Shown here: piece after piece, positions 1 to 64,000 of the stretch | Numbering within the stretch: position 1 is the stretch's first letter | Layout: each line of letters starts with the position of its first letter | Assembly (NCBI GenBank): GCA_017654855.1 | Contig: JAFMPO010000001.1 | Location: 124,001 to 188,000, forward strand | Origin: Podospora anserina | Taxonomy: Eukaryota | Length of the DNA stretch: 64,000 bases | Direction: 5' to 3' | Made by a program: the position numbers and the translations under genes | The notes under the pieces: model-generated | What the model saw: only the letters and a program-made list of their open reading frames with translations | Told to the model about the DNA's origin: nothing | The model's database searches: none

Positions 1-247
1 AGTCTTCTGCAACCAATCCTGTGTCCATATCCAGGAGGAAGAATCCAGTAGTGCCGAAAGAGCACTGTTCGAGTCGAGGACGGACATCATGAATGGCGAT
101 GTTGTCCACCTTTTCGAGCAGCATGTTGGTCTGGGGGATCTTCTTTGTAGGCTTCTGCCGTCTAAGTTCGTAGACGCGTTCAGTCTCAAATTTGGGATCC
201 CGTTGCAGGAAATACATCCATGAGTGAATAGGATCGGTGGCAGCCAT
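1..247 (-). CDS. 5' part of a CmcJ/asaB-like oxidoreductase/methyltransferase family gene (runs off the window)
   Basis: Manual translation from ATG 247: MAATDPIHSWMYFLQRDPKFETERVYELRRQKPTKKIPQTNMLLEKVDNIAIHDVRPRLEQCSFGTTGFFLL. The frame is open to the window edge; 'FLQRDPKFETE..Y', 'TN' and 'IHDVR...F...GF' resemble the CmcJ-like N-terminus. Confidence 0.6.
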   Translation of the reverse strand, partial: MAATDPIHSWMYFLQRDPKFETERVYELRRQKPTKKIPQTNMLLEKVDNIAIHDVRPRLEQCSFGTTGFFLLDMDTGLVAED

Positions 248-1585
248 GTTGTTTCGAGGGCGGTATTGTGTCAATTGAGAAAGTGAAGTGTGATGGTGCT
301 ACTACGGGTTTGGGGAAGGTTTTGTCAAAATAAGTCCTGGCAATTTTATGGATGCAGATTGGTTTCGGGTAAGCGTGGTGGCGTTTATTGCTCTGGTACA
401 TGAGAGAGGGGAGCTGACCTGTGCTAGTGGCCAGCTGAGTCTACATGTGATGCTACGACGCTAGTCGCTCAGTGCTTATCAAATAAGTCCCAATGCTGCT
501 ACGTTTACTGTTTCCGGAGACTGGTAGGTTGCTGAAGAGGTGTGATAGGAAAAAATAGGCTTAAAGGTTGCTTGTTGTGGTCATGCAAAAGCCACCTCAA
601 TGTAGCCAGTGAGCGAGTGGAGTGGTCGGATTCTTCTGTCCTGCCACTCGGGTAGCAAGAGGCCTGCTGCTCCTTTCTTCCCCCTACCCCTAAGATACTT
701 CAGATGGGGAGACACGTAAATCGCTGGGCCCACATACTCACCCACAGGGCTCGTGTTGTTGGACTTGGAAAATTCAGCCTTTGTTACGTTCCCTCCACAC
801 CACGCGACTTTCTCTTGGACCCGCACCACCATTGATATCAAAAAAGAAGTTATCCCAAGTGTCGTACCAAAAGGACGTCCTTGGTCATGGGGCCAAGGGA
901 AGGGGTATATCATCACCCCAAGTAAATTGCTTTACTCCGCATGGCTTCGGGACTAATCCAGCAGATTTAATTGCATTTATCATGGAACATACTCTCATGC
1001 TTGTTCAGTGTCACAGCCTAGTTTCGTCAGCGAGATGAAGGTTCTTGAGGCTTTTGATGCAGATGAAGCAACATTGGGTAATTACCTAATTGATTGGAGC
1101 CCGTGACCATCCTCGGAGCTGTCAAAGTCGCCATTCAACGGTTCAAATTAAGACTCGTTCAAACCCTGGAAGGGGAGAGATGTTCCTGTTTTTGACAGGT
1201 AACCAGAACCCTCATTATTGGAAAGGGGCTTTCAGATGGTTGAAGAGTGTCGAAGAGTGTTGGATTGTGTTGTGGGTGTTAATGCGGTGGACCGTGGTGT
1301 GATAATGTGTTATGGATTATAGAATAGTGGAAATTGCTTGATTGTAGTCAGATAGTGTTTGAGACAACAACGTTGTTCTGCTTTAATAGTTCTTGTCATT
1401 TTGTTGTGTTTGTGTTGGTGATGAAGTGGGGCAAGAAGTGTCTGGTTTGATCAACAGCTCATTGGCCGAAGTGACCCCGCCTCCAGGTAGGCAGTCACCC
1501 TATAAAAGGGAATTTGTCCTTTCCAGGAACCAAAGATGATGCAACCATTTTCATCTCGACATCACTGCTCACCTTACTTATTATA

Positions 1586-3687
1586 ATGTTCGAACGTCTC
1601 CCGGAGGAGCTGCTCCGAGAAGTGGCCAAAGGGTTTAACATTCAAGATGTCAAAACCCTCTCGCTCGTCTCCAAGACCTTCCATGCCATATGGGGACCGA
1701 GGTTTTGGAGCACATTATGTGTTAATACTGCTGGTCCAGGAGACCGCCCATCATCTGTCAGCATCAAACGGATCGAACAATGCGCCCATGCGCTTCAGAA
1801 TGCTACCTCCTCCATACAGAATGTCGCCGACATGGTGTTTCGACGGGACACTCGATGGAAGCTATGGGGCTATGAGAAGGAAGAAGACTGGCCCAACGTC
1901 GCCTGTTTCCACCGGCAGCCACCACCGGAGGACCTTGGGGTGTGGAGAGCTCTGCAACGAGCAGCGCCAGTCGCTGGATGGTCAAAAGATGAATGGTCCT
2001 TAAGGAATCAAAGGTGCGTCGAGGCAAGCATAGAACGAATGGGAAAGCAGCTGGGTCCCGACAACATGGACGACGTTGCTCTCGCTGTACAGTCTGTTCT
2101 CGAACGCATCCCCGCTGGCCAACTCCAATCTTTCACCTGGGACTTGGCAACATGCATTCCTCAGCCTATTTTGGATAGCCTCTTCCAAACGCAACCGCAG
2201 CTCCAGTCTATATCCTTGACGTCTGATACCCGTTGCAAGGCCATGACCAAAAACATCCACCTACCGTTCTGCCAGCTCAAACGGATTACTTGCAATACGA
2301 TACCACGATCTTATGTTCTACCGGTTCGAAGAATGCTTGAAAACAATAGAGGGCGCTTGCATGACCTCCAAATCGAGGAATTGCCGTACGGGGGCCTTTT
2401 CGAGGAGCTCTTATTTGGTCCAAAAGAATGTGAAGATTCCGCTGATCGGTGCCACAGTATGTTGGGAGCGAATCTTGATGTATTGTTTCCATCACTTGCA
2501 ATCCTGTCTTTGAGATCGGTCTATTTGACCAAGAGAATGGATCGAGCATTCAACATCAGTGGTCTAGATGCACTTACATTACGCCAATGTTCGCGATCGA
2601 GTGAATTCCTCGAAAGAATAATGGCAGCAAACAGACCCCTTCAGCTCAAGACCTTTGAGTTCATGTCTAGCCATGGGCACGATAATGATGACTATGACGT
2701 GGAGACGAATACAGTCAACACCTTTCTTCTATCATTCAACGGTCTAGAAAACCTCTATATCGGTTTTGCCAGAGATTTCGACGAAGACAGCGCTGGCTTC
2801 CACCCCCTCTGGTCTACCGTTGGCCATCACGGCTCAACACTGAAGAGGCTGGTGGTCCATCAGCGAGGCCTATGGACAGGTCCAATGTGCACAATGGGCG
2901 TCTTTGAGAGAAATGTCGATCCCATTCGTGACGTCGATGGCACGCTCGATATTTCAGAGACGAACATCAGCAAGTGGGCGCTGGATCCCGCCGAAAATCC
3001 CCTCTCAGCCCTTCCAAAACTTGAATGCCTCGGCCTACCTTGCGCTGTTTCAGACTGGAGCGAGTCCGATACGTGGGCGAGACATAGTATAGAACCAGGT
3101 GTGCGGTCCGAGCCTTTTATTGTATGTATCTTGCATTGCGGCTTGTACTGATAACTTCCTAACCGATCGTAAAAAACATCCAGATAACCCTCCTCAAGCC
3201 ATTTACCGGAGGCTCACGAAGCCTCAGGCTCCTCCATTTACGAAAAACAGGCTCAGGTTATGCATGGGCCTTCAAAGCGACCAGCCTCCCGCCTTATTCC
3301 AGGCGACGGCGGGCCGCGTCAACTCGGGCCCACGATGCTGAAGACGTTTTCCTCCTTCCCATCCCTCCTTCCGATATGTTATCATCCCTCCACCCACCTT
3401 TCTCCTGTTTTCTCAATTGGGCCTTCGGGCCAAAGGGCATTCACTCCCTCCAGGCCGTCGCTTTTGGGGATTTTGCAAACGGCCACATGGGCGGCAAATT
3501 CCTTCACAACATCTTTGCCATTCGTAACAAGGATGAGCTGCGAGGATACCAGGTGTTTGACTGTCGCGACAAAGCCCATGAGCACAAATGGCGGGCCATG
3601 GCGGATAGGTACGCTGACTTTCTGGAATCATGTCCCGTCGGGCCGCGGGTGGAAAGTTGGGGGGATGGGTCGAGGTATTATTTCTAA
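1586..3687 (+). CDS. F-box protein with LRR/RNI-like solenoid, 2 exons
   Basis: MFERLPEELLREVAKGF...LSLVSKTFH is an F-box pattern, followed by LxxLxL motifs. Intron 3123-3183 (GTATGT...CTAAC...CAG) joins exon 1 in frame to ITLLKPF...FLNWAFGPKGIHSLQAVAFGDF...YYF*. Confidence 0.8.
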
Positions 3688-3762
3688 TTGAGAAGCGCTT
3701 TTACATGGGGCTGTAATAGTCTAGAGCAACACATTTACTTCAGAAAAATATAAACACGGCAA

Positions 3763-5973
3763 TTATTCCAACTCTGCCCGATTCTCCTCTGTTCCTGTCC
3801 TGGCCTGGTACAGTGCCTCTAACCTTGCGGCAGCAGCTTGGGACGCATACTCTTGCTGTTTCGGGGGTGGGGTGGTGGCAGGGGCGTACCAACTCAGATA
3901 TGGTAGTGTTCTCACCTCCCTGGAAAAGGAAGGCGATTTGTGCGGGAGGATTCGTTGCAAAATCGGTATTTTTGGCTGTTGGGTTGGTAGATCAAGAAGA
4001 GGCCATGGCGCTGGCTGGGTGTATGGCGCCGGTCGTGTAGCCTCGTGGTCGGATTCCTCGCCTGTGGCTTGAGGGATCTGCGGGATTGCGGGTGGTGGTC
4101 TCGAGGGGGAGGGTGGTGGCCTCACTGGCGACGACGGAGGTATAACTGTTGCATCCAACCCTTCCTTTGCACCTGCGTCCTCCTGGCGCATGATTATCCG
4201 CATGACAGGCAGTTCTTTCAGGTTGTCCTGGCCGTCATTGAGCGAGCATGCCAAGTCAGTCAGATATGCCACGTGCTGATGCTCGGCATTTTCTGCGTCA
4301 ACGGCTGTGGTGAGAAGATCCAAGATGCGCTGACGCTGCTCAGTTGTGGTAGTTGAAGCAAAGGAGAAGCTGGACAGAGCGCCGAGGTTCGTAGCTCGCG
4401 CTCCGTGCCCAAGCAAGCTTGCAACAGCCTGGGAATGGCCTTCGAAAGCCGCGCGCCTCAGGGGATCCCAGCCTTGTGCATCAAGTTCATGTACAGACCC
4501 TCCGTGTTGGAGCAGCGCCTGGATCACTTGGACATGACCACCACTCGCTGCCAAATACATCGGTGTATCCGTTGTTCCCTTGACCCTGGCGCCACGGGTG
4601 AGTAGGTAACTCGCAATCTCTGCATGTCCGTTTTGGCATTGATGTCTGCCTCTCGGTCTAGGAGAGTCGCTATGACTTGGCAATGACCACTGGCAGCTGC
4701 CAGATGGAACGGGGAAAGCTTCCACTTGTCCTTGGACTGTACGTTGGCACCCTCTGCAATCAATCAACAACTCGACAATATCGTTGTGACCGCAGTGACA
4801 GGCGACGGAAAGAGGCGTTCTTCCGGTTCCTTTGTGCGGATGGTTGATGTCAGCCCTCTTGCGAATCAGCGAGGCTATTTCTTCCTGGTCGCCCCTTTGA
4901 TCCGCCACAATGGGCTTCGGTGGTGGATGATTACCGTTAGACTGGAGGTATATATCGGTAGCTTCGAACTCGCCAAGGAATCGATTACCCAACTGATACT
5001 TTGACGACATTGTCGCAGCTTGCTTGTTGGCGTTCGACCGTCTCAGTTGCCTCAAGCGTTGGCGGATGGGGGAAGATGGCGATTTGGGCAGAGACCCGTC
5101 CGAGACTGAACCGCTGGTGTTGGAACTCTTGTCGCTGACAGGAGACCTTGGCTCGGAAGATGGGCTGTCTGGTAGCATCTTAAAGGGCATTGGGCGTTCC
5201 CACGTGGGGTCTCGACAATCGTGATACTTGTTTTCATAACTGGGACTTGGTGGTCTGACGTGCATGTCGAACAGGGGAACAGTATCGGGACGGCTCTCCG
5301 CGAAACTGTCAATTCTGTCCAATCTCCCTAACGATGCTGGCGCCGGTTCGGAACCAGCAACCGTTGACAGTTCGGTATCTCGGAGGGTGGATTGTTCTCG
5401 AACTGTGCTCGTGTCATCGCGTATTCCTTGGAAAATCTGCCGGGCGGTCCCTGCTCGAAGGACCCTGTTTTGTTCCGTGAGACTCTGGCTGTGGGGAAGT
5501 GTCTGTCAGCTTGTGTAGGGACATGGCGCGCAACTCGAACTGCAAGACTTACCAATACGCTGCACTGAGAAGTACCTGCAACGCCGAAATCTGGGAATCC
5601 AGTCGTTGTTCGTGTTCCTTGATCTTCGAGTCGATAAACAACTGTTTCAGGCGCGACACAATTGTATTTTCGAGCAGTCCCGCCACATCTTGGTCCAGCG
5701 TTTCAATAAAGACCTGGCATCCTTCATGGCCACTCCCAAGCTGTCATGCATTTCCTCGCCATCGGGGCTTGTGGACGCGTATAACTCCGCCCAGTCCTTG
5801 ACTTGTGCCAGCGCGGCTCGTACTGTAGATAACTTTGCGATCAAAAGTTGTAGCGACCGTGCGCCCTCAGACCATCGCTGTTTGAGGGAATAGAGGTTGG
5901 TTGTGACCCGGGCGATGACTGTTACGATTTCACTGCAGGCTGCAACGGCGCCAATGATCGAGAGGGGCTCCAT
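3763..5973 (-). pseudogene. HeLo-like N-terminal domain + ankyrin-repeat protein, frameshifted
   Basis: N-terminus MEPLSIIGAVAACSEIV...LKQRWSEGARSLQLLIAKLSTVRAAL resembles the fungal HeLo-like/STAND N-terminal type. Ankyrin motifs: GRTPLSVACHCGH, SPFHLAAASGH, TPMYLAASGGH, DPLRRAAFEGH. Frameshifts near 5725 (ATG-AAG where ATG-GAA-GGA continues the protein) and at about 4760 and 4635. Confidence 0.75.
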
Positions 5974-6507
5974 TGTCGAGGTTTAGAGGGCCACGGAAAC
6001 TCTGGTGTGATAAACTGATGAAGAACCACGCAACCACCTGTTGGAGTGACGAACTGAATGTGGAAAGAAGCATGGGTCACTCAGTGGACCCACACAACAT
6101 CGGACACCAGGAAAGCACAAAGCGTCGTACCGTCGAGTCGTACCATAAGGACGTCCATGGCCACGGGGCCAAGGCAAGGAGGAGATTTCACCACAAAGAC
6201 CCACATAAGGGTTATTGTGACAGGAGCCCGTGCTCTCGGGCTGACGCCCAGTTGTGCAGATCTATTGACAAGACCTCCTGAATGCTTCCGGAGAGTGGCT
6301 GTGAGTTCTTCAGAAAGCGGAAATGGGGGTAGCTGAGATGCAGGTTGATGGCATCTTGGGGACAAGAGATGACGCGTAAGGTGCAGTCGAAGGCAGACTT
6401 AGCCCAAGAGGCATACATCTTCCAAGAATTATTTCGTTTATTCTCCACTCCCTTGTTGATATCCAACGCTTCAACTGACAATCCCCAGGCTCCCATAACC
6501 AACCCCT

Positions 6508-7239
6508 CTACTCTAACTCGACCGGCAAACACCCGTCGCTCCGTTCCCCTCTTTCACAACCCGATGGACAATCCCCCCCGGCAAACTGCCACCCAAACAA
6601 CACCTTACTCTCCTCACTTCCCACCCCCCCAAGCACCACCTCCGGGTCCTGATCCCTCATCCCGACTCCACTCCCAATAACCTCCTCACTCCCTATATCC
6701 AACTGTCCCCATCCCAGCTCAATCAACTCTTTGATAGACACCCCATAAACATACTCCCTAAACCCCGCCCACCTCACAGCAGCAGCGCACATGGGGCAGC
6801 TTTCGGCGTTGGTGTACAAGCTCAGGTCCTTGAACGCGGCTAGCGACTCCGCTGGTGTCATATTATAAGCCGAGGAGACAAAGATTGAGGAGCAGTTGTT
6901 TATTGCTGCCATCTCCCCGTGAAGAGTCGGGTTGCCGGCCAGGGAATTCTGGTTTGCGCCAGTGCAGATGAGGGTTCCTTGGGGGTTGTCGAGGGTGTGG
7001 TTCACGATGACGGTGCCAAAGGCTGCGAAGGGGCAGGGGTAGGGGAAGAGGGCGAGGGTGTTGGCTTGGTGGATCCAGTGTTTACGGACTGAGAGGGGGA
7101 TTTTTGGGGAGGTAGTGTGATATTTTGGGGGCTTATTACGAGGTACCGGTGAGATGCTCGGGGAGTCGGCTGGGGAGTGGGTGCATGATGTGGTTAGTGA
7201 GATCACAAGGGGTAATGAGGCTATTGAGAAGCTCTTCAT
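6508..7239 (-). CDS. Cytidine/deoxycytidylate (guanine-deaminase-like) Zn deaminase with a predicted signal peptide
   Basis: Zn motifs PTLHGEMAAI and LYTNAESCPMC, also PFAAFGTVIV; hydrophobic N-terminus. Confidence 0.85.
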   Translation of the reverse strand: MKSFSIASLPLVISLTTSCTHSPADSPSISPVPRNKPPKYHTTSPKIPLSVRKHWIHQANTLALFPYPCPFAAFGTVIVNHTLDNPQGTLICTGANQNSLAGNPTLHGEMAAINNCSSIFVSSAYNMTPAESLAAFKDLSLYTNAESCPMCAAAVRWAGFREYVYGVSIKELIELGWGQLDIGSEEVIGSGVGMRDQDPEVVLGGVGSEESKVLFGWQFAGGDCPSGCERGERSDGCLPVELE

Positions 7240-7579
7240 ATTGGGTTGTTTGTGAATTGGAGGGATGGAGGATGAGATAGCTTTGTCGATGATGAGTTGT
7301 GGTTACCTATGAGAATTGAAGGTTGGAATGCTGACATCATCGGTCGGAATTGGCCATGATTCGTTGGCGGCCACATATCTCATACCGCAACCACACTGAA
7401 ACTAGTAGTGAGCGAAGATTCGCGAGAAGACGGTCGTCTCTATGTTCTATTATGAAGATAGTCGTTCCTGTGCTCTAGTATGAAGATAAATAATTATGTA
7501 CCCAATTTGGGTGCCAGAAGATTTTACCACTGCTCAATGACGTCCACACCCTGTCCTGTCTTCCAGTTAAAAGTCCCTA

Positions 7580-8616
7580 TCATTGCCCCTGGTTCAAAAC
7601 CGCTGGCTTCGTAGGCGGAGTACCCTGTGGACTTTCCATCTCTGTTGGGCCAGTCTCAGGACCAGGAGCTTCCACCCTGCCATATGTATCCCACCGAGCA
7701 CCACTCAATTCGGCCGGCGCCTGCGTATGTCCCAGTTCCTACGCCGTGACTTGGGGTTCCTTCATGCCCGGGTGCCACTGTTACTCGGGCTGACCGGAAT
7801 AGTAATGTTTCTCGCCAGGCGGCCCGGAGGCAGGGTATCCGGGTGGAGGTGTTCCTGCCTCAGTGGCAGGTAGTTCAGCTTGTGCGTAGGGTCCGTCCCG
7901 GGCTAATCCACGGCGCTTCGTCCGCCAAAGCAAAAAGGCGCCCACCACGATGCCAATTATCACTGCAGCAGCACCAACCGCAATACCCGCTATCGCTCCA
8001 GTCGAGATCCCGCCGCTGGAAGGCTCCTTAGGGGTTGATGTGGTGGTCGGTCCCAGGTCTGAGGAAATGTCTGATGAGGGAAGGTCTGAGGGCTTCCACG
8101 CGAGCTGGATCATTGGCGCGTAGATATACGCCTGAGACCAGTTCTGGTAGGGGAGAGTCATCGGAGCGAGATTGATCTGGGTTCCGCTCTCGCACTGATA
8201 TGTTGAAATGGTGGTGGCGCGAGCAATCGAGATGCAGGTTTGGCCGTTCTCGTTGTGGCAGGCGTAGCCCTCGGGACAGTAGCCTATAAAGGGTTCTTCC
8301 GGTTCCATCCTGTACTGCACGCGCCAACCCTGCGAGGTGGCGCTGGCGGTGCATGCCGATTGATAGCCCGCTGGGCACTCGAGGCCGGCGAGTAGAATCC
8401 CCAGCCGTAGAAGGCCGAGTTCGTTCTCGGAGCGCCTATTGTCGTCGGGGGCTAACAGTCGGCGTTATCTTAAACGTCCGTCGGCCCGCATGTCTGTCCT
8501 AACCAGCCCACGTTGAGCTTAATATGATGGGCTGGTGTCCAGCATGCTTCCGGAGCTGTGAAGGTTGTAGTGAGATCACCGAGGATCTTTCTGGCTTGGT
8601 TAGTCAAGATTGACAT
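7580..8616 (-). pseudogene. Single-pass membrane protein (Cys/Thr-rich ectodomain, GAIAGIAVG TM helix), with premature stops
   Basis: Reads LTTTFTAPEAC...DV*DNADC*PPTT...GFYSP(frameshift)LECPAGY...IYAPMIQLAWKPSDL...GAIAGIAVGAAAVIIGIVVGAFLLWR...PE*QW...TA*EL. The stops sit where Q (CAA/CAG) or W (TGG) would fit. Confidence 0.7.
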
Positions 8617-10122
8617 CTTGTCTCGCGGCGAACTCGGACTTGTTAGTGTGGGGATGAAATGTTGCTCTGTCGTCGTCGCGTTGAGGAAAAAAGAAACTGG
8701 AAACCCATGCTGGTCATTCTTGGGAGCCCCGCTTTTGATGGCGCGAGATTCACCGGCCGGGACAACTAGCGAGGAGGCCAAGCCCGTACGTCGCCAGGGT
8801 GGTAAAGTCTAAACTGGTCGAGACAGCCATCGCGTGTCTTAGTAACTGTTTATCGATTGGTTGAAGAATCTGTACCCTTGCCAGTCTTTAACAACTCGTT
8901 CTGCTGATTCGTTCATTCAACCCCAGACCGCCACAGGTCTATCCGTGCATGTTAAGGTGGAAGGGATCGAGGCCCGGCGAGGGTGTCCCGTCCTTCCCCG
9001 TGGTGGTGATCCTAGTATGATCGACGGGGCGAAGAAGTTAACAGTAAAACTTATCCTTGACGTCCACTGCACCGCAGGGTAGAGGGGCCTAGACCACGGG
9101 TCTAGATAAGCGCTGCAAGTCAACTCTTCTCCCAGAAGTTTGAAGGTCGCCTGTGTCCGGTAGTGAATTGGTATGGTAAAAGCATTGCAACCCTGAGACT
9201 GTCAAGTTCTCGTCGAAGCCAGAACAGGCTATTTAATCTCAAGCAAGGGGCCTTCTGTTAAACTGATATTGCGAATTCATCACGGACCCGCGGTGTATAG
9301 AGCTGTACATAATCTTCCTACCGGAGCCAAACGACGAGCAAATGAGGCTCGGCCTCGACCGACAAGTTGGTATTAATGGCCATGGCAGTCACGGTTGAGA
9401 TTGATGGGAGGTGCGAGTGACCGCGTTACATGTGCTGCCTAGTAGGGTGGGTTGGCCCCTGCGCCAGGGCAGGTACTTAACTGCAAGAACCGAGGAGCAA
9501 TTCAACAACAAGCAATCACTCAGTGGTGTAATTGGCACAGGTGTTGGTTCTCGTACTCGGGTACTCTGGATACTCGGTTTGGAACACACCGGTGGAACGC
9601 ACTGTAGAGCACAGTGAAACGCTGGAGGGCCCTTGCAACTCCCAATGCAAGGTCCTCTTGGAGGTAGAAATTGCTTCATTATTTGCGTGATATTTTCCAT
9701 ATAGGAGATCTTCTTTTTCCCTTGTAAGAACTTCCTAATACAAACAATGCAGGGGCTATTGAATGTTAAGTTTGTGTGACATGCATCCTTCGGTATGCGA
9801 GGAGCATCGTGACGAATTGGGAGCGCAGGAGGTTGACGGTTCAATTCTGAAGTGAGGCAGCATTTTCTCAGGCTTTTGGACGACACGCCTTGTTAAGCAA
9901 AGTGGCCGTCGCATTGCGGGAGAGTGTTTGAACCTGAACTATGCTTATACTTTTCTTGGTTACGTAGTCTACGGAAGTCATATTTCGACTTTTTGTTAAG
10001 ATGCTAGTGATTCTTAGGTAAGAATTGATCTTTACCTCTATCGTTGTTATAATACCCAATCCTGCACAGGTCGTCCCTTTAATACTGAACTTGCTTAGGA
10101 TTTTCCGGCCGTAGTATATTTA

Positions 10123-10340
10123 ACGTACATTATAAGCGAGCGACCAATATAAGCGAGCGACTACTTTTTTCACGTAACGCCTAACCTCACCCTCAAAACC
10201 TAATTTTCTTAACAATCCAAAATGCTATCTACTTCAAAGGAAGCCTATATAATTTTAGCCCTTAAGGCTCTTCAAAATAATAAAGGTCTAAGTGTATTAG
10301 CGGTAGTTAAGATATATAACGTCGATCGTAGTACGCTTAG
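10123..10340 (+). mobile_element. 5' end of a RIP-mutated Fot1/pogo DNA transposon
   Basis: TA followed by an ACGT terminus with a duplicated ATAAGCGAGCGAC. From ATG 10222, MLSTSKEAYIILALKALQNNKGLSVLAVVKIYNVDRSTL resembles the HTH-psq start of Fot1 transposases. Cut by the LTR at 10341. Confidence 0.75.
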
Positions 10341-10707
10341 TGTGACGAACCCCTGTACAGAACCTCTGAAAGGGATACTGGTTGAAGGCTACTTCTGACA
10401 ATTGGTTCGGTGCGGCTAAACAGCGCACAACAAGATGTCTCAATATAAACACAAGATACCGTGAATACAAGCTGTGAATTGCATACTGCGGAACTGTCCA
10501 TCTACACCAGCCAGTTCCTCCGTATATATAGACCTTAACCTCCAAGTACCTCCGTACCTGGATCTATCTATTCTTTCCTAGATCCCATGGATCTAGCTTC
10601 CAACTCCTAGATCCCCTAGTCCGTGTTATTCCCTGCTCCACAGGCCCCACTTATCCGTCGCTCGTTCTCACTGGCCCGAGCGACCCCGCTTCTTCTGAAC
10701 CGTGACA
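10341..10707 (-). mobile_element. Solo LTR, Ty3/gypsy family A (crapaud-like)
   Basis: TGTGAC...GTGACA termini. It shares about 190 bp (GAACCCCT..AGAACCTCTGAAAGGGATACTGGTTGAAGG...CCGTATATATAGACC) with the copies at 31236, 33450, 33846, 50849, 53059 and 55916. Confidence 0.85.
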
Positions 10708-12302
10708 GCTAGTTACTTATTTAGGATTTTGTAAATCCGGAGGTCTTTTAAGGTTTATTATTACTAAAGTGGGGGGACTATACTAATACCGATGATAATA
10801 GCTTTCTAATCGGAGGTTCCGTTTAGGGTTAAATATAACTAGGTTTTATAGATACTTAGGCTATCCCAGGCATCGTCTTATTTAATATACGAATTAAGGA
10901 GATTAGTAATGGCATAACTAATAATATAGGCTCCAATAGAAGCCTATTTAAGACACTTATTAGGGTAAGAGCTCACTTTATTCCGCTAACCATTAGAACG
11001 AAGACGCACTAAAGGGTAATATTAGTTTTGGGGGGCTATAAGTCTTATATCGATCAGCATGTTAACCTTAAAGACTCGCCTGGCTTCGATTTTAATAACT
11101 TAATATTTTTCGACCCGGGTACTAAAGAAAAATACTAGTAAATTACCACAGGAAATATACCGCCTTATCCCCGGGCTCACTTCTGCGTCACTGGTTTTGC
11201 TCTAGTAGGTGGTGGTTATGATGTGTAAGGTTGAAGTCTATACGTATAACTAAATATTTATATTAGTCGTTAATAGTTATATCTGTAGTTTTATGTTCGG
11301 AGGACGGAACCAGGCACAATAGACCTATTACGAGGATGCCTATATTCTTAGCCTGCCATGCTTTGTATGGACTTTGGTTCCAATTCCTCCCGCAGGGCCA
11401 CGATATTTCCAGTAGGTCTTCCGATAATATCCACCACGAGATCCGCACTGACATGTCAACCATTTTAGTGCGTGTGTCTCTCTGGGAAATCAGGTGCTCA
11501 GTATCGGGGGAAATACAGATAAAATCAAGTCTGTAGATGCAGCTCCCCAAGGCTTACTGATCTTTGACATGACAGTACACGCATGGAAGGATAGCTACGA
11601 CGCCGAAGCTAAGAACTATTCAAGGGCCCCAATTGTGGAAGCATGGTATCAAGATGGGTTAGTGTCAAGTTATCATCCCTCAAACGCAATGCTGGCTCCG
11701 CCACGAGAAGAAGCTGACATTGCCCAACATGTAGGGGCATGAACAAGGTCAATTGGTCTTCAGAGCAGGTGAAAGCCCTCTTCGTCACAGATACGGGCAC
11801 CGCACCTCCAGGGGTTCCGCCTGGCGAGCGATCAGAGACCCCCGAAGGCACAGAACAAGTGGACTCAGGGACACAGATCCCAGCCGGAGCCATAGCAGGA
11901 GCAAAAGCCGGAGGAATGCTCGCCTTGGCTATTCTAGTCACTCTTGCCATTTGGATGGTTTATCGTCACAAGAAAGCGAAGAAAGAAGAGACCAACAAGC
12001 CCCAATGGCCACAGACTCTGAAACAGTCCAGTCAGTCTCATTTGATGGAAATGCCCATTGACAGACCCGAGTCCGATAAGCTTTGTGGTTACCGGGGGTC
12101 ATCACGATTAGCAAACAACACATCGAGTAACAGCGCTCGGATGTCGGTGCAAAGAGTGGAAGTCAGTGTGAACAATGACCATTGGGAGGTGCCAGTAGCC
12201 CCAAAGGCGCTGTCGGTTGATGAGTCGAGGAGGGTAACTATCAAGCCGGTTGACATGGGAGTCGAGCTCGATCATTGCAATCTGCAAGATAGGTGGATGT
12301 AG
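10708..12302 (+). pseudogene. 5'-truncated, partly RIP-mutated kelch-like/cell-wall-anchored membrane protein
   Basis: Degenerate DFNNLIFFDPGTKEKY*.ITTGNIPPYPRAHFCVTG, then QGLLIFDMTVHAWKDSYD and a TM helix GAIAGAKAGGMLALAILVTLAIWMVYR. TpA-rich near the LTR, normal composition further away. Confidence 0.6.
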
Positions 12303-12481
12303 CTTCTAAAAGCGTTTGAGCGATGGGTTTCACTGGTAAAGAAAAAGAAGGAGCGACACTAATATACGATAAAACTACCTCACGAACACCGAATGCTACC
12401 CAAAGGTCTCGCCGAAAGGGCTCAACCAGTGAAAAGCATGACCCTATCCCCTCCCGAGTCCACCGTCCCTCAGCAGTCCAG

Positions 12482-12879
12482 TCAAACATTAAAGTAGCAC
12501 CTCATGCTCCCCGAGTTCTGATTGAACGCGGTGCAAGAGTACGACCCACTGGAGCCCACGCTCTGTTTCTCGTCTCTGCAGTTCTCGTCGGAATAGATGC
12601 TGCAGGTGGTTGACTTGAAGCCGGCGCCGACCCGCACGCGCGTCAGCCCGACCGAGCGGATGGAGCTGTCGAGCTTGATGCAAGGGCTGGTGCCGCTGAA
12701 ACCTTCGTGGGAACCGGTGTGAGGGCACTTGCAGTTGCTAAGAAGACTGTTAGTGGTGGCAGTTTTGGGTTCATGGAAGCAGATGACACTTACCCGCAAG
12801 TGTGCCACCAGACGCTACCGTTGGCGGCGACGGTGAGGCAGCTGGCAGCTGCCAGGAGGAGGTACTTGGCGCTGACCAT
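12482..12879 (-). CDS. Small secreted cysteine-rich protein, 2 exons
   Basis: Signal peptide MVSAKYLLLAAASCLTVAA. Intron GTAAGT...CTAAC...TAG at about 12794-12738. Eight Cys in the mature region; TATAAAA upstream on the minus strand at about 12985. Confidence 0.8.
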
Positions 12880-13599
12880 TTTGGGCGAGTGAAGTTGCTT
12901 GTTGACGGTTGAGGAGAAAGGGTTGATGGGGCTGTTGATGGAAAGAGAGGGGAAGAGGGAGAAAAGCTGCTGATGCAATGGCTTTTATAGGTACTCCCCC
13001 GACTTTTGCGATGCTCAGGACTTCACCTCGCTTGAGGGAATGATACCTGATTGGGAAGGTTGAAGGTATGATCAGCATCTCACCAGCGATGATACCCCCA
13101 GCAAGTTATCCCATCGCGACTCCCCCTTAATTGCTTCCATGCCTGGGCCCCCCTGTGGGTGTGACTCTACCCCATCGACAACGTTGTTCGCAGTCAGCAC
13201 TACCAACGTCAAAAGGAAGCTCGTAAAAGCCAGCTTTAACCCCTGCGCGTTGATCTAGCTCTAGATATGTGCTGACAAGTTGATTCCCATTGAGTGACTG
13301 GAGCTCACAATACCGTATCAGACAATCTTGGGGTTTCTCTCAACAAGACACTTGATCTCCAGGGGCACATCCACCGCTGCTTATTTTAGTCATCATCACT
13401 TTAGGTAGGTAGTTTTGACTGGATTGCTGACTGATGTCAGCTTACAATGTACCAGCCATGACACGGATCCTTACTATGTCTTCGCCTTCTATCCACTGGC
13501 AGGCTTTCATGGTGATGCTCCGGGTTGCTGCATTTGGCTATCTGCCATTAATCTGGATTCGTCTCCTGTACTTAGGATACCTGAGCTAAACGACTTGAA

Positions 13600-13985
13600 A
13601 AACGCTAGCTGAGTCTGGATAACGGCCTTTTAAATCAGGGATAACATGGCTCATAGGTCGGATTACGATGCTCTTAAAGACTACGCGTTGAGGTTGTGGT
13701 AATACTCTGGAGTTAGGATAACAGCTGTTTTTAAGAAGGTAGGAGTAAAGCCCTGTGAAGTTGAGTTAATGTGGACACCTCAGCTGAGATAATGCGATAT
13801 GAAGCTCGGATAAGGTGATATAAAACTGGAGCAAAAGTATTCTAAAGTTGAGATAACTAGGTAATATCTTAGCTGAGAAAATGCCCTTTAGGCTGGGATA
13901 ATATATAGCTTAAGCTGGGGTAAAGCATGCCTGATGCTGAGATAGTGTCCGCTTGATGCTAGGATGAAGCTCAGAAGAAGAGAAA
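13600..13985 (+). repeat. Degenerate ~21-nt periodic array (core AGCTGRGATAA)
   Basis: Units agctgagataatgc, agctcggataagg, agttgagataact, agctgagaaaatg, ggctgggataat, agctggggtaaag and tgctgagatagt at roughly 21-26 nt spacing. Confidence 0.55.
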
Positions 13986-13999
13986 AGAACTCCAAACGG

Positions 14000-16405
14000 C
14001 TAGTACATGTAAACCCCACCCGGGAATGCCCTTCCTCCCCTAGCCCGAACCAGCGCGGATGCATCCACCCTCTCCCGCGCCGTTGTGCCACGGGCCAGCG
14101 CTTGATTCCGGCCGTCAGTCGTGAAGAGAATCTTGGACACCCGACTCGAGTCCTGCATGTGCTCACGCAAGAGTTTAATGAAATTCAAAAGGTGCCCCAT
14201 GCTCTCCCTGTCCCCTGCAAACTGCAGCCCATCAATGACCCAACTGATCACAGGGGGTGTGTACACAAGCAGCGCCTTGATGATGTTTAACGCCGTGGGA
14301 AGGCTGTGCAAGGTCCCGTCAAGCTTCGCGAATTGGTCACCGTGGAGGCTCTTGCCTGCTGTGAAGCCTTCTCTGGGAAGCACCCAGGCAAGTTGGCGGA
14401 TGGTGGAGCAGAAGAGGGATACGACTGCCGCGTCTCTGTGGGATAATGTCGGCTTGCTGGCACTGCTCCCGCTCCTGCCACTGCCACTGCCAGCGAAGCT
14501 GTATCGGGACCTGCAAAAGTACGAAATGCAAGGAATACCGGCGTTCATGACTCCATCGGCAGCTTCGATGGCGGCTTTAGAAAGCACAGAACTACCCGGG
14601 GAGGATGGGCCTTCCACCCACATCATTCGGGAGCCAGAGTCAGATATCCAGTTGCTGAGTTGGGTGTACACTTCTTGCGGGATCATGGTTGTTTGTGGGT
14701 GGGACTCGGCTCTCAGGAACTCTTCGGCACTCTCGATGTAGGGCCTGAGGGCTTCGGTGTATTGTTGGATTCGCCAATAGTCGGGCATTGTGGGTTCTGC
14801 TGGCCACGATTAGGTTAGTCAAGTTCTGAGCGTGTGCATGTGGTCCAAGGGAGGATATCACCGCTGGTTATTATGTCCTTTGAAGGGTTCGTCGATTGTC
14901 CTTCGCTGGGAAGTCTCGCCATGGCGTGGGATTTCGGCATTTCTGGCTCGTTTGCTGGCTCGTCAACTGTTAAGGCGGGCGGGACGTTTGAGGATTGCTG
15001 TGGGGATTGGAAAGTAACGTCTGTAAGGTTGAAACTCGTTGGTTAACTGCAGAAGCAAAAGAGAACCACGCGCAGCATTATATAGCTACACAGGTGGAAG
15101 TCGGGAGAGGCAATGGAGGCGGCAACTCAAGAGTGAGCTGACACTCTGTGACGGTGATTCATGCCCCGCGGCACATTCGAGGCCTCGTGGCCTTTTTATG
15201 GGTTTAGGATGATAGAAAATCGCCAACTTACCGTGAGTGACTTGGTCCTCGACACCTTCAAGCTGATGTACAGCTTTCTCTCCCAATCTCTGAAGCCCAA
15301 CTGCTGCCGCGGCAAGTTTCACGTTGACCTGCTGCTCGGTGTCCGCGTGAGTCTGAACTCCAAGTTGTTGCAGCCTGACCAAAAGTGGTTCCATGTCGTT
15401 CATTTTTTGGTGCATGTGCTCGATACGCAGCTCAGTCGTATGTTGTGCCTCGTTGCGGATGTCGCCGATCGTCTTTTGGATGCCGTCGACCATGGCCTTG
15501 ACCGTCTTATCATAGAATCCTTTGTTGAATGACGCCAGAAATCTCTTGTGGCGTTTGTGGAAGAAGGACATGGCGTGGCAGAGGAACTTGAACACTTGGA
15601 CGTATAGCGCCACAACAAGCCTTTGCATTTCATTTGTGTTCGCAACTTGTGTTTTCTTCTGCACAAATGTCAGGTTCTCACTCATTTCCACAAGGGCAAG
15701 TGAGAATCCCTCAGCAATCTTCTGGTAATTGACCGAGGCCTGCAATAAGTTGCACCATTAGTAAAAGCGATGACAGGCATGGGCAGGGGTAATGCTCTCA
15801 AACCTTGACGACGGATGCCACAACCCCAGTGAGGAGGCTGATGTACTTGTCCTCGGCCGGAACAAACTTGAACAAGAATGAATGATCATCCATTGTCTCC
15901 ATGAAGCGGAGAAGCCGATTTCTGGCGAGGCCAACGCCAGACTCATGCTTGGCCTCCCAACCAAGACGGGCGTCATTGACTGCCGCTTGCAAAGTTGCAA
16001 TGCTGGGAAGTGGCGAGTGAGCGGCCCCGGATGTTAATTCTCCTGGAGGGACGAAGAGCCTTTGAAACTCCTGCCAAACTCGAATCAACTCTTTGCGCTG
16101 TTGCTCTAGCGGATCGAAAATTGGATCACTGTTAGCCGTAGTCAGTTCATGCAGACGTGTAGACACACGGATGGGCCGTTGGCATATCCCTATGTTGTAA
16201 CATACCTAGAGCAGTCACTTTGGAGCCAATAAACCCACTCCTGAGCTTTAACACGTTGAATACTCGGTCGATGGCCTGCCTGTTGAACTGTGGAACCGAG
16301 TGCTTGAGAGAGAGGGTCTTCTGGGTTTTCTTTTTCGACTTTGAGACTGTAGGAACGAACTGCTGGTGTGATGGGTGTTGGATCCTCCTCTCTGATATCG
16401 TTCAT
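14000..16405 (-). CDS. Goodbye-like N-terminal domain + degenerate NACHT-like domain, no C-terminal repeats; multi-exon (middle exons uncertain)
   Basis: FMETMDDHSFLFKFVPAEDKYISLLTGVVASVVK|ASVNYQKIAEGFSLAL...LYVQVFKFLCHAM is Goodbye-like. Later: LSNWISDSGSRMMWVEGP (Walker A position lacking GKT), ISYFC, LFCSTIRQL, WVIDGLQ, KILFTTDG. GT-AG introns at about 16205-16129, 15803-15741 and from 15231. Confidence 0.7.
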
Positions 16406-16454
16406 GGCTAGGTGAGTTGTGAGGGTGAGTTTTGAGAGGTGGATCACGATAAAA

Positions 16455-16690
16455 GCCGAGATAATGGATATTAGAAGTTGGGGTAGAGTATCAAAAGAGT
16501 TGGGATAAGCTCTTGAAAAAGCTGGGGCATATATGAAATAAGATTGGATAAAGTGTTAGAAAGCTGGAGTAGAGTTTTAAAAAGTTTAGATAAACAGAAG
16601 CTAGGATGGAGGGTAAAAATGCTTGGACAAAGTGTTAAAAAACCGGGGCTAAGTCTTAAAAAGTATGGATGGAGTGTTAAAGCAGCGGTA
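16455..16690 (+). repeat. Degenerate 21-nt tandem array (consensus ~AAGCTGGGATAAAGTGTTAAA) in the divergent promoter
   Basis: Units aagctggggcatatatgaaat / aagattggataaagtgttaga / aagctggagtagagttttaaa / aagctaggatggagggtaaaa / atgcttggacaaagtgttaaa / aaaccggggctaagtcttaaa / aagtatggatggagtgttaaa. Confidence 0.65.
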
Positions 16691-16943
16691 TAAGTACTAT
16701 AAGGAGAAAAGGCAGAGCCGCACGGCCACCCACAAGGAATTAAGTGTGCACAAATTTTCCAACCAACCAATTGGCCAGTGATTTCAGGCAGCACTGTGGC
16801 GCAGGCGCCAACTGCGACTCCTTGGGGTAACATGAAGTTCGGGGGTGAGGGGTAACTTTTCTGGGGGGACTCGAGGGAATAGCGATTTTATCCCCACCCA
16901 TTTTCTTTCGCCACCATGTATCTCCGGGAGTGTCGTCAATGAT

Positions 16944-19900
16944 ATGTCTGGTAGTTCCGGTTATCAATCTTTAGGTTACTCGAAAGATTTCCCTATGGCT
17001 TCTTTGCAACCCCCCTCCAGCACATCGGTGGAGCAACCGGTCCCGCCGAAGGATTGTGGACTGTCCACAGGCAAAACAACAACGCCAGAAGCCATTCACG
17101 AGCCTTATTTGGATGATCTGGGCGACAAGCCTCCGCCGCCGGGCGCCGTAGAAGACGGCAAGACACCCAACGGCCAAACAGAGAAAGCCACCCCCGAGAC
17201 ATCGAAGCCCGGCGCTGAAACATGGAGCTCACCGGTGCCCTTGTATTGCACAGTCAACGGACGAAGCCATAGCATATTAACGGACTTTGGGTTAAATATA
17301 TGTCCTCGTTGTGATATAAATCTCTTGGAGACACCGCGCCGAGGTGTAACGGATGATCAAGCAGGGCCTGCCGAGAGCGCTGACGGTAGCGCTGACGAGA
17401 GCGCCGACGAGAGAGACGATGGTTTGACAGACAAGGATTACAACCCGGCATGCAATTGCCCTCATTGCAATGGATTCCGTCTTCGCAAACGTTTCGAGCA
17501 CGTCCCGCTTCGTCAGCAGGAAACGGGCGAAGAACATAACCAGCAACCAATGGTGGCATACTCGGTGGAATATATCGACCGCGAGGAAGGACATATCGGC
17601 ATACGTCCCTGGCCGACGACGTTTGACCTCGATGTCGCCCGGCAGGGTGTCTTGAAGTACAAAGCCTCAGTCTTTAGCGTGGTAACTGTGCTGAAGACCT
17701 CCCATGCGCCCGAGGTCTTTCGTTACATCTCAGACGACCTCAGGCGTGACAGGGTGTCTCGCATGATGGAAGATCCCGGCGTCACAGTGAACGTGCACGC
17801 AACAAAAATTGTAGTTGGGTCGCAGGCTCTCCTAAAAGCTCTCCGAATGGTAGTGCGTTACTACCCCCAACTCGATCTTGAAGGCAGGTCTTTGGAGTTG
17901 GATGAGCCTTACGCGGTCATCGGTCATCATTTGGAAGAGCTCGAGAGCCTTCGTGGGGATATAGGGGCTGAGAAGCACGCGCCAGATTCCATTCCGAGAG
18001 TCGCGTCAGAACCTGGGGCGGATGATGATGAGGACTTGAACGCAAAGGCAGGAGAGCATCTTGGATTGCTCCTCGACTATCTCCACGCCAACGTTTACAA
18101 GGACAGGATACCAGCTGAACGCAGCCTGCACCAGCGAAATCTTTGCACCTTCGAGATGCTGTGGCTCTTGTTCAAGCCCGGCACCACTGTTTACGTGGAA
18201 TTTCGAGGTAACCTTGCGGCTCATGTGGTCCAATCGGTGGTGTCTGATGCCGCTATTCTTTCCGACCCGAAACAACGACTCACGCCATACAAGATCAGGT
18301 TGTGGTCGCTGACATATGACGGGCGGTTTGTTGGCCGAAGCTCAACGGAGGTGGTTCTTCCTCCATTTGGCGGGGAGCGTGCAATCACATCCTTGAAGGT
18401 CTTTCCGTGCGAGTATTTCGATATGAGCGACGGCGGGAAAACCAAAAGGCGGTTAGAGGAGAATGGTAAAAAATGGTACAACCTTTTGCTTGGGAAACAA
18501 GTACGTTACCGGGGTGAGCTGTTCGATAAAGGCTCCTTAGAAGCCAGAGACAGCCTCAGGATGAGGGAGAGGATCGGCCCAAATCCCTCAAAGGGCCCGA
18601 ATCGCGAACAGTTACCGCCACCACCACCACCGCCGCCGTGGATTCCCCCGCCCATGGATCCGTTTATGCGAGGGGCTTCACGAGAAGTTACAAGACAAGG
18701 GCCGGTATGTGACTTATTGACTTCGCTTCTTCCTAGCCTCGTTAGATCCAATGCTAATTTAAATTAATCCGCAAACTATCTAGCTTGATGGCAGGGTCTA
18801 CATAGACTCTGCGGCTTATTACACTCAATGGCCTGGGGCGGCACCGGAAATTTGCAATACTAACGACATTGGACAGAACTTGGCTATGTGTGGCTGTGAA
18901 GAATGGTAAGCCTACCCTACATAGGTACCTACTAGGTACCTTTCTGGTTCAACGTTGACAGAATAATGTATCTGACATGGCTTAAAACAGTTACGGGAGA
19001 AGACCCCATCCTCCGCCGAACTTTCCTTATGCGTCCTATGACTTGTTGGATCCCACCCGCGTGAAGGATCTCAATCTCGGACCTGGAGATCACGATCCCA
19101 ACCACAGATACTTGCTCTGCGACTCGCTTCTGTACGGTATCGTGCTGAAGTCCAGAACCTGGGGTATGTGGTCCAATGATGCTGAGAAGCTCTTGTACAT
19201 CTCGTTAACTTGTATCAAATCACTCCAGAGGCTTTTGACGTGGCCCGCTGCTTCGAGCCGAATATCAACCCGGGTGCTATCGATACATTGGTGATGCCAG
19301 CTCCCCGGAAACAGATGATCAAGGCCCTGGTGCAGAAATTTACCGACCCAAAAGACAGTTTAGCTACGTCCTGGCGCGCCGACTTCATCGAAAACAAGGG
19401 GGAGGGTCAGATATTCCTACTTCATGGTGGCCCCGGCGTTGGGAAGACATATGTAAGTTGGGCCTCAGTTCATTTCCGAGAGCTCACGAATAACAAGCAA
19501 TGTCTTGTATCAGACCGCAGAATGTATTGCCGAATACACGAATCGTCCACTGCTCTCCCTCACCTGTGGCGATATCGGCATCAACGAAATCAGAATGGAG
19601 CAGCAGCTCTCAAAGTGGTTCAGACTTGCTGAAAAATGGGGGGCTGTCATGCTGATTGACGAGGCCGACGTTTATCTCGAGCGACGCGTTGTTAGTGATC
19701 TTGAACGCAATAGTCTTGTGTCGGGTATGCTCCATTTGCAATTTTATTTCACAATGCATCATGCTTTGATGGCGACATCGATGATAAAGCTAACAGAATT
19801 CTCGGAAAGTCTTCCTTCGTTGCATCGAATACTACAGGGGCATCTTGTTCTTGACCACCAATCGTGTAGGGCATTTTGATGATGCCTTCATTTCCAGAAT

Positions 19901-20380
19901 TCACGTTGTCATCAAGTATGATCCTCTCAGCGAAGACAACCGCCGCCAAATCTGGACACAGTTCTTCGACAAACTCACCGACGAGCGTCAGGATTTCATC
20001 ATCACTGGGCGTGCCAAACAGTACGTTTTGGAGGATGATATCATTAAAAAGCTCGAATGGAATGGCCGTGAAATCCGGAATGGTAAGTCCAGTTGATCCA
20101 GTTCACTGGCAACGTCATCGACAGGTGCTAACAAGACTTTCAATGAACAGCTTTCCAAACGGCAGTGGCCCTGGCGGAATTCCGTTTCCTACAGAAAGGT
20201 GACAAGTCCAAGCATGAAGGCCCAACCCTGGACCAGAAAGACTTTGAGCAGGTGTGCGACATGACAAGGCAGTTCAAGGAGTATCTTCATGATCTCCACG
20301 GGCTCGATGAGGAGGGCAGGGCCTACAATGCCAGAGCGAGGGCAGGCAACCAGGACTGGGTAAGGAGTACCGCGAAGTAA
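16944..20380 (+). CDS. Fungal AAA+ ATPase with a long N-terminal region, multi-exon
   Basis: CTFEMLWLLFKPG and WSLTYDGRFVG (conserved N-terminal block of this family); Walker A LLHGGPGVGKTY|TAE; Walker B MLIDEADVYL; FLTTNRVGHFDDAFISRIH; WNGREIRN. Several GT-AG introns. Start codon uncertain. Confidence 0.88.
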
Positions 20381-20782
20381 CAATCAATATTCATTCATGA
20401 TGGTCAAAACATGTCCCTCAAGGTCCGTTGATTTGATGCAGTTATGTATGTCGTCAACAAATGTCACATGGCTTAGCATTATCATGTTGTCGCCACCTTC
20501 CAATCACGGAGGCGAAAACACCCACATGTTCCTGACGATCCCCCGCACCTTTTCCTTCAGCTCACTACCCTATCTCGATTCCAACAAGCACGTGGGTAAG
20601 AGACACACTCCAGCGTTACAGTCAACCACTTTCTCCCTCGTTCTAGTTTCTCAGCTTGCATCTATCATGCATGAGCTGGAAGGTGCCCACGTGCCCGACT
20701 GAGCACATAAATCGAATATGCCCTCCATGAGAACAGCAGACTTCCTCACTCTCACTACCAATTGCACGTCTCCGCCAGAGTC

Positions 20783-22472
20783 ATGGCCCTCCTGCGCAGA
20801 TTAGGCGTCCTCGTCGTGTGGGCGAGCACGGCGCTCTCACACCCCCAGCCATCTCCTCCTCCTGTCTCCACAACAACATGTCAAGGCAAAACCTACACCT
20901 ACAACGAACTCGCTGGCTTCGGTTCCATCCCCTCTGACGCAAGAGACAAATTCGGCGACACCATCAGCATCGGCTCCTCAGCCGCGATCACCAACTGGAA
21001 AAAGCGAACCTCCATCACCGGCAGGAACAAACAAACATACTACACCGGCACCCTCTACGGCCTCCCAGACCGAGGCTGGAACACCCAAGGCACCCAAAAC
21101 ACCATCCCCCGCGTCCACACATTTGATGTAACCTTCACCCCCTCCCCCCCATCATCATCCCAATCCCCACCCCTCCCACCCAACCTCCTCTTCAAATACA
21201 AATCCACCATCCTCCTCACCTCCCCAACCGGCGACCCCCTCACCGGCGTCGACCCAGACAGCATCATCACCCTCCCCAACCTCCCCCCCCTCCCCGCATC
21301 AACCTTCCCCGGGGATGGCTTCGGCGGTCCAGGACCAGGTGGGAAACGCATCGCTATCGATGCCGAAGGTCTAGTCCTCAACGAAGACGGCACATTCTGG
21401 ATAAGCGACGAATACGGCCCGTACATCTACCTCTTCTCCCCCAGTGGGAAAATGCTTGATGTTATCGCGCCACCTGATGCTTTGCTGCCGTTGAGAAACG
21501 GCACCCTCAGTTTCAGCAGTGACAACGCCCCTATCTTTAACTCGGGCAAGCGGCCTGTTCCTGCTAACCCAAGTCAGGGACGGTCGAATAACCAGGGGTT
21601 TGAGGGGTTGACCGCCAGTCCTGATGGGAGGAAGCTGTGGGTTATGTTGCAGAGTGCGGGGAGGTTGGAGGGGGGTCAGAATGCTGCGACGAGGAGACAT
21701 GCTCGGTTGTTGAGGTATGATGTTGCCAAGGGTAAGGGGAAGGGGAAGGGGGGGAAGAAGGTGGAATATTCTGGCGAGTGGGTTGTGCCTTTGCCTACGT
21801 TTACCGATGGGCAAGGGAGGACGAGGGTGGCGGCGCAGAGTGAGATTAAGTATATCAGTGAGAAGCAGCTTCTGGTCCTGCCGAGGGATAGCGGGGTGGG
21901 TGCTTGCACGGATAGCCCGACGAGTGTGTACAGGCATGTGGATGTGATTGATATTGGGAGGGCGACGGATGTGAAGGGGGGGAGGTATGATGCGTTTAAT
22001 GCTTCGATTGCGGGTGCAGGTATGTGGTCTTACTTCTGATATGGGGGATGGATACCGACAAGGGTGAGAGCAGATGGTGTTTTGAAACCAGAGATAACAC
22101 CTGCCACGCTCTGCCCATGGATCGACTTCAACATCAACTCTCAGCTAAACAAGTTTGGGATGAGAAATGGACCGCCAGCGCTGCCAACAAAGAGCCTCTT
22201 GAACGAAAAGTGGGAGAGCTTGGTATTGGTTCCAGTGGACAATGGCAAGAAGGATGAGTACTTCCTGATTGCGATCTCTGATAATGACTTTATCACGCAG
22301 AATGGTAAGTTTTTGTTTTGGAGAGAAGACTTCGATGCAATGCTGACATTTATCAGGATTTATCAACAATGGCAAGATCCCTTACAAAGACGCGAGTGGG
22401 TGTAGCTTGGACCAACAGGCCTTGGTGTTCAGGGTGACATTGCCAAAGAAGAGTAAGCCTTTGATGGGATAG
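20783..22472 (+). CDS. Secreted phytase-like (esterase-like) beta-propeller protein, 3 exons
   Basis: Signal peptide; motifs LPDRGWN, IDAEGL, FWISDEYGPYIY, RSNNQGFEGL, AQSE, NEKWESL, SDNDF. Introns 22020-22073 and 22305-22356. Confidence 0.88.
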
Positions 22473-23041
22473 AATCAAGATTGAATCAAGGCAACATCAA
22501 CGATGATAGATGATCATCTCCTTTCCTTGTGCGCATACTTTGTGTTCCATTCAGGGGTTCAGGGGTAATTGTTATATGAGGGTTAGGGTAAGAGGAGACA
22601 AACAATTTGTTCCGCAATGCAGTGCCAGCATTTCCACGCTATCAAAACAAAAGAACCGTGCATGATATCTCTAGGTCCTCATTGGATGGACAACGAAGAA
22701 GAGAGCCTTGTGAACGGGGCGCCGAGGTTTCTTTGGCAGGCCTCCACAGGGCAGCCTTGGCATAACGTGCATGTAGTTCAGCTGCTATCGCGTTTCTATG
22801 CAAAGTAGGTGACGGGATGATAGTGTACAGATGCCGGTGTCATTTCGCTTCCTCTAGAATGGCACCAAGGGTCCATGCCAAGGGCTGACGCTTGAGCTTG
22901 TGTCCATAAACGTCCAGTTAAGGTTACATCGTTGGTTGGACTGTCTCGGCAGGGCAGAGGAGGCGCTCGCCTTAAATGCGCCAGAACGCCACCACCCGCG
23001 TCTATCCGTACTTGCAGTGCTTCAACCACCGATATCTCACC

Positions 23042-24472
23042 ATGGCACGAATGCGGTCGTTCGCGCGGCTTGTGGCTATAGCCAGTCTATCCCAAATAAC
23101 AGCGGCGAGTTTCTGGACTGCAACGGAGATATACGTCGAACGCCAATATGTCCGCCCTTATGGCTGCGACAGGCCTGGTGATTTCACTCAAACTATTGCC
23201 TCATGCACAAAAACAGAGACCGGGAGTCCTTTGCTAGTGACACATACAAGCCTACTACCCGACATAACACCAACCTCAACCACAACAAGCTATTATTCGT
23301 TCTGGGATCTGGACGTAGTCCAATACCATTATCCCACCGACGCATATCCCAAATCCGATCTGGCAACCTACGATGACTACGGACTTTCGACCCATACGTG
23401 GCTTGTCGACGTGACCTTGACCGCGCCAACGAGCTGCCCGACCCCCTTCGAATACACCACAGAAACCAACCTCAAGTATTGGGCATACGTTCCGTCAGTG
23501 CTGACCCCGATCATGAGCTCCAAAGCCAGCGTCGAAACACATGTCATGACACGGGTAGATGAAATGTATAGTTACGTCAGCCACAACTATGAACGGATAC
23601 TGTATACGACGACGTCGCACATGACCTACACGACTTTCCACGTCAAAGCAACCGACCTCCCCCCTATACGCAGGCCAGAATCGCAGGGCTCGACATACTA
23701 TGGTGACATCTACTACAACTACATGATGCACTGCTTCCTCCCAGGCGAAGAGGATCCCCGGATCAGAGCAGCCAATTGTCCTTACACCTACGCCGGACAA
23801 TGCAGCAAGATCAAGCCCTGGATCCTCATCCTCGCCATAGCCCTCCCTATCATCTTCCTCATCGGCTTTGTCGAAAACTACTTCTGGTTCACTCGCTTGA
23901 TGCAAGGAAAAGGCTGCTTCCGCTGCGGGACAGTGGCCTGGTGTTTTCTCATCTATCTGTTCATGATCTTCTTCATGGCATACGAACACAAGCGAAGTCC
24001 CGAAGATCAGGAACGGTTGAGGCTTCTGTGGAAGGGGATGCCTTTGGGGATGAGATTGAAGTTGTGGCTCGAGTGGGGGTTCAGACAGAAGTATCCTGAG
24101 CACTTGCTGGGGAGTCGGGTGCCGGTTAATGTGCAAGAGGGTATGGAGATGAGACAAACTGGTGGTGGTGGTGGAGGAGGAGGGGGTAGGGCGAGAGGGG
24201 GGGCGGGTAACTTGGACGGTGATATGCTTTTGCCTGCTTATCCTGGGCCTCCTTCGTCGAGCATTGGCGATGCTCATTCGATGGAGAGTGGGAACACTTC
24301 TGCCCACCGGGGCTTGGTCTTGGGCAATCCGAATGCGGTGCTTGGGCCTGTGCTGGGTTCTGGGTCTGTGGTCATTGGGCCGACGATGACTTCAGTGCAG
24401 CCGACGCCTGCTTCGCCGCGGCGGCAAGAGACGGATGAGAGGATAGGGGATGGCGTCATCAGGGCGGTTTAA
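23042..24472 (+). CDS. Secreted/membrane protein with a Thr/Tyr-rich ectodomain and two TM helices
   Basis: Long ORF with a signal-like N-terminus, TAPTSCPTPF, TM segments WILILAIALPIIFLIGFV and VAWCFLIYLFMIFFM, and a PAY motif in the tail. Confidence 0.8.
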   Translation: MARMRSFARLVAIASLSQITAASFWTATEIYVERQYVRPYGCDRPGDFTQTIASCTKTETGSPLLVTHTSLLPDITPTSTTTSYYSFWDLDVVQYHYPTDAYPKSDLATYDDYGLSTHTWLVDVTLTAPTSCPTPFEYTTETNLKYWAYVPSVLTPIMSSKASVETHVMTRVDEMYSYVSHNYERILYTTTSHMTYTTFHVKATDLPPIRRPESQGSTYYGDIYYNYMMHCFLPGEEDPRIRAANCPYTYAGQCSKIKPWILILAIALPIIFLIGFVENYFWFTRLMQGKGCFRCGTVAWCFLIYLFMIFFMAYEHKRSPEDQERLRLLWKGMPLGMRLKLWLEWGFRQKYPEHLLGSRVPVNVQEGMEMRQTGGGGGGGGGRARGGAGNLDGDMLLPAYPGPPSSSIGDAHSMESGNTSAHRGLVLGNPNAVLGPVLGSGSVVIGPTMTSVQPTPASPRRQETDERIGDGVIRAV

Positions 24473-25060
24473 AGGTTGCATACAGCAAACGTAATACTTA
24501 ATACCTTGTTGTTCAAGAGATGTTGATTCCATTGATGGAAAGCTTAACTACCTACCTAGTTGATACCCCTAGCTTACATAAATCATGTATTATTCTTGCG
24601 CAATCTGCTATAAAAGTGTGCAAATTTATGCCGTCAGACTGTCTGTGTTGAGCATGTTAGTCATGATGTGGGTACTGAAGAACAGGATCATGGCCCCATC
24701 ATATGAGTACCCAAGTCTGAGGGTCATTAAGGGGTCTCAGGAGGTCACGGGGCATATATTCAACCATCAATCCATCTGTGTCAAGTACTTACCTAGCTAC
24801 TTAGGTATTCAATCAAGCCCCTTAACCACATCTTTCAACAGCGGGGTTGGGAACATCGCCACGAAGCACGGATCAACACGACTTGTATTGTCACTACCAC
24901 TGGTGCTGGCATCTATCTAGGGTAGTCGGTTGTTCCTTTTCTCCCGGGAACTGTATACGTGTGCCCCTGACCAGTCCCCCCCATCTTCCATCGTCCATCG
25001 CCCAGCTCCGTCTTGTTCGAGGTCGCCATGCTAGGCACCTCAGGTAAGGTACCGAGGTAC

Positions 25061-25765
25061 TCAAGGGAAGTTGAAGGTGACATCCTGAGGGGTACGCCAC
25101 TTGCCCTTAGCCGCGTCATACGAAAAGTAAACTGGGTGCGAAGCCGGCATATCGTAAGACTGGATTGAGGTCGCCTGGTTGGAAATCATGGTGGCGGTCT
25201 GGTCGCCTTGCTGATACCAGATGTTGACGGTCTCAATCGGCTCATATTCTCCGTGGGAACCCTTCAAGAGCTTGTTGTTGCCAAACCAGATCTGCACGGT
25301 GATGAGTTAGCAAGGATAGAACAAGGATGTAGGCGAACAACTCACCGGTGTCCACATCTTGGTGCTGGGGTCTTGCACGCCGACAAGGACATGGACCGGA
25401 ACTTCGTAGTCGTTGGAGGCAATGTTCAGGGCATTCTCCTTGGCATTGGAGTTCTCCTGTGTGGCAGCCCAAACACCGTCCTGGGTCAGGGTGTAGGAAT
25501 CGCCCAGGTTGCACTGCTTCCATTTGCCACTGTAGGTGACGATCGCTCCTTGGGCCGGCATCTCGGTGGCCCAGTTGATGCCGTAAACCGTGGTCCACTG
25601 AACATTCATGTGGGGAGCGAGGAGCTTGGAGGCGTAGACCACATTGAACGAGGCTTTGCCGCCAGTTGCAACAGCTTTGGCGACCTGGAGCAGATACGCA
25701 TTGCCGTGCAATGTCTTGATGTCGGAGTCAGCCTCCTCGACCTGGACAGTATAGCGAGTCGTCAT
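25061..25765 (-). CDS. Hypothetical beta-rich cytoplasmic protein, 2 exons
   Basis: Strong C-ending codon bias. Intron 25345-25292 (GTGAGT...CTAAC...CAG) joins two ORFs in frame. TATAAA upstream at about 25885. Confidence 0.75.
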
Positions 25766-26214
25766 GATGGGCAGGTGTGTCTTGCTGATGGATGGATTCA
25801 ATAAAGTGAGTATGGGGAAAAGAAGATGTGTCTTCTGGAGATCTGAAGGACGTCTGAAGTTTGGCTGGGTAACAGAGCTCTTTATAGACCACTGAGTGAC
25901 AGTGGGCCTTCGAGGAACTCCGTGTTTTCAACCTTCCTCCTTGCCGCCGTGTACACAGGAAACCCCCAGGTACCCATCGACGGTGATCCATCGCATGCCA
26001 GTCAGAACCTTCGGCGTCAAATGATTCAACTGAGACTGGGTCTGTGGCGGGTGATAGGATCACTGCGAACCCTGTGTTTGAGATTTCATCATTAAACGAA
26101 CCGGATTGCCTCCACATCGTCATTCAGCCGACCATCTTACCTGTGGAGAGCCCTCAGCTCCCACGATGCCAACAATCTATTCCAGTTACGGATTTGACGG
26201 CAGTAAACTTTCCA

Positions 26215-27270
26215 TGTTCTGCAGCCGCCATCATGCACCACTGAACCTTCAGCTTCTGTCCTCCAAGCCAGACTCAGCTATCAAGCGACACTGGAACGTA
26301 CTGCCTGCAGCCCAAGTCATGCATCACTCAACTCTCAGCTTCTGTTGTGCAAGCCAGGCTCCCCAAACGAGGAAGAGAAGAGAGACACTTGCCGTACTGT
26401 GCACTCTGTTAATCCGTACCTTGTGGGGCTGCTTTTTCCTTGGTATACAAAGCCCTAACCCTGCAGACAGGTAACATTTTGCAATGTACCTTTTTCAGAT
26501 TTCATTGCAATACAGTCTTTGTTTCGCTTACCACGCACCTCACCAGTACGTTACGGTCATGGCTTTAACTTTGACGACAGCGAGGTGGGCCGTGGGTAGG
26601 TAGTTGACGGTAACTATGACGGTGATGGTGATGGTGACAGTGACGGCGACGGGGAACGGCGATGTAGCAATGGACAGTAATGGTGGTGTTTCCTACAGGT
26701 ATACAAAATTACGGGTGCGCTGTCGAAAGGTACATTGCACGTTCCCCACAAGGAACGGAAGTTCGGCAAGTGTGTCTCGAATAGAAACAACTATCACCCG
26801 ACCCCAGAGAGCATACTGAGATGCAGTTGCCGTCCTGCCTCGCCACCCGGCCTCAAGACGGAGACCACACAACTTAGACCTACCGTCTTTTAAACACGTT
26901 ACAATGCACAAACCAAAACCGTACAAACTGTAAATATTACTATTCCCAAAACGCCTTATTATCGCCGATAATCTTGACTTTTGTGTAGGCAGTATTTGGG
27001 CGTGTAAGCAACGGTGGTACCAGTTATTTCCGCTCTCGATGAATTCGTGGGCAGGGTGATCGCATAAGGTAAGGTAACCTTCAGCTTCAGTCCTCCAAGC
27101 CAGGCCTCCCAAAAGAGATATAAAACAGCTATCACTTGACGCTCGAGAACATCGACACTGATGCTCTGCGGTCGCCATCATGCATCAATAAACATTCAGC
27201 TTCTATCTTTCAAGCCAGGCCTCCCAAAAGAGAGATGCAACAGCTATCACCCGACGTTCGAGAACATAGC
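26215..27270 (+). repeat. Dispersed ~90-115-bp imperfect direct repeats with an inverted-repeat insert
   Basis: Motif CCATCATGCA..AAC(C/A)TTCAGCTTC...CAAGCCAG(G)C...CAGCTATCA recurs at about 26230, 26315, 27077 and 27175. Inverted pairs GAGACACTTGCCG / CGGCAAGTGTGTCTC and TGCAATGTACCTTT / AAAGGTACATTGCA lie between them. Confidence 0.6.
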
Positions 27271-27760
27271 GCATAGCCACTGTCGTTTGGCAGAACGTGG
27301 TTGGTCCGATGCCTGGCCGGTGGCACGGCCCATCCCGCAATTGTATTAGCCGTTTCACATCCGAGGAGCATTATGTCCGAGGATATTGTGTCTAGATCTT
27401 TTGATGCATTTACAAGGGGCTTGGGCCAATGATTTTCCAGACCAGCCAAAGCGCCATTCTCCCACCCGGCGGCAACAAACTGTATGCGTGCTTGTCGATA
27501 TAAGATGGGGGACGAGAATGTGTTTTCACATTGCTACCTAGGTAAGAAAGCAAGCCTCTACCATTATTGGATCAACATCCTGTTTGTTTGCAATACCTAC
27601 GTGGGACTTCACTTCCGTCCGCTGTGGTTCATTCACCTACCTACCTCTCTACCCTATCCACTCAGTCAGAGGTATGTGTCACGATACCTGTTTTTGAGGT
27701 CCACGGCTTTAATATTTTAACTAGAGTGCATCTGACCTTCGTTGTCCCAGATCGTTGACA

Positions 27761-28231
27761 ATGGCTTGGCCAGACGCCAACGTCGCTGATGCGATGGTCG
27801 AAGAGGCGATCAGCAACGGTGGCTGGAACGCCGTGCTGAGCAGCGTCTTCCCCTGCCCTACATGGCTCGTGGTGCCGGAGCAGCAAATGGCGCCGCGGCG
27901 CTTCGATCTTGCTTTGGTAAGGGTCGCCGACATCAAACTCATTCTCGCATTCGAAGGCAAGGGCAACAACTTCAACTGGGACAATCTTGCCGGCGAGGTT
28001 CAACAATGCTGTATCGCGACTCGGCCCCAGGGTTATCAAGGACGCAATTATGGGATGGGCGGTCGAGGACCTGAATGCCTCTTCCTTGAGTACAATGGCG
28101 CTCAAGCGTCCTACCTGTACGTCGACAATACGGCCACGGTTAGGACATCTCAGTATCGCCGCACATACCACATCACGACAGATCGAGATGAGATTAGGCA
28201 GATCCTCCAGTTCATCGCGGCTAAATTTTAG
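27761..28231 (+). CDS. Small protein with a PD-(D/E)XK nuclease-like motif
   Basis: Intact intronless 156-aa ORF with VVPEQ...RRFDLALV...LILAFEGK...LAGEVQQCC...YGMGGRG, which fits the E...D...ExK layout of the restriction-endonuclease-like fold. Confidence 0.6.
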   Translation: MAWPDANVADAMVEEAISNGGWNAVLSSVFPCPTWLVVPEQQMAPRRFDLALVRVADIKLILAFEGKGNNFNWDNLAGEVQQCCIATRPQGYQGRNYGMGGRGPECLFLEYNGAQASYLYVDNTATVRTSQYRRTYHITTDRDEIRQILQFIAAKF

Positions 28232-28300
28232 TCATGTATCAAAGTCATCATCGAGTCTTCTTCTCTAGCAAATCTACAATTGAGGTTATTATCTCGACTT

Positions 28301-28802
28301 TCACATCCCATCTTGTGAAGAAGTGGAAGGTTGGATGATGGTGTGGTTGCTCTCAGGGAAGGTATTACACCACTGATCCATCTCATCATACCATAGGTCT
28401 TGAAGGTAAGTCATGACAAGATAAGCTTGCTTTGGAGCGTCTGGATCTTCCATGTTCATGATGCGTCTGATTGGTCGCAAGAACTGGAGCATGGCGGGGT
28501 TGAATTTCGCACCGTCCTCGTCACGGGCAAGATGTGCGGAGCTGTAATCATCGTACACACGGTCGATGTGACGACGGACCCAGCTAGCTGCCGTGGCTGC
28601 ATGGCGTTTGCCCAAACGTACTAGATGTTTGAAAGATCGTGTGAGGGCTGAATTGTGAGTTAGTCAGTCATGCTGGACACGGCGATATAGGTCACTTGCA
28701 TAGGGGAGGGTAAGGTATGTACCTACGCTTGGCGAGGTAGGCCTCGGGAGTGAGCTGGCATGCGTACCCGATCTTGGAGTCACCCGGTGTACATGTATCC
28801 AT
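28301..28802 (-). CDS. Small hypothetical helical protein, 2 exons
   Basis: MDTCTPGDSKIGYACQLTPEAYLAK, then a phase-compatible intron (GTAGGT...CTAAC...CAG, about 28726-28649), then PLTRSFKHLVRLGKRHAATAASWVRRHIDRVYDDY. Confidence 0.55.
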
Positions 28803-29371
28803 TTGTCGGGAGAGGATGTGAGTGTTGAGTGTCAATGAGTTGGTTTAACGGTGTTTACCCGGGCAGAAGTTGAGATTGGTGTTGAGAGTTGGAAACCTTT
28901 GGCGGCCCACGATTAGAGAAACATGACTCGCGTCGTTGCAAGTCTAGTCTTGATCGGGTTAGCGTAGGTACCATAGTGGGACATTGTAGATCTCTTATAT
29001 TTGAAGAGGTATGCATTGCTGTCACTGAGATCGGGCTTCAAAACCAGTGCCGTGTCCTAGAGAATTTGCTCCTTTGAGCGTTTCAGCTGCGAGTCTTCCT
29101 CGGACCAAGACGTGACACCAGTCTGGATCGTACTCGTGAGAAGTTCTAGCAGGCTGTGCTGATGATTGTCTTCCAAGGACCGGACCTATGCCCTGGTTGG
29201 AGACCTAATGTATGGAAGGTACAACCCCTATTGTGATCTTGCCGTGGCCCGTAGAGACTTGTTTCTTATTCGTCATTTTGCACCTGCCCCACCAGACTAC
29301 CACCCCAATGTCCAACTCACAAACACTATGCACTCATTAGCCGACCTCAAGTTTAGCCCAACAACCCTAAA

Positions 29372-30346
29372 ATGGCCTCCGGAACCCTCGTCACCTGTCT
29401 CGCCGGCGTCGGAGTAGCCGCCGTGCTCCGGGTTCTATACTGGGCATCGCAATTCGTCCTCTACCACTTCTGGCGCCCTTCCAAACCCCTCACAGCCTAC
29501 AAGCGCACCAGCGGCGACAGCTACGCCCTCATCACCGGAGCCAGCGCCGGCATTGGTCTCGCCATCGCCCGCGCCATCGTCCGTCAAGGCTTCGGTGTTG
29601 TCCTCCTCGGCCACCTCCCAGACGAGCTTGCCTCGGCCGCCAAAAGTCTCAATCCCCCGCTTGTGCGCACCCTCGTCGTCAATGCCAGCACCGCGACCCC
29701 GGAGGAGCTCTCGGCAGCGGTCGAGGCCATTTCGGACCTTAATATCTCCATCCTCGTCAACAATGTCGGCGGTTTTCCCATGGCTGATCCGCCGATCCGA
29801 CCTCTCAGCACCCTCAGCACTGCCGAGGTGGATGGTTTCGTTGACATGAACGCCCGTTTCATGGCACGTCTGACGAATCTCGTCTTGCCGCTTCTTTCAT
29901 CAAAATCGACAAGACAAAATCACGAGCGGTCGTTAATTCTCAATGTTTCTTCGGCTGGCCGTGTTGGAATGCCATGGATTGTCATGTACAGCGCCACCAA
30001 AGCCTTCAACTACGCCTTCAGCATGGGTCTGTCGCGCGAGCTCGAGGATGATCCTGCCACAGCCCACATCGACTGCCTCGCTGTTGCGCCAGGCGAGGTG
30101 CAGAGCCAGGCCAATGTTATGGCAGAGGGTGCCGTTACCGCTGACGAGTTTGGGAGCTATGTTGTGGGAGGTATTGACGGGGCAGTGAAACGGAAGTGGA
30201 GGGAGGTGAGACCGTACTGGGGTCATGATCTCCAGCTTGGGTTAATGGACCGCGTGCTGCCTGACAGCATGTTGACGCATTTCTCGAGGGAGGAGTTGAG
30301 AGAGAAGAAGGTTATGTGGGATGCGATCATGGCGAAACGTCGCTGA
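29372..30346 (+). CDS. Short-chain dehydrogenase/reductase (17beta-HSD / very-long-chain ketoacyl reductase-like)
   Basis: ALITGASAGIG, ILVNNVGG, ILNVSS, YSATK; hydrophobic N-terminal anchor. Confidence 0.92.
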   Translation: MASGTLVTCLAGVGVAAVLRVLYWASQFVLYHFWRPSKPLTAYKRTSGDSYALITGASAGIGLAIARAIVRQGFGVVLLGHLPDELASAAKSLNPPLVRTLVVNASTATPEELSAAVEAISDLNISILVNNVGGFPMADPPIRPLSTLSTAEVDGFVDMNARFMARLTNLVLPLLSSKSTRQNHERSLILNVSSAGRVGMPWIVMYSATKAFNYAFSMGLSRELEDDPATAHIDCLAVAPGEVQSQANVMAEGAVTADEFGSYVVGGIDGAVKRKWREVRPYWGHDLQLGLMDRVLPDSMLTHFSREELREKKVMWDAIMAKRR

Positions 30347-30749
30347 TCTGCGTGGTGCCGGTATTGAAGGTTTAGGGATCTTTGGGCCATCCAAGTGTAG
30401 GTAGTTAAGGAGTCTAAATAGGGCAAACAATTTGTGATTCGTCTCGAATCAACAGTATAATGCAGAGCGCGAAAAGCTTTTAACCTCAAAGACCATGAGC
30501 CTGTGCCCCATCAACCAACTCCTTCAACACTTTTCGTGATGACGGAAACCAAGGCTCGACACCCTTGTTCTCTTTGAGATGAGCGGCTTCTTTCTCCAGG
30601 TCATAAGATCTGACTGCCACAGCCACCGGTGTCCTGCATTTTTCCTTCTGTAGATTAAAACCATCAATGCTTGATCGATGGCGGCATCATATCGTCTGTC
30701 CTTCGCCAGGCGCTCTTCAGTTGCGTAGCTCTCGGAATCGCTGTACCAC

Positions 30750-31235
30750 CGACTACGTGATGCCGCTGCCACCCTGTTCGGTGAGGGGGAGGACCTATAA
30801 GCACATTGCTGTGATTGGCCGCTCTACGAAGATGAGGCATTTTATCCCCACAGGAGGGCTCGACGCACCAGAGCTCGCAGATGCGTTCATTGAGCGAGTG
30901 TATTTACTACATGGATTACCAGAAACTATTGTGTCTGACAAGGGGGCCAGTTTGTATTAGCAATGTGGAAATCGCTCTCCACTCGCCTAGGAATTACGCT
31001 AAGACCGTACTTGGCCTATCACCCCTCCACCAATGGTCAGACAGAGCGCATTAGCGCTGAAATAGAACAGTACCTTCGACTTTATACATTCTGGGCCTAG
31101 GATGACTGGGCCCTGTGGTTACCGATAGCTAAATTTGCCGGTAATAATATGGTATTAGAGACAACGAGAGTATCTCTATTCTTCGCTAATTACGGCTTTC
31201 ACCCTAGTACAAGCGTTAAACCGATAACACTAGTG
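30750..31235 (+). mobile_element. Ty3/gypsy integrase fragment (degenerate)
   Basis: DYVMPLP...TKMRHFIP...AFIERVYLLHGLPETIVSDKG...AYHPSTNGQTER...QDDW..WLPIA.FA.N; stops present. Confidence 0.85.
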
Positions 31236-33249
31236 TGTGACGAACCCCTATCCAGAACCTCTAAAAGGGATACTGGTTGAAGGCACTTCTGAACAATCCT
31301 GGTTCGGTGCAGCTAAACAGTGCACAACAAGATGTCTCGATGTAAACACAAGATACCGTGAATACAAGCTGTGATTGCATACTGCGGAACTATCTACAAG
31401 CTATCTAGTTCCTCCGTATATATAGACCTTCCTTAGTAGTACTCATCATGCTCGGTCCCTGAGCAGGCCGAGCACACTGCTTCGTCGCTCAGTCCCCTGA
31501 GCGCACTGAGCGCCTCTGCCTCGCTGCTCAGTGCCCCGAGCACACTGAGCAGCCGTTCTTCCTCGTGATTGGCTCCCTGTCCTTATTCCCGATTGGATTT
31601 TGTTTCCTATGGCCCCACAGCCCTTTATAACCAATCGTAATTCTCGTCCTTGTACCAGGACTGTGACACGATGCTCCCCCCCTCAGGCCGACGTCCCGAC
31701 GGCCTAGCTTTACTTCTTCTTTCAACGACAACCTTCCCAGGTAAGTCTTTTTCCCTCTTTTCACTATCCTCCAACTATATCTAACCGCGTTAAGAAACCT
31801 ACGCCGAAAGGCCTTTCCAGCACCCTTCGTCGTCAGAATCTTGCAGTCGCCATTGACTTATTTGGTGACGAAATGCTTCCCTGTACTTCCTGCGAAACCC
31901 TTAACCTTACCGATTGCCGCGTTCTTGACCGTTCCTCCAAATGCAATCATTGTCTTCGTGCTAGTCGTCCCGACTGCGATGTCCTGGGTCTCACTCCCGC
32001 CCTAACGGCCTCCCTTCGTCGCCAAAAGGAGAAATTGGATGCCGAAGAGCAAGAGGCTCGCGCAACCATGTTACAGGCGGCGTCGAAACTTACTCGGGTA
32101 GATACCCAGCGTCGTACCTTATCCGCCAAGTTTCGTCGCATCGCAGCCCGCGAGCAGCGGTTGATTGAGGACTTGGAGCGGGAAGAGGCGCAAGCCGCTT
32201 CTTCCGCTAACCCCTCCTTGGTCCCTTCCTTCGACTGGACCTCCGCGTCGAACTGGCTAGATCCAAACCTCCCAATTGATCCGTCCCTCGACCTCCAGTC
32301 TGCCTTTGGCCCTCTTCCTGGCTCGACGGCCGGTTCTCCCCGGAGTTCCCCTCCTTTAGCCGTCCAGGGTTCCTCCGATGGAACTCCTTCAGCTTCTCAG
32401 GGCAACTAAGGTTCGTGACTGGCTCCCAAGAGTTATCCGTGGCTGGGTAGCCTAGCCAGCTAACCAAATATTCCAGTTGTCCGTCATTAATGCGAGAGTC
32501 TAGTACTTCTTCCACGTCGTATTCCTCTTTCTCGTCCTCGGCTTTTACTTGTGTGTCTGGGCTGGCCGCCCGTGGTGCCGGTTCTAAGAGCGAGATGTGG
32601 AAAGTGTGTGACCTTAGACGTATCGTACTGGGTAGCTCCAATTCGAATGCCGTCTCTGAGATCTTCCTTTTGACCTTGAATGGGCCCACTCTCCTGTGGT
32701 CCAGCTTTTTGCTAGGTCTCTTGGTGCGTAAATTGCGTGTGGAAAGGAATACTATGTCTCCCCCCCTAAGGCGAGGTCCTTCGAGCCTTTTGGTATTATA
32801 GTATTTCCGTATCCTTTCCCTTACAAACTCCAGTTCTTGCTTAAGCTTACCGTAGAGTATATGTAGCTTGTCTGCCTTGACCCCAGCCCTGGGTACCTTA
32901 ACGCTGAGTCCTTGCCGTAGGTCTGCCTTATATCTAAAGTTTACGAAGAACGGCGTGGCTTTAGTCGTCTCTATTAGTAATATATCATATATTAATTGTG
33001 CCGTAGGCAATAGTTCAACCCAATTATCCTGCTCGAAATTAATGCAATTCCGTAGGTACTATTTTACGATTGAGTTAAGCCATTCCGTTTAACCGTTTAT
33101 CTAAGGGTAGTAAGCCGAAGACGCCTTACTTACTACCCTTAGCCTCGTTATTAACGCTCTCTAAAACTTCGATACGAATTTAGTATTACGGTCTATAATA
33201 AACTCCTTTAGCTATATATATATTACTATAATATAGCGTAGTACTATAT
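31236..33249 (-). mobile_element. 3' part of a chromovirus-type Ty3/gypsy element: family-A 3' LTR (31236-31668), PPT, integrase C-terminus + chromodomain
   Basis: The LTR is closely preceded on the minus strand by purine-rich GAGGGGGGAG. The ORF has KKLDHRRVGPFKV, TFHISLLEP (GPY/F) and EYDVEEVLDSR...EYLVSWLGYPATDNSWEP (chromo). RIP-mutated toward 33249. Confidence 0.9.
31777..32409 (+). CDS. Antisense accessory ORF of the retroelement (Cys6-like cluster + coiled coil)
   Basis: CTSC...C...KCNHC...C followed by heptad-like LRRQKEKLDAEEQEA. The frame is open from ATA 31777 (possibly a RIP-mutated ATG); the first real ATG is 31873. Confidence 0.6.
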   Translation: MSNRVKKPTPKGLSSTLRRQNLAVAIDLFGDEMLPCTSCETLNLTDCRVLDRSSKCNHCLRASRPDCDVLGLTPALTASLRRQKEKLDAEEQEARATMLQAASKLTRVDTQRRTLSAKFRRIAAREQRLIEDLEREEAQAASSANPSLVPSFDWTSASNWLDPNLPIDPSLDLQSAFGPLPGSTAGSPRSSPPLAVQGSSDGTPSASQGN

Positions 33250-33831
33250 TGTCACGGTTCTGGAAGACAGTGGGGCCACCGGGGACCCATCAAGACTAGA
33301 CCGCGCGATCGACCGGGGCTCACGGTCCAGGTAGTGTTACAAGCCAACCTGTGCCCTATATAGTAGGGCCACTATTCTAGTATCCTTGTACTAGCTAGTA
33401 TATTGCTAGACTAGCCTCGTAGATAAATTAGTTTCTTCGTGCTACTTTATATAACGATCCTCTATTTAGAACCTCTAAAAGAAATAACAGTTGAAGGTAA
33501 CTTCTAAATAATAGATCGGTGTAGCTAAAAGGTACACAATAATAGACTTGTCTCCATCTCGTACTTATAGGCTTATACTAAAACTTATATTACAAACTAC
33601 GGAGCTGTCTATAGCTAGCTAGTTCATCCGTGTATATAGACCTTCATTCATCGTGCTTACTCTGCTTAGCTACTGAGCACGCTTCCCTTCGCTTAAGGGG
33701 TCCTTTTCTGTCTTATCCCTAATTACCTAGGTAGTCTCTGCTTGTCCTAGGCGTGGTAAGGCGAGGTCGAGGAGTTCCACTGTACCGTAGGGACTAATAA
33801 ACCTAGTTGAATCTTCGGTAAAGGCGTGACT
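33250..33831. mobile_element. Nested LTR fragments (TGTCAC start at 33250; RIP-mutated family-A LTR about 33450-33831)
   Basis: TATAACGATCCTCTATTTAGAACCTCTAAAAGAAATAACAGTTGAAGG is a RIP-mutated version of the family-A conserved half. Confidence 0.7.
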
Positions 33832-33845
33832 TAAGGTAGCATACC

Positions 33846-34272
33846 TGTCACAACCCTGGTATATGGACGAGAATAACGATTGGTGGTGGAACCACGGGAG
33901 CAGGGACCAATCGGGGAAACACCCAGGGGAGCCAATCACAGTAAGGAACGACTGATCAGTGTGCGCTGGGCACTGAGCAGGCCAGGCAGGATTTATCAGT
34001 GTGATCAGGACACTGATCAGGCTGAGCAGGAATGATCAGTGTGCTCGGGGCACTGATCAGAGGAATCACGGTTGGGAAAAGAGGTCTATATATACGGAGG
34101 AACTAGATAGCTCGTAGATAGTTCCGCAGTATGCAATCACAGCTTGTATTCACGGTATCTTGTGTTTACATCGAGACATCTTGTTGTGCACTGTTAGCTG
34201 CACCGAACCAATAGTCAGAAGTCGCCTTCAACCAGTATCCCTTTCAGAGATTCTGTACAGGGGTTCGTCACA
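33846..34272 (+). mobile_element. Intact family-A solo LTR with a 5-bp target-site duplication
   Basis: ATACC-TGTCACA...GGGGTTCGTCACA-ATACC; internal CACTGATCAG repeats; TATATATA box. Confidence 0.92.
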
Positions 34273-34417
34273 ATACCACGATCATGAAAACGTGCTAGCA
34301 AAGTTAGCAGCTATCCGGTTATAAAAAAGTAGAATTGGGCAATTGACTATTATGTACCTTGGGAATGTATTCTCCATATATGCTACATTGGCACTAGAAT
34401 CCCGAAATTCATTTCTA

Positions 34418-36192
34418 CCGCCCCGTTTTATTTTCAAGTTTTATTTTCTGTTGGCGCTTATGCGCCTGAGGCTATTGGAAGGTGGGGGGAGTGAATGTAA
34501 AAATGGGAAGATTTCCATTCCTTAGTTTTAGCCGTATGTCTTCCAGAATCAGCATTGGATTTCCCTCGAAATGATAGTCTGGATGTTGGTGGTCGGAGGG
34601 ACGAGGGCCAGGTAGCACAGGTGGTCAAGGTTCCACTGCCCAAGATATTAATTCCTTAACAGTGGACCTCTCACTGTCTAATTCAACAGGATCCAGGCAC
34701 CTGACTACCCGTGCCCCAAGAAGCCCCACTCTTTTTCGACCACGCAAGCAGGGCACTCGGGCAAAGATCAACTCATCGTCACCAAGCGCAAAAGAGCTCA
34801 CCTCTTGATGTCGTGGTCTTTCAACCGCTCAAGCACTACCATGTCAAGGTCCTGGATGTGTTGATTCGTGATGGCCTCACAAACATCACCAAGATCGAAT
34901 TCCTGGGTATGATACAGGGGGTGCGCTCCCAGGCCTTCAAAAAGACAACCATCCTTTCGGCCTTTGCCAAAACTGGCATCTGCCCATTTGATCCCGCTGT
35001 TGTACTCGTTGATTTGCGTCAGCGGGTGCGGCCAATCACCCTCCCCCCCTATGCCTCACCACCCTGCCTCATCCCCCTTTAACACACCTGTCACACTTCG
35101 TCAGATGAACAAGGTGGCTGATAAGGTGTGAAATTCACTGCCAGAGGATCTGCCTGAGGAAGTCTTCGATGACGTGGGAAGGTTCATCAGGGCATCGCTC
35201 ACATCGGCCGCTGAGCTCATCCAGACGAAGAGGGACCTGGGCGCCACACAAATGGCCCAGGCAGTTGCAAGGGCCCGCAGAGCGGCAAAAGGGCGCCCCT
35301 TGCAATCAGGGGGGGTGCTTACAGTGGCCGACGGGAGGCAAATGGTCCAAAGGAGGGATGACGAAGCCCTCACCAAGGCCAAAAGGATGGTTGAAGCTGC
35401 GAAGCAAAAGTTCCACAACCACCGGAAAAGGACAATTGTCGAAGCCGCAAAGGCCGCTCGGAATTGGTACAGTACTGGGAGGCTTAAGCCGGCCGAAATT
35501 GTGGACGGATCCGGGGTTTTGAAGCGGTCTTACACCTGAAATACTGTAAAATAATCAATTGTATTGATTGACTTGGCTTAACTTGTCTTAAGGAGAGAAA
35601 GAAGCAAGAAGACCATCATAACAGGAAGAGGGCTCTTTATGAGCACCTGAACTTCCTTATTATCCTTATCGCTCCCTATCGCTCAGTGGGCCCAGTTGGC
35701 TTGGATCCATGATTTGGTAAGGTTACAAGGGAGCCAAGTTACCGATAAGGTACTTGTATTGCTCGTGAGGCTGCAGGGAGCAGTTGGGAACGATTCAGGG
35801 GCCCGTTGGGAGCGATGTGGGCACAGAATCAATAATAGTGAGATTGCTGGAAAATTCCACGAATGAGTGCTGCATTTTATTAACATGAACCATAACGCTC
35901 GCAGCGGGCCACAGAGTTTTCTGCCACAGCTGCCACAATGAACTGAGTCACAGTGCTCTCTGCCACAGGACTATCAACAGGTTTGAAGCCATGGCGTTTT
36001 CACTCACTGGAATCAACTGAACACCCAGACTGTCACTTCCAGGGAAATCCGATACAGATTTCGGAAGACATACTGCCAAAAACTGAGGAAGATTTCTCTC
36101 CCTATCTTCTACATTCACACCCCTCAGTCTTCCAATAAACCTGAAGCATATAAGCGTCGACAGAAAATAGAAATCGAAAATAAAACGGGCTG
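34418..36192 (+). mobile_element. Internally deleted pogo/Tc1-mariner DNA transposon with long imperfect TIRs
   Basis: TA-CCGCCCCGTTTTATTTTC ... GAAAATAAAACGGGCTG-TA; inverted similarity extends about 170 bp. Internal DDE remnant PLDVVVFQPLKHY...AFAKTGICPFDP and a C-terminal GGVLTVADG. Confidence 0.75.
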
Positions 36193-36857
36193 TAGAATAT
36201 AGAGGTACTTGGGTACATCGAGCTTGCATTTTCCGGCTCTCAGGCGGAATGATGATGAAGCATAGCTCTTTGTATATCTGGACATTTACCACTCCGATCT
36301 TCGAAGCCGAAACCAAGATCATATGTGTGCTATCGCAAGGAATGCGTTTTGCTGAGGATTCAGCCGAGAGAGACTGGATCACGTTTGGATGTCCGTGCAC
36401 GTTTGTGCTGGACTTGGCTCATCACTGCAGCACAGCCCAGGCCCTTACCTCAGGTATATAGTCGTTTCCTCCCCCTAGCCTACCCGCAAATCTCGGGTCT
36501 TGGGGTTATCGATATTGGGGCAATATGCTATAATCCTGTAAGATCTGGACGGCTTTTGGAAAACCGGCGGTAGGACGGACCAGCCCCTTCTCAAGTGCGT
36601 GCTGTTCTGTCTACCACATTATCTCTGCTCCGTAGGAGGACGTGCTATAGAGTGTCACAGGTAGGACCGGTTAACAGGTTGATGACAGTAGTATTCCGCC
36701 GGCTACGGGCAGGCTCTATTGTCAAGACGTAGCTCAAGGAGCTACAAACAGGACTGGAGTCGCACACGTCCCTCCTCATGAGAACTTTGTGGGAATGGCG
36801 GGATTAGTTGAATCGGGCGGTGCGAGCCAATTAATCCGTCAATCACGTGAGGCTGCT

Positions 36858-38016
36858 ATGGCTGGACAGTTTCGCCCTCGAGCAGACCGCAGCGAAAGCA
36901 GTTGTTCCCAGCATCGTGTCCGAAGCGGCAGCCCTCTATACGAAAAGACGTAACCCACGTTTCCTTTCCGTTCCGTAGCACAATGGTATCGATCGCATAA
37001 CAGTACTATCCTCTTATCCGCCAAGCGTTGGAGCTAACTTTTTTTCCGACAGTCTCCACCTTTCTCCATCTCGCCAGTCCAGCCAGGGCCAGGTGCCAAC
37101 CTACCGCAGCCCGACAATCGACTCTTAATCACTCCTGCCCGCGTGCCGCAGGTCGGTATGTAAGCGCCTGCATCGCGAAAGAACTCGACTTGCAGAGGCT
37201 TCACAGGATTTTGAGCTGGCTGTGGGTTGCCGGTCGCCCCATGCCACCGCGTCCGCTGCACCGCCAGCTCCTCCTCTCCCGGGAGCTCTTCGTCACGGAG
37301 CAGATGGACATGCACCTGGTCTGGACGAGTAGCCGACTATTCGTCAAACCAATCCCGCGTTTTCTCCTCGAGCCCGCTTTCTGGACGAAGTATCTCTGTT
37401 GCCAGTCGGGCTGCGGCTGTTCCGCTGCGAGCGAATGCGATCGGCCGACCTTGCGGCGGCGTGCGCTCGGGTCCTGTTCTCGTACGTCGCGCTCATCCCA
37501 CATGAAAGCGACTTTTCCATCGCCCAGGACAAGCACTTGCTGCCGCCGAAGGTAATATGGCCAGCATGGAGGCATTTTATCGAGTAGCTAGACACCGAGC
37601 GTGTCTACTCCAAGGTTAATGCTCGGTTCCACTACGGCGAGCTCCGTCTCTCCCGTCTGAACAAGATATATCTCCTCTCGTAGCGTCCGTTCCTCCTTCG
37701 TCCCTACATGTCACACTGGCAACAATACGGGGCCTTTTTCCAAAACAACTTCGCCTGGCTGGCGTCCGCCACCATCTATATCGCTATCGTCCTCACCGCC
37801 ATACAGGTCGGGCTGGCGACGAAGACGCTAGCCGACAACGACGCCTTCCAATCCGCTTCCTACGGCTTTACTGTTTTCTCTATCCTAGGCCCCCTCGCCG
37901 CCGCCGGGCTTATTGTGTTGGTGTTTTGTTATATGTTTATCGATAACTGGACGGCAACGGTGGCGTATAGAAAGAGAAGACAGCGGCACATAGATAGCAG
38001 CTCGGAGAGTCCATGA
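36858..38016 (+). pseudogene. Fungal conserved membrane protein (DUF6601-like), frameshift and stops
   Basis: ELDLQRL...LWVAGRPMPPRPLHRQ...TEQMDMHLVW...FVKPIPRFLL, frameshift near 37470, then LFSYVALI..ESDF, RFHYGELRLSRLN and two TM helices. TAG stops at about 37585 and 37681. Start uncertain. Confidence 0.7.
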
Positions 38017-39153
38017 TACTGCAACCCAACCATGTAGCTTTCGACTTGATTCAAGTAGCTGATCCTCATTACCCACGAGTGGTCTATTGTGAGACCTATC
38101 GTAATTCAACCATTGCCCCCCAAATGCGTCACTAGACACAGAGCCGAAATGCTTATTTATCCGTGGTATGTCTGCAGGACATTCTGTTTCGTTCTGATGT
38201 ACAGGCAGATACATCTTCCCGACCTAGACAGGGGGTTATCCTGACGGGCTGAGCTCTGTGGTGGCCTTGGCAACCCTCGGCCAGATGAAGCTATTCCTAG
38301 AACACCTAGCCCTGCACACACCACCACACCAGAAACATCCAGAACCTGCTCTCTCCACGCTCAGACTAACGTACACAGCGATACCAGAAGCTCATGCAGA
38401 TGAACCTCCACCTTCTGTTCTATCCTTGCTTCCTTAAGTTTAGTGCTCTCCTAGAATGGCCTAGCTAGTTGCAATACGCTACCGGACTGGTATACCGCAA
38501 TCATCTCGATTTGAAATGATTGATGGCCCTGGGCCACCAGCGAGCCGAAATGATTGTAGGAATCCTGCGGTCAATCATTTCGGCACAGAACGACACCCAA
38601 ACCAGGAAAGAGTGGTTTTGACCGGAGGGACTACTCGTGATTTGCCCAGCAGCCCTGGAATTTGTGGCCCCACCATCTTGCCAGTCCGCCATGCATTTGT
38701 TCCCAAATCAACTCACGAAGCAGAAGGCAGGCCACGACAATCCCGCTTTCAACTCCCAAAGCCCTTTCTTGCTGTATATCGCCGATAAGCGTAGAACAGC
38801 AGTTGCGCCGCGTCTGCTTGTCCAAAGGCATTGCTGGCCCCGGTCGATGTTGTTGCCCGACCCCGCGGATCAATATGATTGGACATGGACACTCCATGGC
38901 ACTTCGAGCTTGCGCCTCCACGCAGTTGAGAGAATCAACAACTCAACTGCTCGCACCAGGCATTTGACCTTTGTCCACCAGAAGCGATCGGTATCAAACA
39001 CTCTTCACCTACCGCCGTCGAACAAGAAAGGCCGGAAGTAGCCTCCACTTGGGAGCAACCGCGCCAACGTTTGTTGAGCCACAGCATCAGCGGTGCGGGG
39101 AACTTTACGATTCTCGGGATTGACCGTGCAAACCCCGCTGCCAGTACCTAGCC

Positions 39154-42100
39154 ATGCCTTCTGTCAATCTCAGCCAGGCCATGCATTTGATCGGATGGAC
39201 CACTGCTCTTTGTCTCTTAGCTGGTGCGATTGCCTCTGGCCTGTGGTTCTATCCCATATTCGCGCGTTCCAAGCCCGCACCGTCGTCTCAGACCGGGGAC
39301 AGCTCAGGCCCCGCACGATCCACGCGACAAGACGTCCGCCTCTGTCAAGTTAACCCTGACAAGAACGAGACAGACACCGACATCGATATCATTGCCATTC
39401 ATGGCCTCGACACAAAGTCGCCGGACACGTGGACATGGGTAGACCCCAACGATCCCAACAATACCGTTAACTGGCTGGCCGACCCGCGAATGCTCCCGAG
39501 TCAAGTGGAAGCAGCTCGCATCTTCACATGCGACTGGCCTGCCGATCTGCTTCAGCCGTCAGACTTGGTCCAGAAGACGGACGACGAGATCGCTTTGCTC
39601 CTATTCGAAGGAATCAAGAGAGATCTCTTGGGAACGCATGATAAAAAGAAAGTAGACCGGCCGATTCTCTTCATCGCTTCCTGCCTTGGGAAAATCATCT
39701 TGGCAAAGGCTCTGGTGGGCGCCGATCATAAACGCAGCAGCTATTATAGTCTGAGGACAGCAACATGTGGGATTATCTTCCTCGCCACCCCGTTTGGAGG
39801 GACTTCGTTCGAAGACGTAGCTATCTGGGCAGATCCAGGTCTGACCGCATGGGCTCTGATCCGTCGCCGAGAAGTGAGTAACCTGCTCGGCTGGGTGAAG
39901 GGATCGACCTTCGCTCTTAAGGTACTAGTTCGGAGGTTCACGCGGCTATGTCAAGATAATCACAACCCCTGCCATGTATTCTGCTTTTACGAACTTGGAA
40001 AAACGAATCTCTGGCGCAAGGTATTTCCTTAGCTACCAGCCTCACTCCCTGGATGGAAGCAGGTAAGAACCGCGACGTACCTTCGTCCCAGAGCTACGAC
40101 TAACGATTCCCAGCTGGTCGACATGAGGTCAGCAATCCTTCAAATCGTCTTTAAACCGCTGCCGCTTGATCGAACCCACCGCCTAATGAATAAATTCGAC
40201 GGCCCTAAATGTCCGGACTACAAACAAGTCTCTGGAAAGATTCTAAAGTTTCTCACGAAGATATATAATGGAACCCCCCTCGCACAGGCGGACGCCAGGA
40301 TTCGCAATGTGCACTATTCGCTGGAACGGCTCAAAATTGAACGACTGTCGGGCGACCTACTACCGATGGGCAGATACTAGATCAATCTGGCCATTGTCGA
40401 GTGGCCTGGCGATAATGCAACTCGCGGAGGAAAAGGAGACACAGCACAACAGTCTTCCCCGTTTTCGCTCCTCGCCCGACTAAATGTGGAGACACCGGAC
40501 AAGACGATCGAGGTCACGCTGCCGACGCTATTTGAGCCCCGCAAGTCACAGGACGGCCAGAAGAAACAGCCAAGTCGTATCCTGATCCGTGGACGGGCAG
40601 GAATAGGTAAGACTACTCTATACAAAAAGATTATCTATAATTTTATATATAACAACCTATAGCAGGGCTTATTCAATCGCGTACTTTAGGTACCACTGCG
40701 GAACCTAAAGGTAGAAAAGAGATAGAGTGCCGGATATAACTTCCGGGATTTGTTTTACCATGAGTATTTCTCTCAAGATCTCGAAGGCCGCGAGCTCTCC
40801 GATGCATTGTGGCGCGTCTTGAAGGACACCAAGAGCGGCAGGACTTTGTTCATCCTCGACGGTTTCGATGAAGTGTCACATGGCCTAGGCGGCGACATGT
40901 CTGTCTTCTTCGAAGAGCTCTTGAATCAGCCAAATGTCATCATCACTGCCCGGCCCAACGCACGGCTTCCTCCTCGGCTAGATCCTCTCGACCTCGAGTT
41001 GGAAACCATTGGATTCTACCCGGACCAAATCACGGCCTACATTGAAAACACCTTTACCGATCGAGAAACGAGCGAACGCGATTTGGAAAAGATCAAAGAG
41101 GTTCAATCGTTTCTGCAACGCCATCCGCTCATGCAAGGTCTAATGCGTATCCCGATCCAGCTAGATGCGTTTTGCTATACCTGGAATGGTTTTCCTCGGG
41201 CAGGTGTGCCGGAGACCATGACAGCTGTCTACAAAGCTATCGAGGAGAGTCTGTGGAAAAAAGATATCTTGAAGCTACAGAAAAAGAAGGATGGTGAGCC
41301 TGTAACGGGAGACCAGATTAAGAAGGCTAGCCGGAAAAAGATTGAAAGCTTCGTGGAGCAGGAGCTCAGATTCCTTGAGTGCCTTGCCTTTTTGGGGTTC
41401 TATGACGACGTGATAGACTTCGATTGGGAACTTCGAAACGCTGTTTCTGATAGATTTGCATCAGATCTCCTACTCGACAAAGATCTGCCTTGTCTCTCAT
41501 TCCTACGAACGTCGGACCCTTCATCAAACGACCAAGATCGAAATTACCACTTCTTACACCTCACGTTTCAAGAGTATTTTGCAGCACGGTATTTCATTCG
41601 ACAGTGGAAAGATAAACAACAGCTCAATTATCTGCAACTCAGCCGTGACAATTGTAACAATATGGAACCTGCCACTTTCCTTAAGAAGTATAAATACGAT
41701 CCTCGCTACGATATCTTCTGGCGCTTTGTCGCAGGATTACTCGATGCCGATGACATGGCCCTCGACTTCTTCCAGATGATTGAGAAGGAACCACGCGATC
41801 TCCTAGGACCTACGCACCAACGCCTTATCATACATTGCCTAAGCGAAGTTGAGCGGAAGGAGTCGAATTTCACGGGACTTCGAGCGAGGCTAGAAAACCA
41901 ACTAGAACAGTGGCTACTGTTTGAATCCGATTCTACGGGGAATTCCGAACTAGTCCATGAAATGGAGTGTCCGGGGCAGGTCCTGTCCAATGTATTAACG
42001 CAAGCATCTGAAGGCGCAAGAACGGTTCTTCTCGAATCACTATCTAGACGAACAGCAGTGCCGTTCAGTGTTATAAAAGTCGTATCTCCCTGGCTGACCA

Positions 42101-42900
42101 ACCGCACCTCTGCACACCAATGTGCTGCTATCTTGCGTATGTTAGGAAACCAGCATAATAACTTACCGGACAAGATCCACCAAAGCATCGCAGCACGGCT
42201 CGAGGATGAGGACTGGGGCGTCCGGGAGGCAGCAATGGGGGCGCTTGGAGGCCGCGCCGACCTCCCCGACTAGGTGCTCCAAAGCATCGCAGCACGGCTC
42301 GAGGATGAGGACCGGGGCGTCCGGGGGGCAGCAATCGACGCGCTTGGAGGCCGCGCCGACCTCCCCGACTAGGTGCTCCAAAGCATCGCAGCACGGCTCG
42401 AGGATGAGGACCAGAGCGTCCGGGGGGCAGCAATGGGGGCGCTTGGAGGCCGCGCCGACCTCCCCGACCAGGTGCTCCAAAGCATCGCAGCACGGCTCGA
42501 GGATGAGGACCAGGGCGTCCGGGAGGCAGCAATCTGGGCGCTTGGAGGCCGCGCCGACCTCCCCGACCAGGTGCTCCAAAGCATCGCAGCACGGCTCGAG
42601 CATGAGGACCAGGGCGTCCGGGAGGCAGCAATCTGGGCGCTTCGACGCCGCGCCGACCTCCCCGACTAGGTGCTCCAAAGCATCGCAGCACGGCTCGAGG
42701 ATGAGGACTAGGGCGTCCGGGGGGCAGCAATGGGGGCGCTTCTATATTAATCAGTATTACCGTTATATATCCTCATCCTATATATCCGATCCTTTTACGA
42801 CGCTTTACTCCAGAAAAGCTTCAGGGAGCATTTATACTAGTACGCTTCGGAAAGTAGTTTTATAGGGACTAATCTTGGACATATTTCTTTAACCGGCGAG
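39154..42900 (+). pseudogene. NLR: SesB-like alpha/beta hydrolase - NACHT - HEAT repeats; RIP-inactivated
   Basis: IDIIAIHGL, RPILFIASCLG, GIIFLATPFGG (hydrolase); intron 40063-40113; ILIRGRAGIGKTTL (Walker A), LFILDGFDEV (Walker B), IPIQLDAFC, YHFLHLTFQEYFAA; 33-aa HEAT-like repeats. TAG stops at about 40030, 40378, 40660, 40687, 40723 and within the repeats. Confidence 0.9.
42181..42741 (+). repeat. 99-bp tandem HEAT-coding repeat, about 5.7 near-identical copies
   Basis: Units start at 42181, 42280, 42379, 42478, 42577 and 42676; consensus QSIAARLEDEDxGVRxAAxxALGGRADLPDQVL. Confidence 0.95.
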
Positions 42901-43412
42901 CAACATAACGTAAAGGAGGCAGTAAGGAAGCTACTATTAGAGAAGGGCACTGCCAACGTAAATGATGGACGTAGACGGCTGCCGTCACACTTAGCTGCTG
43001 AGAACTGGGAGGAACCGGTGGTATAGTTATTACGGCCGAGGCTATAAAACAACTTATTCGTTCTACGTTCATATTCGCACTTTTCTCCTTCCAGTTTTTT
43101 TTATCTTTAAACATAGCGTGCCACCAGAAGGGTCCGGGAGAACGTGTGAATATATACTTGTTTGTGAGTTCTAGCATCTTCCAGATATTTATTTCTCACA
43201 AAATAATAACTCACTTGCTACTGACCTCATTCTACATTGAGCGTCAACTCTCGTCACGTTATCATCATGCGAAGAGAACTATTGTGCCGCCTTTGGAGGG
43301 CTCCTCCGGACTGGCTCATTGTATCACACTCTTACCGCTCCGCCGCATGCTGATAATGTGTAGGCTACAACTCACGACCCCACAGCCGATCATGATCTGC
43401 ACGTGGACCCAC

Positions 43413-43763
43413 TGTCACGGCGGTTGGCTTGCGTCAGCATCAGACGACAACACCATCAAGATCTGGGATGCGGCAACGGGGTCATGTACCCAGACGCTTG
43501 AGGGACATCGCCATTCCGTCTGGTCGGTAGCGTCTTCCCTCAACTCGAAGGTGATTGCATCCAAGTCAGATGATGCCAACCCCCCACATTATCAAGGCTA
43601 TGGGATAGACTTGAGCCAAAGATGGATTACGAGGGGCTCAGAAAACTGGCTATGGCTGCCTCTGGAATATCAGTCAAGGCGTTCAGCTGTAGCGGCATCA
43701 ACAGTTGCTAATGGCTGTTCTTCGGGACGCGTCCTAACTATCACGTTCACGACAGACAGCTAA
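43413..43763 (+). pseudogene. 3' fragment of an HNWD/NWD-type WD40 NLR gene
   Basis: WLASASDDNTIKIWDAATGSCTQTLEGH..SVWSV closely resembles HET-E/HNWD repeats. It is followed by the typical tail GYGID...WITRGSENWLWLPLEY...GCSSGRVL. Confidence 0.8.
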
Positions 43764-44679
43764 GCTGCCCTTTCATTCTTTCTCTCTCTCTTTTTCTCTC
43801 TCTCTCTCTCTCTTTTTTTTTCTATCATAGCGTGACACAGGAGGGGTCTGGGGGGCTCCATTAATTTATAGCCCGTCGCGATACTCTAGATCCTTCTAGA
43901 TCCCGCCTCTTTCATCAATTCAAGTATTCTGTTTCGTCATGAAGACAAGTGGTAGAGACGTCATAAAGCTATGGCCCACTCGAACAACTCGAGATCGGAT
44001 TAGTTGGCTTGACGTAGTTCCAAGCTCTTACGTATCACAATACTCCTTCCGCCAGAAGACGAGGCAATTATATCCCAAGGAGACAGCATAGAGGTCATCA
44101 TATTTTTTGAGCACGCTACTTAGAGGAAAGAAAGCTGAGCGACAGATCAGTGCTGTGACGTTTAGCCCCATGAAACTGGTGTTATTTCTGATTAGCCATT
44201 GTGGTGTCGCTTCTGATAAGGGCCTTATCGTGCCTTCCAAAATCCGGATCTGGCATTTACCCTGATGACGCACGTTGCAGAGCCGCAGCACCTTGGCAAT
44301 TCCAAAAGCGGCTAATGCACACACTTCCCCTACATTCGCAACTACATGTCACGGAAGAGGTAGATAATCGAGGCAACCTATGATAAGTCTGGCCAATCTG
44401 ATGAAATAGTATGCTAAAGAGGGAAAACAGCAAAGTAAACAAAGTCTGGCTGCAAGCAGGGCTTTAGAAATGGCCAAGCTTAGACCTGTGAAAGCACCCA
44501 TGTGACTCTCACGTGCCATACTTCAACTTGCCCTCCATGTCACCTGATTTCTCCTCCGCATCACCGTTTGCTTCGCTCCATCCACCGGCCCATCATCGTC
44601 AGCGTGATCTGGATCTTGGCCCTCTGCTGACTTCCTCACAAGCCGCTCTTTGGTGGATAGCTTCATCCAGGCCGATGGT

Positions 44680-45000
44680 TGCCGAGGACCATGCCAGGGC
44701 TCAGCCCGTTACAGAGTCGATTTGGTACTTCAAACGGCCATAGAAATCTTCATACGCCTCACGAGTAGATCCACGGACTCGAGCACTCTCTAACAAGGTC
44801 GAATTCTTCGTTTTAACGCGAGGGTTGCGCTTCAAATAGCGGTCGATCCAGCGGGGGCTCAGGGACTCAATATCGCCGCCCTCAAGAAGTATCTCTTGGG
44901 CGAAGGCAGTCACTTGCTTCTTGCTTGGCGCACGGCCAGCCTTTCCAAATTAATACACCAGTCTGCAAGGAAGTCTTCTTGCGCAGGAGAGAGCCGTTGC
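44680..45000 (-). mobile_element. Fot1/pogo transposase CENP-B HTH fragment
   Basis: RLSPAQEDFLADW...AGRAPSKKQVTAFAQEIL...WIDRYLKRNP...LESARVRG. Confidence 0.7.
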
Positions 45001-45455
45001 TTGGATATCTTGCTTGTTTTTGTCAGAATAGTCAACCGGGCCCACTGTTAAGGAATTAATATCTTGGCAGTGGGACCTGGGCCACAGGGTTCGGCCTCTT
45101 CCAGCCACCTGGGCAACTCACCCTCGTACAACACCACAATTGAATACCTTTTTGGGCCCCACATACTATTCAACAGATCGCGACAAGGGCGGTCGCGCGC
45201 GTCGCATGGGAAGTTATGATCCGTTCGCTTATCACGCACGTTATTAGCACTGTGATGCCAGCAAGAGCAATGGTGTAAATATGCCTTTCCGCTCGTATGA
45301 TCAGCCCCCTGCGTCTGTACACCTGCGCCACATGGGTTACCTCAGCCCCTGCATAAGCGCATATAAAGAATCCCATATGCCGTAGAGCACTCACACAATC
45401 ACATTCACACCAATGGACCAACACAGAGTGAAGTTCGATTTCACCTTGGACAAGT

Positions 45456-48062
45456 ATGTCGGCTTCTCATCCCTCGCAGCAGGCATTCGAAGCCGCCAAA
45501 AAGGCATTCAAGCAGAGTTTGAAAGACGAGAACTTGTTTGGAAAACTGCTCGCAACCACCAGCATAGAGCAGGTCTACGAAGCCGTACAAGATATCCAGG
45601 CAAGCGCTCATGTAGAACGACGCCTCCGACACCTAGGCAAGATCCGCACGTTCATCGAAAAATAAACCGAATATGTTTCTGTCGTTGACACGTTGGTGCA
45701 GGTCAAGCCGGATATACTGGCACTGATTTGGGGACCTATTCGTTTATTGGTAGTATGGACGAGCAGTATCACAAAGTTTGCCGATGCTGTCACCGATGCC
45801 ATGGAAAAGATTGGTGACGCGCTGCCACATGCTCTGAGGTCGGCCAACATATTTAACGACAATGACAAGTTGAAGGCACTTCTGGAATTATTTTACGGGG
45901 ACATCCTCGACTTCTACATAATTGCCTTGAAATTCTTTAGTTTATCTCGTAAGTACATTCGCTCGTCAGCTTCAAATATCAGGTATATACTTACCACCAC
46001 CAGGGTCGGACCTTGTCTTTGAAGCGGTGTGGCCAAAGCAACGGAACAAGATCGATGTCGTTGTAAGCAACATCAAACGGCATACAACTCTGATGAGGAG
46101 CGAGGTGACAATGCAGCACATAAGTGCAGAGCACGAATTTCGAGACAAGTGTTTGGCACATTTTGATCACGAGACAGATTTCCAAGAGCTACAAAGGTTC
46201 CAGACACTCAAGATTCGCGTCTCCCCTCGGATCTATGACGATCGACTGGACTGGTTGCTGAATCGATCGTCCAAAAATTCAGCCGAGTGGCTTGCTGCCG
46301 ACAATATTTTTCGAGGATGGCTCGACCATCTCCAACTCAGCTGTGCGACTGTTGTGATTACATGGCATTCCAGGAGCAGGTAAACTCTCTTTGTCCCTTG
46401 ACTCAACAATGTTTGTCAGAAACTGATATTGCACTCTAGGCAAAACCTTTCTCTCTGCAGCTGCCATCGACGAGGCTAAGACACGCCACCGAACACTTTT
46501 TGTATTTGTGAGCCACATCTATCAAAACAGCACTACAGCCAGATCCATTCTCCAGTCACTGCTCTTCCAGTTGGCGTTTGACGTCAAGGATGCCCAGTCT
46601 CTCCTAGTCGAATCAAACGAACGAGAACTGCTCGGCAGCACTAGACACGTCCTAGGGTTGCTTAGAACGCTCCTTGGTACTCCTACTGCTGGGCCAACGT
46701 ATATTATTCTCGATGGGCTGGACGAGATGGAGGTTGTCGAACGCGGGATATTGTTACAGCAACTGACTGACTTGGAAAGCTGTCCCGAGTTAAAGATACT
46801 CATCAGTAGTCGGCGTGAGGATGACATTGCTAGTATTTTAGGCGCTAAAGCCACCGAAATCAGGGTGGATAAGAGAAATTCCGACAGTATCCAGGCATAT
46901 ATCAACCAGAGGACTCAGAACTGGATACGGACTGCGAACTTCGAGCAAGAAATACGAAATCGAGTCGAGCGTCTGCTAGCACCCGTAGCTAAAAACGCGA
47001 ACGGTAAGTGATTACTTCTAACCTCCTGCCACCCGGGTTCCGCCCATCGCAAATCTAGTTCGAGTTTGCTGATTATGTGGCACAGGCATGTTTCTCTATG
47101 CTCGCATCATTCTGGATAACGCCGAAACGTGCAACGGTCTTGAAGAAATTGAACGAGAACTCAGAGTACTCCCCGTCGACTTGCATGACGCGTGAGTGTA
47201 GTGGTGGAATCATTTGTCATCACGGAGACTGAGTAATATTTTAGGTACCACCGTATCCTTGCTCGAATCGGCCAATCCTCTTCAACCTTGCGACACAAAG
47301 CGATGTTGATCCTCGGCTGGATTGGATCATCCCCTATTCCCATGACGCGGCACGAGATGGAACAAGCCTTATTAGTCGACTCAAGCTCAAATGCAGCTCC
47401 CGCCGTTATCGCCGAGGTAAATTTTGTCCACATTTGCGGCCCAGTCATAGAAGTTGTAGATGATAGTCTGCAGTTTGTACATTTCACCGTCAAGGAGTAA
47501 GTGAATTGAAACTCTGCCACGGTGATGTCTGAAACACTGATAAAACTGCAGATATATTTTCAGTCGAGAAGTCAGTGGATTCATCGATCACGCTGAAGCC
47601 AATCACAGCCTTACAAAGACTCTACTAAGCTATCTTTGCTCTGGGGCCTTCGACGCGGCACTCCCAGACGAAAAACTTCAACAGAACATCCTGGCCGGAA
47701 TATACCGCCTCCATTGGTATGCTACAAGCCAATGGATTGTGCTCGTCAGACGTTGTGTAGAAAAGTCCAAGGACCTGTCCGCCTACCCGGACTTGCTCGA
47801 GCCCCTCACACACCTGGTGCTGGAGCTGAGGAGTCATTCCTTCAATGGCCAAGTGGACTTCAACGACCGTGCTATCCGGGCCATGGTGCCAGACCGGCCT
47901 GAAATTTCCCAATTCGTCTGCGGAATCCTGCAGTTTCGACAAGACGATAGACAGGCAGATTGGAATTACACAAATAGTATGTTACGCAAGCTGCAACCCC
48001 TCGACTTGAAGGTCATACAAATCACAAAGCTAATTCGACCATCATCCCCACAGGTTGCACAT
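45456..48062 (+). pseudogene. Goodbye-like - NACHT NLR, disrupted and 3'-truncated
   Basis: QVKPDILALIWGPIRLL (Goodbye-like); LHGIPGA|GKTFLS (Walker A split by an intron); YIILDGLDEM; GMFLYARII; QFVHFTVKE|Y. Stop at 45663, frameshift at about 46330; ends at an LTR remnant. Confidence 0.85.
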
Positions 48063-48256
48063 GGATCATTCTGTTTCTCCCCGGGTTATAACCGACTCTT
48101 AAGGATCATAAGTGATTCCTGGGAATCGCTCATAATTCCTTCATGCCCCGGATAATCCACCTCTTATTGGTCCATCCTCCTTTCTCTTGATTGGCTGCCG
48201 TGTCTCCTCTCTCCTATTGGTTATTCTTTTCGGGTGTCCACATCATATTCGTGACA
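48063..48256 (-). mobile_element. Partial LTR (variable half related to the 53059 copy)
   Basis: GGATCATTCT...GGATCATAA.TGA.TCC...GGATAATCCACCTC.TATTGGTCCATCCT shared with 53272-53560; ends CGTGACA. Confidence 0.7.
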
Positions 48257-49099
48257 GTTTTGTTCCCGCTTGTGTCTCTTGGTGGCACTGTCGGCGTAGC
48301 AACGGGAGGCGCGGCGGGGTGGATTAATGTGGCTAGCAGCGGGGTGTTCGTGGGGTGGCTGTGATGTGGCCGGTCACCGGACGCGGTGGGATTTGCTGGC
48401 AGCGGCGCAATGTTGTTTGTCGAGTCAATGCAATGCTTACGCATTAAAGTGGAAAAGTCCTCGATCGGGTGCTTGTGATTAACTGGAGGATCGGTGGAAC
48501 TACTGCAGGTTTGAATTGATTGAGGAGCGGGAACAACTTGGTCTGGCCGAACAGTTAACGGCCTGGCTGCGCTGCGATATAGGCCCGAGGACTCGGTGCC
48601 ATCCAGCTGGGATGTGAGAGTTTGGCCAGTAGCGGATTGTAGTATAGTAACAGCAGTGGTTAGCGCCAACCCTCCGGTTCTTAAACGCTTCCTTGATGTC
48701 TCTGTGGGCGTCGGCGGGGCATTCGTGGGGTTATTATCGGAAGGTTGACTTGACCGATCACCGGGCGCGGTGCGAGTCGCCGGCAGCAGTATTGATAGCG
48801 TGGGAGTCGTCGTCGGATTCGCTGTGGAAGAGGGTCCTGAGGTTCCGGTTGTTAATTAGGTGGAAGTAAGATAAATTATAACTTAAAGGTTTACCCTTAA
48901 TCGTTTGCTTGCAGGCGCACTGAAGGCGCACCGTTGTGCTGCATAAAGAGCAAGTCATTGTCCATGGCGAAACAGTAGTCTGCGATTGGGATAGCGGAAT
49001 CGTCACTGCAGAGTCGCCCAGGGCGGCAACACTATGGAGCCTCGAATCGTTTACCCACTTCGACGACGTCCCATTAGGCTGGTTCGAGGAATTAATAGA

Positions 49100-49870
49100 G
49101 ACGGCTAAGCCGATATATTAGCACGACCCAGGGCCAATATATTATGCCAGCTTACTGTGTAAAGGTCTTGTGTCCACCTCTTGTTGAGACGCAGCCCCTC
49201 CTTGTAGCAGCGAACTAATTGTAATAGGTTGGGTAGAATTGGAACTGGGCAGCGCTTGAACCAAGGGCGGTCGGACCTTATCAACAGCAACTAGGCTATT
49301 GTTAGTTTATACAACTTAACAAACTGTGGAGGCTTACATTTCCGGAATGTCAAGTATGCTGGGTCACTTATCGCAGTCCCCAGACAGGCTTGCCAGAGCT
49401 TTGGGCTGTTGTGCCAATATAGCGGCTCGATATGCTTCGGAGCAGTTAAGCAAAATGCCTCCAGAGTCGATGTAGCGTTGTCGGCGATATCCTTCGATTT
49501 AAGGAGGACCCCGACGGCAGGGAGTATTTCATGCTCTAGCTGTTGGAAGCAACGTCTCTTTGTGGTATCTCCGAGGACACCCGGAATAAATACCATCTCA
49601 AGGAATTTGTAGACCCGACTGAAATCTTTTTTCGAAAGCGACACATTATTTGGGTAACGCGCAAGTGCATCCGCAAGGATTTTCGCAGCTTTCTCGTCTG
49701 GCTTCATGGCACTGAAAAAAGACGAGCTCTTAAGCAAAGATTTTTTGGCGGTGACGCTCTTGCACAGACTTTCGATAGGTTCTTTAGCAAGATTTAAGGG
49801 AGGAGTTCTTGAACAGGATTTCTGCGGAGCTCCTTAATAGGGATCTTCACGGTGGAGACAGTAGTCTCTT
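49100..49870 (-). pseudogene. Hypothetical gene fragment
   Basis: A protein-like 148-aa ORF (49291-49737) with a probable intron downstream; no family recognised. Confidence 0.3.
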
Positions 49871-50848
49871 GAACAAGGATTTTAATGGTGAAGATGTGTG
49901 TGCCTAATGCCGGGTGGTTGGATGTGGCTGCATCATTATTGTAAACTTATAGCCTTGCAGAACCACAAGATTGCTCTGCCAAGATATCATGCAAAATGTG
50001 ATATGCATATCGCGCTGCACAATACCTTCGGATATTCGGCGCCTGGTTATTTTCGGTACCGACGTATCAGAAAACCAACGCTTTCATTAATTAGTCAGAG
50101 GATGCGAGGGAGGCTTTTGTTCGAACATACACGACGCTATGAACCGGGAAATAAGGGGCTGGGGGTGATGGGCTTCGGGTAGCTGCTCGCATTCGATGGT
50201 AAGCTTGGGATCGAATTGAACCAATGTGTTCTGCGGCCACCTGGCCGGTGGCTGGTATACGGGCCTTTGAGGTGTCTTCCGTTGAGATGTCCAGCGGCGC
50301 TTCGGGACGATATGGCTTGACAGCACACCTTGGCGGATGTTGATCAGCTCAACGAGCTAAGCGCCAGCCGGACCCACTTAGTACCCCACCTTTCCCTAAA
50401 TTCAAGGCTCTGGCTCCAGCCCTCCGGAGTTACCGCTTAGTGAAGGAGGGGCTGTCATGGACAGGGGCTCCCGGTCTCAACCCATAACACACGACTTATA
50501 CGCAGCCAGCAGCCAAGTTCAGAGTGTCTTGCTTTCAAGATTAGTTCTTGCAGGGAGGCTTATCGACGATTGGGTCTTGAATCTAATATCTCCCGGTACT
50601 ATTACGTACACAGCTTACGGTTGTGGCGGCACACCTAGCAAACAAGCAACCTCCAACCTAGAATCTGATGAGGGACGGGAGTAAAGTGAGTGCACCACCT
50701 AACACTGCCATGAGGCCACTTCTGGGGATCGATTATCAGTGACTAGGGGAGGTACAACTAGGTGACGGGGCTGGAGCGAGGGATTTGCGGGAGGCCGGAA
50801 ACCGAGCTCGATTATCCCGGACAGCTCAGTTTGTCGTGAATGTATAAA

Positions 50849-50955
50849 TGTGACGGTCCCCTATCCAGAACCTCTGAAAGGGATAACAGTGGAAGGTCAC
50901 TTTTCTCGGTGCAGCCAAAAGGTCCACAACAATAGACTTGTCTCAATGTAATCAC
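50849..50955 (-). mobile_element. Truncated family-A LTR end
   Basis: TGTGACGGTCCCCTATCCAGAACCTCTGAAAGGGATAACAGTGGAAGG. Confidence 0.8.
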
Positions 50956-50964
50956 AATCCTCGT

Positions 50965-52700
50965 TCTCCTCATCAGCAGTACCATCAGCAGCTTTCTTCT
51001 TCTTTATCCACTTCTTCTTGGTGTTGTTGAGAACATTCTTGAGAATGTGAAATCTACAGATCTGTTGTTGGGTATCTGGAGAAACGGCGCTTAGTGCATT
51101 CTTAGCCTCGTCACATTTATCCGCGATGATGACGCCGGGCTAAGGGATTTCAAGCTCTTGAAGTAGCTGCTTCATGGAATCGAAGAAGAAAGTTTCCTCT
51201 CTTGCATTGTTCATGAGGCCAAAGAACATCTCGCCCAACAGCAGTATAACCACCGGCCTTCTTGCGTCTGAGACCCGCCCTGTAGTTGTAGACGTCCTTG
51301 CGGGTAACAAGCGATTCCGGCACCTGCTCCTCTATCATGAGCGTCGCCTCGCTGGCGTTGATGGCGGTTTGCTTGAAAGTACTCTTGATGATCTGTGCCT
51401 CTTCCTTGAAGATTTTACGGTGGATGAGCTGTAGGATGGGCAGTTGGAAGGCGGGTTACCGGCGAAATGCATGACGCGGTCATATCGTCCTCCAGTCCCA
51501 CAGCTAAAGGTATTTGTGTTGGGGGGAGTGGTCACAGTATCCCCATCCCCACAGTCTCCCAATCCTGCCCCACTCTGGCTCATTCATATTTTGCACCACC
51601 CAACACACGACACACGACACACGACACACGAATATTTCCGATTTTGGCCTCGAATGCATTTGTCTGCTCCGATTACCCCGCATCAAAGACAAGGGGGGAA
51701 GGCATGGGAAAATAACTCTTCATCATTTTCAACACCCTCTCCTATCACCACGAAATTCGACTTTAGCGTTTACTGCCGATTGTGTGAACGACTTTAGCGT
51801 TAACTGCCGATTGTGTGAATCAGAAGGTCAGAGCCTGCAGTATTCCAGGTTGTCACACCCATGCGAAGCGTTTTGTCAGATCTTGCTGGGCGCCGTCGGT
51901 CCCGGATCATGTGTATGCAGGTCGGCCGCGTTGAACGAGATAGTTGATACTCCCTTGGAGGTGGGGTAGATTTATCGAACCCGCCCGCTGCGCTATCAAT
52001 AACCCTTAGATACACAGCTCGGTGTAAATTTAAACAAACTCCGGCGATCAGCCCCAATAAGGTCCGATAACTGAGAAAGGCTGCCTGAAGCTATTGATGC
52101 CGAGACCATGCTCAGGCAGAATGAAGAGCGCCAGCTGTCATGACTAAGCGCTTCCAAAGCTTCAATCTCTCTCGATCCCTCCCCCCAGCGTATCGGGCCT
52201 GGTGCGAAAGGGTGTTTCCGGCTGGTTTTTGACGGGGGGGCTCTAAAAGTGGAGCTCGAGAACAGGGACTTTGACGGTGCAGGGTAGACATGGATGAGCC
52301 GGGGGCGATGCGCCTTCGCATGTGCATTTCAAGCGGCCTCCTTGTTGAGATGATCAGCACTTCACCTGATACACAGAAACAACGAGCGGCCGCTCCAGAT
52401 GCAGCCGGTGTGATTGAGCCTACAGAGATGCAAAGTGATCGATCATTTGGGCGCCTCGCCAGTGTGTAGTGGCGCTCGTAGGCCTGGGCCTTGTAGCACA
52501 CGAAATCCACCTTGGTAGGGCCAAAGTTCGGACGCTTGGCCTTGGATCTGGTACGCCGAACAGCAAATCCGGCGGTCCTTGCGCATTTTTGCAGCTCGGC
52601 TTCGGCTTCATCGATTGTATCGTAATGAGCGGTTTGGAGGTGCGGTGCCCCCCTGCGACATTGAGGTCTGTTCCTCTTCGCTTCTGAGGTCTTGTGGACC
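50965..52700 (-). mobile_element. Fragmented MULE (Mutator-like) transposase
   Basis: About 52640-52480: HYDTIDEAEAELQKCARTAGFAVRRTRSK...VDFVC (FAR1/WRKY-GCM1-like). About 51420-51250: VTRKDVYNYRAGLRR. About 51140-51000: VIIADK...KNALSAVSPDTQQQICRFHILKNV (MULE DDE CxxH). Confidence 0.7.
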
Positions 52701-53058
52701 GTGACATTGACGCCAGTAACTGCTGTTGGGCACCGGAAGGGCCAGTCCTGGGTCGAAGCCAGTACCTTGCTCGGAGAAACGGGCGGCTGCGGACGGCTGC
52801 GGGGATGTACATGGGCAACAAAGGCAACAGAGGCAACAAAGGCAAGAAAAGCAACAAAGGTAACAAAGGAGTAATGAGACGCCGGGGAAAGACTCTCAGC
52901 TGGTGGTTTTTTGTGCAGAGACTCTCCGCGGGCGCCCTCAGAGATGACGTGAGGCCTATCTGTCTGCCCATGGGTCAGAACGTGAATCTAATATGGGAGA
53001 CTCAGCGTGGGAGCCTTCCGACTGATTGTCCTGAAGTTCTGGTCCCATAGTCAAGAGG

Positions 53059-53647
53059 TGTGATGAACCCCTATCCAGAACCTCTGAAAGGGATACTGGT
53101 TGAAGGCACTTCTGAACAATCCTGGTTCGGTACAGCTAAACAGTGTACAACAATGGCTTGTCTCAATCACAATAGCTAGATACCAACGATTGTTACTTGT
53201 ATTGCATACTGCGGAACTGTCTATCTACACCAGCCAGTTCCTCCGTATATATAGACCTAGTGCCAAGCCCTGGATCATTCTATTCTTCGAGGATCATAAC
53301 TGAGTCCCAGGAATCAATCATTCATGATTTGTTGGGCTGGCGACCTAGGAAAGTCACCGGCGGCGAAAATGAGGCCAAAAAATGGCCAAAATTGGTAAGC
53401 AAATTAGTATTACAGTAGTTGGTTGTTGGTTGAAAAGAAAACAGTAAGAAAATCCAGCCCCAAGAGCAAACCGGTGTGGGTCTGGGAAAACCTGGGCCCT
53501 TTGGTGCCCCACATGATTCCTTTGTGTCCTGGATGATCCACCTCCTATTGGTCCATCCTTCTTCCTTCTGATTGGTTCTGCAAGCAATTGGCTGTGCGTC
53601 TTGTGCCCCGCACACAGTCTGTCCTGCCTGCTGGCTTAACTGTGACA
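53059..53647 (-). mobile_element. Family-A solo LTR (long variant)
   Basis: TGTGATGAACCCC...GGCTTAACTGTGACA; flanks AGAGG and CCCGG do not match. Confidence 0.85.
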
Positions 53648-54195
53648 CCCGGCCTCCTGGCAAGTGCGCGCGTTATGGCCAGGCTTGCCGCACACACCAC
53701 AGCACCGAACCCTCGCACGCTCTCCCCCTGCATTACTACTATCCAGCTGCGTTTCTTGCACTCCTCCCCATCCACGGCCTTCTGATCCAATAGATCCTGT
53801 GCCTCTTGTACAGTAAGTGACCCTCCAAGCCGTACGTGTGTTTTTTTGGCTCTCCGGCGCTTACTTAGTGCCTCATTGGCCTTACGGAGCGACGAGACCT
53901 CTGCACGAAGGAGAGCCACCTGGTGCATTATAGCCGTTGTACCTTTAGCAAGCTAGTCTACCGCAGCTAACATTGAAGTCGGGGAGCTATCTTGATGGTT
54001 AGCAATGCGAGTCTTGATGAGCGTTGACTGTGAGTTGGCTTCTCGAGGGTTGTGTGGTGTTTGGGAGACCCAAGGTTGTGCAGTGCCGGGCCGTGAGTTG
54101 GAGGTGTTGGCGTACGAAGCTTCACATCTAGCTTTAAAAGCACCCTCTCTGGATCGTACGGTATAAGGCCAGCACCCGCAAAGCCACCCTGTATA
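53648..54195 (-). mobile_element. Fot1/pogo transposase C-terminal fragment
   Basis: IQGGFAGAGLIPYDPERVL, LRTPTPP, LRKANEALSKRRRAKK, GGSLT and a CCHC knuckle CGVCGKPGHNARTC. Confidence 0.85.
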
Positions 54196-54459
54196 TGTCG
54201 CGGCGGCTGCACCGTGACCGTCGTTGATCCACTGATGGAGCTTGGCACGTGCAGAGCACGAGCCAATGCGACTAGAAAGATTTTGCATCTCGCTGCCGCG
54301 AGACCTGTTTGTAGCTCTTTGAGCTACGTCTTGACAATAGAGCCTGCCCGTACCTGACGGAATAGAGCCCAGACCGCAGCTTAGCTGAATACTACTGTCA
54401 TTAACCTGTCAACCTGTGCTACCCGTGACATACATAAACATTCAAACGTCTCCCAAAAG

Positions 54460-55350
54460 ATGGCGCCTCCAACCTTTCCCCCGGTTCCCAGGTCGCTCTT
54501 CTATCCGCGCCGGCCCAAAACGCGCGATAACGAAACCGCCTTCCGCCTCGAGGCCCTTGGAGCTAGCCGCCACACGACCTACGCCCAGCACCTGTGGGGA
54601 TTCACCATCCTACGGACAGTCTACACGCCCGAATCGGACGCTCTATTCCCCATCGCCATGCGACGGCTGGACGCGTGGGCACGCTATAGCCCCCACCAGG
54701 GCAGATTCCCGAAATATGGACAGGCGTATGAAAGCAAGGCCGTGACCGACGGGGAGCCCAACGAGGAATTGGCAAAGAGGTTCTATTGCGACGTGATAGA
54801 GGACAAGGACAGGCTTGCGGGGACTCAATCGGACGCCGAGGGTTTCGCTAAGCTCAGGGACTACTTCCGGGAGTGGTTGGTTAGCGTGGGCGTGCAGCCA
54901 GACCTTCCGCCGAATTATAACGACGACGACGACGACGACGACGACGACACCGACGATCCAGATCTTGATCCCGCCCTTGAGCCCAACGAGAGCCATGACG
55001 ACCCGAGATTTCGCAGTGTCCTTGTGGTTGACGAGGAGTGCTTGCGTTCGCTGATTGAGGAACTAGCTGATGAGACGCCCCCGCTGAGGACGGCAGTGGA
55101 TAGAGAAGAATGGCTCAAGTACCTGCGCATGGGTAAGAAAGCGTGGCTTTGGATGCTGGATACGGGGTATATGACTCGAGACGAGAGTCAATTTTCTCCT
55201 CCTGGATTTCGAGGCTGGTTCAGGCTCGGTCCCACGGAGCTTCTCTGGGCCTGGTACGAATGGAAGAGTTACCTGCATCGCCAATCCGATCCTTCCTGGA
55301 AGGTTCAAGAAAAAGATGGGGTTCCGGGCGTCTGGTGGTATGATTACTGA
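54460..55350 (+). CDS. Intact hypothetical fungal protein with a poly-Asp tract
   Basis: 296-aa ORF with WGFTILRTVY and VLVVDEECL; contains a (GAC)n microsatellite. Confidence 0.75.
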   Translation: MAPPTFPPVPRSLFYPRRPKTRDNETAFRLEALGASRHTTYAQHLWGFTILRTVYTPESDALFPIAMRRLDAWARYSPHQGRFPKYGQAYESKAVTDGEPNEELAKRFYCDVIEDKDRLAGTQSDAEGFAKLRDYFREWLVSVGVQPDLPPNYNDDDDDDDDDTDDPDLDPALEPNESHDDPRFRSVLVVDEECLRSLIEELADETPPLRTAVDREEWLKYLRMGKKAWLWMLDTGYMTRDESQFSPPGFRGWFRLGPTELLWAWYEWKSYLHRQSDPSWKVQEKDGVPGVWWYDY

Positions 55351-55915
55351 GACGAACGTTAGCAGCAGCAGCAGTATGGTGGATGAAAAATCAATATGTT
55401 ATGCACCGACCAATCTTGGAATCCGGCCAACTCGACGACGCTCCGCAATCTGAGCGAGGTCGCCGGATTTGTGCCCTAGCCCCGGTATCAAATCCCGGCC
55501 CGGCGCGAGAAGCTCCCGACCGGCGTCGCGTCCCTCAATATATGGGCCACCTCTGTACATCGATCAAACCTTATACCAAAGAAAGTAAATTGTTAGCTAC
55601 AAGACTGTTGCAGGAGACCACGTGGCTACGTAGCTTCCATTTTCCACACAGCCTACCGTCCCTGAGATTTCCTCTCCCGAACAACTCGAGATCGGGTTGG
55701 TTGGCTTAACGTGCCAGGTGTCCGTGATATTTTAATAGCTTTGGAGCCGGAAATGGATATCGATTAAACTAGTGATAGATAGCCCTTAACCTTAGGAAAT
55801 TATACTCGCTATGCAGTCAAAAGTGTGATGGATAGGACTGGTTGATAGGTTGATAGGTTGATAGGTTGATGATAGTAGTTTTTAGCTAAGTAATAATCTG
55901 GGTGTCACGGGAGAG

Positions 55916-56301
55916 TGTCACAGTTAAGCCAAACAGGCAGGACGGACCGTGTGCGGGGCACAAGACGCACAGCCAATCGCTAGCAGGACCAATCAGGACA
56001 AGGATACGCGATTATGGACAGCAGACTGGGAAGACACAGTGATCGCGGCAACACAACCAATAGGGAGCCACGGAGGATCATAGCGATCATTATGATCATT
56101 GGGAACGAGCGGAATAATCACTATGATCAGGGCTTGGCACGAGGTCTATATATACGGAGGAACTGGCTGGTGTAGATAGATAGTTCCGCAGTATACAATT
56201 CAAGCTTATATTTACGGTATTTAATATTTATATTAAAACATCTTATCGTATATTGTTTAGCTGCACCGAACTAATTGTTAAAAGTTACCTTCAACCAGTA
56301 T
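55916..56301 (+). mobile_element. Family-A LTR interrupted by a second retroelement
   Basis: The start TGTCACAGTTAAGCC is the reverse complement of the end of the 53059 copy. It breaks off at CCTTCAACCAGTAT, before the normal terminus. Confidence 0.85.
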
Positions 56302-59300
56302 TGAAATGGTGAGAAAACACACAAACCAACCACAACACCACAAATATAACCTCAACAGGTTTTTCTAAATGAATCCACCTGCGTGACAGTGACTCGCTCG
56401 CAGGCCGCACTTCACGTAGGACAAAGAAAAGACACTATGGGCTCGCAGGCCACATAATAAACACCGGATTGGCCTGATCAGAGGGCCAGAATTGCCTGCA
56501 CGCGTGCAAGGCACAAAATACGAAGAAATAAAAGTCGATGTCCTGTCTAAAATAGAATGCCCGAAGCAGACCGCTTATATACATGACCCCTGAACCCCCG
56601 AATCCTCCGAGAGCCCCACCTCCTTACTCAAACCCTTAGGCCTATGACCGCACCCCAAACTAAACCTCCCTTCGCATTTGACCACTACAAACCAGTGGGC
56701 AAATGCGTACACAAGAAAAAAAACATCCCTTCCAAGCGAAAAGAAAACATCATTCAGCAAAAATAAGAGAAAATAATATAATCCTGCCATTCCTTCATCC
56801 ATTCTCCTTTAATCAGAGAGAGGAGTACCCTCACTTCTCGGATCTTAGAGCATACCTCCGTCCCTGTCGAGCCATTACAACCGGTAACCTAACGACCTCC
56901 TCCCTTCGTCTCTAAGGAACTCCAGGAGCCCACTCCCATCCCATAAAACCAGGTGTATAATCAGGCGAAAGGTGTGTTGTTGGCGATCCTGAGTGGTTAT
57001 AAGTAGGGGGCCGGGCAATAACTGGCCCAGAGAGAAGCGGCGAGTCCATCGTCACAGGAGTACGGAGCCCAAAAGGGGTTACCACCCTACTTAGTCGTTA
57101 AGAGTCGCTCGATACGCTATATAGTCCAAACTTTTTATAATTAGAGGGAAGATCTATTATATATTTATCTCCTTTAATAATAGTAACTAAAGCTAACGGA
57201 GAACTAGGGAGGGAAGTAAACTAGGGAATTAGTGGAGACTTAAAAGGAGACGAGAGGGTGCTTGGTAAGTTAAATCCTTCCGCGTCTATCAAGTCCTCCA
57301 GGCCCCTCCTCCTCCATTTCTTATCACGCACCCTCTAATTAGGCTTATAACCTAAAAACCTTTTTATATAAGCTATCCATAACCTTATTATTTTCTTCCC
57401 CGTAATATTTACGGTTTTATAGTTTTTATAATAACGATCTCCTCTTTAAGCCTTTACTACCGTTAAATCCTTTTTTTTACCGTACGAAATACCTCCCTAA
57501 AAATAAGTATAGTAATATTTTAAAACCTAAAAACTATATTCCTACGCCTTACCTTATTTACTATAAACTAACCTCCTTACTTTTACGTTAAGGCTATAGT
57601 AAAAAGCGTAACGAATATAAAATACTAAATAAAAAATAGTATTAGCTTAATACTTTTTTTAATCCTTCGACGAGTTTATATAAACTAAAATATTAATAGT
57701 AACGTTATAAATATTTATTACTTAATAATTTTTATTATTAATATAAATAAGGAGGATTTAGTATCGTCGGTTAAAAATATTATAATTATCGTTAAATAAA
57801 AAAAAATGTATTAACGACTTTATTATAATAAGGTTTAAAGGCTTTTTAGGGATCTATATATAACGCTCGAAGATTTTTTAAAGAGAATACCGAAAAACGT
57901 AAGTAAGGACCGAGCTAATAAACTACTACTTAATTTTTAATTAACCTTAAAGGTTATATATAACGTAAGTAAAGGAAGCTATATAAATATTATAAATATA
58001 AATCCGATTAAGGGGGGTCGTTATTTTTAAATTAAGAAAAAAATATTTAATAGTATTAATCGAAAACTACTTTATAAAAGTAATATTAATTTAGTCGGGC
58101 TACCTTTCTATAATATAATTTCTTAGGTCGGTAATTAAATTAAAGTTAAAACGAATAAGTTAAAAAGTATTATTACTTTAAAGAAGGAAAATATCGTGCG
58201 GAGGATTAAAGTTATAGACCCTATTAATACTTTAAAGGCGCGCTTTCCGAATAATCTTTTTAATAAAATTATTAGGAGGACCGAATTTCTTAATAATAAT
58301 AAATTCTTTTTATAATATATTATAAATAAACTTTATAAAAAGCGTTAATAATATTATTTTATAAGAATTAAGAGGGAGTAATATATAGTATAATTTATAA
58401 TTAAAGGGTTATTGAAAGGGAAGTAAAGAATTTTTTTAGAATAAAAAATTAAAAAGGGAAGAAGGTTTTCGGTAAGTCTTTATTCTTTATTATTTATTTA
58501 GTTTATAAAGTAAAATTATTAAATAATTACGTAAGCCGTTTAAAGAGGAAAGAGCGTTCTAATAAATCTCCCTCCTATAAAGGTTTATAAAACTAATCGT
58601 ACCGTCCTATCCTTTAATTATAAATACCTATACTAATTCTCCTTATTCCCGCTTACTCCTTATTTTTTTTAATATTTATTAACCGCTTCCTCCTAATAAC
58701 CTTTTTTTTAAAAAAACCTATTATTTCGTTTAATTAAATAATCGACGACTTTACTATCTAAATATTTATAACCTCTTTCGCTAAAAAACTTCCTAATTAA
58801 ATCGAGGGAGTTTTTAACTTTATTATATACGATTAATCCGAGGTCGCTATAAACCCTATTTAAAAGCCTTTACTTATTACCCTTATTTATTATCCTACCG
58901 ATTTTACCCGTACTCCTAATAATTAAAATATTATTTATAAAAAGTATATCTAGATTCGGTATCCTACTTACGTTTACGATTCTATTATATTTAAAAGTAT
59001 TAATATTTATTATAATATTTTTCTCCCCTATTAAACTATTCTTTAATACCTTAAAATTTCCCCTCTAAATCCTAAATACGTAACTACTCCCCTCTACCTT
59101 AAATAATTCCTCCCTAATCCGGCGAAAAAGGAAGGTAAAAAAGAATAGTAATTACTTTTTAAAGATATTAGTACGGATAAAATTATTATTAATTATATTT
59201 TTAAAGTATTATCGACCGGTTCCGTTAAACAGATTTTTATTAAATAGTTTAATAAATAATTTTTTAGGTATTAACTCTTCGAAATTATTAAACGGGTTTA

Positions 59301-62300
59301 TTACTTTAAAAATTTATTTATTTAAATTACTAAATTATTATAAATATTGCCCCCCTAATTAAACTTAATTTAATATTAATATATTAGATTTAATTATATT
59401 AATTTATATAATAAATATAATTAAAATTATTATTAATTTTTTATAACGTTCCCCGATAGGACCAAAACTAAAGTAATATAATTATACTTCGGTTATATAA
59501 GAAGAAAGGACTTCGATTAAAAATATAGGAATTACTAATATAAAGATATTTATTACTTATAATCTAATATTAATAAAAATAACCTTTACTTTAAGGATCT
59601 TAATAATAATAAATTATCGAAATTAAATTATAGTACCGTAAATTTAATTTTTAATAATAAGGAAGTCAATTAGGATTAAGAGTAAGAAAAATAGCGGGCT
59701 AAGTATAAAAAGCTTAAAAAATAGTAAATAAATAAGAAAAAAGAAAAAAAAAAAAAAAAAAATAGTCTTTTACTTTTTTAGATTAGAGGAAAGGGTATAA
59801 AAAAAAAAGTAAATCGGAAAAAAAAATAATAAAAAAAAAAAAAAAAAAATTAAAAATTTAATATAATAATCTTTACTTTAATTAATTACTTCCCTTAATA
59901 TCTTTCTTTCCTTTAAAAATAAATAGCTCCTATAACTTTATTTTTATAATATAAATTTTAATACCCTTTTAAAGAAAAATAATAATTATAATACTTTCAT
60001 TATCGTTTCTCCTTAATTACTTAAAAAGTCCTTTAATCTACCCTTCTTTAGGATTACCTTTATACTTTTGCCCTTCTTAAATCTCTTTTATACTTTAATA
60101 TTTTTCCGTTCTATTTAAATTTTCCCCCTAATTATTATTTTCCCTAATATTTCTTCTACTATCTCTTTTTCTTTATCCTTATTTTCTATTATATCTACAC
60201 CTTCCTTTACTCTATTCCTAGGCACCTACTTAACTTTCTTTAATCCTAACTATATATCTATATCCTTTTTATTTATATATATATTTTTTAACTTAAAAAA
60301 TTTCTTTACCCTATTTAACGTATAAAAAGTTTATAATAATATTTTATTTAATATTTTTAGAAAGTAATAAGTATTATTTAGTTCGACCTTCCTTACTTTA
60401 AAAGAGCTGTCCTAGCGATACTATAATTTCCTTATTATACTTATATTTAATTTTTTATTTATTTTATATATTAATATTAAGTCCCCCCTTTTAATTATAC
60501 TATTCTTAAGCTTAATACTATAAATCTTTTTTTTATTTTTTTTTACTACGGCTTTCTATTTTACTATACTAACCCTCTTAACTACTAAAGTCAGATTTAT
60601 CTTCTAGGATTTTAATAGTCTCGCCCTTACCTCTATTAAATCTATAATCGCTCTCTCTTTCTAGTATCTCCCTAATCTATCGAAGCTAATTTTTTTTTAT
60701 TAAACGACTCTCTATAACGGTATATCTTTTTCGATCGGTGTAATAGGGTTAAATCTATATATTAAATAAAAAGTACTATACTTATAAATACCTCGTATTA
60801 TAATTCTATTAATAAATAATATATAAAGGAGCCACTACTTTTACTTTTTTCCCGTCCTATCTATTATTTTTATTAATATCGATATAATTAAAATATAATT
60901 AAACTCCGTTACTCTATTTACTTTTATATTATAAAGTAAAATTACTATCCGAAAAACTTTTAACTTTTTTAAAATCTTAACCGCTTCCTTTTTAAATTCC
61001 GATCCTCCGTCCACTATTACGATTAAAGGGTAACTTTATTTAAGGATAATATTGTATAAAATAAAGTTTTTAACCCTAAAAGCCTTACTTAAGTTTAAAA
61101 CCTTCGTTTCTAGATACTTAATTAAATTATCCTTTACCTTTAGAAGGTAAACTTTTTTTCCGGAAACCGTTAGTAAAAATTAAATATTTAAATACTATTT
61201 CGTAAATAAGGTAACTAAAGGTTTAATATATAAATATTAATCCTTTTAACGCTTCGGGCTCTACTATTAATATTACTTATATATCTTAATTTAAGCTTTA
61301 ATATTAACGTATATACCTTTCTAATAATAGTTTTTTATTATTCGGGCGTAGGTAGCTTTTCGTCCTTTATAACCTATTTTATTATAATACGTATTAAAAA
61401 TTTTTTCTCGCTTAATTAAAAAATCAATAATTCTTTTAAGGGGAAAACCTTTTTTATTTAATTTAAAGAATAAAACTTTATCTTCGAAAATTATTTTTAA
61501 AATATTATTTTTAATAATTTAAACGTTAAACTTTATCCTAGCCTTTAGTTCTATATTAGTCGCGAGGAACTTAGTAATAGTATAGGAATAAGGAAATTAT
61601 AATCCGTTTAAGTAGGGGCCTTACTTAATAATTTCTTTTTTTTTTTTTTTAATATTTACCCGCTAAATATTTATTTTTTAAATATTATTTTTTTAGATCC
61701 TTACGTTAACCTTATTATTTATATCTAGTTCTAACTCCTTCTTCTTTAAATTAAAGGGGCTAAATAGCTTTCTCGATAGTACGTTTACTATAAGGTTCTT
61801 ACTTCTAGGAATATAAATAATAATAAAGTCGAAAAGTTTAATCTATCCTAACTATTTTATTATTAAAGCGCTAGGAACGTTACTAGCCGCCCTTTAAACT
61901 TAATAGATTACTACTTAAGTATCCGTTTCTACCGTAAAATATACCCCGAAAAAATACCTTTTAAATTTCCTTAAAATATATAACAATCCCCTTAACTCTC
62001 TCTTAATAGCATTATACCTCTATTTAGCCGGGCTCTAAATACTACTCTTAAACTAATAAAGGTACCGTTTTTTATTAAGTTCTACTTATTTAATTACCGT
62101 TCCTTACCCCGTTAAACTTATATTAAAAATAATAAAAATTTTACCGAAATAATTATTATTAAACGTTAAAAAAACTAAATATAATATTTTTATAATTAAA
62201 AAAGTAAGTTACGTTATTATACCCTATTAAACTTTTATTTATTTTTATTTCGTATCCTTCCTTATTAAGAAATATAGCGGAACTATAATTAAATTAAAGA

Positions 62301-64000
62301 GAGGTACCTATAGTTAATAATAGCCGGTAATCCTTAAGAAAGCACGAATATCTTTTAAATTATAGTAAATTCGTTATTCCCTTATCTTTATTATTTTTAT
62401 TTAATTAGGGAAGTATCCGTCCGGTATATAAAAATAGTTAAGGATAATAATTTTTTATTTATATTAAAGGGATTTTATAATTATAATTATAGTTTTTATA
62501 AACTTATAATTAAATAAAACTATATTAATATTCTTTAAATACTCTAAAACCTACTTCTTAATTCCTAACCTCTCTTCTTTACTATTATAGTCCCACTTTA
62601 GCCTTTTTACTATAATATTATTTAAATATAACCGACATACCTATAGAATAAAATCTTAAAAAACTTTAATTACAGTTCTTTAAAACTAAATTATTAAGTT
62701 AGTAGCTCCTTAAAGTAAAGTATATATCCTAAATAGGCCGATAGGTATCGCGAAAGTAATAAGGTCTCGGCTCGTTAAAACTAATTTAACTTAATTATAT
62801 TTAGAAAAGAAGTCGAGTAAGGAAGTAATAAAATACCCCCTAAAATCTTCGCTAAACTCCTTAATACTTAAAGGAATAAAGGTATTTTATTATATAACTT
62901 TATTATATTTCTAAGCATCGTTAATTAAACGGAAACCACTATCCTTTTTTTTTACTAAAAACTAATTATTATAGTAAGGACTATACACTTCCTTAATAAT
63001 ACCTCTCTTAACCCGTTCCCTAAAAAGTTTAATAACTTTCCCTATAAATAATTTTAAAATTAAAATAAATTTACTTTACTACGTATTATAAAGAATAATT
63101 TTAATATATTAAGTAGGAAAAACCTTTTTAAAGATCCGTCTACACTCGGTAAAATCCTAAGCTAAGGCAGCCTCTTTTATAAATAAGATTATTATAAATA
63201 TTTTAATTTTTTAGTTTATTAAAATATTAATAGTTTATTTAATTAAATCGATTAACCGTTCCGAAATAAAGTATAACCCTCTAATTACTTTAAAAAACTT
63301 AAGTACTATAATATTATTAAATTTTAAACTGTATTATAAGGATTCCTTAATTACCGCCCATCTCCTTACTTTCTAATTCGGATCTCCCTCAAAAGTACTA
63401 TTATCTAACCTAATATTATTAACTAACTTTACCTTCTTATTTACCCTCTTATATATTATTATAGTAGTAATAGTCTCCGCAAGTGTTAACTAAGCTTACT
63501 TAAAAGTAGTAATTAGGCTAGTCTTAATATTATTTTTCTTTTTAAAAAGGGGCGGGGGTAGAGGCGGGCGACGTTTATATAACTATATAGCGAAGAGGCT
63601 ACATTAACTTAGTTAAGTAAGGGACTAATTAAATATCCCTAAATATATAGATGCAATATCGGGCTTAAATAGGGCTGTTATAGTAGTCGTCTGATTAGAC
63701 GGCGACGATGTTTTTAGTAGCGGTAGCGACGGTAATATTAATGGTACTAAATATAGACCTATTATAAAAGTCGGCGGTGGTGGTCGTTCTTTCCTAGAGA
63801 TTTTATCTAGGGTTAGAGTTCTTATCGTAATTTCCACTCTTCTAAGTTAAAACAAATATTTTTCCTTTTAACGTCCTTTCTCTCCCTCCCTCTAATTACT
63901 AACATTTTTTCCTCCTTTACTCTTTATATTCCCCTTTTCTTTATTTTTATAAAAAATAATATTAAACGCTAAATAATAATTTAATAATAATAAACTTAAT
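56302..64000 (-). mobile_element. Heavily RIP-mutated Ty3/gypsy retrotransposon (family B); putative 3' LTR 56302-56797; continues beyond the window
   Basis: Extreme TpA/AT enrichment. Minus-strand relics of RT (SLLDFFS.Y about 62810; YLNN from YLDD about 62620), RNase H (VETD about 61925; NVLSR from DALSR about 61780) and integrase (VDGGSEFK about 61005). The LTR reads TGAAGG...ATTTCA, preceded by the purine tract AAAGGAGAATGGA. Confidence 0.88.

Follow-up and report, generated by a model that had tools for sequence, protein, structure and literature searches.

Two genes lie back-to-back on chromosome 1 of Podospora anserina and diverge from each other within the window, the whole stretch of 64,000 nucleotides analysed here. 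The minus-strand gene, called the partner below, comprises five exons (16405-16206, 16128-15804, 15739-15232, 15020-14862 and 14796-14000) and encodes 662 aa. All of its introns are GT-AG; the acceptor of intron 4 is placed according to the spliced contigs, 3 nt from an ORF-based model, and the stop codon (14002-14000) falls within spliced contigs. The earlier note had left room for the minus strand lacking a complete spliced ORF, and such an ORF is present and backed by contigs. The database protein P0205 (662 aa) is identical to it over all 662 residues (100%) and QC761_0024440 of P. bellae-mahoneyi (662 aa) shares 97.6% identity, while the reference annotation breaks the gene into two short ones, the C-terminal part being PODANS_1_21520. 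The plus-strand gene encodes an AAA+ protein of 997 aa in seven exons (16944-18704, 18784-18905, 18991-19163, 19229-19452, 19514-19724, 19810-20082 and 20151-20380). It corresponds to PODANS_1_21540, for which the reference annotation reaches only 607 aa, and is 98.1% identical to a 993-aa protein of P. comata and 97.8% identical to a 1012-aa protein of P. bellae-mahoneyi. The start codons are separated by a shared spacer of 538 bp (16406-16943), in line with the promoter of about 540 bp proposed in the earlier note, which also had the coordinates and content of the pair (14000-20380) right. Contigs of the minus-strand gene extend to 16646-16681 and those of the AAA+ gene begin at 16875-16917, leaving at most about 230 bp uncovered, although contigs cannot fix the true transcript ends. 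Neither gene is disrupted in the window, and both are present in contigs of all four runs. The transcript check proposed for the exons bears the gene models out, as all ten introns, four in the partner and six in the AAA+ gene, are joints in spliced contigs of four runs from four studies. No description of a DUF7708 pseudo-NLR paired with a DUF7025-AAA+ protein was found in print, and the evidence supports a real, expressed and undescribed two-gene unit.

The partner consists of a helical N-terminal part with a DUF7708 domain, a linker and a 265-aa STAND-type nucleotide-binding fold without repeats. Pfam places DUF7708 (PF24809) at aa 155-278, across intron 2 (15431-15866, minus strand), with 52.5 bits and an E-value of 6.1e-14 in the full product against a curated cut-off of 25 bits; the exon alone gives 8.6e-12. 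The domain is found in 27 of 28 members of the partner family. In an AlphaFold2 model of the whole protein, aa 14-348 form helices, with pLDDT mostly 60-88. The earlier description of this region as Goodbye-like holds in part. Pfam detects no Goodbye domain (PF17109) in the partner at E<=0.05 or in 28 family members at E<=0.01, whereas a language-model search for look-alikes of the N-terminal part, with DUF7708 clusters excluded, ranks Goodbye clusters nearest (28 of 30 atlas matches, top 0.91), a lead that speaks of resemblance only. DUF7708 also occurs on an NPHP3_N/NACHT gene at 45666-47008 of the same window, and there are atlas clusters joining it with NPHP3_N/NACHT.

The C-terminal domain (14003-14795, minus strand) is confined to the nucleotide-binding fold; a conserved tail comes next, and then the stop. 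Its AlphaFold2 model has a pLDDT of 91.3 and a pTM of 0.90, and structural matches in VIA-align include Avs3 (Z 11.6, 185 aa, rmsd 3.6), Cdc6 (11.0), ZAR1 (10.9), NRC2 (9.7), Apaf-1 (9.1), CED-4 (9.1) and the STAND structure 6mfv (9.0). The STAND matches tie with Cdc6/ORC at Z 10-11, and none of the 50 matches listed is a NACHT-specific structure. Apart from DUF7708, Pfam finds only a partial NPHP3_N match in the full product (profile positions 11-61 of 164), and the strongest profile match of the domain is to the N-terminal part of NACHT. Modelling thus supports a STAND/ORC-type nucleotide-binding fold; of the NACHT-like body noted earlier, the general fold and the partial profile match stand, and the domain may be of the NACHT or of another STAND type. 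The P-loop position (14611-14579, minus strand) reads WVEGPSSPGSSVLSK and lacks GK[ST], as had been noted. The Walker A motif GxxxxGK[ST] is absent from all 35 aligned sequences of the family and from all 14 partner ORFs of metagenomes. The Walker-B-like strand WVIDGLQFAGD (14210-14242, minus strand; alignment consensus VIDGLQxxE) keeps the Asp and the small residue at VIDGLQF and has QF in place of DE. It thereby departs from the NACHT motif hhhhD[GAS]hDE of Leipe et al. 2004, in the form quoted in 10.1101/2024.11.26.625400. The protein stops about 40 residues past the sensor-1-like strand KILFTTDG, and the helical and winged-helix subdomains that follow a nucleotide-binding domain are absent from the AlphaFold2 model and from the Pfam annotation. 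The view of the protein as sensor-less also holds, since Pfam finds no repeat family (WD40, ANK, TPR or HEAT) and the stop codon lies inside spliced contigs. Without a Walker A lysine, helical and winged-helix subdomains or repeats, the partner presumably cannot work alone as a nucleotide switch.

Could the partner simply be a truncated NLR pseudogene that adjoins an AAA+ gene by chance? It has neither P-loop nor repeats, the reference annotation divides it into two short genes, one haplotype carries it frameshifted, and a second NLR of the window is full of stop codons. Yet the haplotype of the window has a complete, spliced ORF, the C-terminal domain yields a high-confidence fold, and the protein belongs to a large ascomycete family lacking the P-loop (548 clusters by phmmer, E<=1e-3). 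The same architecture of 600-700 aa recurs in hundreds of these clusters across orders, and in 33 of 34 aligned relatives the protein stops shortly behind the C-terminal domain. These findings contradict a decayed NLR, which we regard as very improbable, and support, from sequence comparison, a pseudo-NTPase state that is a family trait and not the mark of a broken copy.

The AAA+ protein has an N-region of about 700 aa with Cys motifs and DUF7025 (PF22942, 18120-18419, E 2.3e-23). The Walker A motif GPGVGKT (19429-19449) is unchanged in all 15 aligned relatives and the D-E-A-D of the Walker B motif MLIDEAD (19649-19669) is invariant in the same alignment, in keeping with the intact motifs reported earlier. 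Sensor-1 is TTN, and the sensor-1/Arg region (LFLTTNR...SR) together with the fungal AAA+ lid spans 19812-20377, with an AAA_lid_13 E-value of 2.2e-35 in the ortholog. This ortholog, 98% identical, scores 81.9 bits for PF22942, 58.6 for PF00004 and 121.6 for PF23232, all above cut-off, and the exons of the window gene individually match DUF7025, AAA and AAA_lid_13. With three Pfam domains and intact Walker A and B motifs the gene belongs to the fungal DUF7025-AAA+ family. The nearest solved relatives of its core are VCP-like proteins (E 1.4e-8) and Msp1 (E 3.2e-6). Msp1/ATAD1 and the VCP-like proteins share with it Walker A and B, sensor-1 and the Arg, but the Podospora protein differs in its DUF7025/Cys-motif N-region and its fungal-specific lid PF23232. 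In one HMMER alignment, the KWYG of pore-loop-1 in Msp1 lies opposite GTDEV, so the aromatic residue has no counterpart there, which may speak against a textbook threading unfoldase.

The arrangement recurs well beyond P. anserina. In GenBank the accessions of the two proteins follow directly on each other in T. verruculosa, A. backusii, Chaetomium sp., P. bellae-mahoneyi and P. comata. Among the Xylariales Biscogniauxia marginata, Nemania abortiva and Hypomontagnella monticulosa they lie on the same contig, and in two of these three species their JGI identifiers differ by 1 or 2. The genes are thus neighbours or on the same contig in six of six non-Podospora species for which both proteins were retrieved, contrary to the possibility, raised in the earlier note, that homologs are rarely adjacent. 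A paralogous second pair is adjacent in three Podospora species. Among 34 distinct AAA loci from metagenomes, each with at least 3 kb upstream, 14 have a partner (12 by a first profile and 2 more by a broader one), always head-to-head; all partner hits lie upstream of the AAA gene on the opposite strand and none elsewhere in 901,468 bp. No third recurring gene was found at these loci. The other 20 loci have no partner, including the five nearest to the window AAA by N-region score, where the neighbours are mostly unrelated genes. The AAA protein does not require the partner, and this counts against strict dependence. The identity matrices of the two proteins give the same groupings (Mantel r 0.84, p 8e-4, 9 pairs), the congruence looked for in the earlier note, although co-divergence is likewise expected from plain co-inheritance in related organisms.

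It is conceivable that a bidirectional promoter and joint inheritance alone hold together two genes whose proteins have no effect on one another. Linkage by itself can yield the co-divergence, different genes adjoin 20 of 34 AAA loci, and binding between partner and ATPase is putative. Against this, the two genes have the same orientation and order in partner subfamilies, two in number, that diverge from each other, as well as in a paralogous pair and in both sampled orders of Sordariomycetes, and every match to the partner family in 901 kb of flanks adjoins an AAA gene. The head-to-head arrangement is retained far beyond the expectation from neutral synteny, and mere neighbourhood seems improbable. 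The conserved pairing in named genomes, the paralogous pair and metagenomes supports the two-gene module. In P. anserina both genes are expressed, and distantly related moulds keep them as neighbours, so the two proteins probably work together in a manner yet undescribed.

Our preferred though tentative reading is of a conserved divergent ascomycete module in which the ATPase provides in trans the energy-dependent step that the partner has lost. On this reading the partner derives from an NLR; it has a helical DUF7708 (Goodbye-like) domain, a type also present on true NLRs of fungi, then a disordered linker and a STAND-type fold. The second gene encodes an AAA+ ATPase of the classical clade that has a large N-region of its own. 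The ATPase may bind the dead nucleotide-binding domain or the conserved C-terminal tail and set the assembly state of the partner, and thereby, through activation or restraint, the activity of its N-terminal effector-type domain. The likely setting would be regulated cell death or immunity, a role suggested by the N-domain family, one HeLo-bearing partner, patchy distribution and pseudogenisation. The HeLo case is a single metagenome locus (L042), in which Pfam HeLo takes the place of DUF7708; its C-terminal half matches the family profile at E 1.6e-4 among 14,936 ORFs, with the next noise match at 0.19, and profile-profile comparison gives it only 8% probability. The window also belongs to a stretch rich in NLRs, in keeping with a link to cell death. 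A bolder version, possible but doubtful, would see 'split NLR' modules for cell death or immunity as a class widespread among ascomycetes. Here the nucleotide-driven NLR engine would have moved to a separate AAA+ protein whose DUF7025 N-region senses signals, and the partner would retain only a nucleotide-blind docking domain and a head of effector type that can be swapped, either DUF7708/Goodbye-like or HeLo.

The pair resembles several known systems only in part. Fungal DUF7708/Goodbye-like NLRs (NACHT/NPHP3_N plus repeats) share its N-terminal domain family and type of nucleotide-binding fold, but the partner lacks the Walker A lysine, the DE after the Walker-B Asp, the helical and winged-helix subdomains and the repeats, is always about 600-700 aa long and is paired with a classical AAA+ gene. 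Plant head-to-head NLR pairs such as RGA5/RGA4 and RRS1/RPS4 join a sensor and a helper; one member has a degenerate P-loop or can do without it, and the working ATPase comes from the other. The likeness is in logic only, as the active member here is a classical-clade AAA+ protein with DUF7025 and not a STAND protein, so that the pair is not one of two NLRs. Bonometti et al. (bioRxiv 10.1101/2024.11.26.625400) describe head-to-head NLR pairs as rare in Sordariales. The NWD2/HET-S cluster of Podospora, as outlined in PMC4344463, likewise consists of adjacent genes of the same species that share out a cell-death pathway, one encoding an NTPase protein and the other a protein with an effector domain. 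There a complete NLR adjoins its HeLo effector and signals through an amyloid motif. In the present pair it is the NTPase-dead protein that carries the effector-type domain, and the other member is an AAA+.

Two further readings keep the interaction and change its meaning. Degenerate NTPase folds are often structural subunits, and p97 and Vps4 have adaptors or regulatory subunits; the partner could be a dedicated adaptor or regulatory subunit of a housekeeping or stress AAA+ machine with no part in immunity or cell death. Conserved pairing, co-divergence and the presence of both genes in contigs of four of four runs fit such a machine. The module is, however, patchy in distribution and rich in paralogs, its N-domain family occurs on true NLRs (45666-47008 of the window; atlas clusters), the partner has a HeLo variant, one haplotype is frameshifted and the second copies are short, and we hold this reading to be rather unlikely. 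The AAA+ protein might instead hold the partner in an inactive state, for instance by taking apart or pulling out the assemblies that its helical N-domain forms, so that loss or inhibition of the ATPase would free a cell-death activity, as in toxin-antidote or guarded-hub logic. The VCP-like proteins and the extractase Msp1 as closest solved relatives, the invariable head-to-head order that allows co-regulation and the HeLo-bearing variant agree with this, as does a frameshift that hits the partner and not the AAA gene, as if the partner were the risky member. Partner toxicity is purely hypothetical, though, the AAA gene is often found without a partner and the pore-loop aromatic is missing in the alignment, making restraint of this kind distinctly unlikely.

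Few fungal genes of the NLR type have an assigned function, and surveys take in only proteins whose NACHT or NB-ARC domain is recognisable. Lacking a P-loop and giving only a partial profile match, the partner family escapes these filters, although it is large, carries NLR-type N-domains and is linked, in more than one order of Sordariomycetes, to one AAA+ family. Should both proteins act jointly, they would represent a new way in which an ATPase is wired to a death or signalling domain of NLR-like kind, and the first functional handle on DUF7708 and DUF7025. P. anserina, a tractable model that is not a pathogen, offers haplotypes with the partner gene intact and broken. Contigs of three runs from three studies carry a +1 insertion at 15323 (minus strand) and all share the same eight SNPs, the fourth run having the sequence of the window. 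The computed effect is a frameshift at residue 314 and a stop after residue 335, and database products of 335 aa and 262 aa fit the frameshifted partner; the AAA gene stays intact in this haplotype. For the paralogous pair of Podospora the annotation gives short products only (356 and 431 aa). From the frameshift and these short copies it follows that the module is dispensable.

The head-to-head genes at 14000-16405 (minus strand, termed the partner) and 16944-20380 (plus strand, termed the ATPase) pair a protein whose head is of NLR type and whose nucleotide-binding domain is dead with a trans-encoded AAA+ protein. The original observation is confirmed, and conserved head-to-head pairing supports a two-gene module well, as the earlier note had proposed in calling the pair an undescribed unit. 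As far as the literature was searched, this combination of a DUF7708 partner with a DUF7025-AAA protein has no description in print and no mention in three NLR surveys.

The window belongs to P. anserina chromosome 1; PODANS_1_21540 matches the first exon of the plus-strand gene at 100% identity. The proposal hinged on a complete spliced reading frame for the minus-strand gene, and one is found. Removal of four GT-AG introns yields a single ORF of 662 aa, and all the intron joints are present in contigs from four runs belonging to four studies. The acceptor of intron 4 lies 3 nt further on in the contigs than first modelled, the other joints being exactly as modelled, and the product has an identical 662-aa counterpart among database proteins. 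The ATPase gene has seven exons encoding 997 aa, and six of its six introns correspond to joints in the contigs of those four runs. The RNA origin of the runs is a guess, but their contigs are free of introns and the skipped parts have canonical intron ends. The reference annotation is incomplete for both genes. Its ATPase model ends in intron 1 at 607 aa, without the AAA domain (16944-18767), and the partner is divided into two short products, of which PODANS_1_21520 (291 aa) is the C-terminal piece. Both proteins are modelled in full in P. bellae-mahoneyi (662 and 1012 aa), as is the ATPase in P. comata (993 aa), with 97.6-98.1% identity to the window products. The start codons are 538 bp apart, matching the shared spacer of about 540 bp from which the genes had been said to diverge; minus-gene contigs extend to 16646-16681 and ATPase contigs start at 16875-16917. 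An 18-nt motif, GGATAARGTGTTARAAAR, occurs seven times with up to 3 mismatches (0.37 expected). Four copies in the same orientation bracket the partner, one immediately beyond the 3′ end and three within the 5′ leader (13808-13825, 16503-16642), and the motif may mark the border of a duplication or act as a regulatory repeat.

In the full partner product Pfam recognises DUF7708, at 52.5 bits, together with part of NPHP3_N (profile positions 11-61 of 164) and no further domain, in keeping with its description as sensor-less. The full-length model (pTM 0.46) is helical at aa 14-348 and disordered at aa 347-398, followed by a compact alpha/beta domain. Modelled alone, this C-terminal domain is confidently predicted (pLDDT 91.3, pTM 0.90) and aligns best to STAND and ORC/Cdc6 nucleotide-binding domains, with Z scores of 11.6 for Avs3, 11.0 for Cdc6, 10.9 for ZAR1, 9.7 for NRC2 and 9.1 for both Apaf-1 and CED-4. 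This STAND/ORC-type fold fits the STAND protein that had been proposed. Foldseek returned only generic P-loop matches (TM 0.3-0.4), the result rows of a fold search with the full-length model were filled by C-domain matches, and comparing the C-domain family by sequence with solved structures gave nothing meaningful.

The Walker A position reads GPSSPGSSVLS, confirming the reported lack of GKT/S, and none of the sequences in a 35-row family alignment has GK[ST] there. The Walker-B strand keeps its Asp (DGLQF), and a sensor-1-like KILFTTDG is followed by a conserved tail that runs to the protein end. The protein ends soon after the C-domain in 33 of 34 database sequences, the exception being P0043, a family member with a long extension. 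A phmmer search of 1.84 billion representatives gave 548 clusters at E≤1e-3, 175 of them at E≤1e-10, with named members in Sordariales, Xylariales, Hypocreales, Diaporthales and Eurotiales. On this evidence the missing P-loop and the early end are family traits and not damage to the window copy. The 'Goodbye-like' label for the N-terminus has no backing in Pfam, where the name is DUF7708, but 28 of 30 look-alikes of the N-part in a language-model search, with DUF7708 clusters excluded, are Goodbye-bearing clusters, a lead only. The partner is NLR-derived and is not classed as an NLR because it fails on four of the features that define NLRs.

The ATPase carries DUF7025, AAA and the fungal lid AAA_lid_13 and is an ordinary representative of the fungal DUF7025-AAA family. 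Its Walker motifs are intact, as first read: across 15 relatives there is no variation in Walker A, Walker B, the TTN sensor-1 or the arginines, and two Cys-rich motifs of the N-region are conserved among relatives. Among solved sequences the closest are VCP-like ATPases (1.4e-8) and Msp1 (3.2e-6), which places it in the classical clade. In the HMMER alignment the Msp1 pore-loop KWYG stands opposite GTDEV, so any threading of substrates by the ATPase may differ from the usual mode.

Consecutive GenBank protein accessions, a submission numbering from which neighbouring genes were inferred, connect partner and ATPase in five species: Triangularia verruculosa (partner KAK4195604, ATPase KAK4195605, with a further domain fragment at KAK4195603), Apiosordaria backusii (KAK0716573 and KAK0716572), Chaetomium sp. 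(KAH6630496 and KAH6630497), P. bellae-mahoneyi (KAK4649738 and KAK4649739) and P. comata (VBB73792 plus VBB73793, and VBB73794). Three Xylariales have both proteins on one contig. JGI identifiers are 1 or 2 apart in Biscogniauxia marginata (605,813 bp; partner 372746, ATPase 372745) and Nemania abortiva (167,975 bp; 284376 and 284378); the third species is Hypomontagnella monticulosa (150,068 bp; 292774 and 285993). The proteins are thus adjacent or on the same contig in 6/6 non-Podospora species from which both were retrieved, species with a single protein being uninformative. Three Podospora species have a second, paralogous pair of neighbouring genes, a DUF7708 protein of 356 aa beside a DUF7025 protein of 431 aa.

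A metagenome scan seeded with the ATPase alignment, which measures association of the ATPase with the partner and not the reverse, gave 80 loci in 70 groups at 90% DNA identity, of which 34 retain 3 kb or more in front of the estimated ATPase start. Profiles of the partner N- or C-domain match in 12 of the 34 groups, both domains in 8. A broader C-domain profile adds two loci, L042 (E 1.6e-4) and L044 (1.7e-4), the next noise match among 14,936 ORFs being at 0.19. Every partner match is upstream of the ATPase on the opposite strand, and none occurs elsewhere in 901,468 bp of flanking DNA. The metagenome partners split into two subfamilies, a P-loop is present in 0 of 14 partner ORFs checked, and no recurrent third gene was found at the loci. 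No partner is present at 20 of the 34 ATPase loci, including the five best matches to the N-region of the window's ATPase; neighbours there are mostly ordinary genes.

Identity matrices of partner and ATPase show the same grouping: the window's pair falls with the unlinked chromosome-5 copies Pa_5_10570 and Pa_5_310, the second Podospora pair with A. backusii and T. verruculosa, and Chaetomium outside both groups. Mantel tests give r 0.84 for 9 pairs (p 8e-4) and r 0.62 for 13 pairs (p 2e-4). This co-divergence is consistent with duplication and inheritance as a pair; relatedness alone would yield the same. The partner-less loci count against a tight functional tie, as does a second P. anserina haplotype. 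In three of the four runs the contigs carry a +1 insertion behind 15323 along with 8 common SNPs; the insertion causes a frameshift at residue 314 and a stop after residue 335 of the partner, so that in this haplotype the partner is broken and the ATPase intact. Complex prediction for the C-domain (aa 396-662) with the ATPase N-region (aa 215-700), made without alignments, scored 0.23 against a mark of 0.34, which speaks neither for nor against binding. We regard as possible, with some doubt, a mechanism in which the ATPase would act on the nucleotide-blind STAND-like partner and thereby control its effector-type head.

P0001, the Podospora pseudocomata protein QC762_0022010, is 97% identical to the partner over aa 146-283 and about 55-65% from there to the end. 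Balancing selection, suggested by this mosaic, is not favoured: two P. anserina haplotypes are only 8 SNPs and one indel apart in 6.5 kb, and three paralogs have near-identical N-parts. Paralogy or gene conversion accounts equally well for the mosaic similarity. Among paralogs the N-parts remain similar and the C-domains diverge, as in Pa_5_10570 (84% identity to the partner in the N-part, 70% in the C-domain).

The pair is linked to cell death only indirectly. Some 30 kb off in the window, at 45666-47008, an NPHP3_N/NACHT gene also begins with DUF7708. At L042 the gene head-to-head with the ATPase has a Pfam HeLo domain (E 3e-6), and its C-half matches the partner-family profile across nearly the whole domain in hmmsearch, a single lead to which hhalign gives a probability of 8% (E 0.004). 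In another metagenome locus a HET-domain gene (L003:6603-8489, minus strand, E 4e-32) lies head-to-head with a close relative of the ATPase; it has no match to the partner C-domain, and this neighbourhood may be due to chance. Like NLR genes, for which PMC13449251 makes this a general point in Podospora, the partner family has a patchy distribution, many paralogs and a tendency to decay.

Elsewhere in the window, the second DUF7708 gene mentioned above (45666-47008, plus strand) has an NPHP3_N/NACHT body (66.6 bits). Its expected P-loop stretch is divided between ORFs 45931-46383 and 46427-47011, and an intron or break therefore lies there. At 40726-42780 (plus strand) a 99-nt repeat in 5.7 copies (94% matches) comes after a NACHT/NLRC4_HD2 ORF. 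The repeat encodes 33-aa HEAT-like units (QSIAARLEDEDQGVREAAIGALGGRADLPDQVL), some with an in-frame TAG stop in place of the CAG of other units; from the sequence the gene resembles an NLR of the kind with highly conserved repeats, pseudogenised by C-to-T changes. An ORF with WD40 matches lies just downstream of this NACHT gene (43002-43760, plus strand). A retrotransposon remnant with Tf2-type SH3 and chromo domains (32210-33058, minus strand) and a long AT-rich stretch packed with short AT tandem repeats (57700-63500), together with the NLR genes, mark the window as a fast-evolving region. Upstream of the gene pair are an F-box ORF (1475-3148, plus strand), an ankyrin-repeat ORF (3766-5505, minus strand) and a cytidine/dCMP deaminase-like ORF (6511-7302, minus strand).

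Follow-up and report, generated by a model that had tools for sequence, protein, structure and literature searches.

The locus described here, part of a window of 64,000 nucleotides of Podospora anserina DNA, is very probably a pseudogene, namely a RIP-type-mutated and decayed copy of an NLR gene that joins a hydrolase, a NAIP-like NACHT domain and HEAT repeats. By tblastn with the relative P0004, translation and alignment, the gene was traced from 39154 to 42999, with one intron of 51 nt. The full frame comprises 1265 codons; on translation it is interrupted by 11 in-frame stops, beginning at codon 293. Because of these stops, the copy is unable to work as a receptor. An earlier note on this DNA had placed the end of the gene at 42741, but the cap and tail continue to 42999 and match those of the relatives. 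The features are collected in Table 1.

Table 1. Features of the locus, in window coordinates
Feature	Position	Strand	Description and evidence
Exon 1	39154..40062	+	Hydrophobic N-terminal helix (residues ~6-32) and bulk of the alpha/beta-hydrolase (sesB-like) domain; tblastn with P0004, structure model
Nucleophile-elbow Cys177 codon	39682-39684	+	In exon 1
First in-frame TAG	40030	+	W in relative P0004
Intron, 51 nt	40063..40113	+	GTAAGA ... CTAAC ... CAG; sequence and one X15 contig joint
Exon 2 start	40114..40575	+	End of the hydrolase domain and linker toward NACHT
Invariant His325 codon	40177-40179	+	In exon 2
In-frame TAG	40378	+	Y in relatives; transversion
NACHT NTPase core, Walker A included	40576..41061	+	Pfam NACHT E = 1.2e-15, 58.2 bits, cut-off 26.7
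RIP-type patch covering the P-loop	40591..40740	+	TAG at 40660, 40687, 40723; dinucleotide indices
Cryptic intron, 56 nt	40607..40662	+	One X15 contig joint and sequence
Motif F-L-H-L-T-F-Q-E-Y-F-A-A	41551..41586	+	Translation; diagnostic of the NAIP-like (N-NACHT) class
Degenerate helical repeats ahead of the array	41965..42179	+	Helix pairs in the model; Pfam HEAT-type matches start nearby
HEAT array	42180..42741	+	Five full 99-bp units and 67 nt from the start of the cap unit
In-frame TAGs of the array (four)	42271, 42370, 42667, 42709	+	Translation
C-terminal cap and tail, second RIP-type patch	42742..42999	+	Alignment with P0002, P0003, P0004, P0009
Stops in cap and tail	TAA 42748, TAG 42838	+	

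Architecture and family membership

When the translation was searched against Pfam, the NACHT match (58.2 bits) was accompanied by a Walker A motif, G-x-G-K-T, and HEAT_2 was matched with 132.4 bits (cut-off 27.7). The C-terminal HEAT repeats were also recognised through sequence matches to alphaRep proteins and in the structure model, where the solenoid was modelled as helix pairs. Together with the alpha/beta-hydrolase fold at the N-terminus, these matches bear out the hydrolase-NACHT-HEAT architecture that had been proposed earlier.

The NAIP-like motif FLHLT[FY]QEYFAA was matched exactly. According to the available part of PMC12258605, this is the motif of the helical third domain of the NAIP-like class, and for the N-NACHT/HEAT class the same part of that paper reports sesB-like as the only canonical N-terminal partner. 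The window gene is a pseudogene member of this sesB-like/N-NACHT/HEAT family of fungal NLRs: the architecture is the same, with an N-terminal domain that is probably sesB-like, but the frame for the full protein is broken by the stops.

A total of 1036 hits were obtained at E <= 0.001. The best three, all from Podospora and 87-88% identical, were QC761_0024270, QC762_0059250 and QC763_0025390. Intact relatives from three Podospora species carry 5, 5, 6 and 11 repeats, compared with 6 in the window.

In-frame stops and RIP-type mutation

The 11 stops (10 TAG and one TAA) are distributed over the gene, seven outside the array and four inside it. Ten are CpA>TpA or TpG>TpA transitions at sites where relatives or sister units have W or Q, the signature of RIP; the transversion at 40378 is the one exception. 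At the stop sites of the window the best relatives have W, Q or Y, and a codon-by-codon comparison gave W, W and Q for the three stops of the P-loop patch.

The same kind of change was seen among the residues that are private to the window outside the array (n = 44). C>T or G>A changes account for 25 of these, 18 in a CpA/TpG context, and the remainder consist of 6 reverse transitions, 10 transversions and 3 ambiguous cases, the direction of mutation being deduced from the relatives' amino acids only. A preference of RIP for the CpA/TpG context in Podospora is described in the part of PMC13449251 at hand.

Dinucleotide indices of RIP type were confined to two patches, 40591-40740 (GC 0.38, TpA/ApT 1.53, (CpA+TpG)/(ApC+GpT) 0.50) and 42742-42999 (1.45 and 0.68 for the same two ratios). 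Such indices were found neither for the whole gene (0.74 and 1.16) nor for the array (0.22 and 1.80, with GC 0.70). The usual thresholds are about 0.89 for TpA/ApT and about 1.03 for (CpA+TpG)/(ApC+GpT). No duplicated partner of at least 400 bp was identified as the RIP trigger, just traces of a paralog in contigs, which match the window over 39333-39464 (9 differences) and 41504-41595 (8 differences). The 562-bp array itself could be the trigger (compare the discussion in the accessible text of PMC13449251).

Contigs from other sequencing runs were compared with the window over 39516-41595. Those of X1, X7 and X15 differed from it at 2, 3 and 5 places, none of them at a stop codon, and the 5' stops are common to all three; therefore, these stops cannot be put down to errors peculiar to this assembly. 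The X14 contig showed 32 differences over the same interval, nine of them listed individually. One contig of X15, a run that we took by guess to be RNA, joined 40059 to 40111 with GT..AG ends, in agreement with the 51-nt intron, and this joint was absent in the other three runs. If that guess at the nature of X15 is right, the locus seems to be still transcribed and spliced. A second joint, 40602>40659 (cut +4, GT..AG), was likewise found in one X15 contig and in none of the three other runs. It corresponds to a cryptic intron whose donor, GTAAGA, falls in the P-loop G-K-T codons and whose acceptor AG is supplied by the TAG stop 40660-40662. It appears that one mutation created both a stop and a new splice acceptor, which is used.

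X15 contigs also cover 42680-43009 and the vicinity of 42370. Of 16 listed T or A positions of the window in these segments, 11 are C or G in the contigs, the stops 42748 and 42838 among them; these readings were not counted as evidence. These 3' contigs may represent a less mutated allele or the transcript of a paralog.

Could the gene nevertheless be functional, with its TAGs produced by sequencing or assembly errors, or overcome by readthrough or recoding? Ten of the 11 stops being one and the same codon, and the apparent transcription and splicing of the locus, speak in that direction. However, CpA>TpA mutation would itself yield mostly TAG, and 23 TGG, 28 CAG and 27 CAA codons remain in the gene. 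The TAGs replace W, Q and Y, three residues that no single recoding could account for; one stop is a TAA; many RIP-type missense changes accompany the stops; and errors of assembly are opposed by the recurrence of the 5' stops in the three other runs. TAG also closes 4 of the 11 other long Pfam-supported frames in the window, which is weak evidence since a frame may end at an intron too. A functional gene is thus hardly credible, and TAG recoding was rejected on the grounds of the three replaced residues, the single TAA and the RIP-type missense changes alongside.

The repeat array and its variable positions

Tandem Repeats Finder placed the array at 42180-42741 with a period of 99, 5.7 copies, 94% matches, no indels and a score of 984. 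By blastn, unit 1 was 94.9, 94.9, 94.9 and 92.9% identical to units 2-5 and 97.0% identical to the 67-nt partial unit 6. The two programs agree on the roughly 5.7 near-identical copies of a 99-bp unit that the earlier note had described, and near-identical tandem repeats are present at a DNA identity of 92.9-97.0%. No second copy of the unit was found in the 64-kb window, the remaining blastn matches being at most 21 nt long (E >= 0.67). The short-read contigs of all four runs break within the array.

Across the five full units and the partial one, 12 columns vary, six by transition and six by transversion, and all 12 are non-synonymous. Their places in the 33-codon unit are codons 9, 12 (two columns), 13, 16, 19, 20 (three columns), 23, 24 and 31; the transversions are in codons 9, 19, 20 (two columns), 23 and 24. 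The pattern read earlier from the letters, D[W/R/Q/Q/Q/*][G/S]VR[E/G]AA[M/I][G/D/W]AL, was correct as given, and so was the remark that nearly all differences change a residue. That description had missed codon 31, with TAG in three units (1, 2 and 5) and CAG in the other two full ones (3 and 4), and the seven stops outside the array.

The variable codons had also been assigned to a single helix. In the structure model, positions 12, 13, 16 and 20 do sit on the helix formed by unit positions 12-22, and they are also the most variable ones in intact relatives. For 23 internal repeats of four close relatives, aligned over the 33-residue unit, entropy peaked at position 12 (1.96), followed by 13 (1.89), 16 (1.81) and 20 (1.53).

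A designed protein offers a comparison for these positions. The best PDB sequence matches were alphaRep entries (e.g., 4zv6 and 3ltj; E = 2.2e-20 to 1.6e-12), which have in common with the window unit the helix D-x-x-V-R-x-x-A-A-x-A-L-G-x. Positions 12, 13, 16 and 20 align to alphaRep library positions 18, 19, 22 and 26, which belong to the concave binding face as far as the accessible part of PMC3754942 describes it. Hence, of the six library positions that are randomised, four are naturally hypervariable, while the other two, 23 and 30 (unit 17 and 24), show little variation in the NLR. AlphaRep differs in being designed; its units, which go back to HEAT-like repeats of thermophiles, have 31 residues, compared with 33 in the window unit. 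Because the hypervariable positions match the randomised ones, this alignment, by which the concave face was judged, is in favour of the concave face being the binding surface of HEAT NLRs.

Part of the variation within the window array has another origin. The stop at codon 12 and the TAGs at codon 31 are RIP-type damage rather than receptor diversity. The Q at codon 12 is probably RIP-type damage too: it occurs at that position in none of the 23 repeats of relatives and lies one G>A step from R. If all unit differences were RIP noise in a dead gene, they would be uninformative on receptor diversification. This is consistent with the six transition columns, the four stops inside the array and the absence of that Q from the relatives. 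It is at odds with the six transversions, with the array's dinucleotide indices, which are not of RIP type, with the change of residue in 12 of 12 columns, and with the high variability of positions 12, 13, 16 and 20 in intact relatives too. We therefore consider so general a noise explanation improbable. The earlier note had named, as an outcome that would overturn its receptor reading, variable sites explained entirely by RIP transitions; this was found for half of the columns, six of the 12 being transversions. Its proposal of receptor diversification by repeat shuffling agrees with the 5 to 11 repeats of the relatives and with the shared variable sites. It does not hold for the window copy itself, which is dead and in which part of the variation is RIP-type.

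The units of the window are unusually alike at the protein level as well, with a mean pairwise identity of 0.85. The published cut-off for high internal conservation is a similarity coefficient of at least 0.7 (T-REKS), whereas we judged it by plain identity. Compared with the units of the four closest relatives, the window units gave mean identities of 0.73-0.76. Within the arrays of intact relatives the corresponding homogeneity was 0.72-0.78, so that the window array is the more homogeneous one although its surroundings have decayed. This would be expected if the dead copy served as a store of HEAT units, donated to functional paralogs by gene conversion, a role compatible with its being a pseudogene. 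In keeping with such exchange, a comparison of P0009 with P0004 shows a mosaic, with near-identical N- and C-terminal parts and a diverged NACHT domain, and contigs of a paralog contain short segments nearly identical to the window. WD40 NLRs, as described in the available part of PMC13449251, exchange repeats between paralogs and include pseudogenes with nearly intact repeats. The four stops in the array, the lack of a second array in the 64-kb window and the failure to find an identical unit at another locus within the DNA covered argue against a donor role, which we regard as rather unlikely, though less so than pure RIP noise.

The effector domain and known systems

The N-terminal hydrophobic helix noted earlier is present in the structure model of the N-terminal part (pLDDT 84.3, pTM 0.81). 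In a Foldseek search of this model, at least 500 PDB chains were matched at E <= 0.001 (best 2.4e-07) and, among the matches listed, all were alpha/beta hydrolases. C177 is located between a strand (171-176) and a helix (178-189), at the place of the nucleophile; the GxSxG elbow of serine hydrolases, with Ser between strand and helix, was not found. The elbow motif is A-S-C-L-G-K in the window and A-S-C-L-G-G in the four other runs. The earlier reading of ASCLG instead of GxSxG is upheld by both homolog counts and alignment: 82 of 120 homologs have Cys (A-S-C-L-G-G) instead of the nucleophile Ser, and in 57 aligned sequences the position is Cys in 55 and Ser in two. In the same 57 sequences His325 is invariant and Glu280 nearly so, while the His of G-H-S has become Ser in 55 and the His of T-P-H has become Phe in 53.

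Pfam searches gave nothing at E <= 0.01 for the N-terminal 303 residues of the window and no hydrolase family at E <= 0.1 for P0004. P0086, which has the elbow G-H-S-L-G-G, weakly matched PGAP1 and DUF676 in Pfam, and its BLASTP alignment with the window N-terminus (E = 1e-08) brings the two elbow motifs together. The domain is therefore homologous to the canonical sesB-like/SERAC1-type domain (G-H-S-L-G-G), with which it shares the alpha/beta-hydrolase fold, but it has Cys for Ser and both neighbouring His are replaced. A Cys-for-Ser variant of this hydrolase class was not found in the literature searched, and the accessible text of PMC9815663 does not mention one.

The effector of this NLR class is marked by conservation of Cys at the Ser site of serine hydrolases. 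With a putative Cys-His-Glu centre, and with the two canonical neighbouring His lost, thioester-type chemistry would be possible. That the effector might constitute a distinct catalytic class of this kind, rather than a plain serine lipase, is a tentative and, on balance, doubtful suggestion drawn from residue conservation. If true, the Cys class would accompany NAIP-like NACHT/HEAT receptors throughout filamentous ascomycetes.

By analogy with known NLRs, the three parts (hydrophobic helix and sesB-like hydrolase effector, NAIP-like NACHT ATPase, 33-residue HEAT-like solenoid) would cooperate in intact relatives as follows. Ligand binding would fall to the concave HEAT face, set by positions 12, 13, 16 and 20. 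Oligomerisation of the NACHT domain would follow, and cell death would be triggered by the hydrolase, probably through action on membranes. Unequal recombination among the near-identical units would alter their number and order. In the window copy, RIP-type C:G>T:A mutations and a few other changes have led to the 11 stops, with the worst damage in the P-loop patch and just 3' of the array, and with the array still unusually homogeneous. The copy being dead, its own receptor role is irrelevant, and as a receptor it is unimportant.

HEAT sensors had been called much less characterised in the earlier note, but a HEAT NLR of P. anserina with variable repeat number is already found in the available part of PMC4986451: Pa_6_7270, a sesB-like/NACHT/HEAT gene with 3 to 12 repeats in five strains (Table 4 of that paper). 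In the accessible parts of PMC13449251, Pa_6_7270 is the NAIP-like outgroup, and it is probably the one HEAT gene among the 15 NACHT genes with high repeat conservation. Architecture, repeat conservation and repeat-number polymorphism have thus been published for Pa_6_7270, as far as the accessible parts of PMC4986451, PMC12258605 and PMC13449251 extend. The window gene resembles it in the three-part architecture, the NAIP-like NACHT and the high repeat conservation, but differs in being a separate and damaged copy that has 6 units and contains 11 stops. Among the proteins compared, P0010 is of the Pa_6_7270 type.

The HNWD/NWD genes with WD40 repeats (het-d, het-e, het-r) likewise have near-identical repeats, few hypervariable codons and changes in repeat number. 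In the window, however, the unit is an alpha-helical HEAT unit and not a WD40 blade, and the NACHT is NAIP-like and not TLP1-like. NWD genes show an excess of RIP-like mutations and are frequently pseudogenes, according to the available text of PMC13449251; the NWD pseudogenes published there have nearly intact repeats, unlike the window array with its four stops. The locus is a further case of the published Podospora pattern, in which NLR genes whose repeats are nearly identical become targets of RIP-type mutation and frequently decay.

Gene layout and the hydrolase domain

Alignment of the full-length relative P0004 (1198 aa) to the window spanned 39154-42999 in a single frame, so that the gene runs beyond its repeat array, where the earlier note had ended it (42741). 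A 51-nt intron (40063-40113) showed the usual GT..AG ends together with a CTAAC branch motif. Exon 2 gave Pfam matches to NACHT (58.2 bits) and HEAT_2 (132.4 bits); no Pfam match was obtained for the first 303 residues. The motif F-L-H-L-T-F-Q-E-Y-F-A-A at 41551-41586 assigned the NACHT domain to the NAIP-like class. In fungi, this class has been reported exclusively with HEAT repeats, a sesB-like domain being its sole canonical N-terminal partner (PMC12258605).

Residues 1-372 of P0004 were modeled from a 57-sequence alignment (mean pLDDT 84.3, pTM 0.81), in which a helix (6-32) is followed by a linker, which is disordered, and by an alpha/beta sheet. When this model was searched with Foldseek, at least 500 PDB chains matched at E <= 0.001 (best E 2.4e-07; TM-scores 0.30-0.58), and all among the matches listed were alpha/beta hydrolases (thioesterases, lipases, carboxylesterases, monoglyceride lipase). 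The top match was a thioesterase, which probably uses Cys. The window N-terminus itself aligned by BLASTP with a canonical relative, that is, one with a G-H-S-L-G-G elbow (E = 1e-08), the elbow motifs of both being aligned. The fold and this homology bear out the earlier call of a hydrolase and, with the Pfam matches, the naming of the family as a hydrolase-NACHT-HEAT NLR.

In the P0004 model, Cys177 lay between strand 171-176 and helix 178-189, at the nucleophile elbow. The form F-[IV]-A-S-C-[LF]-G-G occurred in 82 of the 120 homologs listed and G-H-S-L-G-G in 2; most of the 36 with neither motif had short N-termini. In the 57-sequence alignment, the elbow Cys was aligned with the Ser of both canonical sequences, His325 was invariant, and Glu280 was present in 53 sequences, but Asp306 in only 38. 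These counts, together with the alignment and the BLASTP result, show that ASCLG does stand in place of GxSxG, as had been claimed, and that the substitution is a family trait and not a defect of the window copy. A literature search found no published statement on the Cys elbow; supplements of related papers may cover the point. Among 41 sequences whose N-terminus was complete, the window's own included, 30 had a hydrophobic segment ahead of the hydrolase core.

Stops, RIP-type changes and sequencing runs

Translation of the gene frame gave 11 in-frame stops in 1265 codons (Table). At the seven stops outside the array, relatives carried W or Q in six cases and Y in one (40378); within the array, codon 31 was CAG in sister units, and codon 12 was TGG, CGG or CAG. 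Hence, 10 of the 11 stops are single CpA>TpA or TpG>TpA changes, the stop at 40378 being a transversion. A total of 44 residues outside the array were private to the window, scored only at positions on which two or more of three close relatives agreed. C>T or G>A was required for 25 of them (18 in CpA/TpG context); the others comprised 6 reverse transitions, 10 transversions and 3 ambiguous cases. This is the RIP spectrum described for Podospora (PMC13449251). The damage was unevenly spread along the gene, as seen in the dinucleotide indices by region (Table). The window copy is a RIP-damaged pseudogene: the earlier note named the family correctly, but its interpretation is supported only in part, as this copy is dead.

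Features of the window (stops from translation of the gene frame)
Feature	Position	Strand	GC	TpA/ApT	(CpA+TpG)/(ApC+GpT)	Remark
TAG stops	40030, 40378, 40660, 40687, 40723, 42271, 42370, 42667, 42709, 42838	+				
TAA stop	42748	+				
Whole gene			0.52	0.74	1.16	
P-loop patch	40591-40740		0.38	1.53	0.50	
Array	42180-42741		0.70	0.22	1.80	
Tail patch	42742-42999		0.41	1.45	0.68	
Heavily RIP-mutated repeat block near NLR	57000-64000		0.25	1.46	0.12	
Ankyrin-repeat frame	3763-5505	-				NLR-like
Cytidine/deoxycytidylate deaminase zinc-binding domain frame	6508-7302	-				Pfam 7.8e-11
DUF7708 plus NPHP3_N	14000-15757	-				NLR-like
Retrotransposon integrase fragment (Tf2-1-like SH3 domain, chromodomain)	32207-33058	-				
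NPHP3_N/NACHT piece	46427-47011	+				NLR-like

Each of 20 runs from 10 studies, all under one organism code, contained 59% or more of the words sampled from 41600-43100. Contigs of four runs (X1, X7, X14, X15), one of which may be the window's own source, were compared over 39000-43100. Over 39516-41595, mismatches to the window numbered 2 for X1, 3 for X7, 5 for X15 and 32 for X14. Among the differences listed, the stops at 40030, 40378, 40687 and 40723 were retained in X1, X7 and X15, and that at 40660 also in X1 and X7. Positions 39691-39692 read G-G in all four runs; the Lys of the window's A-S-C-L-G-K is thus private to the window.

The predicted intron appeared as a joint (40059-40111) in one X15 contig. 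The same contig had a second joint at 40602-40659, which with 4-nt latitude equals 40607-40662 with GT..AG ends; neither joint was found in X1, X7 or X14. This 56-nt cryptic intron (+ strand), apparently used in a single run, has its donor GTAAGA within the G-K-T codons of the P-loop, and its acceptor AG is that of the TAG stop 40660-40662, where relatives have TGG. One G>A change made both the stop and the acceptor. The record of X15 allows only a guess that it is RNA; if so, transcription of the pseudogene continues, and one mutation made a working splice site.

Contigs originating elsewhere matched 39333-39464 with 9 differences in each of the four runs; they had in common an unlike flank at 39333, and over the stretch word depth was raised. 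Word depth was also about doubled over 41466-41739, and an X14 contig matched 41504-41595 with 8 differences. The stretches concerned, 39333-39464 and 41504-41720, are traces of one or more paralogs that are near-identical in places.

The HEAT array and its variable codons

Tandem Repeats Finder returned a single array (period 99, 5.7 copies, 94% matches, no indels), in agreement with the near-identical copies first noticed. Units 2-5 were 92.9-94.9% identical to unit 1, and partial unit 6 was 97.0% identical over 67 nt; no further copy was found elsewhere in the 64-kb window. The 12 variable columns (6 transitions, 6 transversions) all alter the residue in the gene frame. The window units vary at positions 12, 13, 16, 19, 20, 23 and 24, plus 9 and 31; the variable-codon pattern of the earlier note was accurate but incomplete, having omitted TAG at codon 31 of units 1, 2 and 5.

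RIP transitions explain only part of this variation. The four array stops are RIP-type changes, and the Q seen at position 12 is probably another, because it is absent from relatives (0/23 units) and one G>A step from R. However, half of the columns are transversions: the M/I, G/D/W, G/R and D/H differences require them, and lie at or adjoining the family's hypervariable positions. RIP and receptor diversity thus both contribute.

Across the internal units of the four closest proteins, 23 in number, entropy peaked at positions 12 (1.96 bits), 13 (1.89), 16 (1.81) and 20 (1.53), the next-highest value being 1.12. Unit counts were 5 in P0003 and P0004, 6 in P0009 and the window, and 11 in P0002 and P0010. 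Mean pairwise identity among window units was 0.85 (0.92 excluding the four hypervariable positions), compared with 0.73-0.76 to units of the four closest relatives and 0.72-0.78 inside each of five relatives' own arrays. The higher likeness is consistent with homogenisation or expansion in the recent past.

In a single-sequence model of 41965-42741 (pLDDT 84.3), one helix comprised unit positions 12-22 and the other ran from 33 to 9. The best solved structures by sequence were alphaRep proteins (4zv6, E = 2.2e-20). Their modules differ at two residues after D-E-D, two after V-R, one after A-A and one after A-L-G, that is, unit positions 12, 13, 16, 17, 20 and 24, equivalent to library positions 18, 19, 22, 23, 26 and 30; the residues permitted to vary are stated to be borne on the concave faces (PMC3754942). 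Four of the six library sites coincide with natural hypervariable positions, a match of which no mention was found in the published text available; supplements may cover it.

Neighboring NLR pieces and known HEAT NLRs

The window is an NLR-rich region (Table). Just 3' of the gene, 43002-43763 (+) encodes about 1.5 HNWD-type WD40 repeats (Pfam WD40 7e-11), probably a remnant of another NLR; in the P0009 gene model, an equivalent WD40 piece is fused to the HEAT NLR.

Pa_6_7270 of P. anserina is a sesB-like/NACHT/HEAT gene (PMC4986451, Table 4). Its repeat number in five strains was 10, 3, 6, 12 and 10, and of these 41 units 19 were unique (PMC4986451). Among 15 NACHT genes reported with high internal conservation, one is HEAT; such genes are enriched in RIP-like polymorphisms, and many NLRs are pseudogenised (PMC13449251). 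HEAT is also among the repeat types named as showing such conservation (PMC12222747). The phenomenon is therefore already published for a HEAT NLR of the same fungal group; the window gene shares the described type with Pa_6_7270 and adds to it a further, dead member.
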